A DNA stretch of 64,000 nt. Origin: Spirochaetota bacterium. Its GTDB lineage: Bacteria > Spirochaetota > UBA6919 > CBDBPB01. The notes beneath the pieces were generated by a model that saw only the letters and a list, made by a program, of their open reading frames with translations, was not told where the DNA came from and searched no databases. Of the stretch, positions 1 through 64,000 are shown one piece after another. How positions within the stretch are numbered: position 1 is the stretch's first letter; every line of letters begins with the position of its first letter. A program made the position numbers and the translations under genes. The DNA lies in NCBI GenBank assembly GCA_965208615.1, contig CBDBPB010000002.1:1-64000 (forward strand), read 5' to 3'.

Positions 1-226
1 TTATCTGCCATTGGTATGCTGACAAATAAAAAAGTAACCAGCTATCCATCTTTTAAAAATGACATAAATGCAAAAGAATATAGTGAAAAATCGGTTGTGG
101 TAGACGGTAACCTAATTACAAGCCGTTCTCCCAGCTACTGCAATGGAGTTCTCTCTAAAACTTTTAGAACTGCTTTCTGGTAAAAAGACTATGGAAAAGG
201 TGAAAAAAGCTATTCTGGCAACTTAA
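1..226 (+). CDS. DJ-1/PfpI (ThiJ/YajL) family protein, 3' part, with apparent +1 frameshift near 130
   Basis: Frame 1 reads ...KKVTSYPSFK...VVVDGNLITSRSP; removing one C continues ATAMEFSLKLLELLSG...KAILAT*, the typical DJ-1 C-terminus. Start lies outside the window. Confidence 0.8.
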
Positions 227-250
227 TTAAAACTTAATACAAAAATTAAA

Positions 251-757
251 CTAACTATTATGCTTTTCTATCTTATCAGCCTTTTTTTTGCAACTCGCTA
301 AATAATCCTCAATAGTAAAGTGGTTCAAAACTATTTTTTTGGCTATCTTTTCAGTCATAGCCGGGTATTGCTTTATTAGCTTTTCCACTCGATTACGAAA
401 GTATATACGCTTGCTTTCCTTTTTCTTCTTTATATTAAGAATATTAAGACATTCCTCTATACTTAACTTTCCAGATACAATTTGTCCGGCCATAGATCTA
501 TCAACATCCGGATATTTATTCATTATAAAGTCGATTTTCTTAATTTTAAGCGTTTTCTTATTTTTATTAAGCTTGGCAATATATCTTGTTAGGGATAGCT
601 CTCCACATACAATTTGTCCCGCAATACTCCTAGCCATCTTAGGATAACGCTTAGTAAGATCATCAATCTCTTTAGACTTATTAATAGAGCGTTTTGGTTT
701 CTCAAACAAAGAAGCCAGATCGTCTTCTATCTCATAATGTTTAATTTTCTTTCCCAT
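251..757 (-). CDS. Hypothetical basic protein with three internal helical repeats
   Basis: 168-aa ORF; motif KxYPxMxRSxAGQIVxGxLSxxxY recurs three times (third copy degenerate). Confidence 0.65.
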   Translation of the reverse strand: MGKKIKHYEIEDDLASLFEKPKRSINKSKEIDDLTKRYPKMARSIAGQIVCGELSLTRYIAKLNKNKKTLKIKKIDFIMNKYPDVDRSMAGQIVSGKLSIEECLNILNIKKKKESKRIYFRNRVEKLIKQYPAMTEKIAKKIVLNHFTIEDYLASCKKKADKIEKHNS

Positions 758-1005
758 TTAATTTATCTCTTTAATATTAACTTTATAATTAAAGCTAAGT
801 TAATACATTGTTATATTATACTAATAACTTAATGAAAAATATCCTAATAGAAAAGGATTATATTTAACTCCATAAAAATAGTAATTTCTTAGTATAACAC
901 AGTATAACTATGTATCAATTAGAAAGTAAAAATTAATTTAATAAAAAAAACTAAATCTAAATTCTTATATTTATACAATAATATGCTTAATTTTTTTAAA
1001 TTCCC

Positions 1006-1034
1006 TTGACGTTTTATAGCTAAAAAAGTAAATT
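1006..1034 (+). promoter_or_regulatory. Putative sigma70 promoter of ffh operon
   Basis: TTGACG-17 nt-TAAATT, ending 9 nt before the ffh ATG. Confidence 0.5.
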
Positions 1035-1043
1035 TGAACACTT

Positions 1044-2388
1044 ATGCTTGAAAAAATTACAGACAAATTCGAAAATATCTTTAAAGGACTAAGACGACAA
1101 AATCGTCTAACAGAAAAAAATATTAAAGATGGAGTGCGTGAGATTAAACTCGCCCTTTTAGAGGCTGATGTTAACTATAAAGTGGTTAAAGAGTTAGTAG
1201 TACTTATAGAGCAGGAATGTCTTGGCGAAAAAGTTATAAAGAGTGTTAGTCCGACAGATCAGTTTATCAAAGTTGTACATGATAGACTGGTAGAGATAAT
1301 GGGTAATCAAGCTACAACGGTTAACCTAAAAAAGAAAGGTATATCCGTAGTTCTCATGGTAGGCCTTCAAGGCTCTGGAAAAACAACTAGCTGTGCTAAA
1401 CTTGCTAACTATCTAAAAGAAAATAAAAAAGTTTTACTCGTTGGTGCAGACAGCTATAGACCTGCCGCAAAAAAACAACTAAGAATACTTTCCGAAGAGT
1501 GTGATGTTGGATATTTTACCGAAGATAATAATAATAATCCTGTTAAAATATGTAAAAAAGCTCTTAAATACGCTAAGGAAAATGACTATCACTGTATAAT
1601 AATTGATTCTGCTGGTAGACTGGAAGTTGATAAGCCCCTTATGAAGGAACTTGTAAAAATAAAAAAAAGAAACTAATCCAGATGAAATATTATTTATATC
1701 AGATTCTATGGCTGGACAAAGTATTGTTAATACAGTAAAAGAATTTGACTATCACCTTAGTATTACAGGGGTTATCCTCAGCAAGTTCGATAGTGATACA
1801 AGGGGTGGAGCGGCTCTTTCTATAACTAAAACAACCGGTAAAAGTATTAAATTTATTGGTACCGGTGAAAAAATAAATAATTTAGAACTTTTTCATCCTG
1901 ATAGAATAGCAGGCAGAATATTAGGTAAAGGGGATGTTATATCCTTAGTAGAAAAGGCTCAGGAAGCTGTCGATACAGATGAAATCTTAAAAACTCAAAA
2001 GAAAATCCTCAAAAACAAGTTTGACCTAGAAGACTTCTTAGTGCAAATTAGACAAATAAAAAGAATGGGACCTCTTCAGAATACTATGGATATGTTACCT
2101 ATGGGAAAAAGCCTTAAAAATAATGATGTCGATGAAAAACAATTTGTTCGTACTGAGGCTATTATCCTATCCATGACTCCTAAAGAACGTAGAAATTATA
2201 GAATTATAAATAGTAGCCGTAGAAGACGAATTGCTAAAGGTAGTGGTACTAAGATCCAAGACGTTAATCGTATTATAAAACAGTTTGAAAATATGCAAAA
2301 AATGATGAAAAAAATTAAAAATAATCCCAGGTTTTTAACAAAAATGATGGGTGGTAATATTCCTGACTTTACTAAACTAAAAATATAA
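1044..2388 (+). CDS. ffh: Signal recognition particle protein Ffh (split by +1 frameshift in A-run at ~1661-1668; likely sequencing error)
   Basis: ALLEADV, GLQGSGKTT, DSAGRL, KFDSDTRGG, FHPDRIAGRILG, Met-rich M domain SRRRRIAKGSG; removing one A joins ORFs 1044-1676 and 1708-2388. Confidence 0.95.
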
Positions 2389-2427
2389 AAATACTTTTGA
2401 TATAAAGCATTAACAGGAGGACAAATT

Positions 2428-2679
2428 TTGGTAAAATTAAGACTCTCTAGAGCCGGCAGCAAAAAAAAACCATATTATCATATTGTAGTAATGGACTCTA
2501 GAAATAAACGGGATGGTAAGTATATAGAAAAAATTGGTGTTTATGATCCTATAGATAAAAATAAACACGCTAAACTCGATGAAGATAGACTTGATTATTG
2601 GTATAAATGTGGAGCAAAGCCTAGTAATACTGTTCTAGCTATAATCAATAGACTTGGGATAAAACTATCTACTAAATAA
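2428..2679 (+). CDS. rpsP: 30S ribosomal protein S16
   Basis: MVKLRLSRAGSKKKPYYHIVVMDSR..RDGKYIEKIGVYDP; ffh-rpsP context. Confidence 0.97.
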   Translation: MVKLRLSRAGSKKKPYYHIVVMDSRNKRDGKYIEKIGVYDPIDKNKHAKLDEDRLDYWYKCGAKPSNTVLAIINRLGIKLSTK

Positions 2680-2710
2680 ATTGTTTCGAGATAGAATAAG
2701 GAGTTACTAT

Positions 2711-2947
2711 ATGGATGAAAAAAATCTAGTTGTATATCTTGTAAAATCCCTTGTGGATAATCCAGAAAGTGTTAATGTTAACGTGATAGAGGGAGAAAAA
2801 TCAACTATACTAGAACTAAGGGTTTTAGACGAAGATATCGGAAAGGTTATTGGAAAACATGGTAGAATTGCAAAAGCAATTAGAACTATCATTAGTGCTT
2901 GTGCTACTAAGTCTGGCAAGAGAGTTGTATTAGAAATACTGGACTAA
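2711..2947 (+). CDS. khpA: KH-domain RNA-binding protein KhpA/YlqC
   Basis: DIGKVIGKHGRIAKAIR KH motif; GGAG before ATG 2711; located between rpsP and rimM. Confidence 0.9.
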   Translation: MDEKNLVVYLVKSLVDNPESVNVNVIEGEKSTILELRVLDEDIGKVIGKHGRIAKAIRTIISACATKSGKRVVLEILD

Positions 2948-2959
2948 TAATTAGTTAGA

Positions 2960-3460
2960 TTGAGTAACTATATTGTTATAGCTAAAATAGGGAAACCACA
3001 TGGTCTAAAAGGATATTTCTTTTTCTATCCTTTTAGTAGTAGTGTTGATGAACTATTTAACTTTTCTACTTTTTATAAAAAAAAAGAAAATATATTTATT
3101 CCCTTACCCAAAATAATTTTTAAAAATAGTGGAAATAACCTTATAGCCAAAATAAAGGGAATTAACTCTGTAGAAGAAATAAAACATCTAATTAATATTG
3201 ATGTCTATATACTGAAAAAAGAACTTCCCCCACTAGATGGGGAATATTATCATTTTGACCTTATTGACTGCAAGTGTTATTATGAGGATAAGTTCATTGG
3301 TGTAGTTAAAGATATTGTCAACTATGGTGCAGGTGAACTTTTTGAAATAGAAACTAAAAAAAACAAAACTTATTTTATTCCTTTTTTAAAAGACAAGTTA
3401 CTTGATGTTTCAATAGATAACAAGTCAATATATTTTAAGGATTTAGAAGGGTTTATTTGA
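2960..3460 (+). CDS. rimM: 16S rRNA processing protein RimM
   Basis: IAKIGKPHGLKG, EYYHFDLIDC, NYGAGE, FIPF; operon context. Confidence 0.93.
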   Translation: MSNYIVIAKIGKPHGLKGYFFFYPFSSSVDELFNFSTFYKKKENIFIPLPKIIFKNSGNNLIAKIKGINSVEEIKHLINIDVYILKKELPPLDGEYYHFDLIDCKCYYEDKFIGVVKDIVNYGAGELFEIETKKNKTYFIPFLKDKLLDVSIDNKSIYFKDLEGFI

Positions 3461-4185
3461 TATTTTATATACTAAGTTTATTCCCTGAAGTCTTTGAGCC
3501 TTACATTAATACAAGTGTTATTGGCAGAAGTATAAAAAGGAGCGATGTTAAGGTTTGTTTTGTTAATTTTAGAGATTTTTCTAAGAATAAACATAAAAAA
3601 GTTGATGATAATATTTATGGTGGTGGCCCTGGTATGTTGCTCCAGTGTGAGCCTATATATAATGCCATTAGTTCTGTTAAAAAAGAAAACTCTAAGCTTA
3701 TCTTCTTAACTCCAGAAGGAAAGCTTTTTAACCAAAAAATTGCTAATAAACTTGTTAAAGAAAAAGAAATTATTTTGGTTAGCGGTCATTATGAGGGTTT
3801 TGATAATAGAGTATTTAATTTTTTCGATCATGAAAAAATATCTATAGGAGATTATATATTAACAGGTGGTGAATTACCTGCATTAGTTGTTTTTGATTGC
3901 ATTGTTAGACTTTATAATAAAGTGCTTAACAATCCAAACTCTTTACTAGAAGAAAGCTTTAATAACGGACTTATAGAATATGATCAGTATACAAGGCCAG
4001 CAAAATACTTAAATAAAAGTGTTCCTGAAATACTCTTAAGCGGAGATCATAAAAAAATTAAGTTGTGGAAAAAACAAAAAAGTCTGGTAAATACTTTGAA
4101 ATATAGACCAGACCTAATTGAAAGAAAAATATTAACAAAAGAAAGTATAGAACTTTTAATATCGTACTTCGAGGAGAAAAAATGA
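3457..4185 (+). CDS. trmD: tRNA (guanine37-N1)-methyltransferase
   Basis: [45 protein letters not shown]. Confidence 0.97.
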
Positions 4186-4541
4186 TAACTAATAGACAAG
4201 ATGCTTTTAATAAAATTGAGGCTAACTATATTAAAAAACAAACTACCTTTAGAATTGGTGATACTATTAAAGTTCACTTTAAAATTAAAGAAGGTAAAAG
4301 AGAGCGTATACAGATTTTTCAAGGAATAGTTATTGCTATAAGTGGTAGCGGACTAGGTAAAACTTTTATAATAAGAAAAATATCTTTTGGAGTGGGAGTA
4401 GAAAGAGTATTTCCTTTTAACTCTCCAAAGATTGGTAAAATTGAAGTAGTAAAAGAAGCTAAGGTAAGGCGTGCAAAACTATACTATTTAAGAAATAGAA
4501 TAGGTAAAGCACATCAAACAAAAACTAAAGTAAAAAAATAG
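4182..4541 (+). CDS. rplS: 50S ribosomal protein L19
   Basis: [41 protein letters not shown]. Confidence 0.97.
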
Positions 4542-4563
4542 AATACCATATAAATAAAATTAT

Positions 4564-5184
4564 ATGGATAGCTCAACTTTATATCAGTTCGACTTATCTT
4601 TTATTAAAAGAAAAAAAGACTATATAGTAGGAATAGATGAAGTAGGTAGAGGACCTTTGGCAGGTCCTGTAATAGCTTCTGCCGTAATACTAAATTTATA
4701 TAGCCCTATTATAGGAATAAATGACTCAAAAAAGTTAACTTCCTCAAAAAGAATACGACTATTTAAAGAAATTAGCAATAAAGCACTTTCTATTGGTATT
4801 GGTGTAGTAGATCATAATACCATAGACAAGATTAATATATTAAATGCAACTAAAAAAGCAATGAATATTGCTTTTAATAATTTAAATATAAAGCCTAGTC
4901 TTTGTTTAATAGATGGTATTACACTAACTAACTTAGATTACCCTGTATACAAAATTATTAAAGGTGACACACTTAGCGCATCTATTGCATCAGCATCTAT
5001 TATTGCTAAGGTAATTAGGGATAGGTTAATGGAAAGTTTTCACAATAAATACCCTAACTACCTTTTCAATAAACATAAAGGCTATCCTACTAAAAAACAT
5101 ATAGAACTTCTTAAAAAGTTAGGCCCCTCACCTATCCATAGAAAAAGCTATTATCCTGTTAAACAAGCTTTTATAAAAAAATAG
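4564..5184 (+). CDS. rnhB: Ribonuclease HII
   Basis: GIDEVGRGPLAGPV, NDSKKL, SIASASIIAKVIRD, HKGYPT. Confidence 0.97.
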   Translation: MDSSTLYQFDLSFIKRKKDYIVGIDEVGRGPLAGPVIASAVILNLYSPIIGINDSKKLTSSKRIRLFKEISNKALSIGIGVVDHNTIDKINILNATKKAMNIAFNNLNIKPSLCLIDGITLTNLDYPVYKIIKGDTLSASIASASIIAKVIRDRLMESFHNKYPNYLFNKHKGYPTKKHIELLKKLGPSPIHRKSYYPVKQAFIKK

Positions 5185-5185
5185 C

Positions 5186-5410
5186 TTATGACTCTACCAA
5201 TACCCTTGACTTTCTTCTCTTCATCCTTGGGTGATAATACTTTTTTTGAAAGTCCATAAGACTATCCTTTTCTATTAGCCAAATTTTTCCATCTGCTAAA
5301 CGAGAATCAATTCTCTTTTCTCTACAGAACTTAGTAATGGATGACTTTGGAATACCAGTTATTTTAACTGCCTCTGATACAATTAATGTATCCACCATTA
5401 AATTTTTCAT
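5186..5410 (-). CDS. Small excisionase-like helix-turn-helix DNA-binding protein
   Basis: VSEAVKITGIPKSSITKFCREKRI..GKIWLIEKDSL fits the winged HTH_17 pattern; basic tail. Confidence 0.65.
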   Translation of the reverse strand: MKNLMVDTLIVSEAVKITGIPKSSITKFCREKRIDSRLADGKIWLIEKDSLMDFQKKYYHPRMKRRKSRVLVES

Positions 5411-5656
5411 AAACCATACCTATCTTATTAATTTTTTTATCTGTAAACATCTATTTTTAATATATAACATCGTGTAAAAAAAATCAATCTTTTATGAAAA
5501 ATATTTTTTATAAGCTATGTATATTATATATATTTAATGATTGCCTTAAAGGCTAACTATTTGGTATATAATTATAAACAAAAATATTTATACTGCTTAT
5601 GGTGAATTATTGTATTAGGCTTATAACTTATTATTTTGCAATGAGTAAAGAAATAC

Positions 5657-5714
5657 AACTCAATAAGTTAGGCAGTCTATTTATATGATGTAATAAATAA
5701 ATACTTATTGAGTT
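5657..5714. repeat. Inverted repeat / long hairpin
   Basis: AACTCAATAAGT (5657-5668) and ACTTATTGAGTT (5703-5714) are perfect reverse complements; inner TATTTAT/ATAAATA arms. Confidence 0.6.
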
Positions 5715-5952
5715 AATAGTTCTGCTGTTTAGACAGACTTTTATAATACATATTATATTACTTGACATATTAAGTAATAAATATAAATATATAAAGCTAT
5801 ATTTTTTACTTATAATTTAGTTAAATAAGATATAATTAACTATATTTAGAGAATTACTACTTGTCTATTATATTAAATATAATATGTAAGCAATCTATAA
5901 AACATATTCAAAAAAAGTAAACAAAAAGAATTTAGTGTATATAGGCCCTAAG

Positions 5953-6672
5953 TTATGAATAAAAAGTAGCTAGATTATTACTGACAAAGTTATCCGCTTT
6001 TTTTAAGTCTTGATGATTATCAACTTCTAGCCATTTATAATTACTTAAATCAAGATAGTTAATACGACTACCCTCGTTAGCCAATAACTGTAATATATAT
6101 TCAACATTAGCCGACTCACCAACAGTATTAATAACCTTTTTAACAGCGTCTTTATATAAGGATATACTATTTTTATGACATGAGGTCATTCCAATATATC
6201 CACAATCATAGTCAGTCAGCTTTTTGTCTATATAAACAATATTATTTTCATTAAGCTTTACCTTCATATCATCAGGGACTAACTTTCTATCAAAATCACA
6301 AATAGCAGTTATACCGCTGATATTATTGGCTATCTTATCAATAAAATGTAGGGGATAAATATGATCAACGTTCATAAGTAAAAAAGAGTCATCTATATAA
6401 TTAAGAGCTTTTTCAATAGTAAGAACACTCCCCTTTTGATAATTACTATTTTCTACCAACGATAAATTAGATATACCCTTTTGCCCAATATGAGCCTGCA
6501 ATAGGTCAAAGCGATAACCCCCTATAACTATAACCTCATCAGCCATAGCTAAAAAACGTAAGGCATAATCAATTAAAGCTATACCATTAACCTTAACTAA
6601 TGCTTTTGGACAATCACTAGTTATATTCTTTAGCCTACTTCCAAGGCCAGCCGCTAAGATAATTCCTTTCAT
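5953..6672 (-). CDS. Sugar/alcohol-phosphate cytidylyltransferase (IPCT/LicC-like NTP transferase)
   Basis: GIILAAGLGSRL..PKALVKVNG, DDMKV, WLEVDNHQDL. Confidence 0.85.
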   Translation of the reverse strand: MKGIILAAGLGSRLKNITSDCPKALVKVNGIALIDYALRFLAMADEVIVIGGYRFDLLQAHIGQKGISNLSLVENSNYQKGSVLTIEKALNYIDDSFLLMNVDHIYPLHFIDKIANNISGITAICDFDRKLVPDDMKVKLNENNIVYIDKKLTDYDCGYIGMTSCHKNSISLYKDAVKKVINTVGESANVEYILQLLANEGSRINYLDLSNYKWLEVDNHQDLKKADNFVSNNLATFYS

Positions 6673-6689
6673 ATTAAAAAAGCTCCATA

Positions 6690-7337
6690 TTATGGTATTA
6701 GCAGGCTAATAAGGTCATAGAGCTTATTAACCCTCTTAAATTGTGGAAACTCATTATTAAAATCACTATTAGAAAAAGTACCTATTTTTGCAATAAACTT
6801 AACCCCACAATTTATGGCTATCCTTGCATCATTAAGAGAATCACCTACAAAAACCATGTTAGCTAATAAACAATTGGAGTTCTTTTCTATAAATTTAAAA
6901 TGATCCCGTCCTTTTGAAAAACCATTTTTATAACCTAGAATATAGTCAAAGGTCAGATTCTGTTTATTAACAAAGCTCTCAATCATGTTCTGAAAGTTAT
7001 TAGAGGAGATAGCGATTTTTATATTATTTTCCCTTAAAGCCTTTACAGTGATTTTTACATCTTCAGGAAAGTCCACAGTAAAAAAGTTATTCTTTTTTCT
7101 AAGTTCAAACTCATTGGCTAGTTCAGTATTTTGCTCTTTATTAGGGAATAATATATCAAGCTGTTTGAAAAATGGTAATCCAGATGTATCTAAATATTGC
7201 TTTCTTGCCTCATTAAATGGTATATTATATTCCCTCTCAATAATAGAAGCGGCTAAATCAGCAAAGCTATTCATGGTATCCACAAGAGTACCATCAAAAT
7301 CAAATATACATACCCTCGTATTTTGATAGTCAGTCAA
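6690..7337 (-). CDS. HAD-superfamily phosphatase
   Basis: IFDFDGTLVDT motif I, ISSN motif II, FVGDSLND motif IV. Confidence 0.9.
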   Translation of the reverse strand: MTDYQNTRVCIFDFDGTLVDTMNSFADLAASIIEREYNIPFNEARKQYLDTSGLPFFKQLDILFPNKEQNTELANEFELRKKNNFFTVDFPEDVKITVKALRENNIKIAISSNNFQNMIESFVNKQNLTFDYILGYKNGFSKGRDHFKFIEKNSNCLLANMVFVGDSLNDARIAINCGVKFIAKIGTFSNSDFNNEFPQFKRVNKLYDLISLLIP

Positions 7338-8634
7338 CCTTAAGCCCCCTCTTGTTAATAATAGTCTGAATAATAACCACTATACCCATTCCAATCATAA
7401 GAGGAACTGCTAACATGAATAGTACAGATAATAATCCAAAAATAGCCATTATTAAAGCAGAAAAACCAAGAAAATCACTCCGAGCAAAGTTCCTGAAAAA
7501 TAATAATGCCCTGTTGGTAAAAGACATGTTATTATGTGAATCATCCTCAAAAAAGTATGTATAATCTAATATGTCCCTTTTATCAGTGGATAGCAAAGCC
7601 TTGTATTGTAAAAACTTTGCAGTTAAAAAACTAATAGCATGAGCTATTGCCCCATATAAATATAAGTCAGCCAATACACTATTGTCAGAACTCTCAAAAT
7701 ATGACCTTATACCCATCCCAAAAATAAAGATACCATTTTTAAAATCATCAACTAAACTATCCAATAACTCACCATGATCAGAAAACTGATATTTTAACCT
7801 TGCAATCTCACCATCACATCCGTCTATTACCGACGCCGTATGTAAGAAAAATGCCCCCAATATGCCGTATATATAACCTTCTTGAAAGATAAAGTATATA
7901 GATATAAACGATATTAACAACGTTAACATGGTAACCATATTAGGCGTTATTGACGTGTGCATTAAAAACCTTGTTATAAACAATGATATTGGTCTGTTAA
8001 AAGTTCTGGATATAAATGGATCACTAGGCTTTCTTAAAAACTTTAATAAACCTCTCTGTGCAAAACGAATGTCATCCTTAGACTTAATGGATAAGTAAAA
8101 TCTCTTGTCTAACTCTATCTTACTCAGAAAAGAACTATTTAGTATCCACTCCTGAACGCTATCTTTAGATAGATCATCACGATCATAATCCTTTAGTATA
8201 TCCCCAGAAATTAAAAAGAAATCAGTGTTAATAATATTTTTGTTACCCTGAAGATCGGGTAAGGCAGGCTTAATAAAAATAGAATAAATACCCCTATTTA
8301 TATTGGTCTTTAGTAAATCAACTAAAAGCCCACGATCAAAAATAGCCTCTGTAGATAAAAATAGTACATCACCATCAACTAAGTCCAGAACCTCAGTGAC
8401 AGAGTTAATATCAAATAAACTTAAGGACAATTTAATCCTATCATCGGCTAACTCACTTTTTAGTATATTAAAACAGCCCTTAGGTAAAATGAATATAATA
8501 TGCCGTCCACCAGCAAGCTGGAAAGTAAGTATAAGCCTCTTTATAATAGAAAGCCCAGCTACTTTTGTTAAAAAAGAAATACCATTTATAGATAGATCAT
8601 CTTCATCTAAGGAAATTAATAATGTTTTGTCCAT
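7330..8634 (-). CDS. CDP-alcohol phosphotransferase with N-terminal degenerate nucleotidyltransferase-like domain (IPCT/DIPPS-like architecture)
   Basis: NRPIS..ITPNMVT, DGCDGEIARLK...GELLDSLVD signature; N-terminal LTKVAGLSIIKRLI. Confidence 0.85.
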   Translation of the reverse strand: MDKTLLISLDEDDLSINGISFLTKVAGLSIIKRLILTFQLAGGRHIIFILPKGCFNILKSELADDRIKLSLSLFDINSVTEVLDLVDGDVLFLSTEAIFDRGLLVDLLKTNINRGIYSIFIKPALPDLQGNKNIINTDFFLISGDILKDYDRDDLSKDSVQEWILNSSFLSKIELDKRFYLSIKSKDDIRFAQRGLLKFLRKPSDPFISRTFNRPISLFITRFLMHTSITPNMVTMLTLLISFISIYFIFQEGYIYGILGAFFLHTASVIDGCDGEIARLKYQFSDHGELLDSLVDDFKNGIFIFGMGIRSYFESSDNSVLADLYLYGAIAHAISFLTAKFLQYKALLSTDKRDILDYTYFFEDDSHNNMSFTNRALLFFRNFARSDFLGFSALIMAIFGLLSVLFMLAVPLMIGMGIVVIIQTIINKRGLKVD

Positions 8635-8830
8635 AAATACGCCTTAAAATATAATCTTATTCTAATAATAGCTAATTATTGTTAATTTAGTCTAAAAATA
8701 ACCTGAACTATTAAATAATAAAAATAATACATATATACATCTGTATAAACTTTTTATGACTAATGTACTTTTTTATACATAATTAAACTATATTTCACTC
8801 AACATTAACTCACCACAAAAAGGTAACTAA

Positions 8831-10854
8831 ATGAGCCAAGTCGAGCAATACATAAACGATATTAAAAAAGAGTTTAATACAGGTATAGCTAAAGAACACT
8901 CTTATAGGCCTGCGTTAAAAGAACTAATCGAGTCGTTTAATAAAATAACTGCTGTTAATGAGCCTAAACAAGTTGAATGTGGTGCTCCTGACTTTATCAT
9001 CCAGAATAATGACAAAATAGCAATCGGCTATATAGAAAGCAAAGACATAGATAAAGACCTGAACAGTAAAGCCTTTAAAGAACAGTTTGACCGCTATATA
9101 AACGGCCTTGATAACCTCATAATAACCAACTATCTTAACTTTAAATACTATATAAAAGGCTCTCTTAAATATGAAGTCAAGATCGCAGAAATAATAAATG
9201 GTAAAATAAAAGCCATAACAGAAAACCATAACAACTTTAAAGTTATGATAAATGACTTTCTTAAGCACCGTAGTCAAACTATTAAAAGTGCATCTGATCT
9301 AGCTAATATGATGGATAGTAATGCCCTAATCCTTTCCGACGTTATTAACCTTGGATAATGACGACAAAACAGAAATAAATAGTTCCCTAAAAGGCCAACT
9401 GAAAGCCTTTAAGGATATACTCATACACGACATAACTAATAAAGACTTTGCTGACATATACGCCCAAACCATAGCCTATGGCATGTTTGCTGCAAGACTC
9501 CATGATCCAGAAGTATATAGTTTTAACCGTTCTCAGGCAGCAAGGCTAATCCCTAAAACCAATCCCTTTTTAAGAGAGTTTTTCCAGTATATAGCCAGCT
9601 ATTATCTCGATGAACGCATAACATGGATAGTTGATGCTTTAGCTAATGTCCTCAGGTACACATCAAATAAAACAGTAAAAGATAAAATCATAGAAAAAGA
9701 GGTACATAAAGTCCAGATACTCGATCCAGCTACTGGTACCTTCTTGGCTGAGATAGTAAAACATATATATAATAATTTTAAAGATCAACAGGGTACATGG
9801 ACAAACTATGTTGATCAAGAGCTTATCCCCAGACTAAACGGTTTTGAGCTCATTATGACAAGCTATACCATGGCTCACTTAAAGCTGGAAATGTTACTCA
9901 AAGATACAAATTATAAATCCAATAATGATAGTCGGTTTAAGATTTATTTAAATAACTCTTTAGAGAAGTCTCATCCACACATCCAAAATATGCCTTTTGC
10001 GTATTGGCTAAGAGAAGAAGCTCTATCAGCTAATGAGGTTAAACATGACTATCCCGTTATGATAGTCTTAGGCAACCCTCCATATAGTGGCCATTCACAA
10101 AACAAAGATGACTGGTTAAATAAGCTATTGGACGACTACAAAAAAGAGCCTGGTACAACAAACAAGCTAAACGAGAAAAATCCTAAGTGTATAAATGATG
10201 ATTATGTTAAGTTCATAAGATATGGCCAGTACCTTATAGAGAAAAACAAAGAGGGCGTTTTAGCCTTTATTAATAATCACAGCTTTTTGGATAACCTAAC
10301 CTTTAGGGGTATGCGTTATAACCTTTTAAAAGCTTTTGATAAAATATATATTATGGACTTGCACGGTAACTCAAGGAAAAAAGAAACTCACCCTAATGGA
10401 TCAATAGACCAAAACGTCTTTGACATACAACAAGGAGTTAGTATTAACATTTTTGTTAAGACTAAAAAAAGCATTAATGAGTTAGCAAAAGTCTATCACC
10501 ATAACCTATATGGAGAGCGTGAAGATAAATATGAGTATTTACTTAATAATGATATAACCAGTGTGCCTTACGTACTTTTAGAGAATAAACCACCTTATTA
10601 CTTTTTTGTTAAGAAAGACTTTAAAGATTCTAAACCTAAATAAACAGTACTTCGATAAGGTACCCTTAGTAGCTTATGACTTTTATATTGGAGGCTATCA
10701 GCCTGCTAAAAAATGGCTTAAAGATAGAAAAGATAATAAGCTGAACTATGATGACATAATCCACTATCAAAAGATAATTACCGCCCTATATAATACCCAT
10801 AAACTCATGACTCAAATAGATAAGCACTTAATCCTGAAGGACAAAGCTAAATAG
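8831..10854 (+). pseudogene. Decayed type ISP/IIG fused restriction endonuclease-adenine methyltransferase
   Basis: Three fragments: EHSYRPAL..GAPDF..GYIESKD nuclease; FADIYAQTIAYGMF, ILDPATGT, GNPPYSG, DDYVKF; C-terminal FYIGGYQPAKKWLKDRK. Frameshifts plus large internal deletions (no YYTP motif, most of the specificity domain absent). Confidence 0.85.
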
Positions 10855-10965
10855 AGCCTAAGCTTAAAAAGTAATCCTTTAGTTAATATTTTGAGCATTG
10901 ACTAAACAAACTATATAAATAATTTTTGGCCCATAACTAACTTTTTATATTATAACAAAGTAGGT

Positions 10966-10994
10966 TTGACAAATAAAAAAAACTTTAGTAAAAT
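10966..10994 (+). promoter_or_regulatory. sigma70 promoter upstream of the aldehyde dehydrogenase
   Basis: TTGACA-17 nt-TAAAAT. Confidence 0.7.
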
Positions 10995-11017
10995 TGCAAA
11001 GCTATATAGAGGTTAAT

Positions 11018-12448
11018 ATGAATATAAACGAAAAACAAATTAATACTATTGTAAAAGAGGTTATTAAACAAGTAAACCAAAAAAACAAATAATAACCTTA
11101 TCAAAAGTCATACAACTAAGAATATCGGGATTTTTAATAGCGTTGATAATGCAGTAAAAGCCAGTCTTAATGCCCATAAGTCCCTTATGGAGTTGGGGGT
11201 TAATAAAAGAAATGTAATTATTAAAAGTATGCGGGATAAAATAAAAACCTCATATAGAATATCTATCAAGATTAGCCGTAGAAGAAACGAACCTCGGCAA
11301 TGTTAGCGATAAAATACAAAAAAACCTACTGGTAACTAATAAAACTCCCGGTATAGAAATCCTTAAACCTAACTGCTATAGCGATGACTACGGGCTTATG
11401 ATTATGGAACGTGCTCCTTATGGGGTTATAGCCTCCATTACGCCAACCACTAATCCATCAGAGACTATTATAAATAACTCAATAGGAATGATTTCGGGTG
11501 GTAATGCTGTAGTATTCAATCCTCATCCTAGTGCTAAGAAAACCTCCTGTGAGACCGTTAAAATCTTAAATGATGCTATCATATCCGCTGGGGGACCAGA
11601 AAACCTAATAACTACCATAGAAAATCCTACTATAGAATCCGCTCAAACCCTTATGAAACACGAAAATATTAACTTATTGGTAGTTACTGGCGGACCTGCT
11701 GTTGTAAAGGTTGCCATGAATAGCGGTAAAAAGGTTATAGCGGCTGGTCCTGGTAATCCTCCTGCTGTTGTGGATGAGACTGCTGATCTTGATTTGGCCG
11801 CTAAAGGTATTGTTGATGGTGCTAGCTTTGATAATAATATTATTTGTACCTGTGAAAAAGAGATATTAGCTGTTAACTCGATTATTCCCCCACTAAAACA
11901 GCTAATGAAAGAATACGGGGCCTATGAACTAAAAGGACAGCAAATTAATAGAATAACTGACCTTATTATGTTGGATAAAGGTAAACCAGGTTGTGCAGGT
12001 CATGTTAAAAAGGAGTTTGTTGGTAAATCTGCTAATTATATACTTGAGGCGGCTGATATTAAATCTGATGAAAGTGTTAGACTTGCTTTTATGGAAGTAA
12101 ATATTAATCACCCCCCTCGTATGGACAGAACAACTAATGCCTATTATCCCGCTGATTCCTATGACAAATGTGGATGAGGCTATCAATATGGCTGTTAAGG
12201 TGGAACAGTATAATAGACATACTGCTGTTATGTACTCTAGAAACATAGATAAGCTATCCAAGATGGCTAGACTTATTAACTCATCAATCTTTGTTAAAAA
12301 TGGACCTCATTTTAATGGACTTGGTTATAATGGTCCTGGATATGCTTCCTTTACTATTGCGAGTCCAACTGGAGAAGGATTAACAACTGCATTAAATTTT
12401 ACTCGTGAAAGACGATGTTCTTTGATAGATAGGTTTAGGATAGTTTAG
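11018..12448 (+). CDS. CoA-acylating aldehyde dehydrogenase, EutE/PduP family (three +1 homopolymer frameshifts at ~11085, ~11245, ~12115; error or pseudogene)
   Basis: PYGVIASITPTTNPSET, VVTGGPAVV, AGPGNPPAVVDETAD, SFDNNIICTCEKE, FTIASPTGEGLT; upstream frames give GIFNSVDNAV, AVEETNLGNVSDK, KTPGIE; GAGG RBS before ATG 11018. Confidence 0.85.
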
Positions 12449-12607
12449 TCTACTGGTTTATGGCTAACTTACAGTAAAGCATGTTCTTATAAAAAAGAAC
12501 GCAATTATCCCTTGACGTACATTAAATAATTTAGTTTTTTATTAAAAGTTTATAATTTAATAATAACATAGCTATAGAAAGAATATTAATCTATAATTAG
12601 GAATATT

Positions 12608-13579
12608 ATGTCAAAAAGCGATAACATTATTCTTATTACTCAGGGTGATCCTAATGGTATTGGTCCTGAGATAATACTTAGAGGTATAAGTTCTAAATAT
12701 TACCCTAACTTACTCGTTATAGGGAATGTTATAGTCTTTAGGTTTTATCAAAAACTTTTGGGAAGTGATATTCCTATTAATAGTATTGATAAACTTGAAA
12801 ATATCACTAACCTTGATCCTAATAAGCTTAATATCCTAAACCTAGATTATAGACATAGAGTTAGTCCTGGTATTATTAGTCGGTTTGCTGGAGAGTTATC
12901 TATAAAGTGTATAGATAAGGCTGTTGATATAATTAAAATGGGTTTAAGTAATATACTTATTACTGCACCAGTTAATAAAAAGGCAATTCAAAAGTCAGTT
13001 AAGACTTTTATTGGTCATACGGAATATCTTGCCAGAGCGTTTAACACTAATAAGGTTAGTATGGCCCTTATTAGTGATAAGATAAAAGTGGCTACTGTAA
13101 CAACTCATATACCTCTTGATAGGGTTAGTGGATCTATTAATCAAACAAATATAGTATCCTCTTTAAAAAACGTTGATCATTTTCTTAAGAAAATCGGAAT
13201 AACAAATGGTAATATTGCTGTTTGTGCCTTAAACCCTCACAGTGGTGATAAGGGATGTTTTGGAAATGAAGAGAATAGTATTATTATACCAGCAATAGAA
13301 GAGGCTAAACGCTTTGGTATTAATGCTTTTGGACCATATCCGGCTGATAGTATATTTTGTTCAGCTTATAATAATACTTATGATTTTTATATAGCTATGT
13401 ACCACGATCAAGGACTTATACCGTTTAAACTGTTATCATTTAACAGCGGTATTAATATAACCTTGGGCCTTCCTTTTTTGAGAGTATCTGTAGAACATGG
13501 TACTGCCTTTGATATTGCAGGAAAAGGTAAAGCTAATCTGAATAGTATTAAAGAAACTATCAGATGGACTTTTATCTAA
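12608..13579 (+). CDS. pdxA: 4-hydroxythreonine-4-phosphate dehydrogenase family
   Basis: ITQGDPNGIGPEI, TAPVNK, GHTEYLA, LNPHSG, GPYPADS, AMYHDQGLIPFK, HGTAFDIAGKG. Confidence 0.92.
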   Translation: MSKSDNIILITQGDPNGIGPEIILRGISSKYYPNLLVIGNVIVFRFYQKLLGSDIPINSIDKLENITNLDPNKLNILNLDYRHRVSPGIISRFAGELSIKCIDKAVDIIKMGLSNILITAPVNKKAIQKSVKTFIGHTEYLARAFNTNKVSMALISDKIKVATVTTHIPLDRVSGSINQTNIVSSLKNVDHFLKKIGITNGNIAVCALNPHSGDKGCFGNEENSIIIPAIEEAKRFGINAFGPYPADSIFCSAYNNTYDFYIAMYHDQGLIPFKLLSFNSGINITLGLPFLRVSVEHGTAFDIAGKGKANLNSIKETIRWTFI

Positions 13580-13703
13580 CAAAATGGACTTTTCTGAAAG
13601 CTACTGCTAAAAATATATCTATATTTTCTATAGTTTTATAAAAAACGCTTTAAGCTAGCTATATCTGTATATATATTTACTCTGAAATCAATATGGAGGA
13701 TTT

Positions 13704-15086
13704 ATGTTAACAAATAATAGCTGCTTAAAGCTATTAATAGTTTTATTAGTTAGTTTATATATATTTAGCTGCGAGAATAAGAATTTTGTTGATGAAACTT
13801 TGAATAAAGATTCTATTGATAATAAGGATAAAAACGTTGTACAGGGTTCTATATCAGGAGGAATCCATGTAAGGGCTGATGCAAATGAGGGTGGAGACGG
13901 GTTAACTTGGATTAATGCTTTTAATGATCTTCAAAAGGGTATTGAGAAAGCTAAAGAAGAGGGTATAGGAAAGGTATATATTGCTCAAGGTAGTTATAAA
14001 GCTAGTGGTTGTCCTAATAGAGATGATTGTGAAGATATGCGTAATAGACATTTTTCCCTTAGAAATAATGTAGAGGTTATTGGTGGATATACTGCTAAGG
14101 GCGATGAGCATAATAAAGACCCTAGTAAAACTATATTAACCGGTGATATTAGTAATAATATAAGTGTTCATAATGTTTTTTATCATCCTGCTAAGGCTGG
14201 GCTAATTAGAACAGCTAAACTAAAATATGTTACCATTACTAAAGGTAATGCTAAGGGTAATAATAAGGATAGCGGTGGAGGGATGTATAATAATAATAGC
14301 TCACCAACGTTAACAGGTGTTAGTTTTACTGGAAATAATGCTATATGGTCCGGAGGTGGAATGGCTAACTATAATAAGAGTAGTCCAACGTTAAAAGATG
14401 TTAGTTTTACTGGAAATAATGCTGATAATGGTGGAGGGATATATAATAATAATAGCTCACTACAGCTAACAAATGTTAGTTTTACTGGAAATAATGCTGA
14501 TAATGGTGGAGGGATATATAATAATAATAGCTCACTACAGCTAACAAATGTTAGTTTTACTGGAAATAATGCTGATAATGGTGGAGGGATATATAATAAT
14601 AATAGCTCACTACAGCTAACAAATGTTAGTTTTACTAATAATACGGTTGATAATTATGGAGGGGGAATTTATAGTATTGATAGCTCTCTAACATTAACAA
14701 GTGTTAAGTTTATTAATAATATGGCTTATAGTTTTGGAGGTGGAATTCATAATAATGGTAGTTCTATAACGTTAACAAAGGTTGAGTTTATTAATAATAC
14801 GGCTTATAGTTTTGGAGGTGGAATTCATAATGGAGGTAGTAGTAGTTCACTAACCTTTAAAGAAGGTGTTAGTTTTAAGAAAAACCTTGTTGGTAGGATT
14901 AAATATAAACAAACAGGCAAAGGTGGAGCTATTTATAATGAATATGGGAAGGTAAGAGGCAGTCCAAGTTATGGAGCTAAATATATTAATGAAAAAGGAA
15001 AAGAGATCGACGAAGAAAATAAAAAAGTTATAAAAAATAATAATAAATATGTTTATACGAAGTCAGGCAGAGAAGATGAAAAATAG
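13704..15086 (+). CDS. Lipoprotein with Pmp-like (FxxN/GGGIY) beta-helix repeats
   Basis: Spirochaetal-type lipobox YIFSC; DGLTWINAFNDLQ; repeated SFTGNNA..GGGIYN. Confidence 0.85.
   Translation: MLTNNSCLKLLIVLLVSLYIFSCENKNFVDETLNKDSIDNKDKNVVQGSISGGIHVRADANEGGDGLTWINAFNDLQKGIEKAKEEGIGKVYIAQGSYKASGCPNRDDCEDMRNRHFSLRNNVEVIGGYTAKGDEHNKDPSKTILTGDISNNISVHNVFYHPAKAGLIRTAKLKYVTITKGNAKGNNKDSGGGMYNNNSSPTLTGVSFTGNNAIWSGGGMANYNKSSPTLKDVSFTGNNADNGGGIYNNNSSLQLTNVSFTGNNADNGGGIYNNNSSLQLTNVSFTGNNADNGGGIYNNNSSLQLTNVSFTNNTVDNYGGGIYSIDSSLTLTSVKFINNMAYSFGGGIHNNGSSITLTKVEFINNTAYSFGGGIHNGGSSSSLTFKEGVSFKKNLVGRIKYKQTGKGGAIYNEYGKVRGSPSYGAKYINEKGKEIDEENKKVIKNNNKYVYTKSGREDEK
14398..14636 (+). repeat. Perfect 75-bp in-frame tandem repeat (3 full units plus partial)
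   Basis: Identical units start at 14401, 14476, 14551 (partial at 14626), encoding VSFTGNNADNGGGIYNNNSSLQLTN. Confidence 0.95.
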
Positions 15087-15109
15087 GCTAAACACTAAGA
15101 TTTAATCAT

Positions 15110-15134
15110 AAAAAGGGAGCTTATCTCTTTTTTT
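15110..15134 (+). terminator. Possible intrinsic terminator after the Pmp-like gene
   Basis: AAAAAGGGAG-CTTAT-CTCTTTTTTT; weak stem with G-U pairs plus U-tract. Confidence 0.4.
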
Positions 15135-15317
15135 ATAAAGTAATATTAATAGCGTTTATGGCATAATTATTTGTTTTAGGAAGGTTTTGTATTAATTTTT
15201 ATGTATTACTTTAATATTAGGTTTTTGTTAATAATTCCATTTGACAATAACATTCAAAAATCTTATTTTATACACTTATCTATTTTTATGATATTTTAAA
15301 GGGTATAGTCTAATAAT

Positions 15318-15905
15318 ATGGGAAGACACTCTTCTATAAAGCGTAAAACCAATGAAACGGATATATCTTTAAACATAGAACTCGATTCTAATAAAAAAAG
15401 TGATATTAATACTGGTATAGCTTTTCTTGATCATATGCTTAGTCACATTGCAAAACACGGTAATATACACTTAGACTTAAGAGCTGTTGGGGATATTGAA
15501 GTTGACTATCACCATACTGTTGAGGATATTGCTATATGCTTTGGTAGATGTTTAAAAGAGGCATTAGCTGATCATAAAGGCATAAGGCGATATGGTTTTT
15601 TCTCACTTCCTATGGAGGAGGTTTTGGCTAATGCGGCATTGGATATTTGTAATAGGCCAAAGTTAGTTTTTAATACGCCTTTTAGAGGGGGTAAGGTTGG
15701 CAATTTTGACTTAGAACTTATAAAAGAGTTTTTTAATGCACTTAGTTTGAATGCTGGTATTACAATACATATTAACGTATTGTATGGTGAGAATCTTCAT
15801 CATATTGCTGAGGGTATTTTTAAGTCGTTTGCTCATGCCTTGAGGATTGCGATTAGTATTGATCCTGGTATAGATGGCGTACTCTCTACAAAAGGGATAA
15901 TATGA
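15318..15905 (+). CDS. hisB: Imidazoleglycerol-phosphate dehydratase
   Basis: RKTNETDI, FLDHML, DYHHTVEDIAI, GENLHHIAEGIFKS, STKG. Confidence 0.97.
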   Translation: MGRHSSIKRKTNETDISLNIELDSNKKSDINTGIAFLDHMLSHIAKHGNIHLDLRAVGDIEVDYHHTVEDIAICFGRCLKEALADHKGIRRYGFFSLPMEEVLANAALDICNRPKLVFNTPFRGGKVGNFDLELIKEFFNALSLNAGITIHINVLYGENLHHIAEGIFKSFAHALRIAISIDPGIDGVLSTKGII

Positions 15906-16522
15906 TACAGATTATTGACTATGGACGGGGTAATTTAAACAATGTAAAGAAGGCATTTATGGGTTTTGGCTTTGAGGCTGAGATAATTGATAAGCCTAAT
16001 CCTATTGACAGTGCATGGGGACTTGTATTACCTGGTGTAGGTGCTTTTGGAGATTCTATGACCTGTTTAAACGAGAGGGGTTTTTCTGATAAAATAAGGG
16101 AGTATATATCATTAAATAAGCCATTTTTGGGTATATGTCTTGGTTTACAGCTTTTGTTTGATTATAGTAGTGAGTTTGGTGATCATGAGGGGCTTGGTCT
16201 TATTAAGGGAGGGGTAACTCGCTTTAGTATAGATGATAAGGTACCTCACATGGGGTGGAATCAGGTTAACTTTACTAAGGATTCAAAGTTATTTAAAGGT
16301 ATATCTAGTGGGTCTTATTTTTATTTTGTTCACTCTTATTATGCTGTGCCTGATGATAGTTCTGTTATATCTTCAACTACTGACTATTCTATTAATTTCA
16401 CATCGGCGATAGAGGCTGATAATATATACGCAACACAGTTCCATCCTGAGAAGAGTCAGGGGCTGGGTTTAGAGATAATAAAGAACTTTGGAGAGATTTG
16501 TGTACATAATTCCGGCAATTGA
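15902..16522 (+). CDS. hisH: Imidazole glycerol phosphate synthase, glutaminase subunit
   Basis: IIDYGRGNL, LPGVGAF, GICLGLQLL, VPHMGWN, YFVHSY, QFHPEKS. Confidence 0.97.
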   Translation: MIQIIDYGRGNLNNVKKAFMGFGFEAEIIDKPNPIDSAWGLVLPGVGAFGDSMTCLNERGFSDKIREYISLNKPFLGICLGLQLLFDYSSEFGDHEGLGLIKGGVTRFSIDDKVPHMGWNQVNFTKDSKLFKGISSGSYFYFVHSYYAVPDDSSVISSTTDYSINFTSAIEADNIYATQFHPEKSQGLGLEIIKNFGEICVHNSGN

Positions 16523-17228
16523 TATTAAAAATGGTAAGTGTATACGATTAGTGCAAGGTGATCCAAACAAAGAGACTATCTATTCAGATTCTCCTGTTGA
16601 TCAGGCAAAAGTTTGGGCATCATACAATATTAAGCGTTTACACATTGTAGATTTAGACGGGGCGTTTTCTGGTATACCTAAGAATCTTGATATAATTAAG
16701 GAAATTAGGGATAATATATCCGTTGAGATTGAGTTAGGTGGTGGTATAAGGGATATAAATACTATTAAGGCTTATCTTAATGCGGGTATTGACAAAGTGA
16801 TTATAGGTAGTGCTGCTTTTAAGAATAGGGATTTCTTGAAAGAGGCATGTCAAAGATTCCCTGATTCTATAACTGTTGGGATAGATGTTGTGAATGGTAA
16901 TGTGGCCATTCATGGTTGGAAGGATATAACAGATATACATTTTTATCGTTTTGGTGTTGAGTGCAAGGAGTATGGGGTTAAGGAGCTTATAATTACCGAT
17001 ATTAAAAGGGATGGTATGTTATCTGGCATTAGCCCATCTTTTTATGAGAAAGCATTAACTAAGATTGAGCTACCTATTATTGCCTCTGGTGGATTATCTA
17101 ATTTGGATGATATTAAGGCTCTTAGTATGTTAGAGTCTAAGGGATTAATTGGTGTTATAACTGGAAAGGCATTATATGAGAATAAAATTGATTTAGCTGA
17201 GGCTATTAGGGTTAGTAATGTTAGCTAA
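16500..17228 (+). CDS. hisA: ProFAR isomerase
   Basis: [46 protein letters not shown]; GTG start chosen at 16500. Confidence 0.96.
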
Positions 17229-17976
17229 GAGGATTATACCCTGTTTGGACATTGATAGGGGACGAGTTGTTAAGGGTGTTAACTTTGTTGATCTTGTTGA
17301 TGCTGGTGACCCTTTAGAGAATGCAAAGTTTTATGATGAGCAGGGTGCTGATGAGATTATATTCCTTGATATAACTGCCAGTTCTGACAAGCGTAATATT
17401 ATATTTGATATAGCTAAAGACGTTGCAGAGAATATATACACACCTTTTACTATTGGGGGTGGGGTTAGAACAGTAGATGACATTCGTAAGTTAGTTAAGG
17501 CTGGTGCTGATAAGGTAGCTATGAACTCTGCGGCTGTTAAGACTCCTAATCTTATTAGGGATGGTGCAAGGGCATTTGGTAGTCAGTGTATTGTGGTTGC
17601 CATAGATGCAAAGGCCAATAATAATGGGAGTTTTGATGTATACATTAAGGGGGGTAGGGAGAATACTTATATCGATGCGTTAGAGTGGGCTAAGAGGGTT
17701 GAGGAGCTTGGTGCTGGAGAGATTATGTTAACAAGCATGGATAGGGATGGTACTCGTCAAGGATATGATATTGATCTTACAAAGAGGGTATCCAGTTTGC
17801 TTAACATACCTGTTATTGCGTCTGGAGGGGTTGGTAATAAGGATCATTTATTAGAGGGGTTTACTAAGGGAAAGGCATCTGCTGTTTTGGCGGCGTCTAT
17901 ATTTCATTTTAGAGAGATGACCATAAAAGAAGTTAGGGACTATCTTAATGAAAAGGGTATTTCTGTTAAGAGTTAG
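17218..17976 (+). CDS. hisF: Imidazole glycerol phosphate synthase, cyclase subunit
   Basis: [50 protein letters not shown]. Confidence 0.98.
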
Positions 17977-18658
17977 TTTATTTATTGTTTTATCGACTAT
18001 ACTTATTGGATCAATAGGGTTTTGTTCTGCTGGGTCATTTACTAAGCAACGTAAGAATATGGTTAAATACCAAATTAAGGCAAGGGGTATTAAGGATAAG
18101 CGGGTTATAGATGCTATGCTTAAGGTTAAGAGGCATTTATTTGTTCCTGAGCCTTATAGTAAGTATAGTTATAGGGATAATCCCTTACCTATTGGATATG
18201 GTCAGACTATATCCCAACCTTATATTGTAGCTTTAATGACTGAGCTTTTAAATCTTAAGAAAGACTATAAGGTTCTTGAGATTGGCACTGGTTCGGGTTA
18301 TCAAGCGGCTATACTATCTGAGATAGTTAAAAAGGTCTATACCATTGAGATTGTTAAAGAGCTTGGCATATCCGCCAAAAAGAAGCTTAAGGATTATAAA
18401 AACGTTTTTGTTAAGATTGGTGATGGTTATAAGGGCTGGAAGGCTAATGCACCTTATGATGCTATTATTGTTACCTGTGCACCTGAGGATATACCCAAAC
18501 CTCTTGTTGAACAGTTAAAGGCAGGGGGTATTATGTGCATTCCTGTTGGCAAGCGTAATCAGGTTCAGAAGCTTTATATAGTCCGTAAAAATAAGGATAA
18601 TACATTAAAACTAAGTACTATTGCAGATGTTAGGTTTGTCCCATTGCTTAGGGACTAA
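17948..18658 (+). CDS. pcm: Protein-L-isoaspartate O-methyltransferase (with N-terminal signal-like extension)
   Basis: [49 protein letters not shown]. Confidence 0.95.
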
Positions 18659-18687
18659 TTATATAAGTTTATTTTTTTTCATAGTTG
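18648..18687 (+). repeat. Direct repeat copy 1 (40 bp) left of inserted lipoprotein gene
   Basis: TTAGGGACTAATTATATAAGTTTATTTTTTTTCATAGTTG matches 19338-19377 with 2 mismatches. Confidence 0.9.
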
Positions 18688-18863
18688 TTAATAAGTATTC
18701 TTAAAAAGAGATTTACTGTTATTTGTTAGTCAAGGAGTTAGCTATAATAATATAAAAGTATATTGCACTTTATAGACAAAAAAGTATATCTATAGAAAAA
18801 TAACTTGAAATCTAACTAAATTATATTAGATTATTTTTACTATAAAAAATTAAGGAGCGATAG

Positions 18864-19181
18864 GTGAAAAAACTGATATTTTTATTTACTGTGTTAATTG
18901 CGTTAACAAGTTGTGGAGATACTAAGTCAGTTCAGAAAAAATTAAATGGAAAGTGGCAAAATAATGTTATGACTGTGGAAATTGACTTTGATAAAAAGAG
19001 CTATAATAGTATCTTATTTGGTAAGAAAAGTAGTAAAAAGCTTGAATTAATTAAAGTAGAAGGTAATACTGTTACTTTAAAAACAGGTGAAAATACAATA
19101 ACCTGTAATATAATTGATAATGACAATATTATTTTAACTAAAAAAGGCGGTATACCTATAGCTTTTAAAAGATTAAAATAA
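18864..19181 (+). CDS. Small lipoprotein (possible lipocalin-like beta-barrel)
   Basis: AAGGAG RBS, lipobox LTSC, LNGKW motif. Confidence 0.75.
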   Translation: MKKLIFLFTVLIALTSCGDTKSVQKKLNGKWQNNVMTVEIDFDKKSYNSILFGKKSSKKLELIKVEGNTVTLKTGENTITCNIIDNDNIILTKKGGIPIAFKRLK

Positions 19182-19337
19182 AACCATAAACTTCAGCAAT
19201 CTTTTTTATACTATAGTTATAAATTGATTATTATTTATGTTCGATTTAGGCGATAGTATTAACTATTAATATTAACAAGATTAATACTATAGTCTAGTAG
19301 TAAGATCGTAAAATTAAGTACTATTTAAGATGTTTGG

Positions 19338-19377
19338 TTAGGGACTAACTATATAAGTTTATTTTTTTTCATAGCTG
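19338..19377 (+). repeat. Direct repeat copy 2 (40 bp)
   Basis: TTAGGGACTAACTATATAAGTTTATTTTTTTTCATAGCTG; contains a pcm tail copy and the real stop of the downstream gene. Confidence 0.9.
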
Positions 19378-20050
19378 ATATAATTAGTTCAGCGGCATCA
19401 TTTAGTTTAAAGCCTGCACTATTAATTACCAGGTGATAGTAATGTGGGTCCCAAACATCTGTAAAAAAGTAGTCTTTAATAAAGGTATCCCGTTCTTTTT
19501 CCATTTTTCTAACCAGCTGTTCGCTTTCTTCTTTTGATATATTTTTTTGTTGCATAATTTGTTCAACTCTCCATCCAAAAGGAGCCACTATTCTTACATG
19601 AAAGCCTTTTTCCATACCCTGAGTAACAAAACAACCACCTCTACCAACAATAATTACATGTCCGTGGGAGGCAAGGCTTTTAATAGTCCTTGCGGTTTTT
19701 TTAAAGATGGCTATTCGAGGGGGTCTACTTGAGAAGTAGTTTTCAAAGAACTCTTCAATACTTCTATTAGCAGGCTTTTCTAACGATTCTACAAGCTTGG
19801 CTGATAGATTATTACTCTTTTCAACCATAGATATGACTTCTTTATTATATGCCATCCACGGTGGATCAAACTTTTTCATATCATTAAGCTTTCGTTCTAG
19901 TTCTTGTGCTAGTATCCATCCTTCAGAGCCAAACTCTCTGGATATTGTAATAAATGGTTTTTTCTCTACTTGACTATGTTTAGTCCATGCTTGTAATTGT
20001 ATCCCTATTTTATCGTGTATAGCCAATCCACCCCAGTCTTTTGCACTCAT
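19349..20050 (-). CDS. Cytidylate kinase-like family protein
   Basis: FITISREFGSEG, VIIVGRGG, HVRIVAP..WRV, YHLVINS; start moved to ATG after GGAGG. Confidence 0.85.
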   Translation of the reverse strand: MSAKDWGGLAIHDKIGIQLQAWTKHSQVEKKPFITISREFGSEGWILAQELERKLNDMKKFDPPWMAYNKEVISMVEKSNNLSAKLVESLEKPANRSIEEFFENYFSSRPPRIAIFKKTARTIKSLASHGHVIIVGRGGCFVTQGMEKGFHVRIVAPFGWRVEQIMQQKNISKEESEQLVRKMEKERDTFIKDYFFTDVWDPHYYHLVINSAGFKLNDAAELIISAMKKNKLI

Positions 20051-20176
20051 AAACCCTCCTATTTTCGTTAGCATTTTTAATAACACACAAAAGCATTATC
20101 TTGTTGGTAAATACCCTAAAACTGTTATTTGCTAAGCTCATCTATACTATAATATAAATATTATAAAATCAAAGGA

Positions 20177-21034
20177 CTACTCAAATAGCACTATCAAATA
20201 ATAAAAAAGAGGGGCAGTATAAACAAGGGAGTCTATAACATCCAGCATTCCACCATGTCCTGGTATATAGGTTTTAGAGTCCTTGATTCCACTTGAGCGC
20301 TTTAAAATAGACTCAGCAAGATCACCGAATATACTAATAACTGAAAAAATGAAAGACATAATTATAATAAACACAAAACTAAATAAAGGACTATTCAAGG
20401 TAGAGTATTCAACAGGAAAAATCACCTTAAGCAAAACACCTGATATTATACCACTAAGAATACCACCTATAAACCCCTCAACTGTTTTATTAGGACTGGA
20501 CTTAAGATTTAGTTTATGCCGTCCAAAGTACTTGCCAATAAAATATGCACCAGAGTCGGTCATCCATGCGACTAGCCAGATAAACAAAAGGTAATAAGGA
20601 CTAAGCTCTTGGAGTTTAATTAAAAAGCTTATGAGTACACCACAATAAATTAGCGTAAAGATATGTGTGGATATAGTCTCTAATGTATGTTTAAAGTCTT
20701 TTTTAAAGGTCTCTATGGTAAAAATCATTACAGTGGATATTATTATAATAAATGTAGTTGTATTCCATTTATCAATTATGAAATACCATGGATAGTATAT
20801 TGTAAAGTATGTTAATAGTGGTATTAGAGCAGTAAATAAAACGGTAATGTCTTTGTGTACTCTTATAGATTTAACCTCTGCAATGGACAATAATTCTAAA
20901 GCCATTAAAACTGAGGCAATAACCACTATAACCAAAAAGAGTACTTCTAAAAAGAATAATGCATATATAACAACAGGGGTAGCAATAAGAGCAACTAATA
21001 CTCTTCTAAAGGTTTCATTAAATATGGGCACCAA
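20177..21034 (-). CDS. cdsA: Phosphatidate cytidylyltransferase
   Basis: DSGAYFIGKYFGRHKL..SPNKTVEG, GDLAESILKR..GIKDS...PGHGGMLDVIDS. Confidence 0.96.
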   Translation of the reverse strand: MVPIFNETFRRVLVALIATPVVIYALFFLEVLFLVIVVIASVLMALELLSIAEVKSIRVHKDITVLFTALIPLLTYFTIYYPWYFIIDKWNTTTFIIIISTVMIFTIETFKKDFKHTLETISTHIFTLIYCGVLISFLIKLQELSPYYLLFIWLVAWMTDSGAYFIGKYFGRHKLNLKSSPNKTVEGFIGGILSGIISGVLLKVIFPVEYSTLNSPLFSFVFIIIMSFIFSVISIFGDLAESILKRSSGIKDSKTYIPGHGGMLDVIDSLVYTAPLFYYLIVLFE

Positions 21035-21749
21035 ATCTCCTTTCTCGTTTTTGATATTCCAAAATAGCGTTTATAAAGTCTTGTTTAGTAAAGTTAGGCC
21101 AGAGTATATCAGTAAAATAAAGCTCTGTATAGGCTATTTGCCATAACAGAAAGTTACTTATTCGTTTTTCTCCACTTGTTCTTATGAGTAGGTCTGGATC
21201 AGGTAGTTCAGGGTGAAATAAAAGCTTAGAGAAAGTTTCTTCAGTTATATTATTAATATCAAGCTTATTATTAGATAGGTCTTTAGATAGTTGTTTTATG
21301 GCCTCTATAATCTCCAGTCGTCCGCTGTAGTTAATGGCGAGATTTAATATACCATTAGTGTTATGTTTTGTCTCATAGGTCATCTGGTCTATAATATTTT
21401 GTATATCTTTAGAGAATAGGCTCTTTATGCCACTATGTATGATTTTAATATTTTTTTTTTTAAGAGCCTTAAACTCCCGTTTAAAAAAGAACTTAAAAAG
21501 CTCCATAAGACCTTTAACTTCAATATTTGACCTCTTCCAGTTTTCTGTAGAAAAGGCATATAATGTTAAAATACTGACTCCGATTTCCTCACAAACATCC
21601 AAAAGTTCTTTTACACGTTCAAGCCCTTGTCTATGCCCCTCAATAGAAGGCAAAAAGTTTTGTTTAGCCCAGCGTCGGTTACCATCCATGATAATGGCCA
21701 CATGTTTTGGTATATTATTTTTATCAAGATTTAGGCTTTCACTGGACAT
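21018..21749 (-). CDS. uppS: Undecaprenyl diphosphate synthase
   Basis: HVAIIMDGNRRWA, YAFSTENWKR, DLLIRTSGEKRISNFLLWQ. Confidence 0.97.
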   Translation of the reverse strand: MSSESLNLDKNNIPKHVAIIMDGNRRWAKQNFLPSIEGHRQGLERVKELLDVCEEIGVSILTLYAFSTENWKRSNIEVKGLMELFKFFFKREFKALKKKNIKIIHSGIKSLFSKDIQNIIDQMTYETKHNTNGILNLAINYSGRLEIIEAIKQLSKDLSNNKLDINNITEETFSKLLFHPELPDPDLLIRTSGEKRISNFLLWQIAYTELYFTDILWPNFTKQDFINAILEYQKRERRFGAHI

Positions 21750-21755
21750 GGTTAA

Positions 21756-22313
21756 TTAGATTTCCATAATCTCTTTTTCTTTTTTGTTGGTAAGTTGATC
21801 GATTTTTGCAATATACCCATCAGTACTCTTTTGTATTATATCAAGAACGTGTCGTACATCATCTTCGCCAATATGTCCTTCTTTTTCGTTAGCTTTTATC
21901 TTTTCGTTGGACTCTCTACGTATATTCCTTATGGATATTTTTGCATTTTCACCCTTATGTTTTACCTGCTTAACAAACTCCATACGCTTCTCCTCTGTAA
22001 GAGGTGGGAAGTTAAGCCTTAGTACCTTTCCATCATTAACAGGATTAATATCTAAATCAGACTTATGAATAGCCTTTTCAATGGCCTTCATAACACTTTT
22101 ATCCCATGGTTCAATGACTATGGCTCTAGGTTCAGGGATGCTAAGGGTAGATAGCTGATTGACTGGCATTTTAGAGCCATAACTATCCACTAGAATATTA
22201 TCCAATAAAGATAGTGAAGCTCTTCCAGTTCTTACAGTTTTAAAATCGCTTAGCAAAGCCTCAATAGACCTATCCATCTTAGTATTGTTATCTTTAGTTA
22301 TTTCATCAAGCAT
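21756..22313 (-). CDS. frr: Ribosome recycling factor
   Basis: VRTGRAS, IEPWDKS, PPLTEEKR, IRNIRR, KEKEIMEI. Confidence 0.97.
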   Translation of the reverse strand: MLDEITKDNNTKMDRSIEALLSDFKTVRTGRASLSLLDNILVDSYGSKMPVNQLSTLSIPEPRAIVIEPWDKSVMKAIEKAIHKSDLDINPVNDGKVLRLNFPPLTEEKRMEFVKQVKHKGENAKISIRNIRRESNEKIKANEKEGHIGEDDVRHVLDIIQKSTDGYIAKIDQLTNKKEKEIMEI

Positions 22314-22387
22314 AATTATCACCCTATTAATTTATATAAACATCAATAAAATATCATCAAATAAAAAGATATTTTATTTGATCAATG

Positions 22388-23107
22388 TTAAGCTTGAACT
22401 ATAGTACCAACATCCTCGCCCATGACTGCTTTTTTCATGTTACCTTTAACTAAAAGATTAAATACCAAAATAGGTAACTTATTTTCCTGACATAAAGTTA
22501 CAGCAGTACTATCCATAACTTTTAAACCCTTAATCAAAAAGTCATCATAACTAACCAATTTATACTTTTTAGCATCCAAGTGCTTTACAGGGTCTTTATC
22601 ATAAATACCGTCTACTTTAGTAGCCTTAAATAAAATATCAGCCTCAATCTCCATAGCTCTTAGAACTCCCGCAGTATCAGTACTAAAATATGGATTTCCT
22701 GTACCTCCTGCAAAAATAATTACCCTACCCTTATCAAGATGAGAATTAGCCCGTCTTTTTACAAAAGGTTCAACCACAGACCTTACATAAATAGCAGATT
22801 GTACTCTTGTCTCTAAACCAACTTTATTCAGACCATCCTGTAAGGCCATAGAATTAATAATAGTTGATAACATTCCCATATAATCAGCAGTGGAACGGTC
22901 TATACCATAATTAGCTTCGCCAATACTACCCCTAAATATATTGCCACCACCAATAACAATTCCAATACTAATACCCAGCTCTGTTAACTCTTTAACTTGT
23001 TTTCCTATAGTATTAATTATATTAAAATCTATTCCATAGGACTTTTTTCCAAGAAGTGCTTCTCCACTCATTTTGATTAAAACACGCTTATATAGTGGAT
23101 GAGCCAA
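22388..23107 (-). CDS. pyrH: Uridylate kinase
   Basis: RVLIKMSGEAL, GGGNIFRG, DYMGML, GTGNPYFSTD, KVDGIYDKDP. Confidence 0.98.
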   Translation of the reverse strand: MAHPLYKRVLIKMSGEALLGKKSYGIDFNIINTIGKQVKELTELGISIGIVIGGGNIFRGSIGEANYGIDRSTADYMGMLSTIINSMALQDGLNKVGLETRVQSAIYVRSVVEPFVKRRANSHLDKGRVIIFAGGTGNPYFSTDTAGVLRAMEIEADILFKATKVDGIYDKDPVKHLDAKKYKLVSYDDFLIKGLKVMDSTAVTLCQENKLPILVFNLLVKGNMKKAVMGEDVGTIVQA

Positions 23108-23108
23108 G

Positions 23109-23954
23109 TTAACCTCCTACTCTAAAGCGAATAAACTTAACTATTTTAATATTCTCGCCAAGCTTTTTACCAGTAGACTCAATAAGCTTATTTACCGATA
23201 ATTTGGGTTCCTTAACATAACTTTGTTCAAGTAAAACAGTTTCTTTAAAAAACTGATTTAATTTTCCTTGTACTATCTTCTCAATTACCTTTTCTGGCTT
23301 ACCAGAATCCTTAGCCTGCTTTAAGAATATGGCTTTTTGTTCCTCAATTAGGTTAGAGTCAATATCATCCTTTATAAGCCCTCTAGGATTCATAGCCGCA
23401 ATATGCATACAAACATTTTTTATAAGACTTATAAACTCATCATTATTATGACTTTCTTTTTTATTAGTATCCACAATAACAACAACGCCAATCTTATTAC
23501 CACTATGAATATAAGAATCTATATATCCATTTTTATTAGCCTTAAGCAAGTTAATACGGCTAATACTAATATTCTCACCAAGTTTGGCAATTAAACTATT
23601 TATTTGATTTTCTATATCTTTAGTTAAGGCACTTGGATCAGCTATATTAGCCTCTAATATGTTAGTCGATATTTTATTACACGAATTAATAAACTCATCG
23701 GTCTTAGCAACAAAGTCAGTCTCACAGTTAACCTCTACAATACCTGCCCTATCACCAGAAACCGAAATAGTAATAATACCCTCTTTAGTAGTTCTACCCC
23801 TTTTTTCAGTTGCCTTTGTAATACCCTTTTCTTTAAGGTGCTTAACAGCATTATCAATATTGCCATTTGATTCAATCAGAGCTTTTTTACACTCCATCAT
23901 ACCAGCACCAGTTATCTCTCTTAATTCTTTTACAAGTTGTGCACTAATAGACAC
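23109..23954 (-). CDS. tsf: Elongation factor Ts
   Basis: VKELREITGAGMMECKKAL, EVNCETDFVAK, MHIAAMNP. Confidence 0.98.
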   Translation of the reverse strand: MSISAQLVKELREITGAGMMECKKALIESNGNIDNAVKHLKEKGITKATEKRGRTTKEGIITISVSGDRAGIVEVNCETDFVAKTDEFINSCNKISTNILEANIADPSALTKDIENQINSLIAKLGENISISRINLLKANKNGYIDSYIHSGNKIGVVVIVDTNKKESHNNDEFISLIKNVCMHIAAMNPRGLIKDDIDSNLIEEQKAIFLKQAKDSGKPEKVIEKIVQGKLNQFFKETVLLEQSYVKEPKLSVNKLIESTGKKLGENIKIVKFIRFRVGG

Positions 23955-24042
23955 AATATACTCCTTTCTCTTTATTATAAATAATATTATATTTATAAAA
24001 AGTACTATTTTATATTACAGCTTATATTATAAGGTTAAAGTT

Positions 24043-24819
24043 TTATTTTTTTGACTCATCTATTTCTTCTTCGTCAGAATCACTATTTTGTGCGGCTAAC
24101 TTCTTTTCACTTATTGCTTCTGCCATAGCTTTACTAGCCATATTTTCTCCTTCGATTACTGCATCAGCCATGACCCTCATAAATAGACTAATAGCTCTAA
24201 TGGCATCATCATTACCCGGTATAGGATAATCAATAATCTGAGGATTACAGTTAGAGTCAACAACAGATACCACAGGAATATTCATTTTTATAGCTTCAGC
24301 AACGGCAATAGACTCTTTATTTGGATCTATTACAAAGATAGCATTTGGTAGACTATTCATATCTTTAATTCCACCTAAGACTTTATCTAGTTTAGTCTTA
24401 TGCTTTAGAAGTTTTAGTCTTTCTTTTTTAGTAAGGGAATCAAATGTACCATCGACTTCCATTTTTTCTATTTTCTTAAGACGGAGTATACTTTTTTTTA
24501 TAGTAAAAAAGTTAGTTAACATACCCCCAAGCCATCTATTGGTAACATAAAACTGATTACATCTAACAGCCTCATTTTTTACTGATTCCTGAGCCTGTTT
24601 TTTAGTACCTATAAATAGGATTTTTCCACCTTCTGCAGATCTATCACGAATAAAGTTGTATGCAACTTCACCCTTTTCGACAGTTTTCTGAAGATCAATA
24701 ATGTGAATCCCATTTCTTTGTGTATAAATATAAGGAGCCATTTTTGGATCCCATCTTTTAGCCTGATGGCCAAAATGTACTCCAGATTCTAAAAGGTCTT
24801 TCATCGAAATAATACTCAA
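24043..24819 (-). CDS. rpsB: 30S ribosomal protein S2
   Basis: [42 protein letters not shown]; TTG start after GGAGG. Confidence 0.97.
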
Positions 24820-24851
24820 ACTACCTCCAATAACCAAATACTAAGCATATA

Positions 24852-25445
24852 TTAACTTATTAGGTTAACATTCTCTTTGGCTACAATATTAAATTTTTTT
24901 ATAGCTTTGTAAATATCACTGACCGGTAAGCCAACAACATTATTATAACAACCATCAATTTTAGATATATATTTTGAAAATAAACCCTGAATCTTATATG
25001 ATCCAGCCGCATCAAAAACATCCTCTCTATTTAAGTAATCCCTTATTTCAGAATTGCTTATACAATCAACGTATACATTTGTAACACTATAGTCAGTAAA
25101 AGCATAATTATTAACCGCATTAACAAGACTAAATCCAGTTATGACCTTATGAGAGCTATCAGAAAGCATATTCAAGAACTTATATGCCTCATCATAAGAT
25201 ATAGGCTTAGTTAGAACCTTATTATCAGCATAAACAATGGTATCAGCCCCAATAACTAAACGATTAGGATAATCATAAGCTACGGACTCAGCCTTTAAAA
25301 TGGATAACTTACTAACTAACTCATAAGGATTAGTTAGATCTATATCCTCATCAGCCTTAGGATAAACCACCTCAAAAGGAATACCAGCATTTTCTAATAA
25401 GTAGGCTCTTCTTTTTGACGATGAAGCTAAAATAATTATGCCCAA
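24852..25445 (-). CDS. maf: Maf family nucleoside triphosphate pyrophosphatase
   Basis: IILASSSKRR, VIGADTIV, AGSYKIQG, NVVGLP. Confidence 0.93.
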   Translation of the reverse strand: MGIIILASSSKRRAYLLENAGIPFEVVYPKADEDIDLTNPYELVSKLSILKAESVAYDYPNRLVIGADTIVYADNKVLTKPISYDEAYKFLNMLSDSSHKVITGFSLVNAVNNYAFTDYSVTNVYVDCISNSEIRDYLNREDVFDAAGSYKIQGLFSKYISKIDGCYNNVVGLPVSDIYKAIKKFNIVAKENVNLIS

Positions 25446-25481
25446 ATATCAAAACTACCATATATAGATATTTAATCTATC

Positions 25482-25510
25482 AGTATAGTAAAAAATATGC
25501 CATTTGTCAA
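25482..25510 (-). promoter_or_regulatory. sigma70 promoter of the maf-rpsB-tsf operon
   Basis: Minus strand TTGACA-17 nt-TATACT. Confidence 0.75.
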
Positions 25511-25667
25511 CTCCATTTTGATCATAGATAAAAATAGTACCGCTAAGCTACGTAATTAAAAGTATTTTCCTAATTTTTTTATAGCTTTCCTTTTTTTGAA
25601 ATAAGTTTCGTATGCTTATGTAATTATACTTAAAAACACATAAATCAATAAACGTAGGTGGCTAATT

Positions 25668-26414
25668 ATGAGATTTAGTTTTTCGACTAATTTTATAAAA
25701 GACAAAGTACTATCTTTATCTGATCCAAACTTTGTTGGTCTAAGAAATACAGTAGTCTCACTTTTAAAAGAGGCATTAAAACAAAATAATCCCGATTTGT
25801 TCAACGAGTATTATAAAAATAGTAAAAACAAAGTAAAGCCTTTTACCTTTTCCTATTATAGCCCTAACCTTAGACAAACAAAAACTAATGAAGCTAATAT
25901 ATTCCAGTTTGATAAACCCTTTATTAGGATATACCTGTCCTCATTGGATAATGGTTTCATTGTTAATATTTATAACGCTCTTAAAAAGCTAAAGAAATAC
26001 TCTTTTTTTAATCATCCCATTAGTTTAGGCAGTTTTACACTGATAAACCAAAAAACCATAACTCAAAATGAGATAAACTTTAAACTTTTATCGCCATTTG
26101 TGGTTAGGCAAATTGATAATAAAAAAGGAGTTGGCTATTTAACCATGTATGACGCTAACTTTGAAGATGGTATTTATTATCAGCTTAAGAATCTTAGCAA
26201 GCATTATCTTAAGAAAGGCTTAGATAGGAACAGCTTTTCAACAGACCTAAATAAGTGTAAGTCGGTTAAGGTTGTGCATTATAGGCAGGCTATAGACACT
26301 ACATCAGGGCTTATCAAGATTAGAGCACCTAAAGATGTTTTATCTATGATATATGATTTAGGACTTGGTTGTCGTCGTAGTCAGGGATTTGGCATGGTGG
26401 AGGTATTGTCATGA
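25668..26414 (+). CDS. cas6: CRISPR endoribonuclease Cas6
   Basis: KPFTFS, LLSPFVVR, C-terminal G-rich loop YDLGLGCRRSQGFGMV. Confidence 0.95.
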   Translation: MRFSFSTNFIKDKVLSLSDPNFVGLRNTVVSLLKEALKQNNPDLFNEYYKNSKNKVKPFTFSYYSPNLRQTKTNEANIFQFDKPFIRIYLSSLDNGFIVNIYNALKKLKKYSFFNHPISLGSFTLINQKTITQNEINFKLLSPFVVRQIDNKKGVGYLTMYDANFEDGIYYQLKNLSKHYLKKGLDRNSFSTDLNKCKSVKVVHYRQAIDTTSGLIKIRAPKDVLSMIYDLGLGCRRSQGFGMVEVLS

Positions 26415-28084
26415 GTGAGGGATTATTGTTAGATAAAAAGACTGAAAAAGTATATTTAGGTGATTGGTTATATAATGCTGGTATAGTAGGCTTTATTAGG
26501 ATCATAAACAATGGTGGGGATAAAAATAAAATATCTGACTTTGTTAAAGTTAATGATAACTCCATAGAGTTTGATAGGGATAAGCTAGAAGGCTTTTCGG
26601 AGAAGTTCTTTGAAACAGCCATAAAGCAATATGGTAGGTATGATAGGTTAGTAGAAGATTTACCCAACTTTGTTAAAGAGATTAATGACTTTAATGGTGA
26701 GCTATCCAATAATTTAAAAAGACTGGTTGACATAGCTGATACTGTTAAAAGACGACTAAACTTTACCTTACTAAAAGAAAAACTAAAAGATAACTATATA
26801 GCCTTACCCAATAAAAAAGCAGTTGAAGATAATCCTCAAATAGTTTTAGACACTATAAAAGAAGTACTGGATATACTTAAAAACGACTATAAAGACTTTC
26901 GGGAAGCTGATACCAAAATCTATTTATCACGTTTCTTTGGAAAGAATAATAGTGAGTCAAAAGGTAAGCTTAATACTTTTAAAAAATACTTTGAAGAGTC
27001 TATAGTAAATAACACTAATAAACCAGCAACAAAGGGAAGAGGAAAGAAGAAAATAGAATTTCAATGCGTTAACTGTGAAAGAATAGCTAAAAAAGATGTA
27101 ATTACAGATACAAGGATTGGTACATTTGCAGGAATAGGCTCAGTAAACGAGGCATGGAACTTTGGACCATACCTTCGTCTTTGTGAGATATGTGAGCTTA
27201 TTTATTTTTGTATTTTTGCTGGTTTTACAGATGTGTCAAGGGGTAAAGAAAAACTGTATTACTTTGTCAACCATGATATTAGTATTCAAGATCTAATCGA
27301 TGATAACCATATTCTACAAAGTGTATTAAGTAAAGGTGCAAAGGATAATATTTTATTCGATTACTTTACGGAATATCTTCATATACAAAAAGAAAAGTCT
27401 AAACATACTTTAAAGAATATATCCTTTATTGAGCTGGATAACCCTAATGGTATAATGCCTAAGGTTTATTCTCTAAACCTTGATAAAACAAAGGCTATGT
27501 TTATTCATAATTACCATGATAAGTTTAATAAGCTTGCCAAAGCCTATTATAAGGTTAAGGATAGCTCAAAAAACATATTAAGAGAACTTGTAGAGCATTT
27601 TCTCCTTAACTCTTTAAGTTATAATCAGATATATTGGTTGGCTAAGATATACATGACCGTAGCAGAAGGTAAATCAGATTATTATAAAGCTTATTTTAAC
27701 ACCTATCACATACAAAACTATATGCTAATTATTGCTTTATACAATAAAATAATTTTACAAGGAGAAAGTTCTATGGCAGACTTTGAGAAAAGTGTGTGGT
27801 TCATTTACAATAAGGGCAAAGAGCTTATGATTAAATTAAGACAGAATCAGGCTGAGAATAAGATTAGCACTATTGTACTTAGCCTATTAAACGCCCTAAG
27901 GGTCGGGGATGTTAATAAGTTTATGGAGGTCATTGTCAGGGTCTATATGGCTTATGGCTTAGATATTCCGTCTACTTTTGTAGAAGGGCTTACAAACAAA
28001 GATAGTTTTTATGCCTATGGTTATAGCTTTGTCAATGGACTATTAGCAAAAGAAAAAACTAATAAGGAGGCTAGTAATGTCTAA
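26411..28084 (+). CDS. cas8b: Type I-B large subunit Cas8b (Cst1, CXXC-CXXC)
   Basis: DWLYNAGIVGF, CVNC...LCEICELIYFC..AGF; C-terminal small-subunit-like region LLNALRVGD..FM preceded by an internal GGAG-ATG (possible Cas11 start at 27773). Confidence 0.9.
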   Translation: MSEGLLLDKKTEKVYLGDWLYNAGIVGFIRIINNGGDKNKISDFVKVNDNSIEFDRDKLEGFSEKFFETAIKQYGRYDRLVEDLPNFVKEINDFNGELSNNLKRLVDIADTVKRRLNFTLLKEKLKDNYIALPNKKAVEDNPQIVLDTIKEVLDILKNDYKDFREADTKIYLSRFFGKNNSESKGKLNTFKKYFEESIVNNTNKPATKGRGKKKIEFQCVNCERIAKKDVITDTRIGTFAGIGSVNEAWNFGPYLRLCEICELIYFCIFAGFTDVSRGKEKLYYFVNHDISIQDLIDDNHILQSVLSKGAKDNILFDYFTEYLHIQKEKSKHTLKNISFIELDNPNGIMPKVYSLNLDKTKAMFIHNYHDKFNKLAKAYYKVKDSSKNILRELVEHFLLNSLSYNQIYWLAKIYMTVAEGKSDYYKAYFNTYHIQNYMLIIALYNKIILQGESSMADFEKSVWFIYNKGKELMIKLRQNQAENKISTIVLSLLNALRVGDVNKFMEVIVRVYMAYGLDIPSTFVEGLTNKDSFYAYGYSFVNGLLAKEKTNKEASNV

Positions 28085-28994
28085 AGGTTTAACATTAACT
28101 ATAGTATTTGATGCAATGAGTTTAAATTATGGTGAGGGGATTGGTAATATATCAGAGTTAAAAAAGCTAAGTCGTGAAGGTGGAGTTTTTACTTACTTAT
28201 CCAGACAGGCTATACGCTACGATATTTTCAGGATGCTAAAGGATAATTTTGATATAGACAAAGGCAAGGATAACCCTTTAACTGTGGATAATACAGTTAT
28301 ACAGTTTAGTGATAAGACCAACATAGAAGACTATATAGAGGCAGATTTGTTTGGCTACATGAAAACGATAAAAGGTAGTGGCTCAGTTACACGTTCATCT
28401 CTTGTACGTATTAGTCCTGCCATTGCACTAGAGCCATTTCACTCTGATTTAGAGTGGGGTACTAATAAGAACTTTGCTGATCGTATGAAGGCTCATCCTA
28501 ATCCTTTTCAGTTTGAGCATCAATATTCTCTTTATTCATATACTATAACCGTTGATCTGGACAGGGTTGGTAAAGATGACAATGATAATATTGATATACC
28601 TAGTACTGAGAAAGCGGATAGGATTAAAAAGCTTATTGAGGTTGTCAAGGTCTTAAACAGGGACATCAAAGGACGAACTGAGAGCTTAAACCCTATTTTT
28701 GTTATAGGTGGTGTGTATAACGTTAAAAATCCATTCTTTTTAAACAAGATTAAGGTAGGCTATAACACAGATAAAAAGGCTTATACTCTGGATACAAATA
28801 TGCTAAACTCAACGTCAGAGTTTGTTTTCAACAACGAGAAAGTAAAAGATCATACAAAAGTGGCTTATTTATCTGGTTTCTGGTCTAATGAAGATGAGTT
28901 TAAAACCATAGTCAGCAAAGAGGATAGCTCTTTTGATAACATAAATGGTTTTTTTGATTCGGTTATTAGCTTAGTAAATAACGCTTATAATTAG
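28077..28994 (+). CDS. cas7: Type I-B Cas7 (Cst2/DevR)
   Basis: SLNYGEGIGNISELKK, SRQAIRY, EADLFGYM, YSYTITVDLDRVG. Confidence 0.93.
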   Translation: MSKGLTLTIVFDAMSLNYGEGIGNISELKKLSREGGVFTYLSRQAIRYDIFRMLKDNFDIDKGKDNPLTVDNTVIQFSDKTNIEDYIEADLFGYMKTIKGSGSVTRSSLVRISPAIALEPFHSDLEWGTNKNFADRMKAHPNPFQFEHQYSLYSYTITVDLDRVGKDDNDNIDIPSTEKADRIKKLIEVVKVLNRDIKGRTESLNPIFVIGGVYNVKNPFFLNKIKVGYNTDKKAYTLDTNMLNSTSEFVFNNEKVKDHTKVAYLSGFWSNEDEFKTIVSKEDSSFDNINGFFDSVISLVNNAYN

Positions 28995-29003
28995 GACAAT
29001 ACA

Positions 29004-29891
29004 ATGAAACTGCTATGTATAAAAGCTCATCAAGTTATGGCTAACTATAAAAAGCCTATGTGTTATGGTTTTATTGATAGCTATCCACTACCGCCTATCT
29101 CAACTATTAAAGGATGGTTCCATGCTGTTATTAATGCAAAGGAGTATATACCCATTAGTATGTCTATACAAGGGAATTCATCCTCGGTGGTATATGACCT
29201 TCAGAGAATGATAAAGTTTGATAGGGATAGGATATTAGAAAAGACAGCAGGGATTGACTTTGATACCTTTCACCGCAGGATAATTGCTAAGATAGCCAAT
29301 GAGGAGGATAAAGAACTTATTAAAAGCCTATATTCTTATGATAGCAAAAAGAAAGAATATATCCGTAAAGGTACTAAAGAATTACCTATCAAGTTTAAGG
29401 AGATTATGAAGTCTATTTCTTATCCTAAGCCTTATCTTGAAGATCATAATAAGATGCTGTCTTACTCGCCCACTTATGTTGCCAACGTGTTTAATATAGA
29501 TTTACTAATTTATATATCGGCGGATAAATGTCATCTTGATAAGTTTAAAGAGAGGGTATTTACTATTGACTATCCCCATATTGGTAGGAATGAGGATCTA
29601 ACCCGTATTGACTCAGTTAAGTATGTTGACGTCAAAGAGAAAAGCTTTGGTATGCAACAAAATCATAGCATAGATTATGGTGTATATTTAAACCGCTCAA
29701 CAACAAAGAAAATGAGTTTAATCGGGTCTAAGTATAGGATGCCTTTTAAGTATGAGGTTGCTAATGGTATTCGTTATTTTAATAGGCTGGATGTTGTATA
29801 TATTGAGGATGGAGCAGTGAATATACCTTGTCTATTTGATTATGAGGAAAATAGAATAATAGACCTAATAGGGGACTACAATGGAACATAG
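29004..29891 (+). CDS. cas5: Type I-B Cas5 with internal ~60-aa insertion
   Basis: ANYKKP..SYPLPPISTIKG, SPTYV, HIGRNEDL; position between cas7 and cas3. Confidence 0.9.
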   Translation: MKLLCIKAHQVMANYKKPMCYGFIDSYPLPPISTIKGWFHAVINAKEYIPISMSIQGNSSSVVYDLQRMIKFDRDRILEKTAGIDFDTFHRRIIAKIANEEDKELIKSLYSYDSKKKEYIRKGTKELPIKFKEIMKSISYPKPYLEDHNKMLSYSPTYVANVFNIDLLIYISADKCHLDKFKERVFTIDYPHIGRNEDLTRIDSVKYVDVKEKSFGMQQNHSIDYGVYLNRSTTKKMSLIGSKYRMPFKYEVANGIRYFNRLDVVYIEDGAVNIPCLFDYEENRIIDLIGDYNGT

Positions 29892-32124
29892 TGTATATGC
29901 CAAAACCTACTACAAAGAAGGCTGGACAACTGAATCGTTAGAGGAGCATGTTAAATGTCTAATGGATAATTTAGGCATATTAAAAAGTCTATATTCAGAA
30001 GAGATAGAAAGGCTTGTGGATGATAGTAAGCTATTTTGGGATAACTTAGGGTTTTGTGTTTTATTCCACGATTGCGGTAAGTTATCCACTCACTTTCAGA
30101 ATAAGATTAGGGACAAGCTAAACGAGGGTAGATTAAGATATAACACTAAGTTAAATGGTGAGATACCTCATAATTATTTATCCCCTGCCTTTGTGCCTGA
30201 GGATATGAGCGACTTTAAGATATTTTTTACTATTGCCTTTCACCACAATCGAAATATAGACTTTGATCAAAACTACCTCAAAACCGTTATTAATAATGAC
30301 CTTCAAAAAGTAGTTGACGCTAATAAAGAACTTTTTTCTTGGTTAAAAAGTTATGGTTATACACTGCGTAGCAAGCTTTGGGATGATTATTTTGACTATC
30401 TTCAGGATGGTAGGTATTATCGCTGTCAATATCAAAAGGTAAGAAAGGATAAGTTATATATTTTACTTAAAGGGCTATTCCACCGTTTAGACCACTCATC
30501 ATCGGCACATATACCTGTTGAGGTTGAGAGAATATCTGATCCAGAGGGCGAGTTACTATACTACTTAAAAAATAAGTTAGAAGAGAAGGGTCTTGCATTT
30601 GAGGGTTTAAAGCCCTTCCAAAAAGAGGCTAAACGCTATCGGGATAATAATGTTTTACTAACTGCATCCACTGGAGTGGGTAAAACAGAGTTTGCCATTA
30701 ACTGGATAGGCAATGACAAGGCATTTTATACTTTACCTCTTAGGGTATCGGTTAACGCTATGTATGAGCGGTTTATAAAGATGTTTTCAGAGGATAAGGT
30801 TGCACTTTTACACGGTGATAGTTTATTATACGAAATCGAAAGTGAGATTGAGGGCAAGAACTTTAAAGTAGAGGATCATATATTTAACGTTCAACATGCT
30901 AAACTATTTTCATTACCTATTACGATATCCACTGCTGATCAGTTATTTACAGCGGTATTCAAGTGGCCTGGTTATGAGAAGATTTATGCTAGCCTTATGT
31001 ATTCTAAGATTGTTTTAGATGAGCCTCAGAGTTATTCTCCCGAGGTTTTAGCTATGATTGTAAAGTGTCTAGAGGAGCTATCGGAATTAGGGTGCAGGTT
31101 TTGTTTTATGAGTGCCACCATTCATCCTTATGTTAGAGAACACTTTAAAGAGGCTGTTAAGTTGGGTCCTATTTATCACAAAGAGGATAAACACCGTATT
31201 TCTTTGGTTGATAACTCTATTGATGGCTTAACCCATAAAATAGAAGAGGAGTTTAGTCGGGATAAGAAGATACTTGTTATATGTAATACTGTAAAAAAGG
31301 CTCAGGAGCTTTATAGTATATTAGACACTTCATCTAAGAAGTTATTGCACTCGGGATTTATAAAAAGGGATAGGTTCATCAAAGAGAAGGATATACAAGC
31401 TGATTATAACAAGGATAAAGCTGTTATTTGGGTTACTACTCAGATAGTTGAGGCATCACTGGATATTGATTATGATATACTTTTTACTGAGCTATCTACC
31501 ATTGACTCTCTATTACAAAGGATGGGTAGGGTGTATCGTAGTACAGAGAGAAAGATAAAGGAAGACGATCCACCTAATGTTATTATAGCAACAAATAAGC
31601 CATCTGACAAATATTATATTTATGATGAGGATGTTGTAAATATTACGCTGGAGGTTTTATTAGAGTATGACAATAAGGTTTTACCAGAAAAAGAAAAGTT
31701 AACCTTAATGGATAAGGTTTTTGGTGATAAAGAGAGGATAAGGGCTTTTTATGATAGGTTTAATAAGACCTATCACTTATTGGATAGTGGTTTTGAGTCG
31801 GATAATAAAAAAGAGGCACAAAAGTTATTTAGGGATATTGCCAACAGGACAGTGATCCCCAATTCGGTTTATGAAGAGAACAAAAAGAGGATTAATGAAA
31901 TAGTTAATAAGCTGAATAGTAAGGGTAGGCTTGACAAAGAAAGACTTTTGAGCATAAAAGGGATTGATGACTTTACGGTGAGTTTAGCTACTTATAAGGT
32001 TTATGGAAAAGAGCGTATTGAGTTAGTGTCTAAGAGAGGTATATTCACAGCGGATATTGATTATAATAGTGAGACAGGCATTGAGTTTACCAAGAAGGCT
32101 AAAAACTACGCTGAGATTATATAG
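29881..32124 (+). CDS. cas3: Cas3 HD nuclease-helicase
   Basis: SLEEH, FHDCGK, FHH, RLDHSSS; ASTGVGKTE, LDEPQ, MSAT, QIVEASLDID, QRMGRVYR. Confidence 0.97.
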   Translation: MEHSVYAKTYYKEGWTTESLEEHVKCLMDNLGILKSLYSEEIERLVDDSKLFWDNLGFCVLFHDCGKLSTHFQNKIRDKLNEGRLRYNTKLNGEIPHNYLSPAFVPEDMSDFKIFFTIAFHHNRNIDFDQNYLKTVINNDLQKVVDANKELFSWLKSYGYTLRSKLWDDYFDYLQDGRYYRCQYQKVRKDKLYILLKGLFHRLDHSSSAHIPVEVERISDPEGELLYYLKNKLEEKGLAFEGLKPFQKEAKRYRDNNVLLTASTGVGKTEFAINWIGNDKAFYTLPLRVSVNAMYERFIKMFSEDKVALLHGDSLLYEIESEIEGKNFKVEDHIFNVQHAKLFSLPITISTADQLFTAVFKWPGYEKIYASLMYSKIVLDEPQSYSPEVLAMIVKCLEELSELGCRFCFMSATIHPYVREHFKEAVKLGPIYHKEDKHRISLVDNSIDGLTHKIEEEFSRDKKILVICNTVKKAQELYSILDTSSKKLLHSGFIKRDRFIKEKDIQADYNKDKAVIWVTTQIVEASLDIDYDILFTELSTIDSLLQRMGRVYRSTERKIKEDDPPNVIIATNKPSDKYYIYDEDVVNITLEVLLEYDNKVLPEKEKLTLMDKVFGDKERIRAFYDRFNKTYHLLDSGFESDNKKEAQKLFRDIANRTVIPNSVYEENKKRINEIVNKLNSKGRLDKERLLSIKGIDDFTVSLATYKVYGKERIELVSKRGIFTADIDYNSETGIEFTKKAKNYAEII

Positions 32125-32260
32125 TTTTAGTCCTAATACCCACCGCCACAAGGTGGTGGCACAGCAAAGTGGGTACACCTAGTGGGATTTAAAGTTATTC
32201 AAAGTGATAAATTTTGTCATTTTAGATAAAAGTTTTAGTCTCCAATAGTGGGGTTTAAAG
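32124..32260 (+). CRISPR. Degenerate intergenic mini-array (interrupted repeat - 37-nt spacer - repeat); candidate crRNA-like regulatory RNA
   Basis: GTTTTAGTCCTAATA (32124-32138), 41-nt insert, TAGTGGGATTTAAAG (32180-32194), spacer 32195-32231, GTTTTAGTCTCCAATAGTGGGGTTTAAAG (32232-32260; 27/29 to array consensus). Confidence 0.85.
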
Positions 32261-32271
32261 GAGATTATATA

Positions 32272-32766
32272 GTGACTTCTACTTATGTTACGGGCATACA
32301 GGTTAATTATTATCATATTTGCCTTAGGAAGTTGTGGCTATTTTCTCATAACATACAGATGGAGCATAATAGTCAGGCAGTTAGTATGGGAAAGGTTATT
32401 CATGACACGTTTTATAGGCGTAAGAGAAAAGAGATTAGGATTGAAGGCATAAAGATAGACTTTTTTGATGCTAAAAATGCTATGATCCACGAGGTTAAGA
32501 AGTCGAGGGCAATGAGTGACTCTCACATTTGGCAAATGAGATATTATCTTTATTTTTTAAAAGGGCTTGGGGTTAATGTATCAGGCATGATTAACTATCC
32601 GTTATTGAGAAAGAGAGAGAGGGTTGAGCTTAATAGCCAAGACATTGTCTATTTGGATAAGGTTTTATTAGATATACAGAGTATTGTGTCTAGGAGTAAT
32701 ATACCAGAGGTTATTAACAAAAAGCTTTGTAAGAGATGTAGTTATTATGATCTTTGTTATGTTTGA
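32272..32766 (+). CDS. cas4: CRISPR-associated exonuclease Cas4
   Basis: TGIQVNYYHICLRKLWLF, KIDF, HEVKKS, QMRYYL, CKRCSYYDLC; GTG start 8 nt after AAGGAG. Confidence 0.95.
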   Translation: MTSTYVTGIQVNYYHICLRKLWLFSHNIQMEHNSQAVSMGKVIHDTFYRRKRKEIRIEGIKIDFFDAKNAMIHEVKKSRAMSDSHIWQMRYYLYFLKGLGVNVSGMINYPLLRKRERVELNSQDIVYLDKVLLDIQSIVSRSNIPEVINKKLCKRCSYYDLCYV

Positions 32767-32772
32767 GGCACT

Positions 32773-33759
32773 ATGAGGGACTATTATATTTTTCGTTCTG
32801 GACGATTAAGGCGTAAGGATAAGTCTTTGATGTTTATTTATATGGATGATGGGTCTAAAAGGTATAAGCCTATTCCCATAAAGGATGTGGACACTATCCA
32901 TATTTTTGGTGAGATGGGTATAAACACAAAGCTCATTAACTTTTTATCTCAGAGGCGTATAGCTCTTCATATATTTAATTACTATGGATTTTATTCTGGT
33001 AATTTTTATCCTAGGGACTACTTAAATGCAGGGGATATTGTAGTAAGGCAGGTTAGTCACTATTTGGATTATGAAAAGCGATTATTTATAGCAAAAGAGA
33101 TGGTAAAGGGTGGGATTTATGGTATTATCAATAATTTAAAGCGTTATTTAGGGGATTGTGAGTTATTAGGTTCAGTTATTAATCTTGAGGATAGCATTGA
33201 TAAACAGGGTAAGATCCCCTCTCTTATGGGTATTGAGGGTAATATTCGTGATCTTTATTACAAGTCGTTTAATTACATAATAAAGCAGGACATTGATTTT
33301 AAAAAGAGGGTTAAGCATCCCCCTGACAACTGGATAAATGCCATAATATCGTTTGTAAATAGTTTGGTATACACAGAGGTTTTGAGGGCATTATATAGAA
33401 CACAGTTAAATCCTACGGTTAGCTATTTACACGAGCCATTTTACCGTAGATATTCTTTATCTTTGGACATAGCGGAGATATTTAAGCCAATACTGGGAGA
33501 TAGATTGATTTTTTCATTATTAAACAACAATCAGCTTAAAAAAAGTCATTTTGATAAGACATTAAACTTTAGTTATTTAAAAGAGCCAGGACGAAAGATA
33601 GTGGTTACGGAGTGGGATAAGAGGCTTAGGGACACGATTTACCATAAGCAGTTAAAGAAGAAAGTTAGTTACAGGCGTTTAGTTAGGCTGGAGGCATATA
33701 AGCTAATTAAGCATTTGTTAGGTGAGGAAGAGTATAAGAGTTTACGTATTTGGTGGTGA
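32773..33759 (+). CDS. cas1: Type I-B Cas1 integrase
   Basis: YYIFRSGRLRRKD, FNYYGFYSG, LMGIEG, NAIISFVNSLVY, SYLHEP, LSLDIAEIFKP. Confidence 0.98.
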   Translation: MRDYYIFRSGRLRRKDKSLMFIYMDDGSKRYKPIPIKDVDTIHIFGEMGINTKLINFLSQRRIALHIFNYYGFYSGNFYPRDYLNAGDIVVRQVSHYLDYEKRLFIAKEMVKGGIYGIINNLKRYLGDCELLGSVINLEDSIDKQGKIPSLMGIEGNIRDLYYKSFNYIIKQDIDFKKRVKHPPDNWINAIISFVNSLVYTEVLRALYRTQLNPTVSYLHEPFYRRYSLSLDIAEIFKPILGDRLIFSLLNNNQLKKSHFDKTLNFSYLKEPGRKIVVTEWDKRLRDTIYHKQLKKKVSYRRLVRLEAYKLIKHLLGEEEYKSLRIWW

Positions 33760-33762
33760 ATT

Positions 33763-34044
33763 ATGTTTGTAATAGGAGCTTATGACGTATCAACAGTGGA
33801 CAAGGCAGGGAGAGCAAGGTTACCGAAGTTGATGAAGTTGATGAGGCAATATTTGCATCATAGTCAGAGGTCGGTTTTTGAGGGTGAGATAACAGAAGGA
33901 GATTTATTGGAATTACGTAAGTCCATTAATAAAATAATTAATAAGGATGAGGATTATGTAGTTATATTTAAGGTAGCCAACCATAAAAATGTAAAGCGAG
34001 AGAATCTTGGTATAGAGTTTGATCCTGGGGATGTAATAATATAA
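33763..34044 (+). CDS. cas2: Cas2
   Basis: VIGAYDVS, YLHHSQRSVFEGEIT. Confidence 0.96.
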   Translation: MFVIGAYDVSTVDKAGRARLPKLMKLMRQYLHHSQRSVFEGEITEGDLLELRKSINKIINKDEDYVVIFKVANHKNVKRENLGIEFDPGDVII

Positions 34045-34122
34045 AAAGCATGATTGGAGGTTTGGGAATAAATTTAAGAAATGGTATATATAATTATATG
34101 TTATATAATAATTTGTGGATGG
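34045..34122 (+). promoter_or_regulatory. Probable CRISPR leader
   Basis: AT-rich non-coding gap between cas2 and first repeat; repeat orientation (3' ATTTAAAG) places the leader here. Confidence 0.55.
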
Positions 34123-34347
34123 GTTTTAGTCGCCAATAGTGGGATTTAAAGATCGTGTATACTATTGCCTTCACTCAAATAATATATGGTTTTAGTCGCC
34201 AATAGTGGGATTTAAAGAGAGAATTGGATATTAAAACTTAGAACAATCATAGTGTTTTAGTCGCCAATAGTGGGATTTAAAGGATGTCTTCTTTGTCAAT
34301 AGTGTCTTTGCACATTTTGTTTTAGTCGCCAATAGTGGGATTTAAAG
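34123..34347 (+). CRISPR. CRISPR array, 4 identical 29-bp repeats and 3 spacers (37, 36, 36 nt)
   Basis: GTTTTAGTCGCCAATAGTGGGATTTAAAG at 34123, 34189, 34254, 34319. Confidence 0.98.
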
Positions 34348-34367
34348 GCAACATAGTTGCTTTTAAA
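34341..34367 (+). terminator. Hairpin/terminator overlapping the 3' end of the last repeat
   Basis: TTTAAAGGCAAC-ATA-GTTGCTTTTAAA. Confidence 0.55.
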
Positions 34368-34533
34368 TAAGATAGATATATGCTATCTATATAAAGATTT
34401 AAAGCCAATACTGTTAAAACACAAATCAACTTATACTTTATAAAAACTAATAAATATTGACCAACAATATAATATTAAATATCTTTTCTTAAATCCCTTA
34501 TAATTGCCTCTCAATATCTATAATGGTACACCA

Positions 34534-35598
34534 ATGCACAAAATAGCAATCATAACTATAAATAATCCAGGACTAAACTCGGCTCTTAAACTACTAAATA
34601 TACTAAATACACATTATAAACCAGATAAAATTGCAGTCTTTTATAAAAAGGATAGCATAATTAACAATAACAAAAACCTAATCCCGTTCAATAACATAGA
34701 TGATATACTATCAGAGGCTTGGACTAACTTTAATATTATAATATGCTTTTTGGCAACCGGGATAGTCATTAGAAAAATAGCCCATAAGCTTAAATCTAAA
34801 ACATCTGATCCAGCAGTACTTGTTATGAGTTTCGACCTAACACAAGTTGTACCCCTAATATCAGGACATATAGGCGGTGCCAATGAGTTTGCACTAAAAC
34901 TAGAACGCATAATACCAAATTGTAAAAGCTTTATATCCACAGCTACAGACCAAACTAATGTATTCGCCTTTGATCTATTCGCAAAAGATCAAAACTTCAC
35001 AATAGAAAATATAAATAAATTAGCAGTTGTATCAAACCAACTCATTAATAATCAACAAGTTAATGTGTTTACTTATCCCACTATTTTTGAGCTAATAAAA
35101 AAGTATAAACAATATTCCAACAAAATTATATTTAAAAATATAGATGATGTTAATAATCAGGATAAGCCTTTATCAGTAAGCATATCCCCCTTTAATATAC
35201 AAAATCATAAACAACTTATAATCCGCATTCCCTCAATATATATTGGCATAGGACTAAATAAAAATACGCCTTTTAAGACTCTAATCAAGGCATTACACCT
35301 TTTTACTCTAGAACATAGCCTAAATATAAATGATATAACTAAAATAGGCTCATTCAAAGAAAAAGAAAATGAACCAGGTCTAAAAGAATTATCAGAACAC
35401 CTATCAATACCAATAACCTTTTTATCCGCAGATAGTATAAACTCTGTTGACTATAACTTATCCGATTCGGCAGCCAATAAGTTCTTTAATATAAAAGGCG
35501 TTGCTGAACCATCGGCTATTATAACATCCAAGCATAAAACCCTATTTCTAAAAAAACACTCCTATTTTAGAGAGGTAACCATAGCCTCTGCTTTTTAA
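34534..35598 (+). CDS. cbiG: Cobalt-precorrin-5A hydrolase CbiG
   Basis: ATGIVIRKIA..KSKTSDPAV, LISGHIGGANE, ISTATD, KENEPGL, GVAEPSA; start uncertain. Confidence 0.9.
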   Translation: MHKIAIITINNPGLNSALKLLNILNTHYKPDKIAVFYKKDSIINNNKNLIPFNNIDDILSEAWTNFNIIICFLATGIVIRKIAHKLKSKTSDPAVLVMSFDLTQVVPLISGHIGGANEFALKLERIIPNCKSFISTATDQTNVFAFDLFAKDQNFTIENINKLAVVSNQLINNQQVNVFTYPTIFELIKKYKQYSNKIIFKNIDDVNNQDKPLSVSISPFNIQNHKQLIIRIPSIYIGIGLNKNTPFKTLIKALHLFTLEHSLNINDITKIGSFKEKENEPGLKELSEHLSIPITFLSADSINSVDYNLSDSAANKFFNIKGVAEPSAIITSKHKTLFLKKHSYFREVTIASAF

Positions 35599-35698
35599 CA
35601 AAAATTAAATAAAATAAAATATAACTTCTTAAACAATATTTTACTATTTTTATATCATTGTTTAACAAAAATCAAAACTATATTAAGGAATAACAATT

Positions 35699-36673
35699 AT
35701 GCTCAACTTAATAAAAAAAGTAATACTAAACAAAAGAATACTAACTCTTATCGATATACTTATAAGCCCTTTTGTTTTTATTAGTTCTTATCTTTTTCTG
35801 TTTATAAGAAGAGTAGAAATCCATAGAATGAAAATAAGTAAAAAAGTGTTCTTAAAAACCGGTATCTATCCAATAATGGACCACTACTATGAACCTCTTT
35901 TTAATCCAGCTCATCTAAGTAAGTCATTACGAGAAGATAGAGTATTACCTGGCCTGGATTTTAATACTAAACAACAACTTAATATGTTAAAAAACTTTAA
36001 TTATAATGATGAGTTAATACAATTTCCATCAGAAAAAAAAGACGATCTTAACTTCTATTACAATAATGACTCCTTTGCACCTGGAGATTCTGAATATCTG
36101 TATAATATGGTCCGTTTTTTAAAACCAAAGCAAATTATTGAAATTGGTTGTGGACATTCAACTTTAATGGCTTGTAATGCTATTAAACAAAATAAACAAG
36201 AAAATACAAACTATAAATGTCAGCAAGTTTGTATAGAACCTTATGAAAACCCATGGTTAGATAAACTAGATATAAAAATAATCCGAAAGAAAGTAGAACA
36301 AGTCGACTATTCAATGTTTAATTCTTTAGAAAAAAATGATATTCTTTTTATCGACTCCTCACACATGATAAGACCTCAAGGAGATATTTTATTAATATAT
36401 TTAACAATACTACCAATGCTAAAAAAAGGAGTATATGTCCATATTCATGATATATTTACGCCAAAAGATTATCTCGATAAATGGATTTTAGAAAATGTAT
36501 ACTTTTGGAATGAGCAGTATTTAGTCGAAGCATTACTCAGTATGAATAAAGAGTATAAAATAATTGGTGCCTTAAACTTCTTAAAACATAATTACTTTGA
36601 AAAACTTTTAGAAAAGTGTCCTATGTTGAAAGAAGATAATGAACCTGGATCACTGTGGATAGTAAGAAATTAA
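35699..36673 (+). CDS. Class I SAM-dependent methyltransferase (Methyltransf_24-like)
   Basis: KPKQIIEIGCGHST, DILFIDSSH, VHIHDIFTP, WNEQY. Confidence 0.85.
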   Translation: MLNLIKKVILNKRILTLIDILISPFVFISSYLFLFIRRVEIHRMKISKKVFLKTGIYPIMDHYYEPLFNPAHLSKSLREDRVLPGLDFNTKQQLNMLKNFNYNDELIQFPSEKKDDLNFYYNNDSFAPGDSEYLYNMVRFLKPKQIIEIGCGHSTLMACNAIKQNKQENTNYKCQQVCIEPYENPWLDKLDIKIIRKKVEQVDYSMFNSLEKNDILFIDSSHMIRPQGDILLIYLTILPMLKKGVYVHIHDIFTPKDYLDKWILENVYFWNEQYLVEALLSMNKEYKIIGALNFLKHNYFEKLLEKCPMLKEDNEPGSLWIVRN

Positions 36674-36790
36674 CCTAATATTTAGATAAAAAGCTCTATA
36701 ATGCAATCAATTGCTTTGCAAGATAATCCATCGTTATTAATTTATACAAATAAATAGATATTTTTTTTATTTAGCATAAAAAGGAAAACT

Positions 36791-37582
36791 ATGAAAGGAA
36801 AACTATATATTTTATCAACTGGTCCTGGTGATATAAGCTACCTAACACAAGATGCACTAAAAGCATTAGACGAATCACAAGTTATAGTAAGCTATAACAA
36901 ATACATCGACGATATAAAAACCCTTATACAAAATAAAACTATTATAACATCTGGTATGACAAAAGAGATAGACAGGTGTAATCAGGCAATAGATAATGCC
37001 TTATTAGGTATGACGGTATCATTAATATCCAACGGTGACAGCCATGTATACGGTCTTGGATCATTAGTTATTGAGCTAATAGACCAAAAAGACCTTTGGG
37101 ATAAGATAGACCTTAAGTCCATACCCGGTATAACAAGCTTTTTAGCTGTGGCCTCTAAAGTAGGTGCACCAATAAGTCAAGACTTCTCTATTATTAGTCT
37201 GTCAGACAGGTTAACACCAATAGACCTAATAGAAAAAAGAATTAGATGCTCACTAGATGCTGACTTTGTAATGGGTATATATAATCCCCTATCTAAAACG
37301 AGAATAAAGCCTTACGAGCTATTTTTAAGTATATTAAGTGAGTATAACATAGAAAAGCGTCCCATTATATTGGCCTCTAACATTGGACGTCCAACAGAAA
37401 AGATAATATTATCCTGTGCAGAAGAGCTAATCAAACAAGGTAGCAGTTATTCAGAGATAAGTATGTCCACTTTGATAATAGTTGGTAACAGCATATCAAG
37501 ATGGACTAAAAATAATATGGTGCTAACTCCAAGAGGCTATCTATCAAAGTATGACATAGACGGCAAATTAAAGTCATCTTAA
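36791..37582 (+). CDS. cobJ: Precorrin-3B C17-methyltransferase (CobJ/CbiH)
   Basis: GKLYILSTGPG, SGMTKEIDRC, PGIT, DFSIISLSDRLTP, IYNP, MSTLIIVGNS, TPRGY. Confidence 0.92.
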   Translation: MKGKLYILSTGPGDISYLTQDALKALDESQVIVSYNKYIDDIKTLIQNKTIITSGMTKEIDRCNQAIDNALLGMTVSLISNGDSHVYGLGSLVIELIDQKDLWDKIDLKSIPGITSFLAVASKVGAPISQDFSIISLSDRLTPIDLIEKRIRCSLDADFVMGIYNPLSKTRIKPYELFLSILSEYNIEKRPIILASNIGRPTEKIILSCAEELIKQGSSYSEISMSTLIIVGNSISRWTKNNMVLTPRGYLSKYDIDGKLKSS

Positions 37583-37597
37583 ACAAGGATAGCCTTT

Positions 37598-38350
37598 TTG
37601 AATCTTATATACGAGCTTAAAAAGCTATGTTATGCCCTAACCTTCTATACAATAATACCCTCTCCAATATATATCGACTATACAAAACATAAACTTAGCG
37701 ATGTATCTATGTACCTCCCTATAATTGGCTGGTTAGTAGGTTTATTCTCTTGGCTTGTATATTATGTTGCCCAACTTATATTACCGCAGTCAATAGCAGT
37801 TGTACTAAGTATAACATCCGCCATTATAATTACAGGGGGACTACACGAAGACGGTCTTGCCGACACCTGTGATGCCTTTGGAGGGGGATATAGCAAAGAT
37901 CAAATCCTAAATATAATGAAGGACTCATCAATAGGAGCCTTTGGAACAATAAGTCTAATCTTAGTAATTCTAATAAAGTACCTTAGCCTTATAGAGGTGA
38001 ATAACATTGCCTATACGTTAATAGCAGGACATTCTATTAGTAGGTATATCTGTATAACGTTTATGTATACCGATGTATATATACTAAAGGCTAATAGCAA
38101 GTGTAACATTAACTCTAAGCTATCTTTTACTAGGCTATTACTAGCCTCTTTTTTTGGTCTTATACCCCTTATACTTTATTACGACTACAAAGTTATTTTT
38201 ATATTAGTCCCCATGTTTATATTAAGACAATTGGCAAAATATATATTCATAAGAAAGATAGGCGGCTATACAGGGGACTTATTAGGAGCAGTACAACAAA
38301 TCTCAGAAGTATTATTTTATTTAATTATGGCATCATGGACATTTATTTAA
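37598..38350 (+). CDS. cobS: Adenosylcobinamide-GDP ribazoletransferase
   Basis: TGGLHEDGLADTCDAFGG, IMKDSSIGAFG, IGGYTGDLLGA. Confidence 0.95.
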   Translation: MNLIYELKKLCYALTFYTIIPSPIYIDYTKHKLSDVSMYLPIIGWLVGLFSWLVYYVAQLILPQSIAVVLSITSAIIITGGLHEDGLADTCDAFGGGYSKDQILNIMKDSSIGAFGTISLILVILIKYLSLIEVNNIAYTLIAGHSISRYICITFMYTDVYILKANSKCNINSKLSFTRLLLASFFGLIPLILYYDYKVIFILVPMFILRQLAKYIFIRKIGGYTGDLLGAVQQISEVLFYLIMASWTFI

Positions 38351-38916
38351 TTCGTCATACGTCTGTGGCTAATGATAATAACATTTGCTATGGACAAAGT
38401 AATATTCCTCTTTCTGATAGCTTTGTAGAAGAGGCTAAGGCTATAAAGAACTATCTATCTGATGATATACAGTTAATATCTAGTCCTAGTATTAGGTGTG
38501 TTAGGCTGTCTGAGTTTATAAGTCAGGGTGTGGTATATGATAATCGTCTTTTAGAACTTAACTTTGGTCTTTGGGAGGGTATGGAGTGGTCATCCATATC
38601 CAAAGGTGAAATTGAGTTGTGGGCTAAGGATATAATTTATAGACCTTGTCCTAATGGGGAGTGCTATAATGATCTTTATAAAAGAGCTACTTTATTTTGG
38701 GATAACATAAAAACTAAAACTTGCTATACTAAAATAGCTGTCATAACCCATAGTGGGGTTATAAGGTCTATTTTGTCATATATCCTTAACATCCCACTAG
38801 AAAATAGTTTTAATATATCCATTGATTTTGCAGGTATAAGCAAAATATCAATTTGTAATCAGTTTAGTAGGATTGAGTATATTAATATAAGTTATAATTT
38901 CTTAAAGAGGCTTTAG
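38335..38916 (+). CDS. cobC: Alpha-ribazole phosphatase (histidine phosphatase)
   Basis: IYLIRHT, SSPSIRC, ELNFGLWEG, VITHSGVIR; follows cobS. Confidence 0.88.
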   Translation: MDIYLIRHTSVANDNNICYGQSNIPLSDSFVEEAKAIKNYLSDDIQLISSPSIRCVRLSEFISQGVVYDNRLLELNFGLWEGMEWSSISKGEIELWAKDIIYRPCPNGECYNDLYKRATLFWDNIKTKTCYTKIAVITHSGVIRSILSYILNIPLENSFNISIDFAGISKISICNQFSRIEYINISYNFLKRL

Positions 38917-38950
38917 TATTTTTACGATAAAACATAAAAGGAGTTACTAG

Positions 38951-39181
38951 GTGATAGATGTTAAAGAAGCATCCCAAAGGTCAATCGAGTATCTAAAGGG
39001 ATTAATCGAAAAAATATATGAACTAACCCTTGAAGAAGTAGAGTTATCCGATGATGAACAGTTTTGGTTTGTAACCCTCGGATACAATAAAGAACAGGCA
39101 GGTTATTTAAGGGTATATAAACAAATTAAAATATTGGCAGAAGATGGTAAGTTTATATCGATGAAGAATATTAAAATGTAG
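38951..39181 (+). CDS. Small hypothetical protein (PepSY-like pattern)
   Basis: AGGAG RBS; LEEVELSDDEQFWFVTLGY...YKQIKI.AEDGKFISMK. Confidence 0.7.
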   Translation: MIDVKEASQRSIEYLKGLIEKIYELTLEEVELSDDEQFWFVTLGYNKEQAGYLRVYKQIKILAEDGKFISMKNIKM

Positions 39182-39193
39182 TATGGGGATAGT

Positions 39194-39847
39194 ATGGGTT
39201 TACTTAGTATTTATTTATTATTGGTATTTGGTATATTTGGCTGTAAGGAGAATACTAAATACTCTAGTGATACTCATAAGCACTCTTTTCAGGCGGATAA
39301 GTATGCTAAGATGTTTGAGTCTGACGAGAGAACTAAATGGCAAAAGCCAAATGAAGTGATTAGCTTAATGAATATAAAAAATGGTAATTATATTGCTGAT
39401 ATTGGTGCTGGTACTGGTTATTTTACAAGGCGTTTTGCAAGGGCAGTAGGTATAAATGGTAAGGCTATTGGTTTTGATATAGAGCCTAGTATGGTTAAAT
39501 ATATGAAAAGGGATGCCAATAAGCTTGGTTTAAAGAATTATGAGGCAGTTCTTGTTAACGCTAATAGTCCTAATTTAGGCAGGGCTTTTAATATTATTTT
39601 TATGTGTAACACCTATCATCACATTACTAACAGGGTTGATTATTTTAAAAGGCTCAAGTTATTTTTAAATAAAAACGGCAGATTAGTTATAGTAGATTTT
39701 ATGAAAAAGTCATTACCTGTTGGTCCACCGCTTGACTACAAGCTTTCAAGAGCTTATGTTGAAAAGGAGCTTAATAAAGCAGGATATAGGCTTATAAACC
39801 ATAAGGAGCTTACTTATCAATATTATTTGGAGTTTAAGTCTTTATAA
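39194..39847 (+). CDS. SAM-dependent methyltransferase with lipoprotein signal
   Basis: IFGC lipobox; ERTKWQKP, IADIGAGTGYFT, NTYHHI, GRLVIVDF..PVGPP. Confidence 0.85.
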   Translation: MGLLSIYLLLVFGIFGCKENTKYSSDTHKHSFQADKYAKMFESDERTKWQKPNEVISLMNIKNGNYIADIGAGTGYFTRRFARAVGINGKAIGFDIEPSMVKYMKRDANKLGLKNYEAVLVNANSPNLGRAFNIIFMCNTYHHITNRVDYFKRLKLFLNKNGRLVIVDFMKKSLPVGPPLDYKLSRAYVEKELNKAGYRLINHKELTYQYYLEFKSL

Positions 39848-39888
39848 TATTTCTTTTTGTTTTTAAGCTTGCTGTTTGCTATCTGTAA

Positions 39889-40035
39889 AAATTATTTATT
39901 AGTTTTCAAGTTATTGTATAAAGAATGCTGATCAGATTAGATTATAAGCATAATGGGTATTTATTATGATAAAAAAAGTTTTATTGTTTAATCTGTTAAT
40001 TATGGTATTTTTATTTGTACAACTTGATATATACG
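39889..40035 (+). repeat. 147-bp direct repeat copy 1 (upstream region and first codons of the vWA gene)
   Basis: Aligns ungapped to 42692-42838 with 6 mismatches by hand comparison. Confidence 0.92.
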
Positions 40036-40580
40036 ATCCATTTATTTTTGAATGGAAAGAAAGGAATTAGTAGTTATCAGCTTCAAAGAGAAATTAAAGG
40101 TAGCTACAAAACTTCTTGGAGAATGTTAAAACAAATACGACTCGCTATGAGTAATTTAGAATCTAAAAATATGTTTGAAACTATTGTAGAAATTGATGAA
40201 ACTTATGTAGGTGGGAAACCAAGAAAAAACAATGATAAGTTTTTGACTGGTAGTAAAAGAGGTCGTGGAACTAAAAAAAACACCAGTGGTAGGAATGGTA
40301 GAAAGGAACTCTAAAAAGGTGTATGCTAAAGTTTCTTTACCTAACAGGGAAGGTCAAAAGTTGGCTGGGAAGCAGCTTTTAGATATATTAAATAAAGTTA
40401 AAAAAAGATTCAATTGTTATTTCAGATGAGGTTAGAAGTTATAGAAAGCTTGAAAAGAGTGATAAGTTTTTACATTTGGTAGTTGGTCATACTAAAAACT
40501 ATGAAAATGAGTTTTGCTTTAGATATAACAATTTAAATAGAAATATGTTTGATATAGTTTTGAGGCAAGGAATTTTATGA
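40030..40580 (+). pseudogene. IS1595-family DDE transposase remnant
   Basis: IHLFLNGKKGISSYQLQREI..YKTSWRML..IR, VEIDETYVGGK, KRGRGT, later frames SDE..SY and EFCFRYN; N-terminus missing, frameshifts and deletion. Confidence 0.88.
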
Positions 40581-41614
40581 GTAAGAAATTAACATTTATC
40601 GATTTGTTTGCTGGTATTGGTGGTTTTAGATTAGGTTTTGAAAAAGCTGGGTATAAATGTGTCTTTTCTTCTGAAAATAATAAGTATTGTCAAGAAACGT
40701 ATTACAATAATTTTAATGAAATACCTTTTGGCGATATTCGTAATTTAAATTCCAGTGATATTCCTGATTTTGATATTCTTTGTGCTGGATTTCCTTGTCA
40801 ACCATTTAGTATTGCTGGAGAAAAAAAAGGATTTGAAGATACAAGGGGAACTTTATTTTTTGAAATTTGTAGAATAATTGATACTAAACAGCCTAAAACG
40901 GTAATATTGGAAAATGTAAAACATTTATATTATCATGATAATAAAAGAACTTTTAAAACAATGTTAAGAATATTAAATGAACTGAATTATAAAGTTAGTT
41001 ACAATATTCTTAATGCTAAAGATTTTGGTGTTCCTCAAAATAGAGAAAGATTGTTTATAATAGCTCAAAAAGATAGTTATTTTGATTTTAACCTTTTACA
41101 AACAAAGAATTCGCTAGTATTGAAAGATTTTTTAGATGTGGATTGTTTCAGTGATTTTTTAAGTGAAGATGAGTATACTTTAATTGATGTACCTGTTAAA
41201 CAAAAATCAGGACTCATTTTTATGGGGTATAGAAATAAAAAGATAAGGCAAATAGGAGTTAGACCTAATACAGAGCATTTATCAAGAGTTCACAAACAAC
41301 CAAATAGAATTTATTCGATAGAAGGAACCCATCCTACTATACCTTCTCAAGAACCTTCAGGAAGATTTTTTATATATTTGCCTAAAATAAACAAAGTTAG
41401 AAGAATGACATTGGATGAATGTTATCATATCATGGGATTTCCAAAAACATTTAAAAAACATCCAATATTGACTGAATGTTATAAACAAATTGGGAATTCA
41501 GTTTGCGTTCCACTGATAGAAGAAATTGCCCTTTCATTAAAGGGAGTAAATTGTAATACAAATGAATCACAAAGAAAAGTTAATGGAAATTTACAACCGC
41601 TCATTTTTAATTGA
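40577..41614 (+). CDS. DNA (cytosine-5)-methyltransferase
   Basis: FIDLFAGIGG, AGFPCQPFS, DTRGTLF, LENV, PQNRER, YKQIGNSV. Confidence 0.97.
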   Translation: MSKKLTFIDLFAGIGGFRLGFEKAGYKCVFSSENNKYCQETYYNNFNEIPFGDIRNLNSSDIPDFDILCAGFPCQPFSIAGEKKGFEDTRGTLFFEICRIIDTKQPKTVILENVKHLYYHDNKRTFKTMLRILNELNYKVSYNILNAKDFGVPQNRERLFIIAQKDSYFDFNLLQTKNSLVLKDFLDVDCFSDFLSEDEYTLIDVPVKQKSGLIFMGYRNKKIRQIGVRPNTEHLSRVHKQPNRIYSIEGTHPTIPSQEPSGRFFIYLPKINKVRRMTLDECYHIMGFPKTFKKHPILTECYKQIGNSVCVPLIEEIALSLKGVNCNTNESQRKVNGNLQPLIFN

Positions 41615-42662
41615 GGATATTGTTGATGTACCTAAAAAATATATAGAATATGTAAAAATTATTGCTAATAAATCATATAATCAAAAAGGTGTATTTACAG
41701 TATTGCTGACTCTTTTAATCCATAAATTGATCGATTCTAAACAAGATATAAGGTTTCATCAAAGTAATCTGAAAAATGGTTTTTCAGGTAGAAGCATAGA
41801 CACTAAATATATTACTCCTACATTAAAAGCATTAAAATTGCCTTCTATGGCAGAAAGCGGTTGGCTCACAAGATCGTTAGAACAACCTTATCCTTATAAC
41901 TTAAGTTACAATGGCAAAATTAGTAATATACAAGTAAAGGAAGCTTCTCTTAATATAATTGATTTTGTTCAAACTAAAAAAGGTGATAGTTATGAAATAA
42001 CTCGACTTCTATTCTATTATGTTTTGAAGAAAAAGAAAGAGTTTGAAATTATAATAAATCCCTTAAAAGATTCTGATAAATTAACAATTAGCGATATAGT
42101 AAATTGCCTTACTGAATTTTTTACATATAACTATGGTGTTTTTGGAGCTTCAAAACTTCCTGTACTTTCTTTTTACTCAATTTTTCAGATATTAGTAGAT
42201 GAACTTTTTAGATATAAGAATTGTCAATTAAAAGAATTGGGCAGTCATACAGCGTCTGATAAAACATCTCAATCATGTGGAGATATTGAAATAAATAAAA
42301 AGAAGAAATTATTTGAAGCAATAGAAATAAAGTTGAATAAACCTATTGATATGATAATGGTGAGAATTGCCATAGAAAAAGTAATTAAGTTTAATCCAAA
42401 AAGGTATTATATATTCTCATTGTTAGATGTTAAAAAAGATGAAAAAGAAGAAATTGAAAAGTCTATTTATGCTTTTAAGCTTAAACACGGCTGTCAGATA
42501 ATACTTAACGGCACTATACCTACTCTTAAATATTATTTACGTTTAATAAGCTCTTTAAAACTATTCATAGAAATTTTTTCAAAGAAAATTGAAACTGATT
42601 TGGAAATTAAAAAAGAACATAAAGAAAAATGGAATATTTTAGTTAGCAAATATTTTTCATAG
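41562..42662 (+). CDS. Putative type II restriction endonuclease
   Basis: Overlaps the C5-MTase; GDIEI...FEAIEIK resembles a PD-(D/E)XK site; specificity unknown. Confidence 0.72.
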   Translation: MNHKEKLMEIYNRSFLIEDIVDVPKKYIEYVKIIANKSYNQKGVFTVLLTLLIHKLIDSKQDIRFHQSNLKNGFSGRSIDTKYITPTLKALKLPSMAESGWLTRSLEQPYPYNLSYNGKISNIQVKEASLNIIDFVQTKKGDSYEITRLLFYYVLKKKKEFEIIINPLKDSDKLTISDIVNCLTEFFTYNYGVFGASKLPVLSFYSIFQILVDELFRYKNCQLKELGSHTASDKTSQSCGDIEINKKKKLFEAIEIKLNKPIDMIMVRIAIEKVIKFNPKRYYIFSLLDVKKDEKEEIEKSIYAFKLKHGCQIILNGTIPTLKYYLRLISSLKLFIEIFSKKIETDLEIKKEHKEKWNILVSKYFS

Positions 42663-42691
42663 GATTTTATGCACTTTAGGGTATTAATCCG

Positions 42692-42838
42692 AAATTATTT
42701 ATTAGTTTTCAAGTTATTGTATAAAGAATGCCGACCAGATTAGATAATAAGCATAACGGGTATTTATTATGATAAAAAAAGTTTTATTGTTTAATCTGTT
42801 GATTATGGTATTTTTATTTGTACAACTTGATGTATACG
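42692..42838 (+). repeat. 147-bp direct repeat copy 2
   Basis: Matches 39889-40035; contains the real start of the vWA gene. Confidence 0.92.
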
Positions 42839-44754
42839 CAAAAAAGACTTTACTATTACCGATAAAAACGAGTTTAGGCCTTTCTAACAGCGATAATCTT
42901 ATTAACCAAAAAGGTATTAGTCAGCTTATAATATCTCATTTATCCCTTTATGGAGTGGATATACTTAGTTATAAACAATCCAAGATCATTGGGGATATGC
43001 TAATAAAAAAAAAGATTAGATATTCCAACCTTAAAAACTATGCTAGATATATTATATCTGGCGAACTCATAAAGTATTTGGAGTATTATGAGCTAAATTT
43101 AGCGGTCTATGATTTTAGTAAAGAAAAGGTTATATTCGAAAAGCATAATAAACTTTTTGTTCCAAATATCAAAGAAGATAACCCGCTTTTCCACCTGCAA
43201 AAAGATAGATTAGTCCTACTACTAAAAAGTATTAATGCGAATAAACTGAATAAAAAAAAGTATTACCTGCTAAAAAGTTATATTAAAAAACTTTCCCAGC
43301 CTAATAGGCTATCTGCTAAGCTAAACAAAAATATTGTAATATATCTTAGGTCTTTGTTAAGGTCGAACATTAAAAAGAATAGCAAGAATAAGATTACTGC
43401 CTACATTAACAGCAGTAAAAATCTGCTTATGACAAATTCTGATGTGTTAAACCTTAGCAATCCCCTTATAGATATGTTAATACCCTCTATTAAAATTAAA
43501 ACTAGATCCAAAAGCTGGAAAAGACAAGTTGATATTATGTTTGTAATTGACTTTACTAAAAGTCTTTATGATGAGGTAAAATATCTCAAAAAATCTCTGA
43601 GAGATATTTTAAACAATATTCACAATATAAGACCGGATATAAAACTGAGAATAGGAATAACTACATATAAAGAACTATATAGTAAGCATAAAATAAAGAT
43701 GCTACCCTTAACCGGTGATATAAAAGTCGTAGAAAACTATTTGGATTTTATTTTAAAACAAGGTTCAGAAGTCCAAACTAACGGCATTAGATATGGACTT
43801 TTTTATACTTTAAGTAATGCAAATTGGTTACCATACAAAGATCAGCTAAAAATGGTCTTTGTATTAACAGATAAAACAATTAAGGAAAACCTAGAACAAA
43901 GTATAAAATCTACAATATCCAAATATAGCTTTACTGAGTCTATTAAATTAGCTAATTCCAAAAATATAAAGGTATATACCATTGGATGTAGTGGTATTGA
44001 TAAAAATAGTCAGACTGCATTAACTCGTATATCTAGGTTAACTAAGGGGGATTACTTTAATCTTGAATACTACTTTTCTGCTTATTTGTTAACTTTTCAA
44101 AAAGTTAATTTTATATATAAGGATAAAGAGCTTTTTAAGCCCATAGGCGATATATCTAGTTTGCAGTATCCCGAGCTTATTACTAAAAACACTATTAGCA
44201 AATTTGAAAATATTAGTCTCGGTGATATGGTATACAAAGCAGAGGATACTAAAAATTATTTACTAAAGGAGAAGTATCCAATAAAAGAATCAAGCTTTAA
44301 TAGAGAAAAAGTTAATAACAATTTAATTAATATTGTAATAAAAAAAATAAAAGATAATATTCCTCCCTCACCACCCTATCAGCACTTTACTTTTGTAAGT
44401 GAAAATTATTATTTGCCCGTAAAAATAAGCGGCCTGACCAAAGAAGACTTGAAACTATTAAAATCATGGTCTAAAAATAATAAGGATGTTTATATAGCGG
44501 TTAATGTAGTCCCTACTGCTTTGAGTCAGACTAACTATTTGGAGAATAATCACTTTACAACTAAAACCATTTCTTTTAATATTAATCCATATATAATTAA
44601 AATATTTAGTCCTGATAAAACCAGTATGATACCTAATTTTTTAGTGAAAAAAATATCGGATATAAATAAAACTCCGTATGAATACACAAAAAAAGGTGTG
44701 TCTAAAAAAAAATACTGGTTTCTAAAAGGAAAGATGTTATTATTTACTAAATAA
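42769..44754 (+). CDS. Exported von Willebrand factor A domain protein
   Basis: Signal peptide; DIMFVIDFTKSL (MIDAS-like), RIGITTYKE, VFVLTD, KVYTIGC. Confidence 0.8.
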   Translation: MIKKVLLFNLLIMVFLFVQLDVYAKKTLLLPIKTSLGLSNSDNLINQKGISQLIISHLSLYGVDILSYKQSKIIGDMLIKKKIRYSNLKNYARYIISGELIKYLEYYELNLAVYDFSKEKVIFEKHNKLFVPNIKEDNPLFHLQKDRLVLLLKSINANKLNKKKYYLLKSYIKKLSQPNRLSAKLNKNIVIYLRSLLRSNIKKNSKNKITAYINSSKNLLMTNSDVLNLSNPLIDMLIPSIKIKTRSKSWKRQVDIMFVIDFTKSLYDEVKYLKKSLRDILNNIHNIRPDIKLRIGITTYKELYSKHKIKMLPLTGDIKVVENYLDFILKQGSEVQTNGIRYGLFYTLSNANWLPYKDQLKMVFVLTDKTIKENLEQSIKSTISKYSFTESIKLANSKNIKVYTIGCSGIDKNSQTALTRISRLTKGDYFNLEYYFSAYLLTFQKVNFIYKDKELFKPIGDISSLQYPELITKNTISKFENISLGDMVYKAEDTKNYLLKEKYPIKESSFNREKVNNNLINIVIKKIKDNIPPSPPYQHFTFVSENYYLPVKISGLTKEDLKLLKSWSKNNKDVYIAVNVVPTALSQTNYLENNHFTTKTISFNINPYIIKIFSPDKTSMIPNFLVKKISDINKTPYEYTKKGVSKKKYWFLKGKMLLFTK

Positions 44755-44948
44755 AAATTATAATTTTACCTAAAAAAAATTAAGATTGTTATATATTATT
44801 ATATTATAGTAATTGTGTTATAATACACTTTGTTTAAGTTAAAGTGTTAGTATTTCAAATATGTTGTGATATAGAACAAAGTTTAGTTCTATTTTTTTAG
44901 ATGTAGCTTTAAATAGTCAGGGCTATCTGCTATAATGCAAATGGATCA

Positions 44949-44977
44949 TTGACAAAAAAAATATAATATATTATTCT
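44949..44977 (+). promoter_or_regulatory. Putative sigma70 promoter of ino1
   Basis: TTGACA-17 nt-TATTCT. Confidence 0.55.
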
Positions 44978-45058
44978 TTAGTTAAATAAAGTATAGAATA
45001 AATAATAAAACTTATTATTTAGCTTTTTATCAATATGGGTTAGTATTTTGGAGGATTC

Positions 45059-46207
45059 ATGGCTAAAATTAGAGTTGGACTAGTAGGAGTAGGAAATTGT
45101 GCTTCATCATTGGTGCAAGGCACTTTTTACTATGCAGATCCAAGTGTAGAGATACCTGGTTTAATTACTAAGAATCTTGGTGGTTATTATGCTAGCGATA
45201 TACAATTTGTTTCTGCCTTTGATATTGACTTTCGTAAAGTTGATAAAGATTTAAGTAAAGCTATTTTTGAAAAACCAAACTGTACAAAAGTTTTTAATCC
45301 AAATATACCTAACTTAAGTTGTACTGTTAAAATGGGATATAGATTAGATGGAGTAGCTGATCATCTTACTAAATATCCAGAGGAACATAGAATAAGTCCA
45401 AAAAAAGATATTTATTTTTCTTATAGCGAAGCTAAAAGTGAAATTGTTAAAATATTAAAAGAAACTAATACAGAAATTTTAGTAAACTATTTACCCGTTG
45501 GAAGCGAAAAAGCCGCTCGCTTTTATGCCGAATGTTGTTTAGGCGCTAATATAGCTCTTATTAATGCAATGCCTGTTTTCATATCCCAAATATATGGAGA
45601 CCGATTTAAAGAAGCTGGACTCCCTATTCTTGGAGATGATATTAAATCGCAGGTTGGTGCTACTATTATACACAGAGTACTGGCTAAGCTTTTTGAGGAT
45701 AGAGGAGAGAAAATTAGAAATACATATCAACTTAATGTTGGCGGTAATATGGATTTTCTCAATATGATGGATAGCTCCAGACTAGAAAGTAAAAAAACAA
45801 GTAAAACTAAAGCTGTTACTAGTCAAATAGAAACCGGTATAAGAGATAAAAATGTTTATGTTGGTCCTAGTGATTATGTTCCATGGCTTGATGACAATAA
45901 AATTTGCTTTATAAGAATAGAGGCTGAGCAATATGGTGGTGTACCTATGAATCTTGAGTTAAGGTTATCTGTAGAGGACTCTCCTAATTCTGCTGGTGTT
46001 ATTACTGATGCTATTAGGGCCGCTAAAGTTGCCTTAGAGCGTAATCTTTCTGGTCCTATTATCGAAGCTAGTGCATATTTATTCAAGTCTCCTATTAGGC
46101 AGTTTGACGACTCAACTGCACGTGATATGCTAAAAGATTTTGCTAAGGTTTCGCATAGTGAATCTAAGCCTTATTTAATTAATACTTCAAAGGGTAGTTC
46201 TGCATAA
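45059..46207 (+). CDS. ino1: myo-Inositol-1-phosphate synthase
   Basis: VGVGNCASSLVQG, NYLPVGSE, GDDIKSQVGAT, QLNVGGNMDFLNM, DSPNSAG. Confidence 0.96.
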   Translation: MAKIRVGLVGVGNCASSLVQGTFYYADPSVEIPGLITKNLGGYYASDIQFVSAFDIDFRKVDKDLSKAIFEKPNCTKVFNPNIPNLSCTVKMGYRLDGVADHLTKYPEEHRISPKKDIYFSYSEAKSEIVKILKETNTEILVNYLPVGSEKAARFYAECCLGANIALINAMPVFISQIYGDRFKEAGLPILGDDIKSQVGATIIHRVLAKLFEDRGEKIRNTYQLNVGGNMDFLNMMDSSRLESKKTSKTKAVTSQIETGIRDKNVYVGPSDYVPWLDDNKICFIRIEAEQYGGVPMNLELRLSVEDSPNSAGVITDAIRAAKVALERNLSGPIIEASAYLFKSPIRQFDDSTARDMLKDFAKVSHSESKPYLINTSKGSSA

Positions 46208-46431
46208 AATAATATATATTCTCTAAAGGGGATTTTTATTAAGCCTTTGGAGACTAATATATCCTTATTTTTCATCACACAAATTAATACTTTAATCATA
46301 TATTTTAATATAATTTTTATTATTTAGCTATTTTTTTATGTTAATAAAAAACATTTGACTCTATATTTTTTTAACTTATTTTTATGAGGAAAATAAGCAA
46401 GAATGAATTAAAAGTTATTTAAGAGTGTATT

Positions 46432-47367
46432 ATGAAAAAACGAATTATGGTTGCTGGTGGAGCTGGATTCCTTGGTTCTCATCTTTGTGAAAGACTTTTA
46501 AACAATGGTAATGAAGTTTTATGTGTTGATAACTTTTTTACTGGTAACAAAAGTAATATTGCTCATCTTTTATCAAATGCATACTATGAAGTGATTCGTC
46601 ATGATGTTAACTTTCCTCTTTTTGTTGAGGTGGATGAGATTTATAATCTTGCATGTCCAGCATCTCCGATTCACTATCAGCTTGATCCAGTGCAAACAAC
46701 AAAGACCTCTGTGCATGGATCAATAAATATGTTAGGGTTAGCTAAACGAGTTAAGGCTAAGATTCTTTTAGCGTCAACATCTGAGATATATGGTAATCCT
46801 ATTGTTCATCCTCAAAAGGAGAGCTATTGGGGCAATGTAAACCCCATAGGCCCAAGATCATGTTATGATGAGGGTAAGAGGTGCGCTGAGACTCTATTTT
46901 TTGATTACTATAGGCAACATAAACTAAAAATTAAAGTAGCTCGTATTTTTAATACTTATGGCTCCCATATGCATCCTGATGATGGTCGTGTAGTTAGTAA
47001 CTTTATTATACAAGCACTAAAAAATAATGACATTACAATATATGGCGATGGCAAGCAGACAAGGAGCTTTTGTCATGTGGATGATATGATAGATGCCTTA
47101 ACAAGCCTAATGAGTAGTTCTGATCAGTTTATAGGTCCTGTTAATTTAGGGAATCCTACAGAAATTACTATTTTAGAGTTAGCCCAAAAGGTAATAGAGC
47201 TTATCAATTCTAAATCAAAAATTATACACTTACCCCTACCTCAAGATGATCCAGTAAAGAGAAAGCCTGATATATCCCTAGCTAAAAAAGAACTTAAATG
47301 GCAACCAAAAGTCAATTTAGAAGAGGGGTTAATAAAAACAATCGAGTACTTTGAAAAGATAGTATAG
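46432..47367 (+). CDS. UDP-glucuronate decarboxylase (UDP-xylose synthase)
   Basis: [49 protein letters not shown]. Confidence 0.93.
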
Positions 47368-47377
47368 GATATTTATA

Positions 47378-48079
47378 GTGAATAATAAGCTACTTTCTGT
47401 TATTATCCCTGTGTATAACGAAAAAGATACAATTAATAAACTTGTTGATAGGGTATTGGCTGTAAACACAATAGATAAAGAAATTATAATAATTGATGAC
47501 TATTCCACTGATGGAACAAGGGATGTCTTAGACAAAGAAATAAAAGCAAAAGTATCAAAGGTAATTTATCAGCCCAAAAATATGGGAAAAGGTGCTGCCC
47601 TTAAAGTTGGTATACAACAAGCAACTGGTGATTTTCTAATTATACAAGATGCTGACTTAGAGTATAATCCACAAGAATATCCTATTCTTTTAAAGCCTTT
47701 ATTAGAGAAAGAGGCTGATGTAGTTTATGGTTCAAGGTTTGTAACCGCTTATGAAAGAAGGGTGGTTTATTTTTGGCACTATGTTGGCAATCAATTTCTT
47801 ACTTTATTATCAAACATGTTTACCAACCTTAATTTGACCGATATGGAAACCTGCTATAAGGTATTTCGTAGTGATATAATAAAAAATATAACCATAAAAG
47901 AGAATGGCTTTGGTTTTGAACCAGAAATCACCGCTAAAATAAGCAAAATACCTAATATACATATATATGAGGTTGGTATTTCATATCATGGAAGAACTTA
48001 TAACGAAGGAAAGAAAATCAATTGGAAAGATGGCTTTCGTGCTATATGGTGTATTCTAAAGTATAATTTATTTGACTAA
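47378..48079 (+). CDS. GT2 polyprenyl-phosphate glycosyltransferase (DPM1-like)
   Basis: [55 protein letters not shown]. Confidence 0.92.
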
Positions 48080-48087
48080 TTGGAGTA

Positions 48088-48699
48088 GTGATAGTGTCTA
48101 ATAATAACATAACAAGAGGATATGGTTTATTAGAGGGCTTTTTAGCTAAACAAAGGGCGAATATTGCTAATAAGCTAATAGATAATAGTTATAGAGCTGG
48201 TAAGATCTTAGATATAGGATGTGGTAGTTATCCTTATTTTCTTAATAATACTTTGTTTAGTTTTAAATTTGGTTTAGATAAATTAACTGACGAACACCAT
48301 AATAAGAATAGATATTCAAATATTAACTTTATCAACCATGATCTTGAGCATAATAACCAACTAACTTTGGAAAGTAACAACTTTGATGTAGTTACTATGC
48401 TTGCTGTTTTTGAGCATATTGAACCAGCAAAAATAGTAAGCTTATTAAATGAGATTAACCGTGTGTTAAAGGTAGGTGGTGTTTTTATTATAACTACTCC
48501 TAATATTTTGGCAGATAAACTTTTAAGGATAATGGCTAAACTACGCTTGGTTAGTCCTGTAGAGATTGAAGAACATAAAGATGCATATAACTTTTCTAAA
48601 ATAACCTATCTTTTTGAAAAGAGCAACTTTAACGTAAATAATCTTAAGTTGGGTTATTTTAAAATGTTTTTAAATATTTGGTGCAGTATTAAAAAGTAG
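48088..48699 (+). CDS. Class I SAM-dependent methyltransferase
   Basis: ILDIGCG, FDVVTMLAVFEH, RVLKVGG.FIITTP. Confidence 0.88.
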   Translation: MIVSNNNITRGYGLLEGFLAKQRANIANKLIDNSYRAGKILDIGCGSYPYFLNNTLFSFKFGLDKLTDEHHNKNRYSNINFINHDLEHNNQLTLESNNFDVVTMLAVFEHIEPAKIVSLLNEINRVLKVGGVFIITTPNILADKLLRIMAKLRLVSPVEIEEHKDAYNFSKITYLFEKSNFNVNNLKLGYFKMFLNIWCSIKK

Positions 48700-48788
48700 A
48701 TTTATGTATTATAAATAACTTCTTAATGCAATTAATCCTGATAAATTATAGCTAAAAACTGTGATAAATAGAAATTCTAGGTTATAAA

Positions 48789-50486
48789 ATGTTAATCATA
48801 TTAATTGTTTGGATTTATGCTACGTTCTTACTCTGGTCATTTGGACTGGCTTATCAGAGGATAATCGAAAAGGTATTCTCAGAGCAAAAAGATATATCAC
48901 CATATTTAACCCTGTGGAATGGTATTTTATTTATTACTGTTATATTGTCGGTAATATCTATTTTCTCTAAGATAACTTATGAGTTGTCTTTTGTTTTTTT
49001 GTTGTGTTCTATACTATATATTATATTTGATTTTAGTTATGTTAAAGATAAGTTTAAAAGCATTATACAAAGGTTAAAAGGTATTTCACCTTTTGTTTAT
49101 GTAGTTTTTTTAGTATTTATTATTATTACTTTACACCAAAGTCTACCATCCTTGCTTCAAGGTGATGCTGTTGGATATCATCAGCCAGCGGTTAAGTGGA
49201 TAAATAATTATTCAGTGGTACCTGGGTTAGGTAATTTGCATAATAGACTAGCTTATAACCCCCATTGGTTTTTGTTTTCTGCACTACTTAATTATAACGA
49301 TTATAATTTTCATTTTATAAGTGGATTAATTATGCTATTTGCCATATTTTGGGGGTTAACTGGACTAAATAAGCTATTTCAAAAAAGATTTAATATTACA
49401 AATATAATTAAAGCATTATCACTGCTTCCTATGCTTCTTCTTTTTAGTAATCCTAATGTAAACCACGCTTTCAGTACAGATTTAGCAACTTTTTTTATTG
49501 TCTATTTTATATTATATTATGCAGTTAAATTATTAGTAGAGAAGAAAAAGGATAATAAAGTTTTAATATTTATGCTTGTTAACTTTTCTTTTTTTGTATT
49601 AACAATTAAGCTATCTAGTTTATTTATAGTTATTGCCCCATTGTACTTTTTATATCTTTTTTTAAAGAGGTCTGATATAAAGCTTAAGTCTATTTCTTTT
49701 GTAGCAGTAAGTTTTATTATAATTATAATGCCTTTTTTAATAAGAAATATTATTTTATCAGGATATTTAGTTTTTCCTTTCCCAATGTTAGACTTCTTTA
49801 ATTTTGACTGGAAGATGCCTTATAATGCAGTGGTTGACTTAAAGAATTTTATAGGGCTTTGGGCCAAATGGCAAGGTGGAGGCTATTTGGAAGTAGCTAA
49901 TAATGATTTTTGGTTTTGGTTTATACCATGGATAAAAGTAAACTGGAAAACTCGAGAATTACTTTTATTAGTTATAAGTATTATAACTTATGTTTTTTAT
50001 TTCTTTTTTCACTATAACAGGGCAATAAGCCATTTAAAAAAGTTTAGTATTATTTATTTGACTTTGTTAGTTAATATTAGTGTATGGTTTATTACTGCAC
50101 CTGCTATTAGATTTGCTAGTGGTTATATATTCTTTTTTAGTATATTTTTAATAGCTTTACAAGAGTGGGACTTTATAATTAAAATTAGAGAAAATGTTAA
50201 TACAATACGACTGGCAAAAGTATTATTAATATTAGCACTTTGCGTTTTGTTTTTTCGTATGGATTTTACTAAATTTATAAACATTAAAGACTGGATAACC
50301 TTATCCTCTTATCCAGAGGCAGAGCTAACTACTAAAAAAACAATAGACAATACAATAATTTATGTGCCAGTAAAAGATGAAATCTGTTACAACTCCCCCT
50401 TAACTTGTACGGCATATTTTAATCCTAACTTAGAGATGCGTGGTAAAAGCCTACAAGATGGGTTTAGGATAGCGGATAATAAATAG
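48789..50486 (+). CDS. Polytopic membrane protein, LIC_10190-like, probable GT-C fold (copy 1)
   Basis: Many TM segments; D..YH and PGLGNL loop, STD, TIKLS, RNIILSGYLVFP, WFITAP..RF, C-terminal Cys pair, LEMRG..LQDGFR. Confidence 0.75.
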   Translation: MLIILIVWIYATFLLWSFGLAYQRIIEKVFSEQKDISPYLTLWNGILFITVILSVISIFSKITYELSFVFLLCSILYIIFDFSYVKDKFKSIIQRLKGISPFVYVVFLVFIIITLHQSLPSLLQGDAVGYHQPAVKWINNYSVVPGLGNLHNRLAYNPHWFLFSALLNYNDYNFHFISGLIMLFAIFWGLTGLNKLFQKRFNITNIIKALSLLPMLLLFSNPNVNHAFSTDLATFFIVYFILYYAVKLLVEKKKDNKVLIFMLVNFSFFVLTIKLSSLFIVIAPLYFLYLFLKRSDIKLKSISFVAVSFIIIIMPFLIRNIILSGYLVFPFPMLDFFNFDWKMPYNAVVDLKNFIGLWAKWQGGGYLEVANNDFWFWFIPWIKVNWKTRELLLLVISIITYVFYFFFHYNRAISHLKKFSIIYLTLLVNISVWFITAPAIRFASGYIFFFSIFLIALQEWDFIIKIRENVNTIRLAKVLLILALCVLFFRMDFTKFINIKDWITLSSYPEAELTTKKTIDNTIIYVPVKDEICYNSPLTCTAYFNPNLEMRGKSLQDGFRIADNK

Positions 50487-50577
50487 GCTAATCTTTATAT
50501 TGGGATAGTCCAATAACTGCCTGACCAAGGGATACTCCTCTATCTTAACCTAAATTAAACTTTATTGAGGAGTAAAA
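50487..50577. repeat. 91-bp intergenic unit containing a copy of the hypF 3' end
   Basis: 50488-50534 identical to 55921-55967; whole unit recurs at 52282 and 54125. Confidence 0.95.
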
Positions 50578-52281
50578 ATGTTAATCATATTAATTGTTTG
50601 GATTTATGCTACGTTCTTACTCTGGTCATTTGGAGTGGCTTATCAAAGGATAATCGAAAAGATATTCTCTGAGCAAAAAGATATATCACCATATTTAACT
50701 CTGTGGAATGGTATTTTATTTATTACTGTTATATTGTCGGTAATATCTATTTTCTCTAAGATAACTTATGAGCTATCCTTAGTTTTTTTCGCTTGCTCTG
50801 TACTATACATTATATTCGATTTTAGTTATGTTAAAGATAAGTTTAAAAGCATTATACAAAGGTTAAAAGGTATCTCACCTTTTGTTTATGTAGTTTTTTT
50901 AGTATTTATTATTATTACTTTATACCAATCCAGCTTATCGTCCCTGCTTTTAGCTGATTCTGGTGGCTATCATCATCCAGCGGTTGAGTGGATAAATAAT
51001 TATTCAGTGGTACCTGGGTTAGGTAATTTGCATCATAGACTAGCCTTTAACTCTCATTGGTTTTTGTTTTCTGCACTGTTTAATTATAACGATTATAATT
51101 TTCATTTTATAAGTGGATTAATTATGCTATTTGCCATATTTTGGGGGTTAACTGGACTAAATAAGCTATTTCAAAAAAGATTTAATATTACAAATATAAT
51201 TAAAGCATTATCAGTGCTTCCTATACTTTTTATCTTTAGTAATCCTAATATAAACCAAGCTTTCAGTACAGATTTAGCAACTTTTTTTATTGTCTATTTT
51301 ATATTATATTATGCAGTTGAATTATTAGAGAAGAAAAAGGATAATAAAGTTTTAATATTTATGCTTGTTAACTTTTCTTTTTTTTTAGTAACAATTAAAC
51401 TATCTAGTTTATTTATAGCTATTGTTCCATTGTACTTTTTATATCTTTTTTTAAGAAAGACTGATATAAAGCTTAAGTCTATTTCTTTTGTAGCAGTAAG
51501 TTTTATTATAATTATAATGCCTTTTTTAATAAGAAATATTATTTTATCAGGATATTTAGTTTTTCCTTTACCAATGTTAGACTTCTTTGATTTTGACTGG
51601 AAGACTCCCTATAATGCAGTGCTTAACTTAAAGAATGTAATAGAGTTTTGGGCTAAAAAGCCAGGTGAAGGCTTTTGGGAAGTAGCTAATAATGATTTTT
51701 GGTTTTGGTTTATACCATGGATAAAAGACAACTGGAAAACACGAGAACTATCTTTACTAATTATAAGTATTATAACTTATGTATTTTATTTCTTTTTTCA
51801 CTATAATAGGTCAATAAGCCATTTAAAAAAGTTTAGTATTATTTATTTAACTTTGTTAGTTAATCTTAGTGTATGGTTTATTACTGCACCTGCTATTAGG
51901 TTTGCTAGTGGTTATATACTCTTTTTTAGTATATTTTTAATAGCTTTACAAGGGTGGGACTTTATAATTAAAATTAGAGAAAATGTTAATACAATACGAC
52001 TGGCAAAAGTATTATTAATATTAGCACTTTGCGTTTTGTTTTTTCGTATGGATTTTACTAAACTTATAAATATTAAAAGCTGGATAACCTTATCCTCTTA
52101 TCCAGAGGTAAAGCTAACTACTAAAAAAACAATAGACAATACAATAATTTATATGCCAGTAAAAGATGGAAATTGTTACAACGCTCCCTTACCTTGTACA
52201 CAGCCTTATATTTTTAATTCTAAGTTAGAGATGCGTGGTAAAAGCCTACAAGACGGCTTTAGGATAGCGGATAATAAATAA
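50578..52281 (+). CDS. LIC_10190-like probable GT-C membrane protein (copy 2)
   Basis: Paralogue of copy 1; GAGGAG RBS. Confidence 0.75.
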   Translation: MLIILIVWIYATFLLWSFGVAYQRIIEKIFSEQKDISPYLTLWNGILFITVILSVISIFSKITYELSLVFFACSVLYIIFDFSYVKDKFKSIIQRLKGISPFVYVVFLVFIIITLYQSSLSSLLLADSGGYHHPAVEWINNYSVVPGLGNLHHRLAFNSHWFLFSALFNYNDYNFHFISGLIMLFAIFWGLTGLNKLFQKRFNITNIIKALSVLPILFIFSNPNINQAFSTDLATFFIVYFILYYAVELLEKKKDNKVLIFMLVNFSFFLVTIKLSSLFIAIVPLYFLYLFLRKTDIKLKSISFVAVSFIIIIMPFLIRNIILSGYLVFPLPMLDFFDFDWKTPYNAVLNLKNVIEFWAKKPGEGFWEVANNDFWFWFIPWIKDNWKTRELSLLIISIITYVFYFFFHYNRSISHLKKFSIIYLTLLVNLSVWFITAPAIRFASGYILFFSIFLIALQGWDFIIKIRENVNTIRLAKVLLILALCVLFFRMDFTKLINIKSWITLSSYPEVKLTTKKTIDNTIIYMPVKDGNCYNAPLPCTQPYIFNSKLEMRGKSLQDGFRIADNK

Positions 52282-52372
52282 ACTAATCTTTATATTGGGA
52301 TAGTCCAATAACTGCCTGACCAAGGGATAGTCCTCTATCTTAACCTAAATTAAACTTTATTGAGGAGTAAAA
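52282..52372. repeat. 91-bp intergenic unit containing a copy of the hypF 3' end
   Basis: 52283-52329 identical to 55921-55967. Confidence 0.95.
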
Positions 52373-54124
52373 ATGTTAATCATATTAATTGTTTGGATTT
52401 ATGCTACGTTCTTACTCTGGTCATTTGGAGTGGCTTATCAAAGGATAATCGAAAAGATATTCTCTGAGCAAAAAGATATATCACCATATTTAACTCTGTG
52501 GAATGGTATTTTATTTATTACTGTTATATTGTCGATTATATCTATTTTTTCTAAGATTACTTATGAGCTATCCTTAGTTTTTTTCGCTTGCTCTGTACTA
52601 TACATTATATTCGATTTTAGTTATGTTAAAGATAAGTTTAAAAGCATTATACAAAGGTTAAAAGGTATTTCACCTTTTGTTTATGTAGTTTTTACTTTAT
52701 TTTTTATTGCTACTCTATTTCAATCTAGTTTGCCTGGTACAATATATAATGATACACTGATATATCACCATCAAACGGTTAAGTGGATAAATAATTATTC
52801 TGTGGTACCTGGTTTAGGCAATTTATTTCCTCAACTTGCTTTTAACTCCCATTGGCTTTTGTTTTCTGCACTGCTTAATTATAACGATTATGATTTTCAT
52901 TTTATGAATGGATTAATTGTTATATTTGGCTTCTTTTGGGTACTAACTGGGCTAAATGAATTACTACAAAAAAGATTTAGTCTTATAAAGATAATTAAAG
53001 GCTTAACAATACTGTTTGTAGCATTAAAAATCTTTGCTATTCGTTCCCTTAGTACAGACTTTCCTACTGCTTTTATTATCTACTTTATTTTATTTTATGC
53101 AGTTGAGCTATTAGAGAAGAAAGAGGATAATAAAGTTTTAATATTTATGCTTCTTAACTTTTCTTTTTTTGTAGTAACAATTAAGCTATCTAGTTTATTT
53201 ATAGTTATTGCTCCATTATACTTTTTATATCTTTTTTTAAAGAGGTCTAATATAAAGCTTAAGTCTATTTCTTTTGTAGCAGTAAGTTTTATTATAATTA
53301 TAATGCCTTTTTTAATAAGAAATATTATTTTATCAGGATATTTAGTTTTTCCTTTTCCAATGTTAGACTTCTTTGATTTTGACTGGAAGGTTTCTTATAA
53401 TATAGTAATCCTTGAAAAGAATGCAATAGAGTTTTGGGCTAAAATGCCTTTAGCAAACTGGCCATCAGTAGCTAATAATGATTTTTGGTTTTGGTTTGTA
53501 CCTTGGATAAAAAGAAATCTACTCTTTATAGGAAACAAAGAAAAGTGGGAAGCTATAGAACTTGTTTTATTTTTTATAAGTGTTATAGCTTATATATTTT
53601 ATTCCTTTTTTAATTTCAATAAGGTAATTAACCATTTAAAAAAGTTCAGTATTATTTATTTGACTTTGTTAGTTAATATTAGTGTATGGTTTATTACTGC
53701 ACCTGCTATTAGATTTGCTAGTGGTTACCTATTTTTTTCTATCGTATTCTTAATAGCTTTGCAAGAGTGGAAATGGATTGTTAAGGCTAAAGAAAATATA
53801 AATATAATAAAGCTAGCAAAGGTATTATTAATAATATTATCAGTTGGTTCTATTTTTTTTCGTCCAGTTGCTGTTATTGAAATGACATTTACAAATCCTA
53901 AAAAGTGGTTGACTTATGTAATAACTCCAGCACCTTATCCAGAAAGAAAGTTAATAAGCAAAAAATTATCGGACAAAGTAATACTTTATATGAGTCCAGA
54001 CTCTGGACAGTGTTCTAATGCCCCTTTACCTTGTGTAGAATATCCTCGACACTTTAATAATCCTAAGTTAGAGATGCGTGGTAAAAGCCTACAAGACGGC
54101 TTTAGGATAGCGGATAATAAATAA
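52373..54124 (+). CDS. LIC_10190-like probable GT-C membrane protein (copy 3, most divergent)
   Basis: Same termini as other copies, divergent central and C-terminal loops. Confidence 0.75.
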   Translation: MLIILIVWIYATFLLWSFGVAYQRIIEKIFSEQKDISPYLTLWNGILFITVILSIISIFSKITYELSLVFFACSVLYIIFDFSYVKDKFKSIIQRLKGISPFVYVVFTLFFIATLFQSSLPGTIYNDTLIYHHQTVKWINNYSVVPGLGNLFPQLAFNSHWLLFSALLNYNDYDFHFMNGLIVIFGFFWVLTGLNELLQKRFSLIKIIKGLTILFVALKIFAIRSLSTDFPTAFIIYFILFYAVELLEKKEDNKVLIFMLLNFSFFVVTIKLSSLFIVIAPLYFLYLFLKRSNIKLKSISFVAVSFIIIIMPFLIRNIILSGYLVFPFPMLDFFDFDWKVSYNIVILEKNAIEFWAKMPLANWPSVANNDFWFWFVPWIKRNLLFIGNKEKWEAIELVLFFISVIAYIFYSFFNFNKVINHLKKFSIIYLTLLVNISVWFITAPAIRFASGYLFFSIVFLIALQEWKWIVKAKENINIIKLAKVLLIILSVGSIFFRPVAVIEMTFTNPKKWLTYVITPAPYPERKLISKKLSDKVILYMSPDSGQCSNAPLPCVEYPRHFNNPKLEMRGKSLQDGFRIADNK

Positions 54125-54215
54125 ACTAATCTTTATATTGGGATAGTCCAATAACTGCCTGACCAAGGGATAGTCCTCTATCTTAACCTAAATTAAACTT
54201 TATTGAGGAGTAAAA
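54125..54215. repeat. 91-bp intergenic unit containing a copy of the hypF 3' end
   Basis: 54126-54172 identical to 55921-55967. Confidence 0.95.
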
Positions 54216-55919
54216 ATGTTAATCATATTAATTGTTTGGATTTATGCTACGTTCTTACTCTGGTCATTTGGAGTGGCTTATCAAAGGATAATAGAGAAGG
54301 TATTCTCTGAGCAAAAAGATATATCACCATATTTAACTCTGTGGAATGGTATTTTATTTATTACTGTTATATTGTCGGTAATATCTATTTTCTCTAAGAT
54401 AACTTATGAGCTATCCTTAGTTTTTTTCGCTTGCTCTGTACTATACATTATATTCGATTTTAGTTATGTTAAAGATAAGTTTAAAAGTATTATACATACA
54501 TTAAAAGAGATTTCACCTTTTGTTTATGTAGTTTTTTTAGTATTTATTATTATTATTTTATACCAATCAAGTCTTTCATCCCTGCTTCTAAGTGATTCTG
54601 GTTACTATCATCATCCAACGGTTGAGTGGATAAATAATTATTCAGTGGTACCTGGGTTAGGTAATTTAAGTCTTCTATTTTCTTATAACTTTCATTGGTT
54701 TTTGTTTTCTGCATTGTTTAATTATAACGATTATAATTTTCATTTTATAAGTGGATTAATTATTCTATTTGCTATAGTTTGGGGGTTAACTGGCATAAAT
54801 AGGCTATTTCAAAAAAGATTTAATATTACAAATATAATTAAAGCATTATCAATATTTTTTATAATTATCTTTGGTGATCCTATTAGAAACCCAACTTTAA
54901 GTGTAGATTTACCAATTTTTTTTATTGTCTATTTTATATTATATTATGCAGTTGAGCTATTAGAGAAGAAAGAGGATAATAAGGTTTTAATATTTATGCT
55001 TGTTAACTTTTCTTTTTTTGTAGTAACAATTAAGCTATCTAGTTTATTTATAGCTATTGTCCCATTGTACTTTTTGTATCTTTTTTTAAGAAAGACTGAT
55101 ATAAAGTTTAAGTCTATTTCTTTTGTAGCAGTAAGTTTTATTATAATTATAATGCCTTTTTTAATAAGAAATATTATTTTATCAGGATATTTAGTTTTTC
55201 CTTTACCAATAGCAATGTTAGACTTCTTTAATTTTGACTGGAAGATGTCTTATAATGTAATGGTTAACTTAAAGAATGTAATAGAGTTTGGGGCTAAAAA
55301 GCCAGGTGAAGGCTTTTTGGAAGTAGCTAATAATGATTTTTGGTTTTGGTTTATACCATGGATAAAAGAAAACTTGAAAACCAGAGAACTATTATCTTTA
55401 CTAATTATAAGTATTATAACTTATGTTTTTTATTTCTTTTTTCACTATAACAGGGCAATAAGCCATTTAAAAAAGTTTAGTATTATTTATTTAACTTTGT
55501 TAGTTAATCTTAGTGTATGGTTTATTACTGCACCTTCTATTAGATTTGTTACTGGTTATACACTCTTTTTTAGTATATTTTTAATAGCTTTACAAGAGTG
55601 GGACTTTATAATTAAAATTAGAGAAAATGTTAATACAATACGACTGGCAAAAGTATTATTAATATTAGCACTTTGCGTTTTGTTTTTTCGTATGGATTTT
55701 ACTAAACTTATAAATATTAAAAGCTGGATAACCTTATCCTCTTATCCAGAGGCAGAGCTAACTACTAAAAAAACAATAGACAATACAATAATTTATATGC
55801 CAGTAAAAGATGGAAGTTGTTACAATGCTCCCTTACCTTGTACGCCATTTTTTAATCCTAAGTTAGAGATGCGTGGTAAAAGCCTACAAGACGGCTTTAG
55901 GATAGCGGATAATAAATAA
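54216..55919 (+). CDS. LIC_10190-like probable GT-C membrane protein (copy 4)
   Basis: Paralogue; ends 1 nt from the hypF stop. Confidence 0.75.
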   Translation: MLIILIVWIYATFLLWSFGVAYQRIIEKVFSEQKDISPYLTLWNGILFITVILSVISIFSKITYELSLVFFACSVLYIIFDFSYVKDKFKSIIHTLKEISPFVYVVFLVFIIIILYQSSLSSLLLSDSGYYHHPTVEWINNYSVVPGLGNLSLLFSYNFHWFLFSALFNYNDYNFHFISGLIILFAIVWGLTGINRLFQKRFNITNIIKALSIFFIIIFGDPIRNPTLSVDLPIFFIVYFILYYAVELLEKKEDNKVLIFMLVNFSFFVVTIKLSSLFIAIVPLYFLYLFLRKTDIKFKSISFVAVSFIIIIMPFLIRNIILSGYLVFPLPIAMLDFFNFDWKMSYNVMVNLKNVIEFGAKKPGEGFLEVANNDFWFWFIPWIKENLKTRELLSLLIISIITYVFYFFFHYNRAISHLKKFSIIYLTLLVNLSVWFITAPSIRFVTGYTLFFSIFLIALQEWDFIIKIRENVNTIRLAKVLLILALCVLFFRMDFTKLINIKSWITLSSYPEAELTTKKTIDNTIIYMPVKDGSCYNAPLPCTPFFNPKLEMRGKSLQDGFRIADNK

Positions 55920-55920
55920 A

Positions 55921-58197
55921 CTAATCTTTATATTGGGATAGTCCAATAACTGCCTGACCAAGGGATAATCCCCCGTCATTACAGGGTACTTCTTTATGGG
56001 TATAAACTTTAAAGCCTGTTTTTTCTAATAGGCTTATTAATCCACTAAATAATACATCATTTTGGAATACCCCCCCACTTAGTACTACGTTATTAATACT
56101 GGTATGCTCTTTAGCTTTTTGAGCCACCTTATTAAACAGCTGTATTAGCGTATTATGGAATATGGCACTAATCTCAGATAATGGACTATTAACTTTTAGC
56201 ATTTTGACAACAGACCTAATTATAGGGGATATTAACATGATATACTGGTCATTATACTCCTGAATATCAGAGTCAAAGGTCTTATTAGACAAAGACTCAA
56301 TGGATTGCATAAACTCTATTGCACTTTGTCCTTCATACTCTATGGTTTGTCGTCCACCGCTAATGGAGGCTATAGCATCAAATAGGCGTCCACAGCTACT
56401 TGTTGTTGGACAGTTAAAGTTTTTATCTATCATATCAGTAATGAGTTTTATGGGATAATCCGTCATAAACGGTAGTTCTGGGATGTTTTTTCCGTATGCC
56501 TTATATAAATAGCTAATCCCAGTATGCCATGGCGATTTGATGGCACTATCACCCCCAGGTAGTGGATGAGGTTCAAAGTATGCAAAACGACTAAATCCAT
56601 TATAATCACCGATTAAGACTTCACCTCCCCAAATAGTATTATCTGTACCATATCCTGTACCGTCCATTATAATACCAATAACTGGATCAGCTAATCTATT
56701 ATCCGCCATACAAGATGTAAGATGAGCGTGGTGATGTTGTACAGCAATGATATTAACATTTTGCTCTTTTGCCCACTGACTACATAAGTATTGTGGGTGC
56801 AGATCATGGACAATTATATTAGGTTCCACTTTTAATATTTTTTTAAAGCTTTTTATCGTAGACTTGAAAAACTCATAAGCCTCAATATTAGTTATATCGC
56901 CAATATGCTGGCTTACAAATGCCTTATCCTTTTTTATAATGCAGATGGTATTTTTTAGTTCTCCGCCAACAGCCAGTACTGTGTTTTTAGACTTTTTTAT
57001 GAATATAGGCTTTGGAGTATAGCCCCTTGATCTACGTATAAAGCGGCGACTACATTCTAAATGCAGTGTAACAGAGTCGTCCACTCTTATTAGTATATCC
57101 CTATTGTGGAATAGAAAGCCATTCACAATATTACTTAGGCGGGTTTTAGCATCATCATTATCTATGGCGATAGGCTCTTCTGATATGTTACCACTGGTCA
57201 TGACCAAAGCTTTTATAGAGTTAGATTTGCTCTCACAAAGCTTTTGTAAAATGAGATAGTGAATAGGCGTATAGGGGAGCATAATACCAATACGGTTATT
57301 ATCCGGTGCAACAGCCTCACTAATATAGTTATTAGGTTTTTTATTTAGTAGTACAATAGGTCTGTTATGGCTCAATAATAGTTTCTCTTCTTCGGTATTA
57401 ATATTTGCCAATGTGTTAGCAGTTTTAATATCCATAACCATTATGGCAAAGGGCTTTTTAGCTCTCTTTTTGTTTTGTCTAAGGAGGTTAATAGCCAATT
57501 CATTAGAGGCATTTACTGCTATATGAAAGCCGCCTAATCCCTTAATAGCTATGACTTCACCGTTTAAGAGACTCTTAACAGCAGTATCTATGGCAGTATT
57601 TTGGTCAGTTATTTTAAGACCCTTAGTTGACTGAAACCATAAACTTGGTCCACACTCAAAGCAGGCATTAGGCTGAGCATGAAAACGACGATTACTTGGA
57701 TCATCATATTCACTTTGGCACTTAGGGCATTGTATAAACTGTCTCATGGACGTAAATGGACGATCATAAGGTATACCGTTTATTATGGTATATCTTGGTC
57801 CACAGTTAGTGCAGTTTATAAAGGGATAATGGTATCGTCTATTTTGAGGATCAAATAACTCTTTTAGACAGTCATCACAAATGCTAATGTCAGGGGATAT
57901 AAGGGTATCATGGCTAACACTACTAGGAGAGGACTCTATAACAAAATTACTATCCCTTTTACAGGGGATATTTATTTGACTAATACTTTTAATATCCGCA
58001 AGGGGTGGGGGACTGCTTTTAAGACTATTAATAAAATTATTTATTTTAGTTATATGTCCTTCTACCTCTACCTCAACGCCATTGGGAGTGTTTTTAACAA
58101 ATCCATTAAGATTTATTCTCTTTGCCAGATTATAAACAAAGGGTCTAAACCCCACTCCTTGTACTATACCATTTACATAAATCCTTATTCGTTGCAT
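55921..58197 (-). CDS. hypF: Hydrogenase maturation carbamoyltransferase HypF
   Basis: GIVQGVGFRPFVY, CTNCGPRYT, RRFHAQPNAC, KGLGGFH, QHHHAH, DGTGYG, NDGGLSLGQ. Confidence 0.98.
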   Translation of the reverse strand: MQRIRIYVNGIVQGVGFRPFVYNLAKRINLNGFVKNTPNGVEVEVEGHITKINNFINSLKSSPPPLADIKSISQINIPCKRDSNFVIESSPSSVSHDTLISPDISICDDCLKELFDPQNRRYHYPFINCTNCGPRYTIINGIPYDRPFTSMRQFIQCPKCQSEYDDPSNRRFHAQPNACFECGPSLWFQSTKGLKITDQNTAIDTAVKSLLNGEVIAIKGLGGFHIAVNASNELAINLLRQNKKRAKKPFAIMVMDIKTANTLANINTEEEKLLLSHNRPIVLLNKKPNNYISEAVAPDNNRIGIMLPYTPIHYLILQKLCESKSNSIKALVMTSGNISEEPIAIDNDDAKTRLSNIVNGFLFHNRDILIRVDDSVTLHLECSRRFIRRSRGYTPKPIFIKKSKNTVLAVGGELKNTICIIKKDKAFVSQHIGDITNIEAYEFFKSTIKSFKKILKVEPNIIVHDLHPQYLCSQWAKEQNVNIIAVQHHHAHLTSCMADNRLADPVIGIIMDGTGYGTDNTIWGGEVLIGDYNGFSRFAYFEPHPLPGGDSAIKSPWHTGISYLYKAYGKNIPELPFMTDYPIKLITDMIDKNFNCPTTSSCGRLFDAIASISGGRQTIEYEGQSAIEFMQSIESLSNKTFDSDIQEYNDQYIMLISPIIRSVVKMLKVNSPLSEISAIFHNTLIQLFNKVAQKAKEHTSINNVVLSGGVFQNDVLFSGLISLLEKTGFKVYTHKEVPCNDGGLSLGQAVIGLSQYKD

Positions 58198-58204
58198 TAG
58201 ATAG

Positions 58205-58948
58205 CTATTTTAGCATATCCCTAAGCCAGCTATACCACTTATCCATGCCTTCGTTAGTTTTAGCGGATACCTCGAAAAACTTAAGATTATGGTTTACCTT
58301 AAGGGCATAGTCCTTACACTTATCAACGCTAAAATCCAAGTAAGGGAGCAGGTCAATCTTATTTATAATACAAATGTCTGCCTCATAAAACATATTAGGG
58401 TATTTAATAGGTTTATCCTCACCCTCTGTAGTGCTTATTATAACCACTTTTTTTGATTCACCCAAGTCAAACATAGCAGGACATACAAGGTTACCAACGT
58501 TTTCTATAAACAGTATGGAGTTATTATTGGGTTTAATGGCTTTAACTGCCTTATCTATCATTTCAGAGTCCAGATGACAACCACTACCAGTATTAACCTG
58601 TACTACAGGAACTCCAACATCTTGGATGCGTTTAGCATCGTTTAATGTTTGCTGATCACCTTCTATAACGCTAAATGTTATTTTATTTTTGAGGTCGGAT
58701 ATAGTCTTCTCGAGTATCGTAGTTTTACCTGATCCAGGAGAGCTCATAAGGTTAATGGCAATAATGTTTTTTGATTTGAGATACTCTCTATTTTTGTTAG
58801 CCAGAGAACTATTCTTTTGTAATATATCCTTTTCTATTTTTAAGACAGTTTCACTATTGTGTTGGTGATAATGAAAATGATTATTATTATTTGGAGCTTG
58901 TATTGTAATGGTATTATTTGGTTTATGGCATCCACAGGTGTCGCACAT
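58205..58948 (-). CDS. hypB: Hydrogenase nickel incorporation GTPase HypB
   Basis: MCDTCGC, SSPGSGKT, GCHLD, ENVGNLVCPA, EGEDKPIKYP, NKIDL. Confidence 0.98.
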   Translation of the reverse strand: MCDTCGCHKPNNTITIQAPNNNNHFHYHQHNSETVLKIEKDILQKNSSLANKNREYLKSKNIIAINLMSSPGSGKTTILEKTISDLKNKITFSVIEGDQQTLNDAKRIQDVGVPVVQVNTGSGCHLDSEMIDKAVKAIKPNNNSILFIENVGNLVCPAMFDLGESKKVVIISTTEGEDKPIKYPNMFYEADICIINKIDLLPYLDFSVDKCKDYALKVNHNLKFFEVSAKTNEGMDKWYSWLRDMLK

Positions 58949-58959
58949 AATATATCTCC

Positions 58960-59301
58960 TTAATCTACTATAATAGATTTTATTTTAAGTTCTTGTCCTT
59001 GTATTAGATTAACTTTCATGCTATTACAGTTATTACACTGCATAAACAGAGAATTAATATTAAACTTCGACTTACAGTTTTGACACTCTCCCATAGCAGG
59101 AACTTTATACAAACTAAGTTTTGCACCTTCAGCAATGGTATTCTTACAAACAGCTTCAAAACAGAACTCTAAGGCACTATCAACAATTCCTGATAGCTCA
59201 CCTAACTCTATTTCTATAAGGTTAATCTTTTGTGCATTGGCTGACTTAGCATGATCAAGGACTATATCGATCATGCTAGTTGCTATGGAGAGTTCATGCA
59301 T
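58960..59301 (-). CDS. hypA: Hydrogenase nickel incorporation protein HypA
   Basis: MHELSIA, GELSG, CxxC..CxxC, GQELKI. Confidence 0.97.
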   Translation of the reverse strand: MHELSIATSMIDIVLDHAKSANAQKINLIEIELGELSGIVDSALEFCFEAVCKNTIAEGAKLSLYKVPAMGECQNCKSKFNINSLFMQCNNCNSMKVNLIQGQELKIKSIIVD

Positions 59302-59307
59302 AACTTA

Positions 59308-59336
59308 AAAATAGATAATTCTTTTTTTACTGTCAA
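59308..59336 (-). promoter_or_regulatory. Putative promoter giving a leaderless hypA transcript
   Basis: Minus strand TTGACA-17 nt-TATTTT ending 6 nt before the ATG. Confidence 0.5.
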
Positions 59337-59382
59337 CGGTTTTAACTAGTTTTTACGTATGTATCACTTAGAAGATGAAAAA

Positions 59383-60888
59383 CTATTCTGAATAGGCTTC
59401 ATAAGCCTTTTGTGCATCCATATATGCTTTAGTAGCCTTATCAAGATTATTGTTTTGATCTCTTATATCGGATAGCTCTGTATAAGAGGCACCTAAGTGA
59501 ATATTTGTCTTTGCAAAACAACCTGGATTACTCTCAATATCGTATATACTAAGAGCGTTTTCTAAAAAGTGAATAGACTTTTTTAAGTTATTCTCTCTAC
59601 TTCTGTATGCAGATAGCCCGCAATATGCTACTCCTAAGTCACAAAGGGTTTCGGCATAATGTTCTGCTGTAATTTTATTATTAATACCAAGCTTTAACAC
59701 CTCTTCCCAAGCCTTTATGGACTCTAACAAGTCTTTTTCTTTTTCATCCCTATGGTTAGACAAAGACCAATAAGCACCGCCAAGGTTTTTTAATGTTCTG
59801 GCATACTTAGAAGGATCTTTATCAAGGGTATATACTTTTAATGCTTCTTTACAAGCAAGAACTGCATTTTTAAGATTATCTTTTCTACTATGGTGTTCGG
59901 ATAGGTTCCAATAGCTTGTACTCAAATTATCTTGCAAAGAGGCATAATAATCTGGATAACTATCTATGGTATAAATCGTAAGAGCCTTATTAAATGACTT
60001 TATAGCATTATGGAGTTCACTTTTTTCTTTTTTAATATAAGCAAGACTTAAATAGCTATTACCCAAATTATCGTGTATTAGTGCATAGTGATCGGGATAG
60101 TCATCTTTATTGTATATATCAAGTGCCAATTTATATGCATCAATTGAGAGATATAGGTTTACTTCGCTATCTTTATGTTGGGAAAGTTTTTGATAGGTAT
60201 TACCTATATTATTTTGAACAGTGGCAAAGTTCTTAGGATAATGTACAGCAGTATAAACCTTTAGGACAAGTTTATATGTAATTATAGCATTTTCTAAGTT
60301 TTTTTCTATGTTGGATATGTTACTAAGAGACCTATAAACAATAGCCAAATTATTCATAAGTCCTGCATATTCAAGGGGATGGCTTTCAAGAGTTCTAACT
60401 TTTAAGCCATCTTTACAAGCCTTCATAGCTTTTTTAAGGTAACTTTCTTCGTTTCCAAACATAGAAAGCTTCCAATATATTTCCCCCAAGCTATTTTTTA
60501 TGTTTGTATACTTAGATAAATTTGTATTTAAAGCTAATATACCTAGAGCTTTTTCATAGGCATTAGCTGATTTAATAAGGTTTTTCTTATTGTGTTCGTC
60601 AGTAAAAAGCTGATTATACCCCATTCCTTTAGAACATAAAATATCAATATATAACTCCGTACTCTTAGATGGCATTTTTCTAAGTACTTTGTTGTATATT
60701 GTAATAGCTTCTTTGATATGACCATTAGATAACAGGTTATCAGCCCTATTAGCTTCTTCCCTTATTTTTGTATTAAGGGATCGTTTTTTTGAGTTTTCAA
60801 GCATAAAATAAAAAACACCTCCTCCTATTACTCCCCCTATTAAGCCTCCAATCATAGCGACTAACCAAATTATAATTTGGGATATCAT
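59383..60888 (-). CDS. Membrane-anchored tetratricopeptide repeat protein
   Basis: N-terminal Gly-rich TM helix; repeated YA...NNLG..Y..L...NL..AI..Y..AL.VYT. Confidence 0.85.
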   Translation of the reverse strand: MISQIIIWLVAMIGGLIGGVIGGGVFYFMLENSKKRSLNTKIREEANRADNLLSNGHIKEAITIYNKVLRKMPSKSTELYIDILCSKGMGYNQLFTDEHNKKNLIKSANAYEKALGILALNTNLSKYTNIKNSLGEIYWKLSMFGNEESYLKKAMKACKDGLKVRTLESHPLEYAGLMNNLAIVYRSLSNISNIEKNLENAIITYKLVLKVYTAVHYPKNFATVQNNIGNTYQKLSQHKDSEVNLYLSIDAYKLALDIYNKDDYPDHYALIHDNLGNSYLSLAYIKKEKSELHNAIKSFNKALTIYTIDSYPDYYASLQDNLSTSYWNLSEHHSRKDNLKNAVLACKEALKVYTLDKDPSKYARTLKNLGGAYWSLSNHRDEKEKDLLESIKAWEEVLKLGINNKITAEHYAETLCDLGVAYCGLSAYRSRENNLKKSIHFLENALSIYDIESNPGCFAKTNIHLGASYTELSDIRDQNNNLDKATKAYMDAQKAYEAYSE

Positions 60889-60983
60889 AATAATTACACT
60901 CCTAATAAATTATATGATAATCCTCATGGTTGTCTACTCAAAAAACTGACTTGGATAAGTTATAGCATAATTATATATCATAT

Positions 60984-61292
60984 TTAATCAGCTAAAACTT
61001 CTTTTTTAGTTTTTGTATTTTTCTTATCTTTTTTATCTTTTCCAATCATTTTACCTAATGCAAAAGCCATTCGCTGGAATATCTCATCAACTTTAGCCTT
61101 TGAACCACACTTCATATAAAGAGGAAGAGCATTTAATGGTAATCTTTTTTCATAGAAATAATGATCTGCAACTCTTAATATACCATCCTGATAGTCAGCT
61201 CTCATAAAATATTTCTTTGCAGTTTCTACTTCTCCATTATTAAAAAGCTCATTTCCTTTTCTAATAAAAAACATTTTATCTTTACTAGTCAT
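60984..61292 (-). CDS. Hypothetical helical protein
   Basis: 102-aa ORF with GGGG RBS; IRKGNELFNNG...AKKYF. Confidence 0.65.
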   Translation of the reverse strand: MTSKDKMFFIRKGNELFNNGEVETAKKYFMRADYQDGILRVADHYFYEKRLPLNALPLYMKCGSKAKVDEIFQRMAFALGKMIGKDKKDKKNTKTKKEVLAD

Positions 61293-61789
61293 TTTAATCC
61301 CCTATTAATTAAACCCCTTTTATATTAAAATAATATCATAATAAAGATCGGCCTAATAATAAAAAACTTGTAATATTCCTAAGCTATGCTATTATCATAC
61401 TGCTAAAACTTATTAATACTCTTTAAGTTAACTTATACTAACACGTTTATAATAAGACAATTAAAACTAATTGACTCCTCAATTTTATATACAGTTGTAT
61501 ATAATATAAATTTAATTAATTTTTACAAAAAGAAAAACACTTACTTTAAAATAGTGTAACAAAATAATGTAACACTTTGTTAAAGGTTATAATTTCTTTG
61601 TAGAAAAATAAAATTATAATATAACAGTTTATTAAAGCCTTTGCTAAAAAAGATAGCAGTGAAAAGCTATTTCCTTAAGCATAAAAGTATAATATATTTT
61701 TAATATAAACTTTTGTAGTTTTTTATGATTTATGCCAATAATGATAAATTAAATAATTATTGGCACAGCAAAAAATGGAGCTTATTAAA

Positions 61790-63343
61790 ATGAAAAAAAT
61801 AGTTTATATTATAATAATTAGCTTAGTAATTCCCTATGGGACTATGTATGGTTTTCAGGTAGAAGAAAATGAAATAAAAAAAGCTAAGAAAGTTAAATTC
61901 ATAAATTATAAAGGAAAATATAGTAAAACAGATTCAGTAAAAAGTGTTAGGCTAATTGGTAGTCAATTATCTGAGGGAATTGATAAAGATAATAACTACT
62001 TTAACTTTTATGGTAAATATTCTATTATTCATGCAACTTCTGAAGAAGAAAAAGATAAACTATCTGCTGATATAATATCCATTGACAAAAAAGCACAAGT
62101 AAAACATATTAATTATATCCGCTATATAATTTCCGAATACCTTATGAAAAAATATGACTATTCCAAAAAAGATGGAGACTCCCTTGCCCTTTTTATAACC
62201 TATTATAACGCCATTTATCGTGGTAATATCGAATATATAAAGTCTAAATATAAAAAGGTTGTACTAAAACATATAAATAAAAAGAATGCTGGTATTTCTA
62301 CTGTATATTATGATTGGCCGGGTAAGACTAAAATACTTATACCTTTATCTGATAGAAAATCAGTTGATCCTTTTGCAGTATCTGATGATAAGGTCAGAGA
62401 AGAGGTTAGAAAAGATGATTCTAATATTGATGAACGTAAAAAAATTGTCAAGCTAAAAGAAAAAGATATTGGCCAAGACAAAAAAGAACTTGATAAATTA
62501 AAAGATAAACTAACTAAAGAAAAAACACAACTAGATAAACGTAAAACCGATATAGATAAAGAAAAGAAAGATAGTACAAAAACAGAACTTGTAAAAAAAG
62601 AAGAAAAAGAGATAGCAAAAAAAGAACAAAAAATTAAAGAAAAAGAAGAAGTATTAAAGAAAAAAGAAGAAAGCTTAAAAAAAGATAAAGTAGCTCTTAA
62701 AGAAGATGAAATAAAAAAAGAAATAAAAAAAGACCCTGTTAAGTTTAGCAAAAAGCTAAAGGAAAAATCAAAAGAACTTGATGAAAGAGAAGATCGTCTT
62801 AGAGATAAACAGGTAGATAAAAATATATTCGGGAATATGCTGTATTACCTAAAAGTTAAAAAGTATCTAAAAGATGGACATTATGATAATGAAATGTATA
62901 TGATAAATGCTTCTAATGGTAAAGTTGTTTTGAAATCTCCTGTTAATAATATATGCGGTAAAAAGTATGACATTTTTGCAAAAGGTATAGTTGTAATTAC
63001 TCATAGAGGGGGACATAGTAGTTATCATCGTCTTACAATTCTTGATAGAAAAACTCTAAAAGCTATTAACTCTAGTAATACTAATATATTTTGGCGTAGC
63101 TTTGTAGAGATAAGAGAAGGATTTATTTATACAGTAATAGTTGATAGTGGTGGTTATAGACTGGCAAAACATGATAATGAGTTAAAGCTAAAAGCTAAAT
63201 CGGATGTTTTTATTGCAGAGAATACTTTTATAACTTTTTTTAAAGACCTTATTTATATAAATGCTAAGGATGGTAAAAAAGTTATTATACTAAAAAAAGA
63301 TAACCTAAAAAAGATTGCTGAGGTAAATACTGAAGGATTCTAA
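61790..63343 (+). CDS. P83/100-like spirochaetal antigen
   Basis: VKFINYKG, SADIISIDKKAQVKHI, LALFITYYNAIYRG, WPGKT.ILIPL, long Lys/Glu coiled coil; GGAG before ATG 61790. Confidence 0.75.
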   Translation: MKKIVYIIIISLVIPYGTMYGFQVEENEIKKAKKVKFINYKGKYSKTDSVKSVRLIGSQLSEGIDKDNNYFNFYGKYSIIHATSEEEKDKLSADIISIDKKAQVKHINYIRYIISEYLMKKYDYSKKDGDSLALFITYYNAIYRGNIEYIKSKYKKVVLKHINKKNAGISTVYYDWPGKTKILIPLSDRKSVDPFAVSDDKVREEVRKDDSNIDERKKIVKLKEKDIGQDKKELDKLKDKLTKEKTQLDKRKTDIDKEKKDSTKTELVKKEEKEIAKKEQKIKEKEEVLKKKEESLKKDKVALKEDEIKKEIKKDPVKFSKKLKEKSKELDEREDRLRDKQVDKNIFGNMLYYLKVKKYLKDGHYDNEMYMINASNGKVVLKSPVNNICGKKYDIFAKGIVVITHRGGHSSYHRLTILDRKTLKAINSSNTNIFWRSFVEIREGFIYTVIVDSGGYRLAKHDNELKLKAKSDVFIAENTFITFFKDLIYINAKDGKKVIILKKDNLKKIAEVNTEGF

Positions 63344-63531
63344 TGATTAATCATAGCTATATTTTATAAAGTTACTATTAAAAGGTTAAATTAAATTTTA
63401 TTTTTTATTAATAATTTAGCCTATTTCTTTTATTTTACAGGTTTAGAGGTCGATAAAAATATATATTTGATTATTATTCTTATAATGATATATAAGTTAT
63501 CTTAATCTATCGTAAAAGGGGTTTTATAGGC

Positions 63532-64000
63532 ATGATATATAAAAAAACTTTGGTTTTTATGATTTTGCTTTTAATGATTATTTTTGATTGGTCAGGTATA
63601 GCTCATTCTGAGGTAAGTCATGAGGCTATTGTTATTAATACAGTAGATGACTTTGAAACTCCAGGTGAGTGGGTAGCTAAGTTTTCTAAATTTAGATCAA
63701 AAAATTGGGAAGACAGTGCAAAAAAACCATTTCAAGACTCCAACGCTTGGATAAAGTGGTTAAATAGTTCTTCTTATAAAAAAGGCTCTATATTACCAGA
63801 GGCAGTACAAAAAAACCCATATCTAAGAGATAAAGAAAAAACAATTTTGGCTGTTCGCGGAAAGTGGGATGTCTCAGGATATAACTGGTTAGTAATAGAG
63901 CCTAATGCTATAAGACCTTCTAAAGAGTATTCATTGGATTGGTTAAGATTAGTAGCAAAAAATAAAACCTTTAAACCTATGCGTACAAAATGGGATAAAT
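63532..64000 (+). CDS. Probable flagellar sheath protein FlaA family, 5' part (runs off window)
   Basis: Open frame with signal peptide, VDDFETPGEW and ILAVRGKWDVSGYNWLVIEP resembling FlaA. Confidence 0.55.
   Translation, partial: MIYKKTLVFMILLLMIIFDWSGIAHSEVSHEAIVINTVDDFETPGEWVAKFSKFRSKNWEDSAKKPFQDSNAWIKWLNSSSYKKGSILPEAVQKNPYLRDKEKTILAVRGKWDVSGYNWLVIEPNAIRPSKEYSLDWLRLVAKNKTFKPMRTKWDK

Follow-up and report, generated by a model that had tools for sequence, protein, structure and literature searches.

A degenerate one-spacer mini-array with a self-derived spacer at the cas3-cas4 junction of a type I-B CRISPR-cas operon

What is a repeat-spacer-repeat unit doing between cas3 and cas4 of a type I-B operon, and could it yield a guide RNA? 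The question is raised by a locus with the gene order cas6-cas8b1-cas7-cas5-cas3-cas4-cas1-cas2, found in the 64,000-nt stretch of DNA that was analysed (hereafter, the window). The initial annotation had described the cas3-cas4 gap (32125-32271) as a hidden mini-array made almost wholly of repeat-derived sequence and resembling the regulatory CreA/CreR RNAs. Indeed, the gap holds a complete repeat-spacer-repeat unit (psiR1-spacer-psiR2; Table 1). Its composition had been overstated, only 57 of the 147 bases being repeat-derived, together with 37 of spacer, 41 of an insert, and 12 of duplicated junction.

Table 1. Positions in the window of the mini-array, its parts, and the surrounding type I-B genes.
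Feature	Position	Strand	Remarks
cas6, cas8b1/Cst1, cas7/Cst2, cas5b	25668-29891	+	same operon as mini-array
cas3	29881-32124	+	HD and helicase, 747 aa; TIGR01587 (1.3e-71), TIGR01596 (7.3e-17); stop TAG at 32122-32124
Direct repeat, copy 1	32113-32125	+	GAGATTATATAGT; bears the cas3 stop codon
psiR1, entire	32124-32194	+	split in the apical loop by the 41-nt insert
psiR1, 5' part	32124-32138	+	15 nt; repeat positions 1-16, G10 deleted, C12T
Insert in psiR1 apical loop	32139-32179	+	41 nt, 63% G+C
psiR1, 3' part	32180-32194	+	TAGTGGGATTTAAAG; exact last 15 nt of the repeat, 100% identity
Predicted 8-nt 5' handle	32187-32194	+	ATTTAAAG; placed by type I-B Cas6 processing
Predicted crRNA-like RNA	32187-32252	+	66 nt; from anatomy, assuming that Cas6 cuts 8 nt before each psi-repeat end
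Spacer	32195-32231	+	37 nt, 16% G+C; near-palindrome, hairpin of -8.7 kcal/mol
psiR2	32232-32260	+	27/29 against the repeat; G10T (32241, bulged base), A22G (32253, U-A to U.G)
cas4 Shine-Dalgarno	32258-32263	+	AAGGAG; psiR2 end plus direct repeat, 8 nt before GTG
Direct repeat, copy 2	32261-32273	+	GAGATTATATAGT; bears the cas4 start GTG (32272)
cas4	32272-32766	+	164 aa; TIGR00372 (1.6e-20)
cas1	32773-33759	+	
cas2	33763-34044	+	
Leader and main array	34045-34347	+	leader contains GGAGGTTTGGGAATAAATT; 4 repeats, 3 spacers

The repeat-derived flanks of the spacer are far beyond chance, with five repeat matches of at most three mismatches in the window against none in 100 shuffles, and z values of 7.7 and 15.6 for the psi-repeats when compared with shuffled sequence. 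Two repeat-like sequences thus lie a spacer-sized interval apart (37 nt), outside the main array and within the cas genes, as in mini-CRISPR arrays. Several particulars of the initial annotation were borne out, namely the exact 3' 15 nt of the upstream repeat, a spacer of canonical length (37 nt, against 37, 36, and 36 nt in the main array), a 27/29 downstream repeat whose changes are compatible with the stem, and a main array 1.9 kb away (1891 nt downstream). The upstream repeat had been taken for a 15-nt stump; it is complete, its first base being the G of the cas3 stop codon TAG. The 41-nt insert that splits it occurs once in the genome (next-best genomic match, 12 nt) and contains an 8-bp hairpin, CCACCGCC-ACAA-GGTGGTGG, at 32140-32159; a TA is present on either side of it.

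No ATG occurs in the 147-nt gap, which holds no small toxin-like gene and has no room beyond the unit. Rfam searches of the cas3-cas4 gap regions of this genome and of a related genome (G001) gave 0 matches, and a simple terminator scan found no terminator-like site in the gap. An antisense promoter-like site at 32291-32264 (10/12) was discarded, since the region has four such sites against 2.2 expected. Of three sequencing runs, X1 matched at 100% identity and possibly stems from the source sample itself, X2 carried the same sequence at depth 2 on a contig that ends at 32168 inside psiR1, and X3 had no match.

Regarding origin, the junction itself is informative. From comparison with the Cas4 N-terminus of a relative, cas4 most likely starts at GTG 32272 rather than at 32248. 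The mini-array is flanked by 13-nt direct repeats that are identical at 13/13 positions, which suggests that it was inserted where the cas3 stop and the cas4 start formerly overlapped; taking the unit out restores a TAGTG stop/start overlap of the two genes. In related I-B loci the junction was tight or overlapping (-10 to +21 nt) in 22 of the 25 that could be measured, the three with long cas3-cas4 gaps contained no repeat-like sequence, and the mini-array was found in 0/25 of these more distant loci. The host genome stands alone in its family, and no close relatives were recovered by genome, metagenome, or sequencing-run searches; Cas4-based locus searches returned distant relatives only, three in genome contigs (39-49%) and one in metagenome contigs (48%). 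In G001, the cas3-cas4 junction holds two copies of that genome's own 36-copy palindrome, which suggests that this junction tolerates junk. Homology between the two gaps was rejected by alignment, a GGTGGTGG word being all that they have in common.

The spacer is a copy of a dispersed palindrome of the genome itself, not foreign DNA. Positions 32199-32223 correspond to the 25-nt core of this family with one change, a G at spacer position 10 that no other listed family member with at most three mismatches shares. The best genomic match, on another contig (C8:54995-55031, minus strand, 5' flank TCA), reaches 33/37, whereas best matches ranged from 26 to 29 for 30 shuffles and from 25 to 27 for the three main-array spacers. 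Mismatches to this site include seed positions 2 and 10, and positions 11-29 match. The spacer thus has a chromosomal match outside any array, as self-targeting spacers do, the match being imperfect; for the 15 ordinary spacers of the genome's three arrays, self matches do not exceed 16 nt.

With up to one mismatch, the palindrome family numbers 13 sites in this genome and 0 in 39 of 40 relatives, the reversed control also giving 0. Half-sites follow TGAYAAA-W-TTTRTCA flanked by A4/T4, with predicted hairpins of -2 to -15 kcal/mol. Twelve of the 13 sites fall outside ORFs in a genome that is ~86% coding; many follow the end of a gene at a distance of 2-126 nt, and the contexts comprise three divergent, three convergent, and six tandem ones. 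Three of the 13 copies are in or beside the two CRISPR-cas loci, and copies stand both upstream of cas6 and downstream of cas3' in the second I-B locus. A short imperfect palindrome with many intergenic, lineage-specific copies is REP-like; a RAYT-driven REP is unsupported, since PF01797 had no match in this 99.4% complete genome, although 6 of 14 control genomes gave matches in the same search. Neighbouring genes encode TPR proteins, an aminotransferase, a LysM protein, an M20 peptidase/VIT protein, ABC-F, LarC, a Na/Ca exchanger, an SNF symporter, and cas6. A transcription-factor regulon was rejected, as these genes form no coherent set and no DNA-binding protein gene lies beside the sites examined. 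Hidden mini-arrays at other palindrome copies were likewise rejected (flanks of 18 sites, z no higher than 2.44 in 72 tests with both repeat types), and an apparent likeness of flanks to repeats in one alignment was not significant. In viral contigs the motif gave three single matches, about the chance number, none of which extends to the spacer (22-25 of 37).

Type I-B Cas6 cleaves within the repeat to leave an 8-nt 5' handle on the crRNA, and this places the handle in psiR1, where it is intact (8/8); the 3'-handle part of psiR2 (positions 1-21) is kept at 20/21. The canonical repeat folds into a 7-bp hairpin with a bulged G10, and all five psi-repeat changes keep this hairpin: the bulged base is deleted in psiR1 and substituted in psiR2, two pairs (C-G or U-A) become U.G, and the 41-nt insertion sits exactly in the psiR1 apical loop. 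Under random change, preservation by all five would have a probability of ~0.01, a rough post-hoc estimate from a test designed after the changes had been seen. Moreover, uniform neutral decay could account for the total divergence (~8 changes in ~97 nt), and the outer ends of the mini-array are constrained regardless, by the cas3 stop and the cas4 Shine-Dalgarno. The kept hairpin and the intact handle make Cas6 processing into a 66-nt crRNA-like RNA plausible, cleavage of psiR1, with its 41-nt loop insertion, being putative.

The search for a target of such an RNA yielded no PAM-flanked, seed-matched site at a cas or toxin promoter; the resemblance to CreA/CreR RNAs lies in the architecture. 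In either cas locus the longest seed runs span 8-9 positions and consist of a low-complexity AT word; at nine or more positions, this word is matched 251 times in the genome. The target that had been suggested upstream of cas6 (25553-25563) is at chance level (P ~0.12), with matches of at least 9/10 in the seed occurring 1438 times genome-wide and 0.13 expected upstream of cas6. On the plus strand, C8:54995-55031 matches spacer positions 1-9 perfectly and 28/37 overall, with 5' flank TTT; it immediately follows a gene for a PEP-utilising enzyme, with 579 nt left to the next long ORF, and is at no recognisable promoter. Perfect 14-nt seed matches at C4:68549 (spacer positions 1-14, 25 nt into a 557-aa ORF) and C4:146884 were set aside, both being inside ORFs with ~0.15 expected from base frequencies. 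A full match of the spacer to a phage or plasmid, as a remnant of an ordinary array might have, was searched for and not found; protospacer searches with the spacers and arrays gave chance-level matches in phages and none in plasmids. As these yield no PAM for the system, a weak target site at a cas or toxin promoter may exist. Furthermore, no creT-like toxin RNA gene was found in the 147-nt gap.

Taken as a whole, we tentatively favour the explanation, possible though short of probable, that an inserted, degenerate one-spacer unit carries a disarmed self-derived spacer in an operon transcript that Cas6 cuts, any selected role being local. The unit would have been copied from an array and then inserted, with the 13-nt duplication, at the overlap of the cas3 stop and cas4 start. 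Its spacer would have been taken from the palindrome family and have come later to differ in the seed from every genomic copy, which makes it a disarmed self-spacer. Lacking a leader or promoter of its own, the unit would be transcribed as part of the cas operon, where Cas6 probably still recognises both psi-repeats and may cut 8 nt before each repeat end. Besides freeing the crRNA-like RNA, which may load onto Cascade, such cutting would split the cas6-to-cas3 message from a cas4-cas1-cas2 message starting 19 nt before the cas4 start and retaining the strong, psiR2-derived Shine-Dalgarno. A local role could then be the uncoupling or tuning of adaptation against interference genes, with two stable hairpins as barriers, and seems to us more likely than promoter repression of the CreR type. 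Cas6 would in this way cut the cas operon transcript itself, a simple setter of the ratio of adaptation to interference proteins; the mini-array could also be processed and yet be useless.

How far the unit matters at all is where this explanation has to be weighed against an inert fossil, that is, an array fragment inserted by a replication or repair accident, with a self-derived spacer, now decaying and either uncut or cut without consequence. We consider this rather unlikely, despite several observations in its favour: the unit is unique to this genome while the junction is tight in most related loci, the long-gap loci lack repeat-like sequence, the G001 junction is filled with palindromes, no target was found, and the amount of change fits neutral decay. 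A self-matching spacer with seed mutations is, in addition, the expected residue of escape from autoimmunity. Against inertness stand the hairpin preserved by every change, the intact handle, and a better Shine-Dalgarno for cas4 created by the insertion; moreover, since no terminator was found in the gap, read-through of the operon would necessarily include the unit in the transcript. If inert, it would be a clear example of self-derived spacers tolerated after seed mutation.

A regulatory RNA acting in trans, of the CreR/CreA, scaRNA, or Haloferax s479 type, would instead have Cascade parked without cleavage on a partial match, such as the C8 palindrome copy, a cas promoter of the first or second locus, or a site like C4:68549. 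The conserved parts of the psi-repeats fit the rule described for CreA/CreR RNAs of types I-B, I-E, and V-A, in which psiR1 keeps the 8-nt 5' handle and psiR2 the 3'-handle part (10.1101/2023.03.10.532045), and mini-arrays are reported in ~19% of bacterial I-B loci, many with predicted cas-promoter targets (Shmakov et al. preprint, PMC10120712). The C8 (33/37; plus strand, positions 1-9) and C4:68549 (positions 1-14) matches, and the palindrome copies at the CRISPR-cas loci, offer candidate targets. Nevertheless, no cas promoter carries a credible seed match, the suggested site upstream of cas6 is expected by chance, the C8 site adjoins no recognisable promoter, and the gap has no small toxin-like gene; besides, the 33/37 site is mismatched in the seed, the reverse of the seed-matched, distally mismatched CreA/CreR design. 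We regard this reading as unlikely, and a CreR-like role as possible but unsupported. It is improbable, in turn, that the RNA is a working guide against the palindrome family, either domesticated, with Cascade parked on hairpin sites (those flanking the second I-B locus included) to tune termination or read-through, or as the relic of CRISPR immunity against a selfish repeat within the genome, a seed mutation having disarmed it after that repeat had spread through the chromosome. On both versions, the production of crRNA-like RNA would be coupled to the balance of interference and adaptation genes by Cas6 cuts within the cas operon. Finally, the palindrome may itself be the functional part, as an operator for some protein or a weak bidirectional terminator or attenuator, the repeat flanks being a vehicle only. 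Its intergenic bias, A4/T4-flanked half-sites, predicted hairpins, positions shortly after gene ends and between convergent genes, and copies around the second I-B locus agree with this. The mixed contexts, though, are not what an operator alone or a terminator alone would show, no DNA-binding protein gene accompanies the sites examined, the terminator scan of the gap was empty, and the exact 37-nt spacing of the repeat ends is explained by spacer integration and not by operator selection; we find this very doubtful.

Among known systems, self-targeting spacers with escape mutations show a match to the host chromosome, seed mismatches, and a degenerate flanking repeat, all of which recur here; the present spacer differs in lying outside any array, inside the cas operon, and in matching a multi-copy palindrome rather than a prophage or single gene. 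REPs inside operons are known to bring about differential expression by acting as barriers in the mRNA. The source family shares with REP-like palindromes its form (21-25 nt, imperfect), intergenic location, copy number above one, and restriction to a lineage, and differs in the lack of a RAYT gene in the genome and in having only ~13-20 copies. We know of no description of a REP in the position of a CRISPR spacer.

Mini-arrays in cas loci are known regulators. Like the CreR/CreA units described in 10.1101/2023.03.10.532045, the present one is a psiR-psiS-psiR in a cas intergenic region, keeping the handle parts and having no leader; unlike them, it has no seed-matched cas or toxin promoter target that we could find and no creT-like gene, is placed at the cas3-cas4 junction instead of close to cas6/cas8, has a spacer that copies a genomic repeat over nearly its full length and is mismatched in the seed, and carries a 41-nt structured insertion in the psiR1 loop. 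It also agrees with the mini-arrays of Shmakov et al. in that, inside a type I-B locus, two sequences resembling the repeat are separated by the length of one spacer. There, the repeat-like sequences of I-B loci are described as lying for the most part near cas6 and as having targets at its promoter; the text of that preprint makes no mention of placement at cas4 or between cas3 and cas4 (PMC10120712), and the supplementary lists of both mini-array papers may hold cases. Haloferax s479 and Francisella scaRNA, cited in the same preprint, are crRNA-like RNAs from cas loci that can repress non-cas chromosomal genes and have demonstrated targets, whereas our mini-array has candidate sites alone (PMC10120712). 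In brief, the I-B cases on record are concentrated at cas6/cas8 and have cas promoters as their targets, but the present mini-array lies at the boundary of the interference and adaptation modules, shows how such a unit can arise through its clear-cut insertion signature and 13-nt duplication, and has a spacer derived from a repeat family of the host.

The gap between cas3 and cas4 contains a genuine repeat-spacer-repeat unit, within a complete type I-B locus (cas6, cas8b1/Cst1, cas7/Cst2, cas5b, cas3, cas4, cas1 and cas2). Every gap feature reported in the initial annotation was found there: the exact 3' 15 nt of the repeat, a spacer of canonical length (main-array spacers measure 37, 36 and 36 nt), a 27/29 repeat (five matches in the window versus none in 100 shuffles), and no leader, the unit being without the motif GGAGGTTTGGGAATAAATT common to the leaders of all three arrays of this genome. 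Furthermore, the upstream copy (psiR1) is whole, its 5' part opening with the final G of the cas3 stop and the repeat picking up again at position 15 beyond an insert of 63% G+C (genome, 31%). A hairpin of 8 bp, capped by an ACAA loop, lies in this insert, which has TA on either side; no second copy was found across the genome.

Coordinates of the CRISPR-cas features (window positions, unless contig C1 is named)
Feature	Position	Detail
cas6	25668-26414	
cas3	29881-32124	
Direct repeat, copy 1	32113-32125	GAGATTATATAGT; contains cas3 stop
psiR1, 5' part	32124-32138	repeat positions 1-16, minus G10, C12 to T
psiR1, insert	32139-32179	41 nt
psiR1, 3' part	32180-32194	exact 3' 15 nt of repeat
Spacer	32195-32231	37 nt
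psiR2 (downstream copy)	32232-32260	27/29 repeat
cas4 Shine-Dalgarno	32258-32263	AAGGAG; psiR2's final bases plus duplicated GAG
Direct repeat, copy 2	32261-32273	contains cas4 start
cas4 start	32272	GTG
Main array	34123-34347	four identical 29-nt repeats GTTTTAGTCGCCAATAGTGGGATTTAAAG; leader precedes
Third array	C1:280391-280817	minus strand; 7 repeats of locus-2 type, 6 spacers
Second type I-B locus	C1:340772-348495	Csh/Hmari kind (L077 7773-15496)

Elsewhere in the window, tandem repeats of 75-78 nt (14274-14831; 4-5 copies, 82-89% matches) probably lie within a coding region and encode GGGIYNN...-type units, and a short TTTTGG run recurring at 49908, 51697, 53483 and 55338, with a spacing of ~1.8 kb, suggests a tandem series of ~1.8-kb paralogous units.

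The unit also bears the signature of an insertion. When the gap was compared with the genome by BLAST, an exact 13-nt direct repeat emerged on the two sides of the unit, and the Cas4 of a relative starts (MTS...) at the position corresponding to the cas4 GTG. Excising one repeat copy and the intervening 135 nt leaves ...GAGATTATATAGTGACT..., where the TAG of cas3 and the GTG of cas4 overlap. Among the best 30 Cas4 loci from 401 genomes of the phylum, 25 were measurable besides the present locus; in 22 of these, cas3 and cas4 were -10 to +21 nt apart, and in the three exceptions (367, 191 and 113 nt) no repeat-like sequence was found. On this comparison, the mini-array appears to be a lineage-specific insertion into a junction that is normally tight. 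The origin that we infer is a template switch, which, passing from the junction to an array and back and re-entering 13 nt upstream, would leave the structure exactly as seen. The insertion gave cas4 a stronger Shine-Dalgarno. The 191-nt gap, in the related genome G047 (L052), contains a short ORF of ~18 codons (MEKKKPILKGTLKYLKNY).

The spacer, with 16% G+C, folds as a hairpin (-8.7 kcal/mol, z -4.1) and is self-derived, with seed mismatches. Scanned against the whole 2.46-Mb genome, its best full-length match was 33/37 (C8:54995-55031, minus strand), whereas 30 shuffles reached 26-29 and the three spacers of the main array 25-27. Contigs C3, C4 and C8 carry exact 25-nt cores (TCAAAATGATAAATTTTGTCATTTT), and self matches of the 15 ordinary spacers in the three arrays never exceeded 16 nt. 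This core is a member of the palindrome family AAATGAYAAAWTTTRTCATTT, which has 13 sites in the genome at no more than one mismatch (e.g., C3:131388, C4:258898, C7:153993, C8:55004 and C9:43899), ~20 at up to 2-3 mismatches, and none in 39 of 40 relatives (reversed control, also 0). Twelve of the 13 sites lie outside ORFs of at least 90 aa, in a genome that is ~86% coding; three contexts are divergent, three convergent, six tandem and one within a doubtful ORF. The palindrome is intergenic and multi-copy, with no conserved flanks, no shared theme or DNA-binding protein among the neighbouring genes examined, and no RAYT transposase gene in the genome; we class it as a REP-like dispersed palindrome, which might act as a weak bidirectional terminator or a protein site. 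Repeat-like flanks occur solely at the cas3-cas4 copy, which is also the only one among the listed copies with G at spacer position 10.

Three of the 13 copies touch CRISPR-cas loci, counting, besides the cas3-cas4 copy, one that precedes the second cas6 by 121 nt and one directly past the second cas3'. That second locus comprises cas6 (minus strand), a 7-repeat array (GTTTAACCGTACCTATAAGGAATTGAAAC), cas8b/Csh1, cas7/Csh2, cas5h and a split cas3''/cas3'; no cas1, cas2 or cas4 was found in it, so it is interference-only and presumably relies on the adaptation genes of the window. The third array's leader contains TATCGGAGGTTTGGGAATAAATT, which it shares with both other leaders of this genome and with that of G001, the closest available relative. 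The copies bracketing the second locus (L077 8561-8740 and 15551-15730; C1:341.6 kb and 348.6 kb) are alike beyond the palindrome (...AAGxTTTTAxxATTAA...GAATAAGATAG) and may be direct repeats around array 2 and its cas operon. A promoter-like element of ~43 nt, GTGTGATATTTATAAACxTTTGTTTGTATxATAA, occurs twice, before the array 2 leader (L077 ~8723-8765) and before the locus-2 cas8b (~9418-9459).

G001 belongs to the same taxonomic order and has a Cas4 60% identical and the same repeat family. Its 367-nt cas3-cas4 gap (L006 1915-2281) holds two copies of a palindrome found throughout that genome, CATGGTTCGAGAGCCTCACCATGACA (36 matches, control 0), which differs in sequence from the palindrome of the genome under study. 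Consequently, the junction has been colonised by a local dispersed palindrome in two lineages, and of these only the present one received it as a CRISPR spacer. The G001 gap also has a G+C-rich stretch with GGTGGTGG, a word shared with the psiR1 insert.

As to function, the canonical repeat is predicted to fold with seven pairs (A6-U24, G7.U23, U8-A22, C9-G21, C11-G20, C12-G19 and A13-U18) and a bulged G10, and hairpins and handle are preserved in the psi-repeats. In psiR1, the bulged G is precisely lost, C12-G19 becomes U.G, the 8-nt handle is unchanged and the insertion lies in the apical loop, all seven pairs being retained in the predicted fold around its hairpin. In psiR2, the two changes substitute the bulged base (G10U) and turn U8-A22 into U.G, in agreement with the initial claim that they allow the stem; overall, 5/5 changes keep the hairpin. 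By our own rough count, two random substitutions at paired positions would both keep pairing with a probability of ~0.04, and an insertion would land in the loop with one of ~0.16, estimates that are post hoc, cover few events and are suggestive only. No terminator-like site was found by scan in the gap, so the mini-array should be co-transcribed with the operon. Were Cas6 to cut 8 nt before each psi-repeat end, the predicted products would be a 66-nt RNA (32187-32252) and a downstream fragment that begins at 32253 and retains the cas4 Shine-Dalgarno. We tentatively favour a cassette that is processed and whose self-spacer is disarmed; a selected role, if there is one, would be local: cutting of the operon RNA between modules, the new cas4 Shine-Dalgarno, or hairpin barriers. 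Co-transcription, Cas6 processing, Cascade loading and any expression effect are what we infer from these features. That the unit is an inert fossil seems somewhat doubtful.

A trans regulator, CreR-like or scaRNA-like, is unlikely. The proposed resemblance to CreA/CreR holds for the conservation of hairpin and handle, but no convincing promoter target, the feature that defines CreR/CreA, was found, and the gap holds no creT-like gene. At the C8 minus-strand site, mismatches fall at spacer positions 2, 10, 30 and 31, those at 2 and 10 affecting the seed while positions 11-29 match. Its 5' flank reads TCA, which serves as a PAM in some clostridial I-B systems. The plus strand there matches at positions 1-9 (28/37 overall, 5' flank TTT), and the site lies 90 nt past a PEP-utilising enzyme gene, the next long ORF being 579 nt on. 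No protospacers were found in phages or plasmids. A partial-match search, with seed runs counted uninterrupted and every sixth base ignored, yielded runs of at most 8-9 positions in both cas loci; being a common AT word, the seed reaches 9 or more positions at 251 sites of the genome. The site at 25553-25563 is indeed weak, as first judged: its class has 1438 genomic members, with 0.13 expected in the 222-nt region upstream of cas6, where no plus-strand promoter was predicted. Two perfect matches to spacer positions 1-14 both lie inside ORFs. The match at C4:68549-68562, 25 nt into a 557-aa ORF with 5' flank TTA, is probably due to chance. Quite improbable, finally, is that the palindrome acts here as a DNA- or transcript-level site.

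In brief, the initial observation was confirmed and extended, and its interpretation partly supported. Both CreA/CreR and the mini-arrays of I-B loci are already established (PMC10120712; 10.1101/2023.03.10.532045), and the psi-repeats show the conservation pattern described for CreA and CreR (10.1101/2023.03.10.532045). The failed target test defeats the claim to be a CreR. In the text of one mini-array survey, 'cas4' and 'cas3 and cas4' occur 0 times (PMC10120712). The element belongs to the broad mini-array class, and it differs from members described in those reports in four respects: it lies between cas3 and cas4, psiR1 carries an insertion in its loop, a duplication flanks the unit, and the spacer stems from a repeat family of the host.

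Follow-up and report, generated by a model that had tools for sequence, protein, structure and literature searches.

The locus described here raises the question of how a copy of a CRISPR repeat came to supply part of the ribosome-binding site of cas4, and whether that overlap is put to regulatory use. The window (the whole stretch of DNA analysed, 64,000 nucleotides) carries a type I-B system, with a cas6-cas8b-cas7-cas5-cas3-cas4-cas1-cas2 gene set and an adjacent array; the features discussed below lie on the plus strand unless stated. Pfam matches were obtained for Cas6, a Cas8b-like protein (CXXC_CXXC), Cas7 (DevR), Cas3, Cas4, Cas1 and Cas2; the ORF at the cas5 position has no Pfam match. 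The expected repeat-cutting enzyme, cas6, is encoded at 25668-26414 (Cas_Cas6_C, E 2.6e-22), and cas3, with HD and helicase parts, at 29881-32124 (Cas3_HD, DEAD and Cas3-like_C_2). The adaptation genes follow: cas4 with a GTG start (32272-32766; Cas_Cas4, E 2.1e-55), cas1 (32773-33759) and cas2 (33763-34044), the last two also assigned by Pfam. A 78-nt leader (34045-34122) precedes an array of four identical repeats and three spacers (34123-34347), and the leader motif GGAGGTTTGGGAATAAAT is common to the leader of a second array on contig C1. A search of the whole genome with PF01867 gave one match, the single cas1, and one adaptation module is common to two I-B effector modules and two arrays.

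The repeat copy and the start of cas4

The sequence at 32232-32260 reads GTTTTAGTCTCCAATAGTGGGGTTTAAAG and is identical at 27 of 29 positions to the array repeat GTTTTAGTCGCCAATAGTGGGATTTAAAG, the two differences being G10T and A22G. Five matches to the array repeat are found in the window at ≤3 mismatches, against 0.00 expected from 100 shuffles, and the same five, with no others, are recovered from the whole 2.46-Mb genome at ≤7 substitutions. The last three bases of this copy, denoted psiR2, continue into GAG to form AAGGAG (32258-32263), the Shine-Dalgarno (SD) sequence of cas4, 8 nt before the GTG at 32272-32274. This is the arrangement reported in the first-pass annotation, and it is confirmed by the sequence. 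The assignment of the start to 32272 also holds, as position 1 of the Pfam Cas_Cas4 model aligns at residue 7 and M1 is invariant across seven Cas4 homologues; an alternative in-frame GTG at 32248, within the repeat, has no SD upstream. The 16S rRNA ends in ...GATCACCTCCTT with the tail CCTCCTT, and a 5-mer SD is present near an early start in 424 of 1286 long ORFs, compared with a background of 2.8% per window scanned. The spacing from SD to start ranges from 4 to 13 nt in this genome, and the 8 nt of cas4 fall inside that range.

The junction is identical in an independent Logan assembly from the probable source sample, in which one contig covers 25400-34151 with 0 differences; in a second, low-coverage sample of the same study an assembled contig spans 31710-32168. 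In the portions of the literature accessible to our search, no paper was found that describes a CRISPR repeat fused to a cas4 ribosome-binding site.

A degenerate mini-array between cas3 and cas4

The sequence upstream shows that psiR2 does not stand alone but closes, as its 3′ repeat, a mini-array with the layout psiR1-psiS-psiR2. The 5′ part of psiR1, GTTTTAGTC (32124-32132), corresponds exactly to repeat positions 1-9, and lies in a stretch, AGTTTTAGTC, that is present at both 32123-32132 and 32231-32240. The coding sequence of cas3 reaches the first base of psiR1, the TAG stop (32122-32124) overlapping its first G. Repeat positions 10-14 are replaced by a G+C-rich, hairpin-forming segment of 47 nt (32133-32179), after which the 3′ part of psiR1, TAGTGGGATTTAAAG (32180-32194), matches repeat positions 15-29 exactly and includes the 8-nt handle ATTTAAAG (32187-32194). 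This exact 15-mer occurs here and in the four array repeats only, and all 24 of the retained psiR1 positions are exact. The repeats enclose psiS (32195-32231), a spacer-like imperfect palindrome of 37 nt, equal in length to the array spacers (36-37 nt), with a predicted fold of −8.7 kcal/mol (z −4.1). In the predicted fold of 32124-32194 (−22.1 kcal/mol) the basal stem of the repeat is kept and an 8-bp apical hairpin is added, so that the stem beside the predicted psiR1 cut site survives the 47-nt insert. No other genomic copy of the 47-nt segment was found by blastn-short of 32128-32182 against the whole genome, and Rfam, run over 25300-34700, reported no family for the segment or the block, with a sub-threshold GAIT match only.

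The block departs from a canonical array in that it lacks a leader and has only two repeat units, of which one is interrupted. In the sense of Shmakov et al. 2023, a degenerate mini-CRISPR consists of two repeat-like sequences that lie within the cas locus but outside the main array, with a gap of spacer length between them, and the cas3-cas4 block is best read as a variant of that known class. The first-pass annotation recognised the repeat correctly, but it missed the mini-array, the 13-nt duplication that flanks it and the origin of the SD's GAG in cas3, both of which are described below.

The closest known systems, as far as the consulted parts of the sources describe them, are the CreR and other regulatory mini-arrays (Shmakov et al. 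2023, PMC10120712; Liu et al. 2023, bioRxiv 10.1101/2023.03.10.532045). These likewise lie within a cas locus in the orientation of the cas genes, and consist of two degenerate repeats around a spacer-length segment that resembles host DNA. The known I-B examples are found close to cas6, with matches to the promoter of cas6 or cas8 beside a PAM, whereas the block described here lies at the cas3/cas4 junction, is fused to the cas4 ribosome-binding site and has no promoter target that we could find; a cas3-cas4 case could stand in the supplements of those papers. The haloarchaeal I-B CreTA, a CRISPR-repressed toxin-antitoxin RNA pair, is also a degenerate mini-CRISPR between cas genes in the text seen of both sources (PMC10120712; Liu preprint). 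Here, in contrast, no toxin-like small gene and no psiS-matched promoter was seen in or beside the 148-nt block, which lies between the cas3 stop and the SD of cas4 and contains no ATG-initiated mini-ORF with an SD; the only nearby match of psiS is to the opposite strand of its own palindrome. The possibility that the 47-nt insert encodes a CreT-like toxin was considered and rejected, as the insert has neither a proper start with an SD nor a second genome copy.

Insertion into an ancestral cas3-cas4 overlap

The block is bracketed by an exact 13-nt duplication. The left copy of GAGATTATATAGT (32113-32125) comprises the last cas3 codons, E-I-I-stop, plus a T, and the right copy (32261-32273) extends into the cas4 start codon; these are the only two copies in the window, and they lie 148 nt apart. 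The duplication points to the insertion of 148 nt into a cas3/cas4 overlap. Excision of the block together with one copy restores ...ATT ATA TAG TG ACT..., a 1-nt overlap of stop and start, in the uninterrupted junction ...ATTATATAGTGACT.... On this sequence evidence, the insertion split an ancestral cas3-TAG/GTG-cas4 overlap and broke a translational coupling that is still present in relatives. The cas3-cas4 gaps of related loci fit such an ancestral state: among the 11 loci that share this repeat family (...GGGATTTAAAG) they are −4 in five loci and 5, 6, 9, 31 and 77 in five others, with one not measurable, and the gap is ≤30 nt in half (40/80) of all measurable loci.

The GAG of the SD and the 8 nt that separate it from the start are themselves duplicated cas3 codons. 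The SD on which cas4 now depends is therefore an accidental junction product, made of the last three bases of the repeat and the duplicated GAG of cas3, and no selected function is needed to account for the overlap. We favour the reading, with a probability of about one half, that a young, partly degenerate mini-array, with a spacer derived from the host, was inserted here, that the overlap with the ribosome-binding site is a by-product which allowed the insertion to be tolerated, and that any regulatory use is secondary. Some observations count against it. Integration by Cas1-Cas2 duplicates a whole repeat, and a duplication of 13 nt (or 11 nt) does not fit that process. In addition, the near-perfect state of the repeat parts (0/24 changes in psiR1, 2/29 in psiR2) could reflect constraint rather than youth. 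The flanking duplication records how a repeat-spacer-repeat unit can relocate, and so bears on the origin of mini-arrays and of new arrays. Should the block be inert, it would still illustrate cleanly how one insertion can destroy a ribosome-binding site and rebuild it.

Predicted Cas6 processing and translation of cas4

On the plus strand of 32125-32271, no sigma-70 promoter-like site and no intrinsic terminator-like site were predicted, so psiR2 is most likely transcribed with the operon; the block would be part of the cas operon mRNA, with no promoter or terminator of its own. Type I-B Cas6b cuts 8 nt ahead of the repeat-spacer junction, according to the part of PMC5965381 that was consulted, and the end at 32253 that had been predicted for psiR2 fits this rule. 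Cas6 would then most likely cut at 32186/32187 and 32252/32253, releasing a 66-nt crRNA-like RNA (32187-32252). The same cuts would part the mRNA of cas4-cas1-cas2, the only adaptation module, from that of the interference genes, and would leave the cas4 mRNA with a 19-nt leader that begins with the handle GUUUAAAG. From its sequence, cleavage of the mini-array by Cas6 is plausible; the A22G change, which affects the first base after the predicted cut, may impair it.

The effect that such a cut would have on translation was considered from predicted folds. In both the minimum free energy (MFE) and the centroid structure of 32232-32300, UAGUCUCC (32236-32243) pairs with GGAGAUUA (32260-32267) in an 8-bp helix, at −13 kcal/mol, and GGAG is unpaired with a probability of only 0.02-0.04 (0.05-0.09 in a 231-nt context). 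When U10 is changed back to the canonical G, the fold loses 2.7 kcal/mol and the helix disappears from the MFE structure, while the predicted cut product folds at only −5.5 kcal/mol. If anything, these folds suggest that the uncut RNA hides the SD and that cleavage breaks the helix, which is opposite in sign to the model of the first-pass annotation.

It is unlikely, in our estimate, that cas4 translation is gated by Cas6 in this manner, with the 5′ half of psiR2 hiding the SD, a cut in the loop of the helix freeing it and the adaptation module being efficiently translated only when Cas6 is active. [quoted passage not shown] Against gating, the fold of 32232-32300 is no better than that of shuffled sequences (z −0.49), GGAG is predicted to be paired, weakly, in the cut product as well (P unpaired 0.04-0.05), the helix is in competition with the hairpin of the repeat, a structure that Cas6 may require, and the arrangement is not conserved.

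A broader proposal, the co-option of the mini-array as a switch and separator that Cas6 operates for the only adaptation module of the genome, is likewise doubtful at best: the SD would be masked in the uncut RNA, with the help of G10U, and cleavage would both unmask it and detach the cas4-cas1-cas2 mRNA. The strengthening of the SD-hiding helix by G10U in the modelled fold hints at function rather than accident. If the co-option were true, the cell would acquire spacers, on behalf of two I-B effector modules and two arrays, only while it is able to process crRNA. The low level of cas1, cas2 and cas4 and its coordination with crRNA production are poorly understood, and the known crRNA-like regulators of type I systems are directed at promoters, either of effector genes or of toxins. 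The locus offers a natural case in which a predicted Cas6 site within an operon overlaps the ribosome-binding site of the gene that opens the adaptation module.

In the model of the first-pass annotation, which we consider very unlikely, the cut leaves a handle-tagged cas4 mRNA on which Cas5/Cas7 loading, or a change in stability, makes cas4-cas1-cas2 fall as Cascade rises. The predicted handle (32253-32260) does overlap AAGGAG by 3 nt and differs from the canonical handle at its first base only. An engineered ‘RNA wrapping’ method reportedly gives a precedent for Cas7 on tagged mRNAs. In type I complexes, Cas5 caps the 5′ handle and Cas7 coats the guide (PMC4937334, in the part seen). The one changed position is, however, the first base of the handle, and nothing comparable was seen in 51 related loci. 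In the locus L023, described below, the SD would be lost, not tagged, if the last handle-like motif were cut.

The spacer-like segment and a dispersed palindrome

At its core (32202-32222), psiS carries one copy of an intergenic palindrome that is scattered over the genome, AAATGAYAAAWTTTRTCATTT, which is found at 13 sites at ≤1 mismatch (0 for a control pattern) and in none of the 25 relatives searched. Among the 16 sites listed, 14 are outside long ORFs, and most sites lie 30-130 nt past a gene end or ahead of a gene start. Three of the 13 sites are within the two CRISPR-cas loci. The best full-length match of psiS is at C8:54995-55031 on the minus strand (33/37, with a TCA flank); psiS also matches C8:54997-55033 on the plus strand, with positions 1-9 perfect.

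A guide function in trans would have the 66-nt RNA direct Cascade, by partial complementarity, to the palindrome sites and repress transcription without cleavage, as in CreR or CreA. The psiR-psiS-psiR layout matches that of the degenerate mini-CRISPRs in the accessible text of PMC10120712 and bioRxiv 10.1101/2023.03.10.532045; the C8 matches and the three sites inside the CRISPR-cas loci also agree with such a guide, as does the spacer of the L023 mini-array, which matches the antisense strand of cas1 (27/35, CCG flank). We nevertheless hold this function to be quite unlikely. In an ungapped scan of both cas loci, no target of psiS above chance was found in the cas6 upstream region or in any cas upstream or intergenic region, the best matches being the palindrome copies themselves, and no partial complementarity to a cas promoter beside a PAM, as in CreR, was seen. 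Except in the C8 copy, positions 1-4 of psiS fall within variable flanks of the palindrome sites, and the two copies on C1 mismatch at positions 1-2, with 5′ flanks AAG (repeat-like) and GTA. Searches of phages with the window array and with the 68-spacer array of L023 gave no matches, and hence no protospacers to define a PAM. Finally, the guide would pair strongly with itself, which is unusual. The candidate sites for such a guide are C8:54995-55031 and the two copies that flank the second I-B locus.

Three weaker similarities were rejected. A seed match of psiS to the multi-copy element TTATTTAAAGTGATA... (14/15, position 6 off) is within chance, there being 2749 perfect 7-nt psiS seeds genome-wide and about two such extensions expected. 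A site in the 5′ region of cas6 (25734-25770, minus strand, CCT flank, 20/37) is at chance level, with five equal seed scores in 9.3 kb. The repeat-like flank of the palindrome at C4:258898 has an alignment score of 54, not above those of other palindrome sites (33-59). A stretch before the palindrome at C1:348611 that resembles the C1-type repeat (19/29, reached by 2 of 2000 random windows) is a candidate only, as the match is partly made up of the palindrome arm.

The palindrome might also act by itself, as DNA or RNA: it could be an operator bound by a protein, a −35 module or an attenuator that works weakly in both directions, and could in this way balance cas4-cas1-cas2 expression against that of the interference genes, with the repeats as a mere vehicle. 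The abundance of the motif in this genome and its absence from the relatives searched, its intergenic placement near gene ends and starts, and the TTGACA/TTGTCA-like hexamers that it contains would be in keeping with this. We think it improbable nonetheless: the contexts are mixed (convergent, tandem and divergent) and the flanking genes have no common function, the hexamer in the window has no acceptable −10 downstream, and the stem is A+U-rich with no U-run after it. The exact 37-nt spacing between the repeat parts better fits a true spacer.

Related loci and a second mini-array

The interpretation given in the first-pass annotation holds in so far as the arrangement is real, lies on the coding strand and belongs to an intact type I-B operon, but it lacks conservation: among related loci with a known repeat, 0/51 have anything repeat-like ahead of cas4. 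The array repeat itself, as a 23-letter pattern with 2 N, gave 0 records among the contigs of other genomes. The nearest Cas4 among genome contigs is 60% identical (among the best 80 of 540 confirmed relatives), and a Cas4 search of metagenome contigs returned one locus, at 48% identity. The mini-array at the cas3/cas4 junction is seen in one genome lineage only.

Arrays of this repeat family are all located downstream of cas2, on the cas strand. In L023, a locus of the same repeat family from a delta-proteobacterial MAG, a mini-array lies between cas4 and cas1. Like the one described here, it has two repeat-like copies (2 and 3 mismatches) and a spacer, of 35 nt, is inserted into a gap of the adaptation operon that is normally 6-12 nt, and places a handle-like GGATTTAAAC directly before the next start codon. 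It differs in lying one gene further down, in showing no flanking duplication, and in that its spacer matches the antisense strand of cas1, at 27/35 positions of its own gene and 30/35 of that of L031, with a CCG flank. If the co-option considered above were true, the two loci together would represent a class of mini-arrays whose regulatory targets are the adaptation genes and not those of interference. Compared with its own genome, the L023 array matches arrays and one mini-array-like sequence only.

The type I-B locus and a mini-array before cas4

A complete type I-B locus is present in the window, with Pfam matches to cas6 (25668-26414), cas8b (26411-28084), cas7 (28077-28994), cas3 (29881-32124), cas4 (32272-32766), cas1 (32773-33759) and cas2 (33763-34044); the ORF in the cas5 position (29004-29891) has no Pfam match. 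After cas2, a 78-nt leader lies 5' of a CRISPR array (34123-34347) in which a 29-nt repeat occurs four times without change, alternating with three spacers 36-37 nt long. At 34396-34404, 48 nt past the last full repeat, there is a 9-nt fragment of the repeat end, GATTTAAAG, which may be a decayed terminal repeat, though the spacing is less than one unit.

The best-supported reading of the segment between cas3 and cas4, as seen in one assembled lineage, is that a mini-CRISPR was inserted there recently and that its end re-formed the cas4 ribosome-binding site. The pseudo-repeat psiR2 (32232-32260) has two substitutions relative to the array repeat, G10T and A22G. At up to three mismatches the window holds five repeat matches (0.00 expected), and the whole genome at up to seven substitutions yields the same five and no more. 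An unchanged copy of the repeat 3' half, TAGTGGGATTTAAAG, occupies 32180-32194, 37 nt or one spacer length upstream of psiR2, and this 15-mer occurs elsewhere in the genome only in the four array repeats. The first nine repeat bases, GTTTTAGTC, are found intact at 32124-32132, their first G also ending the cas3 stop codon. The block therefore resolves into a split psiR1 formed by these two pieces, a spacer-like segment psiS (32195-32231), and psiR2. Repeat positions 10-14 of psiR1 are replaced by 47 nt, G+C-rich in a genome of 31% G+C, for which a genome search found no second copy and an Rfam search no match; in the predicted fold the basal repeat stem is retained and the insert forms an apical hairpin. 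The block is a degenerate mini-CRISPR, a class known from the available parts of PMC10120712 and bioRxiv 10.1101/2023.03.10.532045, which do not describe a position at the cas4 ribosome-binding site.

Origin of the cas4 ribosome-binding site

The AAGGAG at 32258-32263 and the cas4 GTG at 32272 are present in the sequence as the first-pass annotation described. The start is further backed by the Pfam profile, which begins at residue 7 of the protein initiated there, and by a start column that is invariant in alignment with six homologues, some opening MTS... like Cas4 of the window. Shine-Dalgarno (SD) sequences are in use in this genome, given a 16S tail of ...CACCTCCTT and a 5-mer SD near an early start in 424 of 1286 long ORFs; random 14-nt windows contain one in 2.8% of cases.

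The sequence GAGATTATATAGT has exactly two copies in the window, at 32113-32125 and 32261-32273, 148 nt apart and bracketing the block; allowing one mismatch, there are three matches in 64 kb (0.43 expected). The left copy forms the cas3 terminus (Glu-Ile-Ile-stop), and the right one extends into the GTG of cas4. Since this duplication flanks the block, the earlier proposal that the SD is built partly from the repeat holds for the AAG supplied by psiR2, while the GAG and the 8-nt spacing before the GTG are duplicated cas3 codons. When the block is deleted together with one copy, the junction reads ...ATT ATA TAG TG ACT TCT..., with the cas3 stop and cas4 start overlapping by one base. Relatives match this restored junction: among the 11 loci that share the repeat family (...GGGATTTAAAG), the gap between cas3 and cas4 is -4 in five and 5, 6, 9, 31 and 77 in others, with one not measurable, and Cas3 ends in ...Asn-Ile-Ile or similar. 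Judged from these comparisons, the block is an insertion and the overlap of repeat and ribosome-binding site a product of the junction; the event abolished translational coupling and simultaneously converted a weak CTGAGA into AAGGAG. Integration by Cas1-Cas2 would duplicate a whole repeat, whereas the duplication here is 11-13 nt.

Comparison with other cas4 loci

We compared 91 cas4 loci, 88 of them distinct. The gap upstream of cas4, measurable in 80, is an overlap in 9, 1-30 nt in 31, 31-100 nt in 22 and more than 100 nt in 18. A survey for repeats abutting cas4 starts, as the first-pass annotation had proposed, covered 51 distinct loci whose array repeat is known and which include 200 nt or more before cas4, and found repeat-like sequence (up to 28% mismatches) there in none; a half-repeat scan of the 27 other loci with gaps of at least 60 nt gave no match. 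A repeat end in the cas4 ribosome-binding site is unique to the window among the loci examined.

A delta-proteobacterial MAG locus of the same repeat family (L023; Cas4 55% identical to that of the window) has a mini-array (6492-6611) separating the cas4 stop codon from the start of cas1; in it, two repeat-like copies (2 and 3 mismatches) surround 35 nt and a handle-like GGATTTAAAC is immediately 5' of the cas1 ATG. The spacer of this array is matched by the antisense strand of cas1 in L023 itself (L023:6789-6823) at 27/35 with a CCG flank, and more closely by the equivalent cas1 site of other family members, at 30/35 (L031) and 29/35 (L028); across these matches the flank is CCG or CCA. The mini-array is a candidate crRNA-like regulator of cas1, or scar of self-targeting against cas1. 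Counting the window block, the adaptation operon of this repeat family has therefore received mini-arrays on two or more occasions, each carrying a self-like spacer. An isolated stretch of 95 nt (G061:C26:246767-246861), far from the cas locus and 82% identical to one of the repeat-spacer-repeat units in the L023 array, may be another mini-array.

psiS and a dispersed palindrome

The spacer-like psiS forms an imperfect palindrome of 35 nt (fold -8.7 kcal/mol, z -4.1), and its core (32202-32222) is a copy of a dispersed, lineage-specific intergenic palindrome of 21-25 bp, AAATGAYAAAWTTTRTCATTT. The palindrome has 13 genome sites at up to one mismatch against 0 for the reversed control, among them C8:55004-55024, C3:131388-131408, C4:258898-258918, C1:341623-341643 and C1:348611-348631; a search of 25 relatives, none closer than the same order, gave 0 sites. 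Over its full length psiS is matched best at C8:54995-55031 (minus strand, 33/37, 5' flank TCA), and psiS positions 1-4 fall in variable flanks at the other sites. We read psiS as a host-derived spacer. CreR, a crRNA-like autoregulator, is defined by a cas-promoter target; the block differs here, as no psiS target of this type stood above chance in the PAM-proximal part in either cas locus. It is also possible that the palindrome acts itself as an operator or attenuator. Of 16 listed sites, 14 fall outside long ORFs, with convergent, tandem and divergent settings all represented, and the genes beside them have no common theme. Three of the 13 sites are in the two CRISPR-cas loci of the genome, one here and two flanking the second I-B effector locus, against ~0.1 expected by rough arithmetic, which makes the association look real. 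The two C1 copies have ~75 nt in common and bracket the array and the cas8b-to-cas3 segment.

Transcription and predicted Cas6 processing

The block is most likely transcribed as part of the operon RNA, since neither a promoter-like nor a terminator-like site is predicted on the + strand of the 147-nt cas3-cas4 gap. Cleavage by Cas6b enzymes falls 8 nt short of the repeat end (PMC5965381, available part), in agreement with the cut position given in general by the first-pass annotation. By this rule, cuts are predicted at 32186/32187 and 32252/32253, which would release a 66-nt crRNA-like RNA and leave a cas4-cas1-cas2 mRNA with a 19-nt leader opening GUUUAAAG; the A22G change of psiR2 sits right at the predicted cut. 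By analogy, cleavage of the block is probable; regulation of cas4-cas1-cas2 by it is unproven.

The first-pass annotation proposed a repressor, with Cas6/Cascade tuning these genes through psiR2. The predicted folds would instead make Cas6 an activator, because in the uncut RNA the SD is hidden by pairing of UAGUCUCC (32236-32243) with GGAGAUUA at 32260-32267 (MFE equal to centroid, -13 kcal/mol; unpaired probability 0.02-0.09), G10U adding 2.7 kcal/mol to this fold, whereas the cut product, in which the SD would be freed, folds at only -5.5 kcal/mol. Engineered Csy4 switches are likewise activated by cleavage (PMC8621321, available part). However, shuffled sequences fold as well as the SD-hiding structure (z -0.49), and in the cut product, too, GGAG is predicted to pair, though weakly.

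One adaptation module and other repeats

The genome has a single cas1, with none outside the window locus, but two I-B effector modules and two arrays, so separate control of the adaptation genes would make biological sense. The second effector module (C1:340772-348495; loci L014 and L020) comprises a minus-strand cas6, an array of seven repeats (GTTTAACCGTACCTATAAGGAATTGAAAC), a cas8b of the TM1802 type and other genes as far as cas3. As both leaders have GGAGGTTTGGGAATAAAT in common, cas4-cas1-cas2 of the window may serve both arrays.

Repeats of other kinds were also seen. A ~160-nt unit beginning TTAGGTTATTTARAGTGATATTATTTAATAATTTAGTTATCA occurs in tandem and dispersed (C8:122924-123575, C3:160814-161335 and at least six other places), with at least 15 copies by one pattern. 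In the window, 48631-55982 holds four tandem ~1.8-kb units, 92-98% identical over long stretches and probably a paralogous gene array, and 14215-14803 holds tandem 75-78-nt coding repeats, rich in GGxGG/IYN-like motifs, that resemble those of repeat-containing surface proteins.
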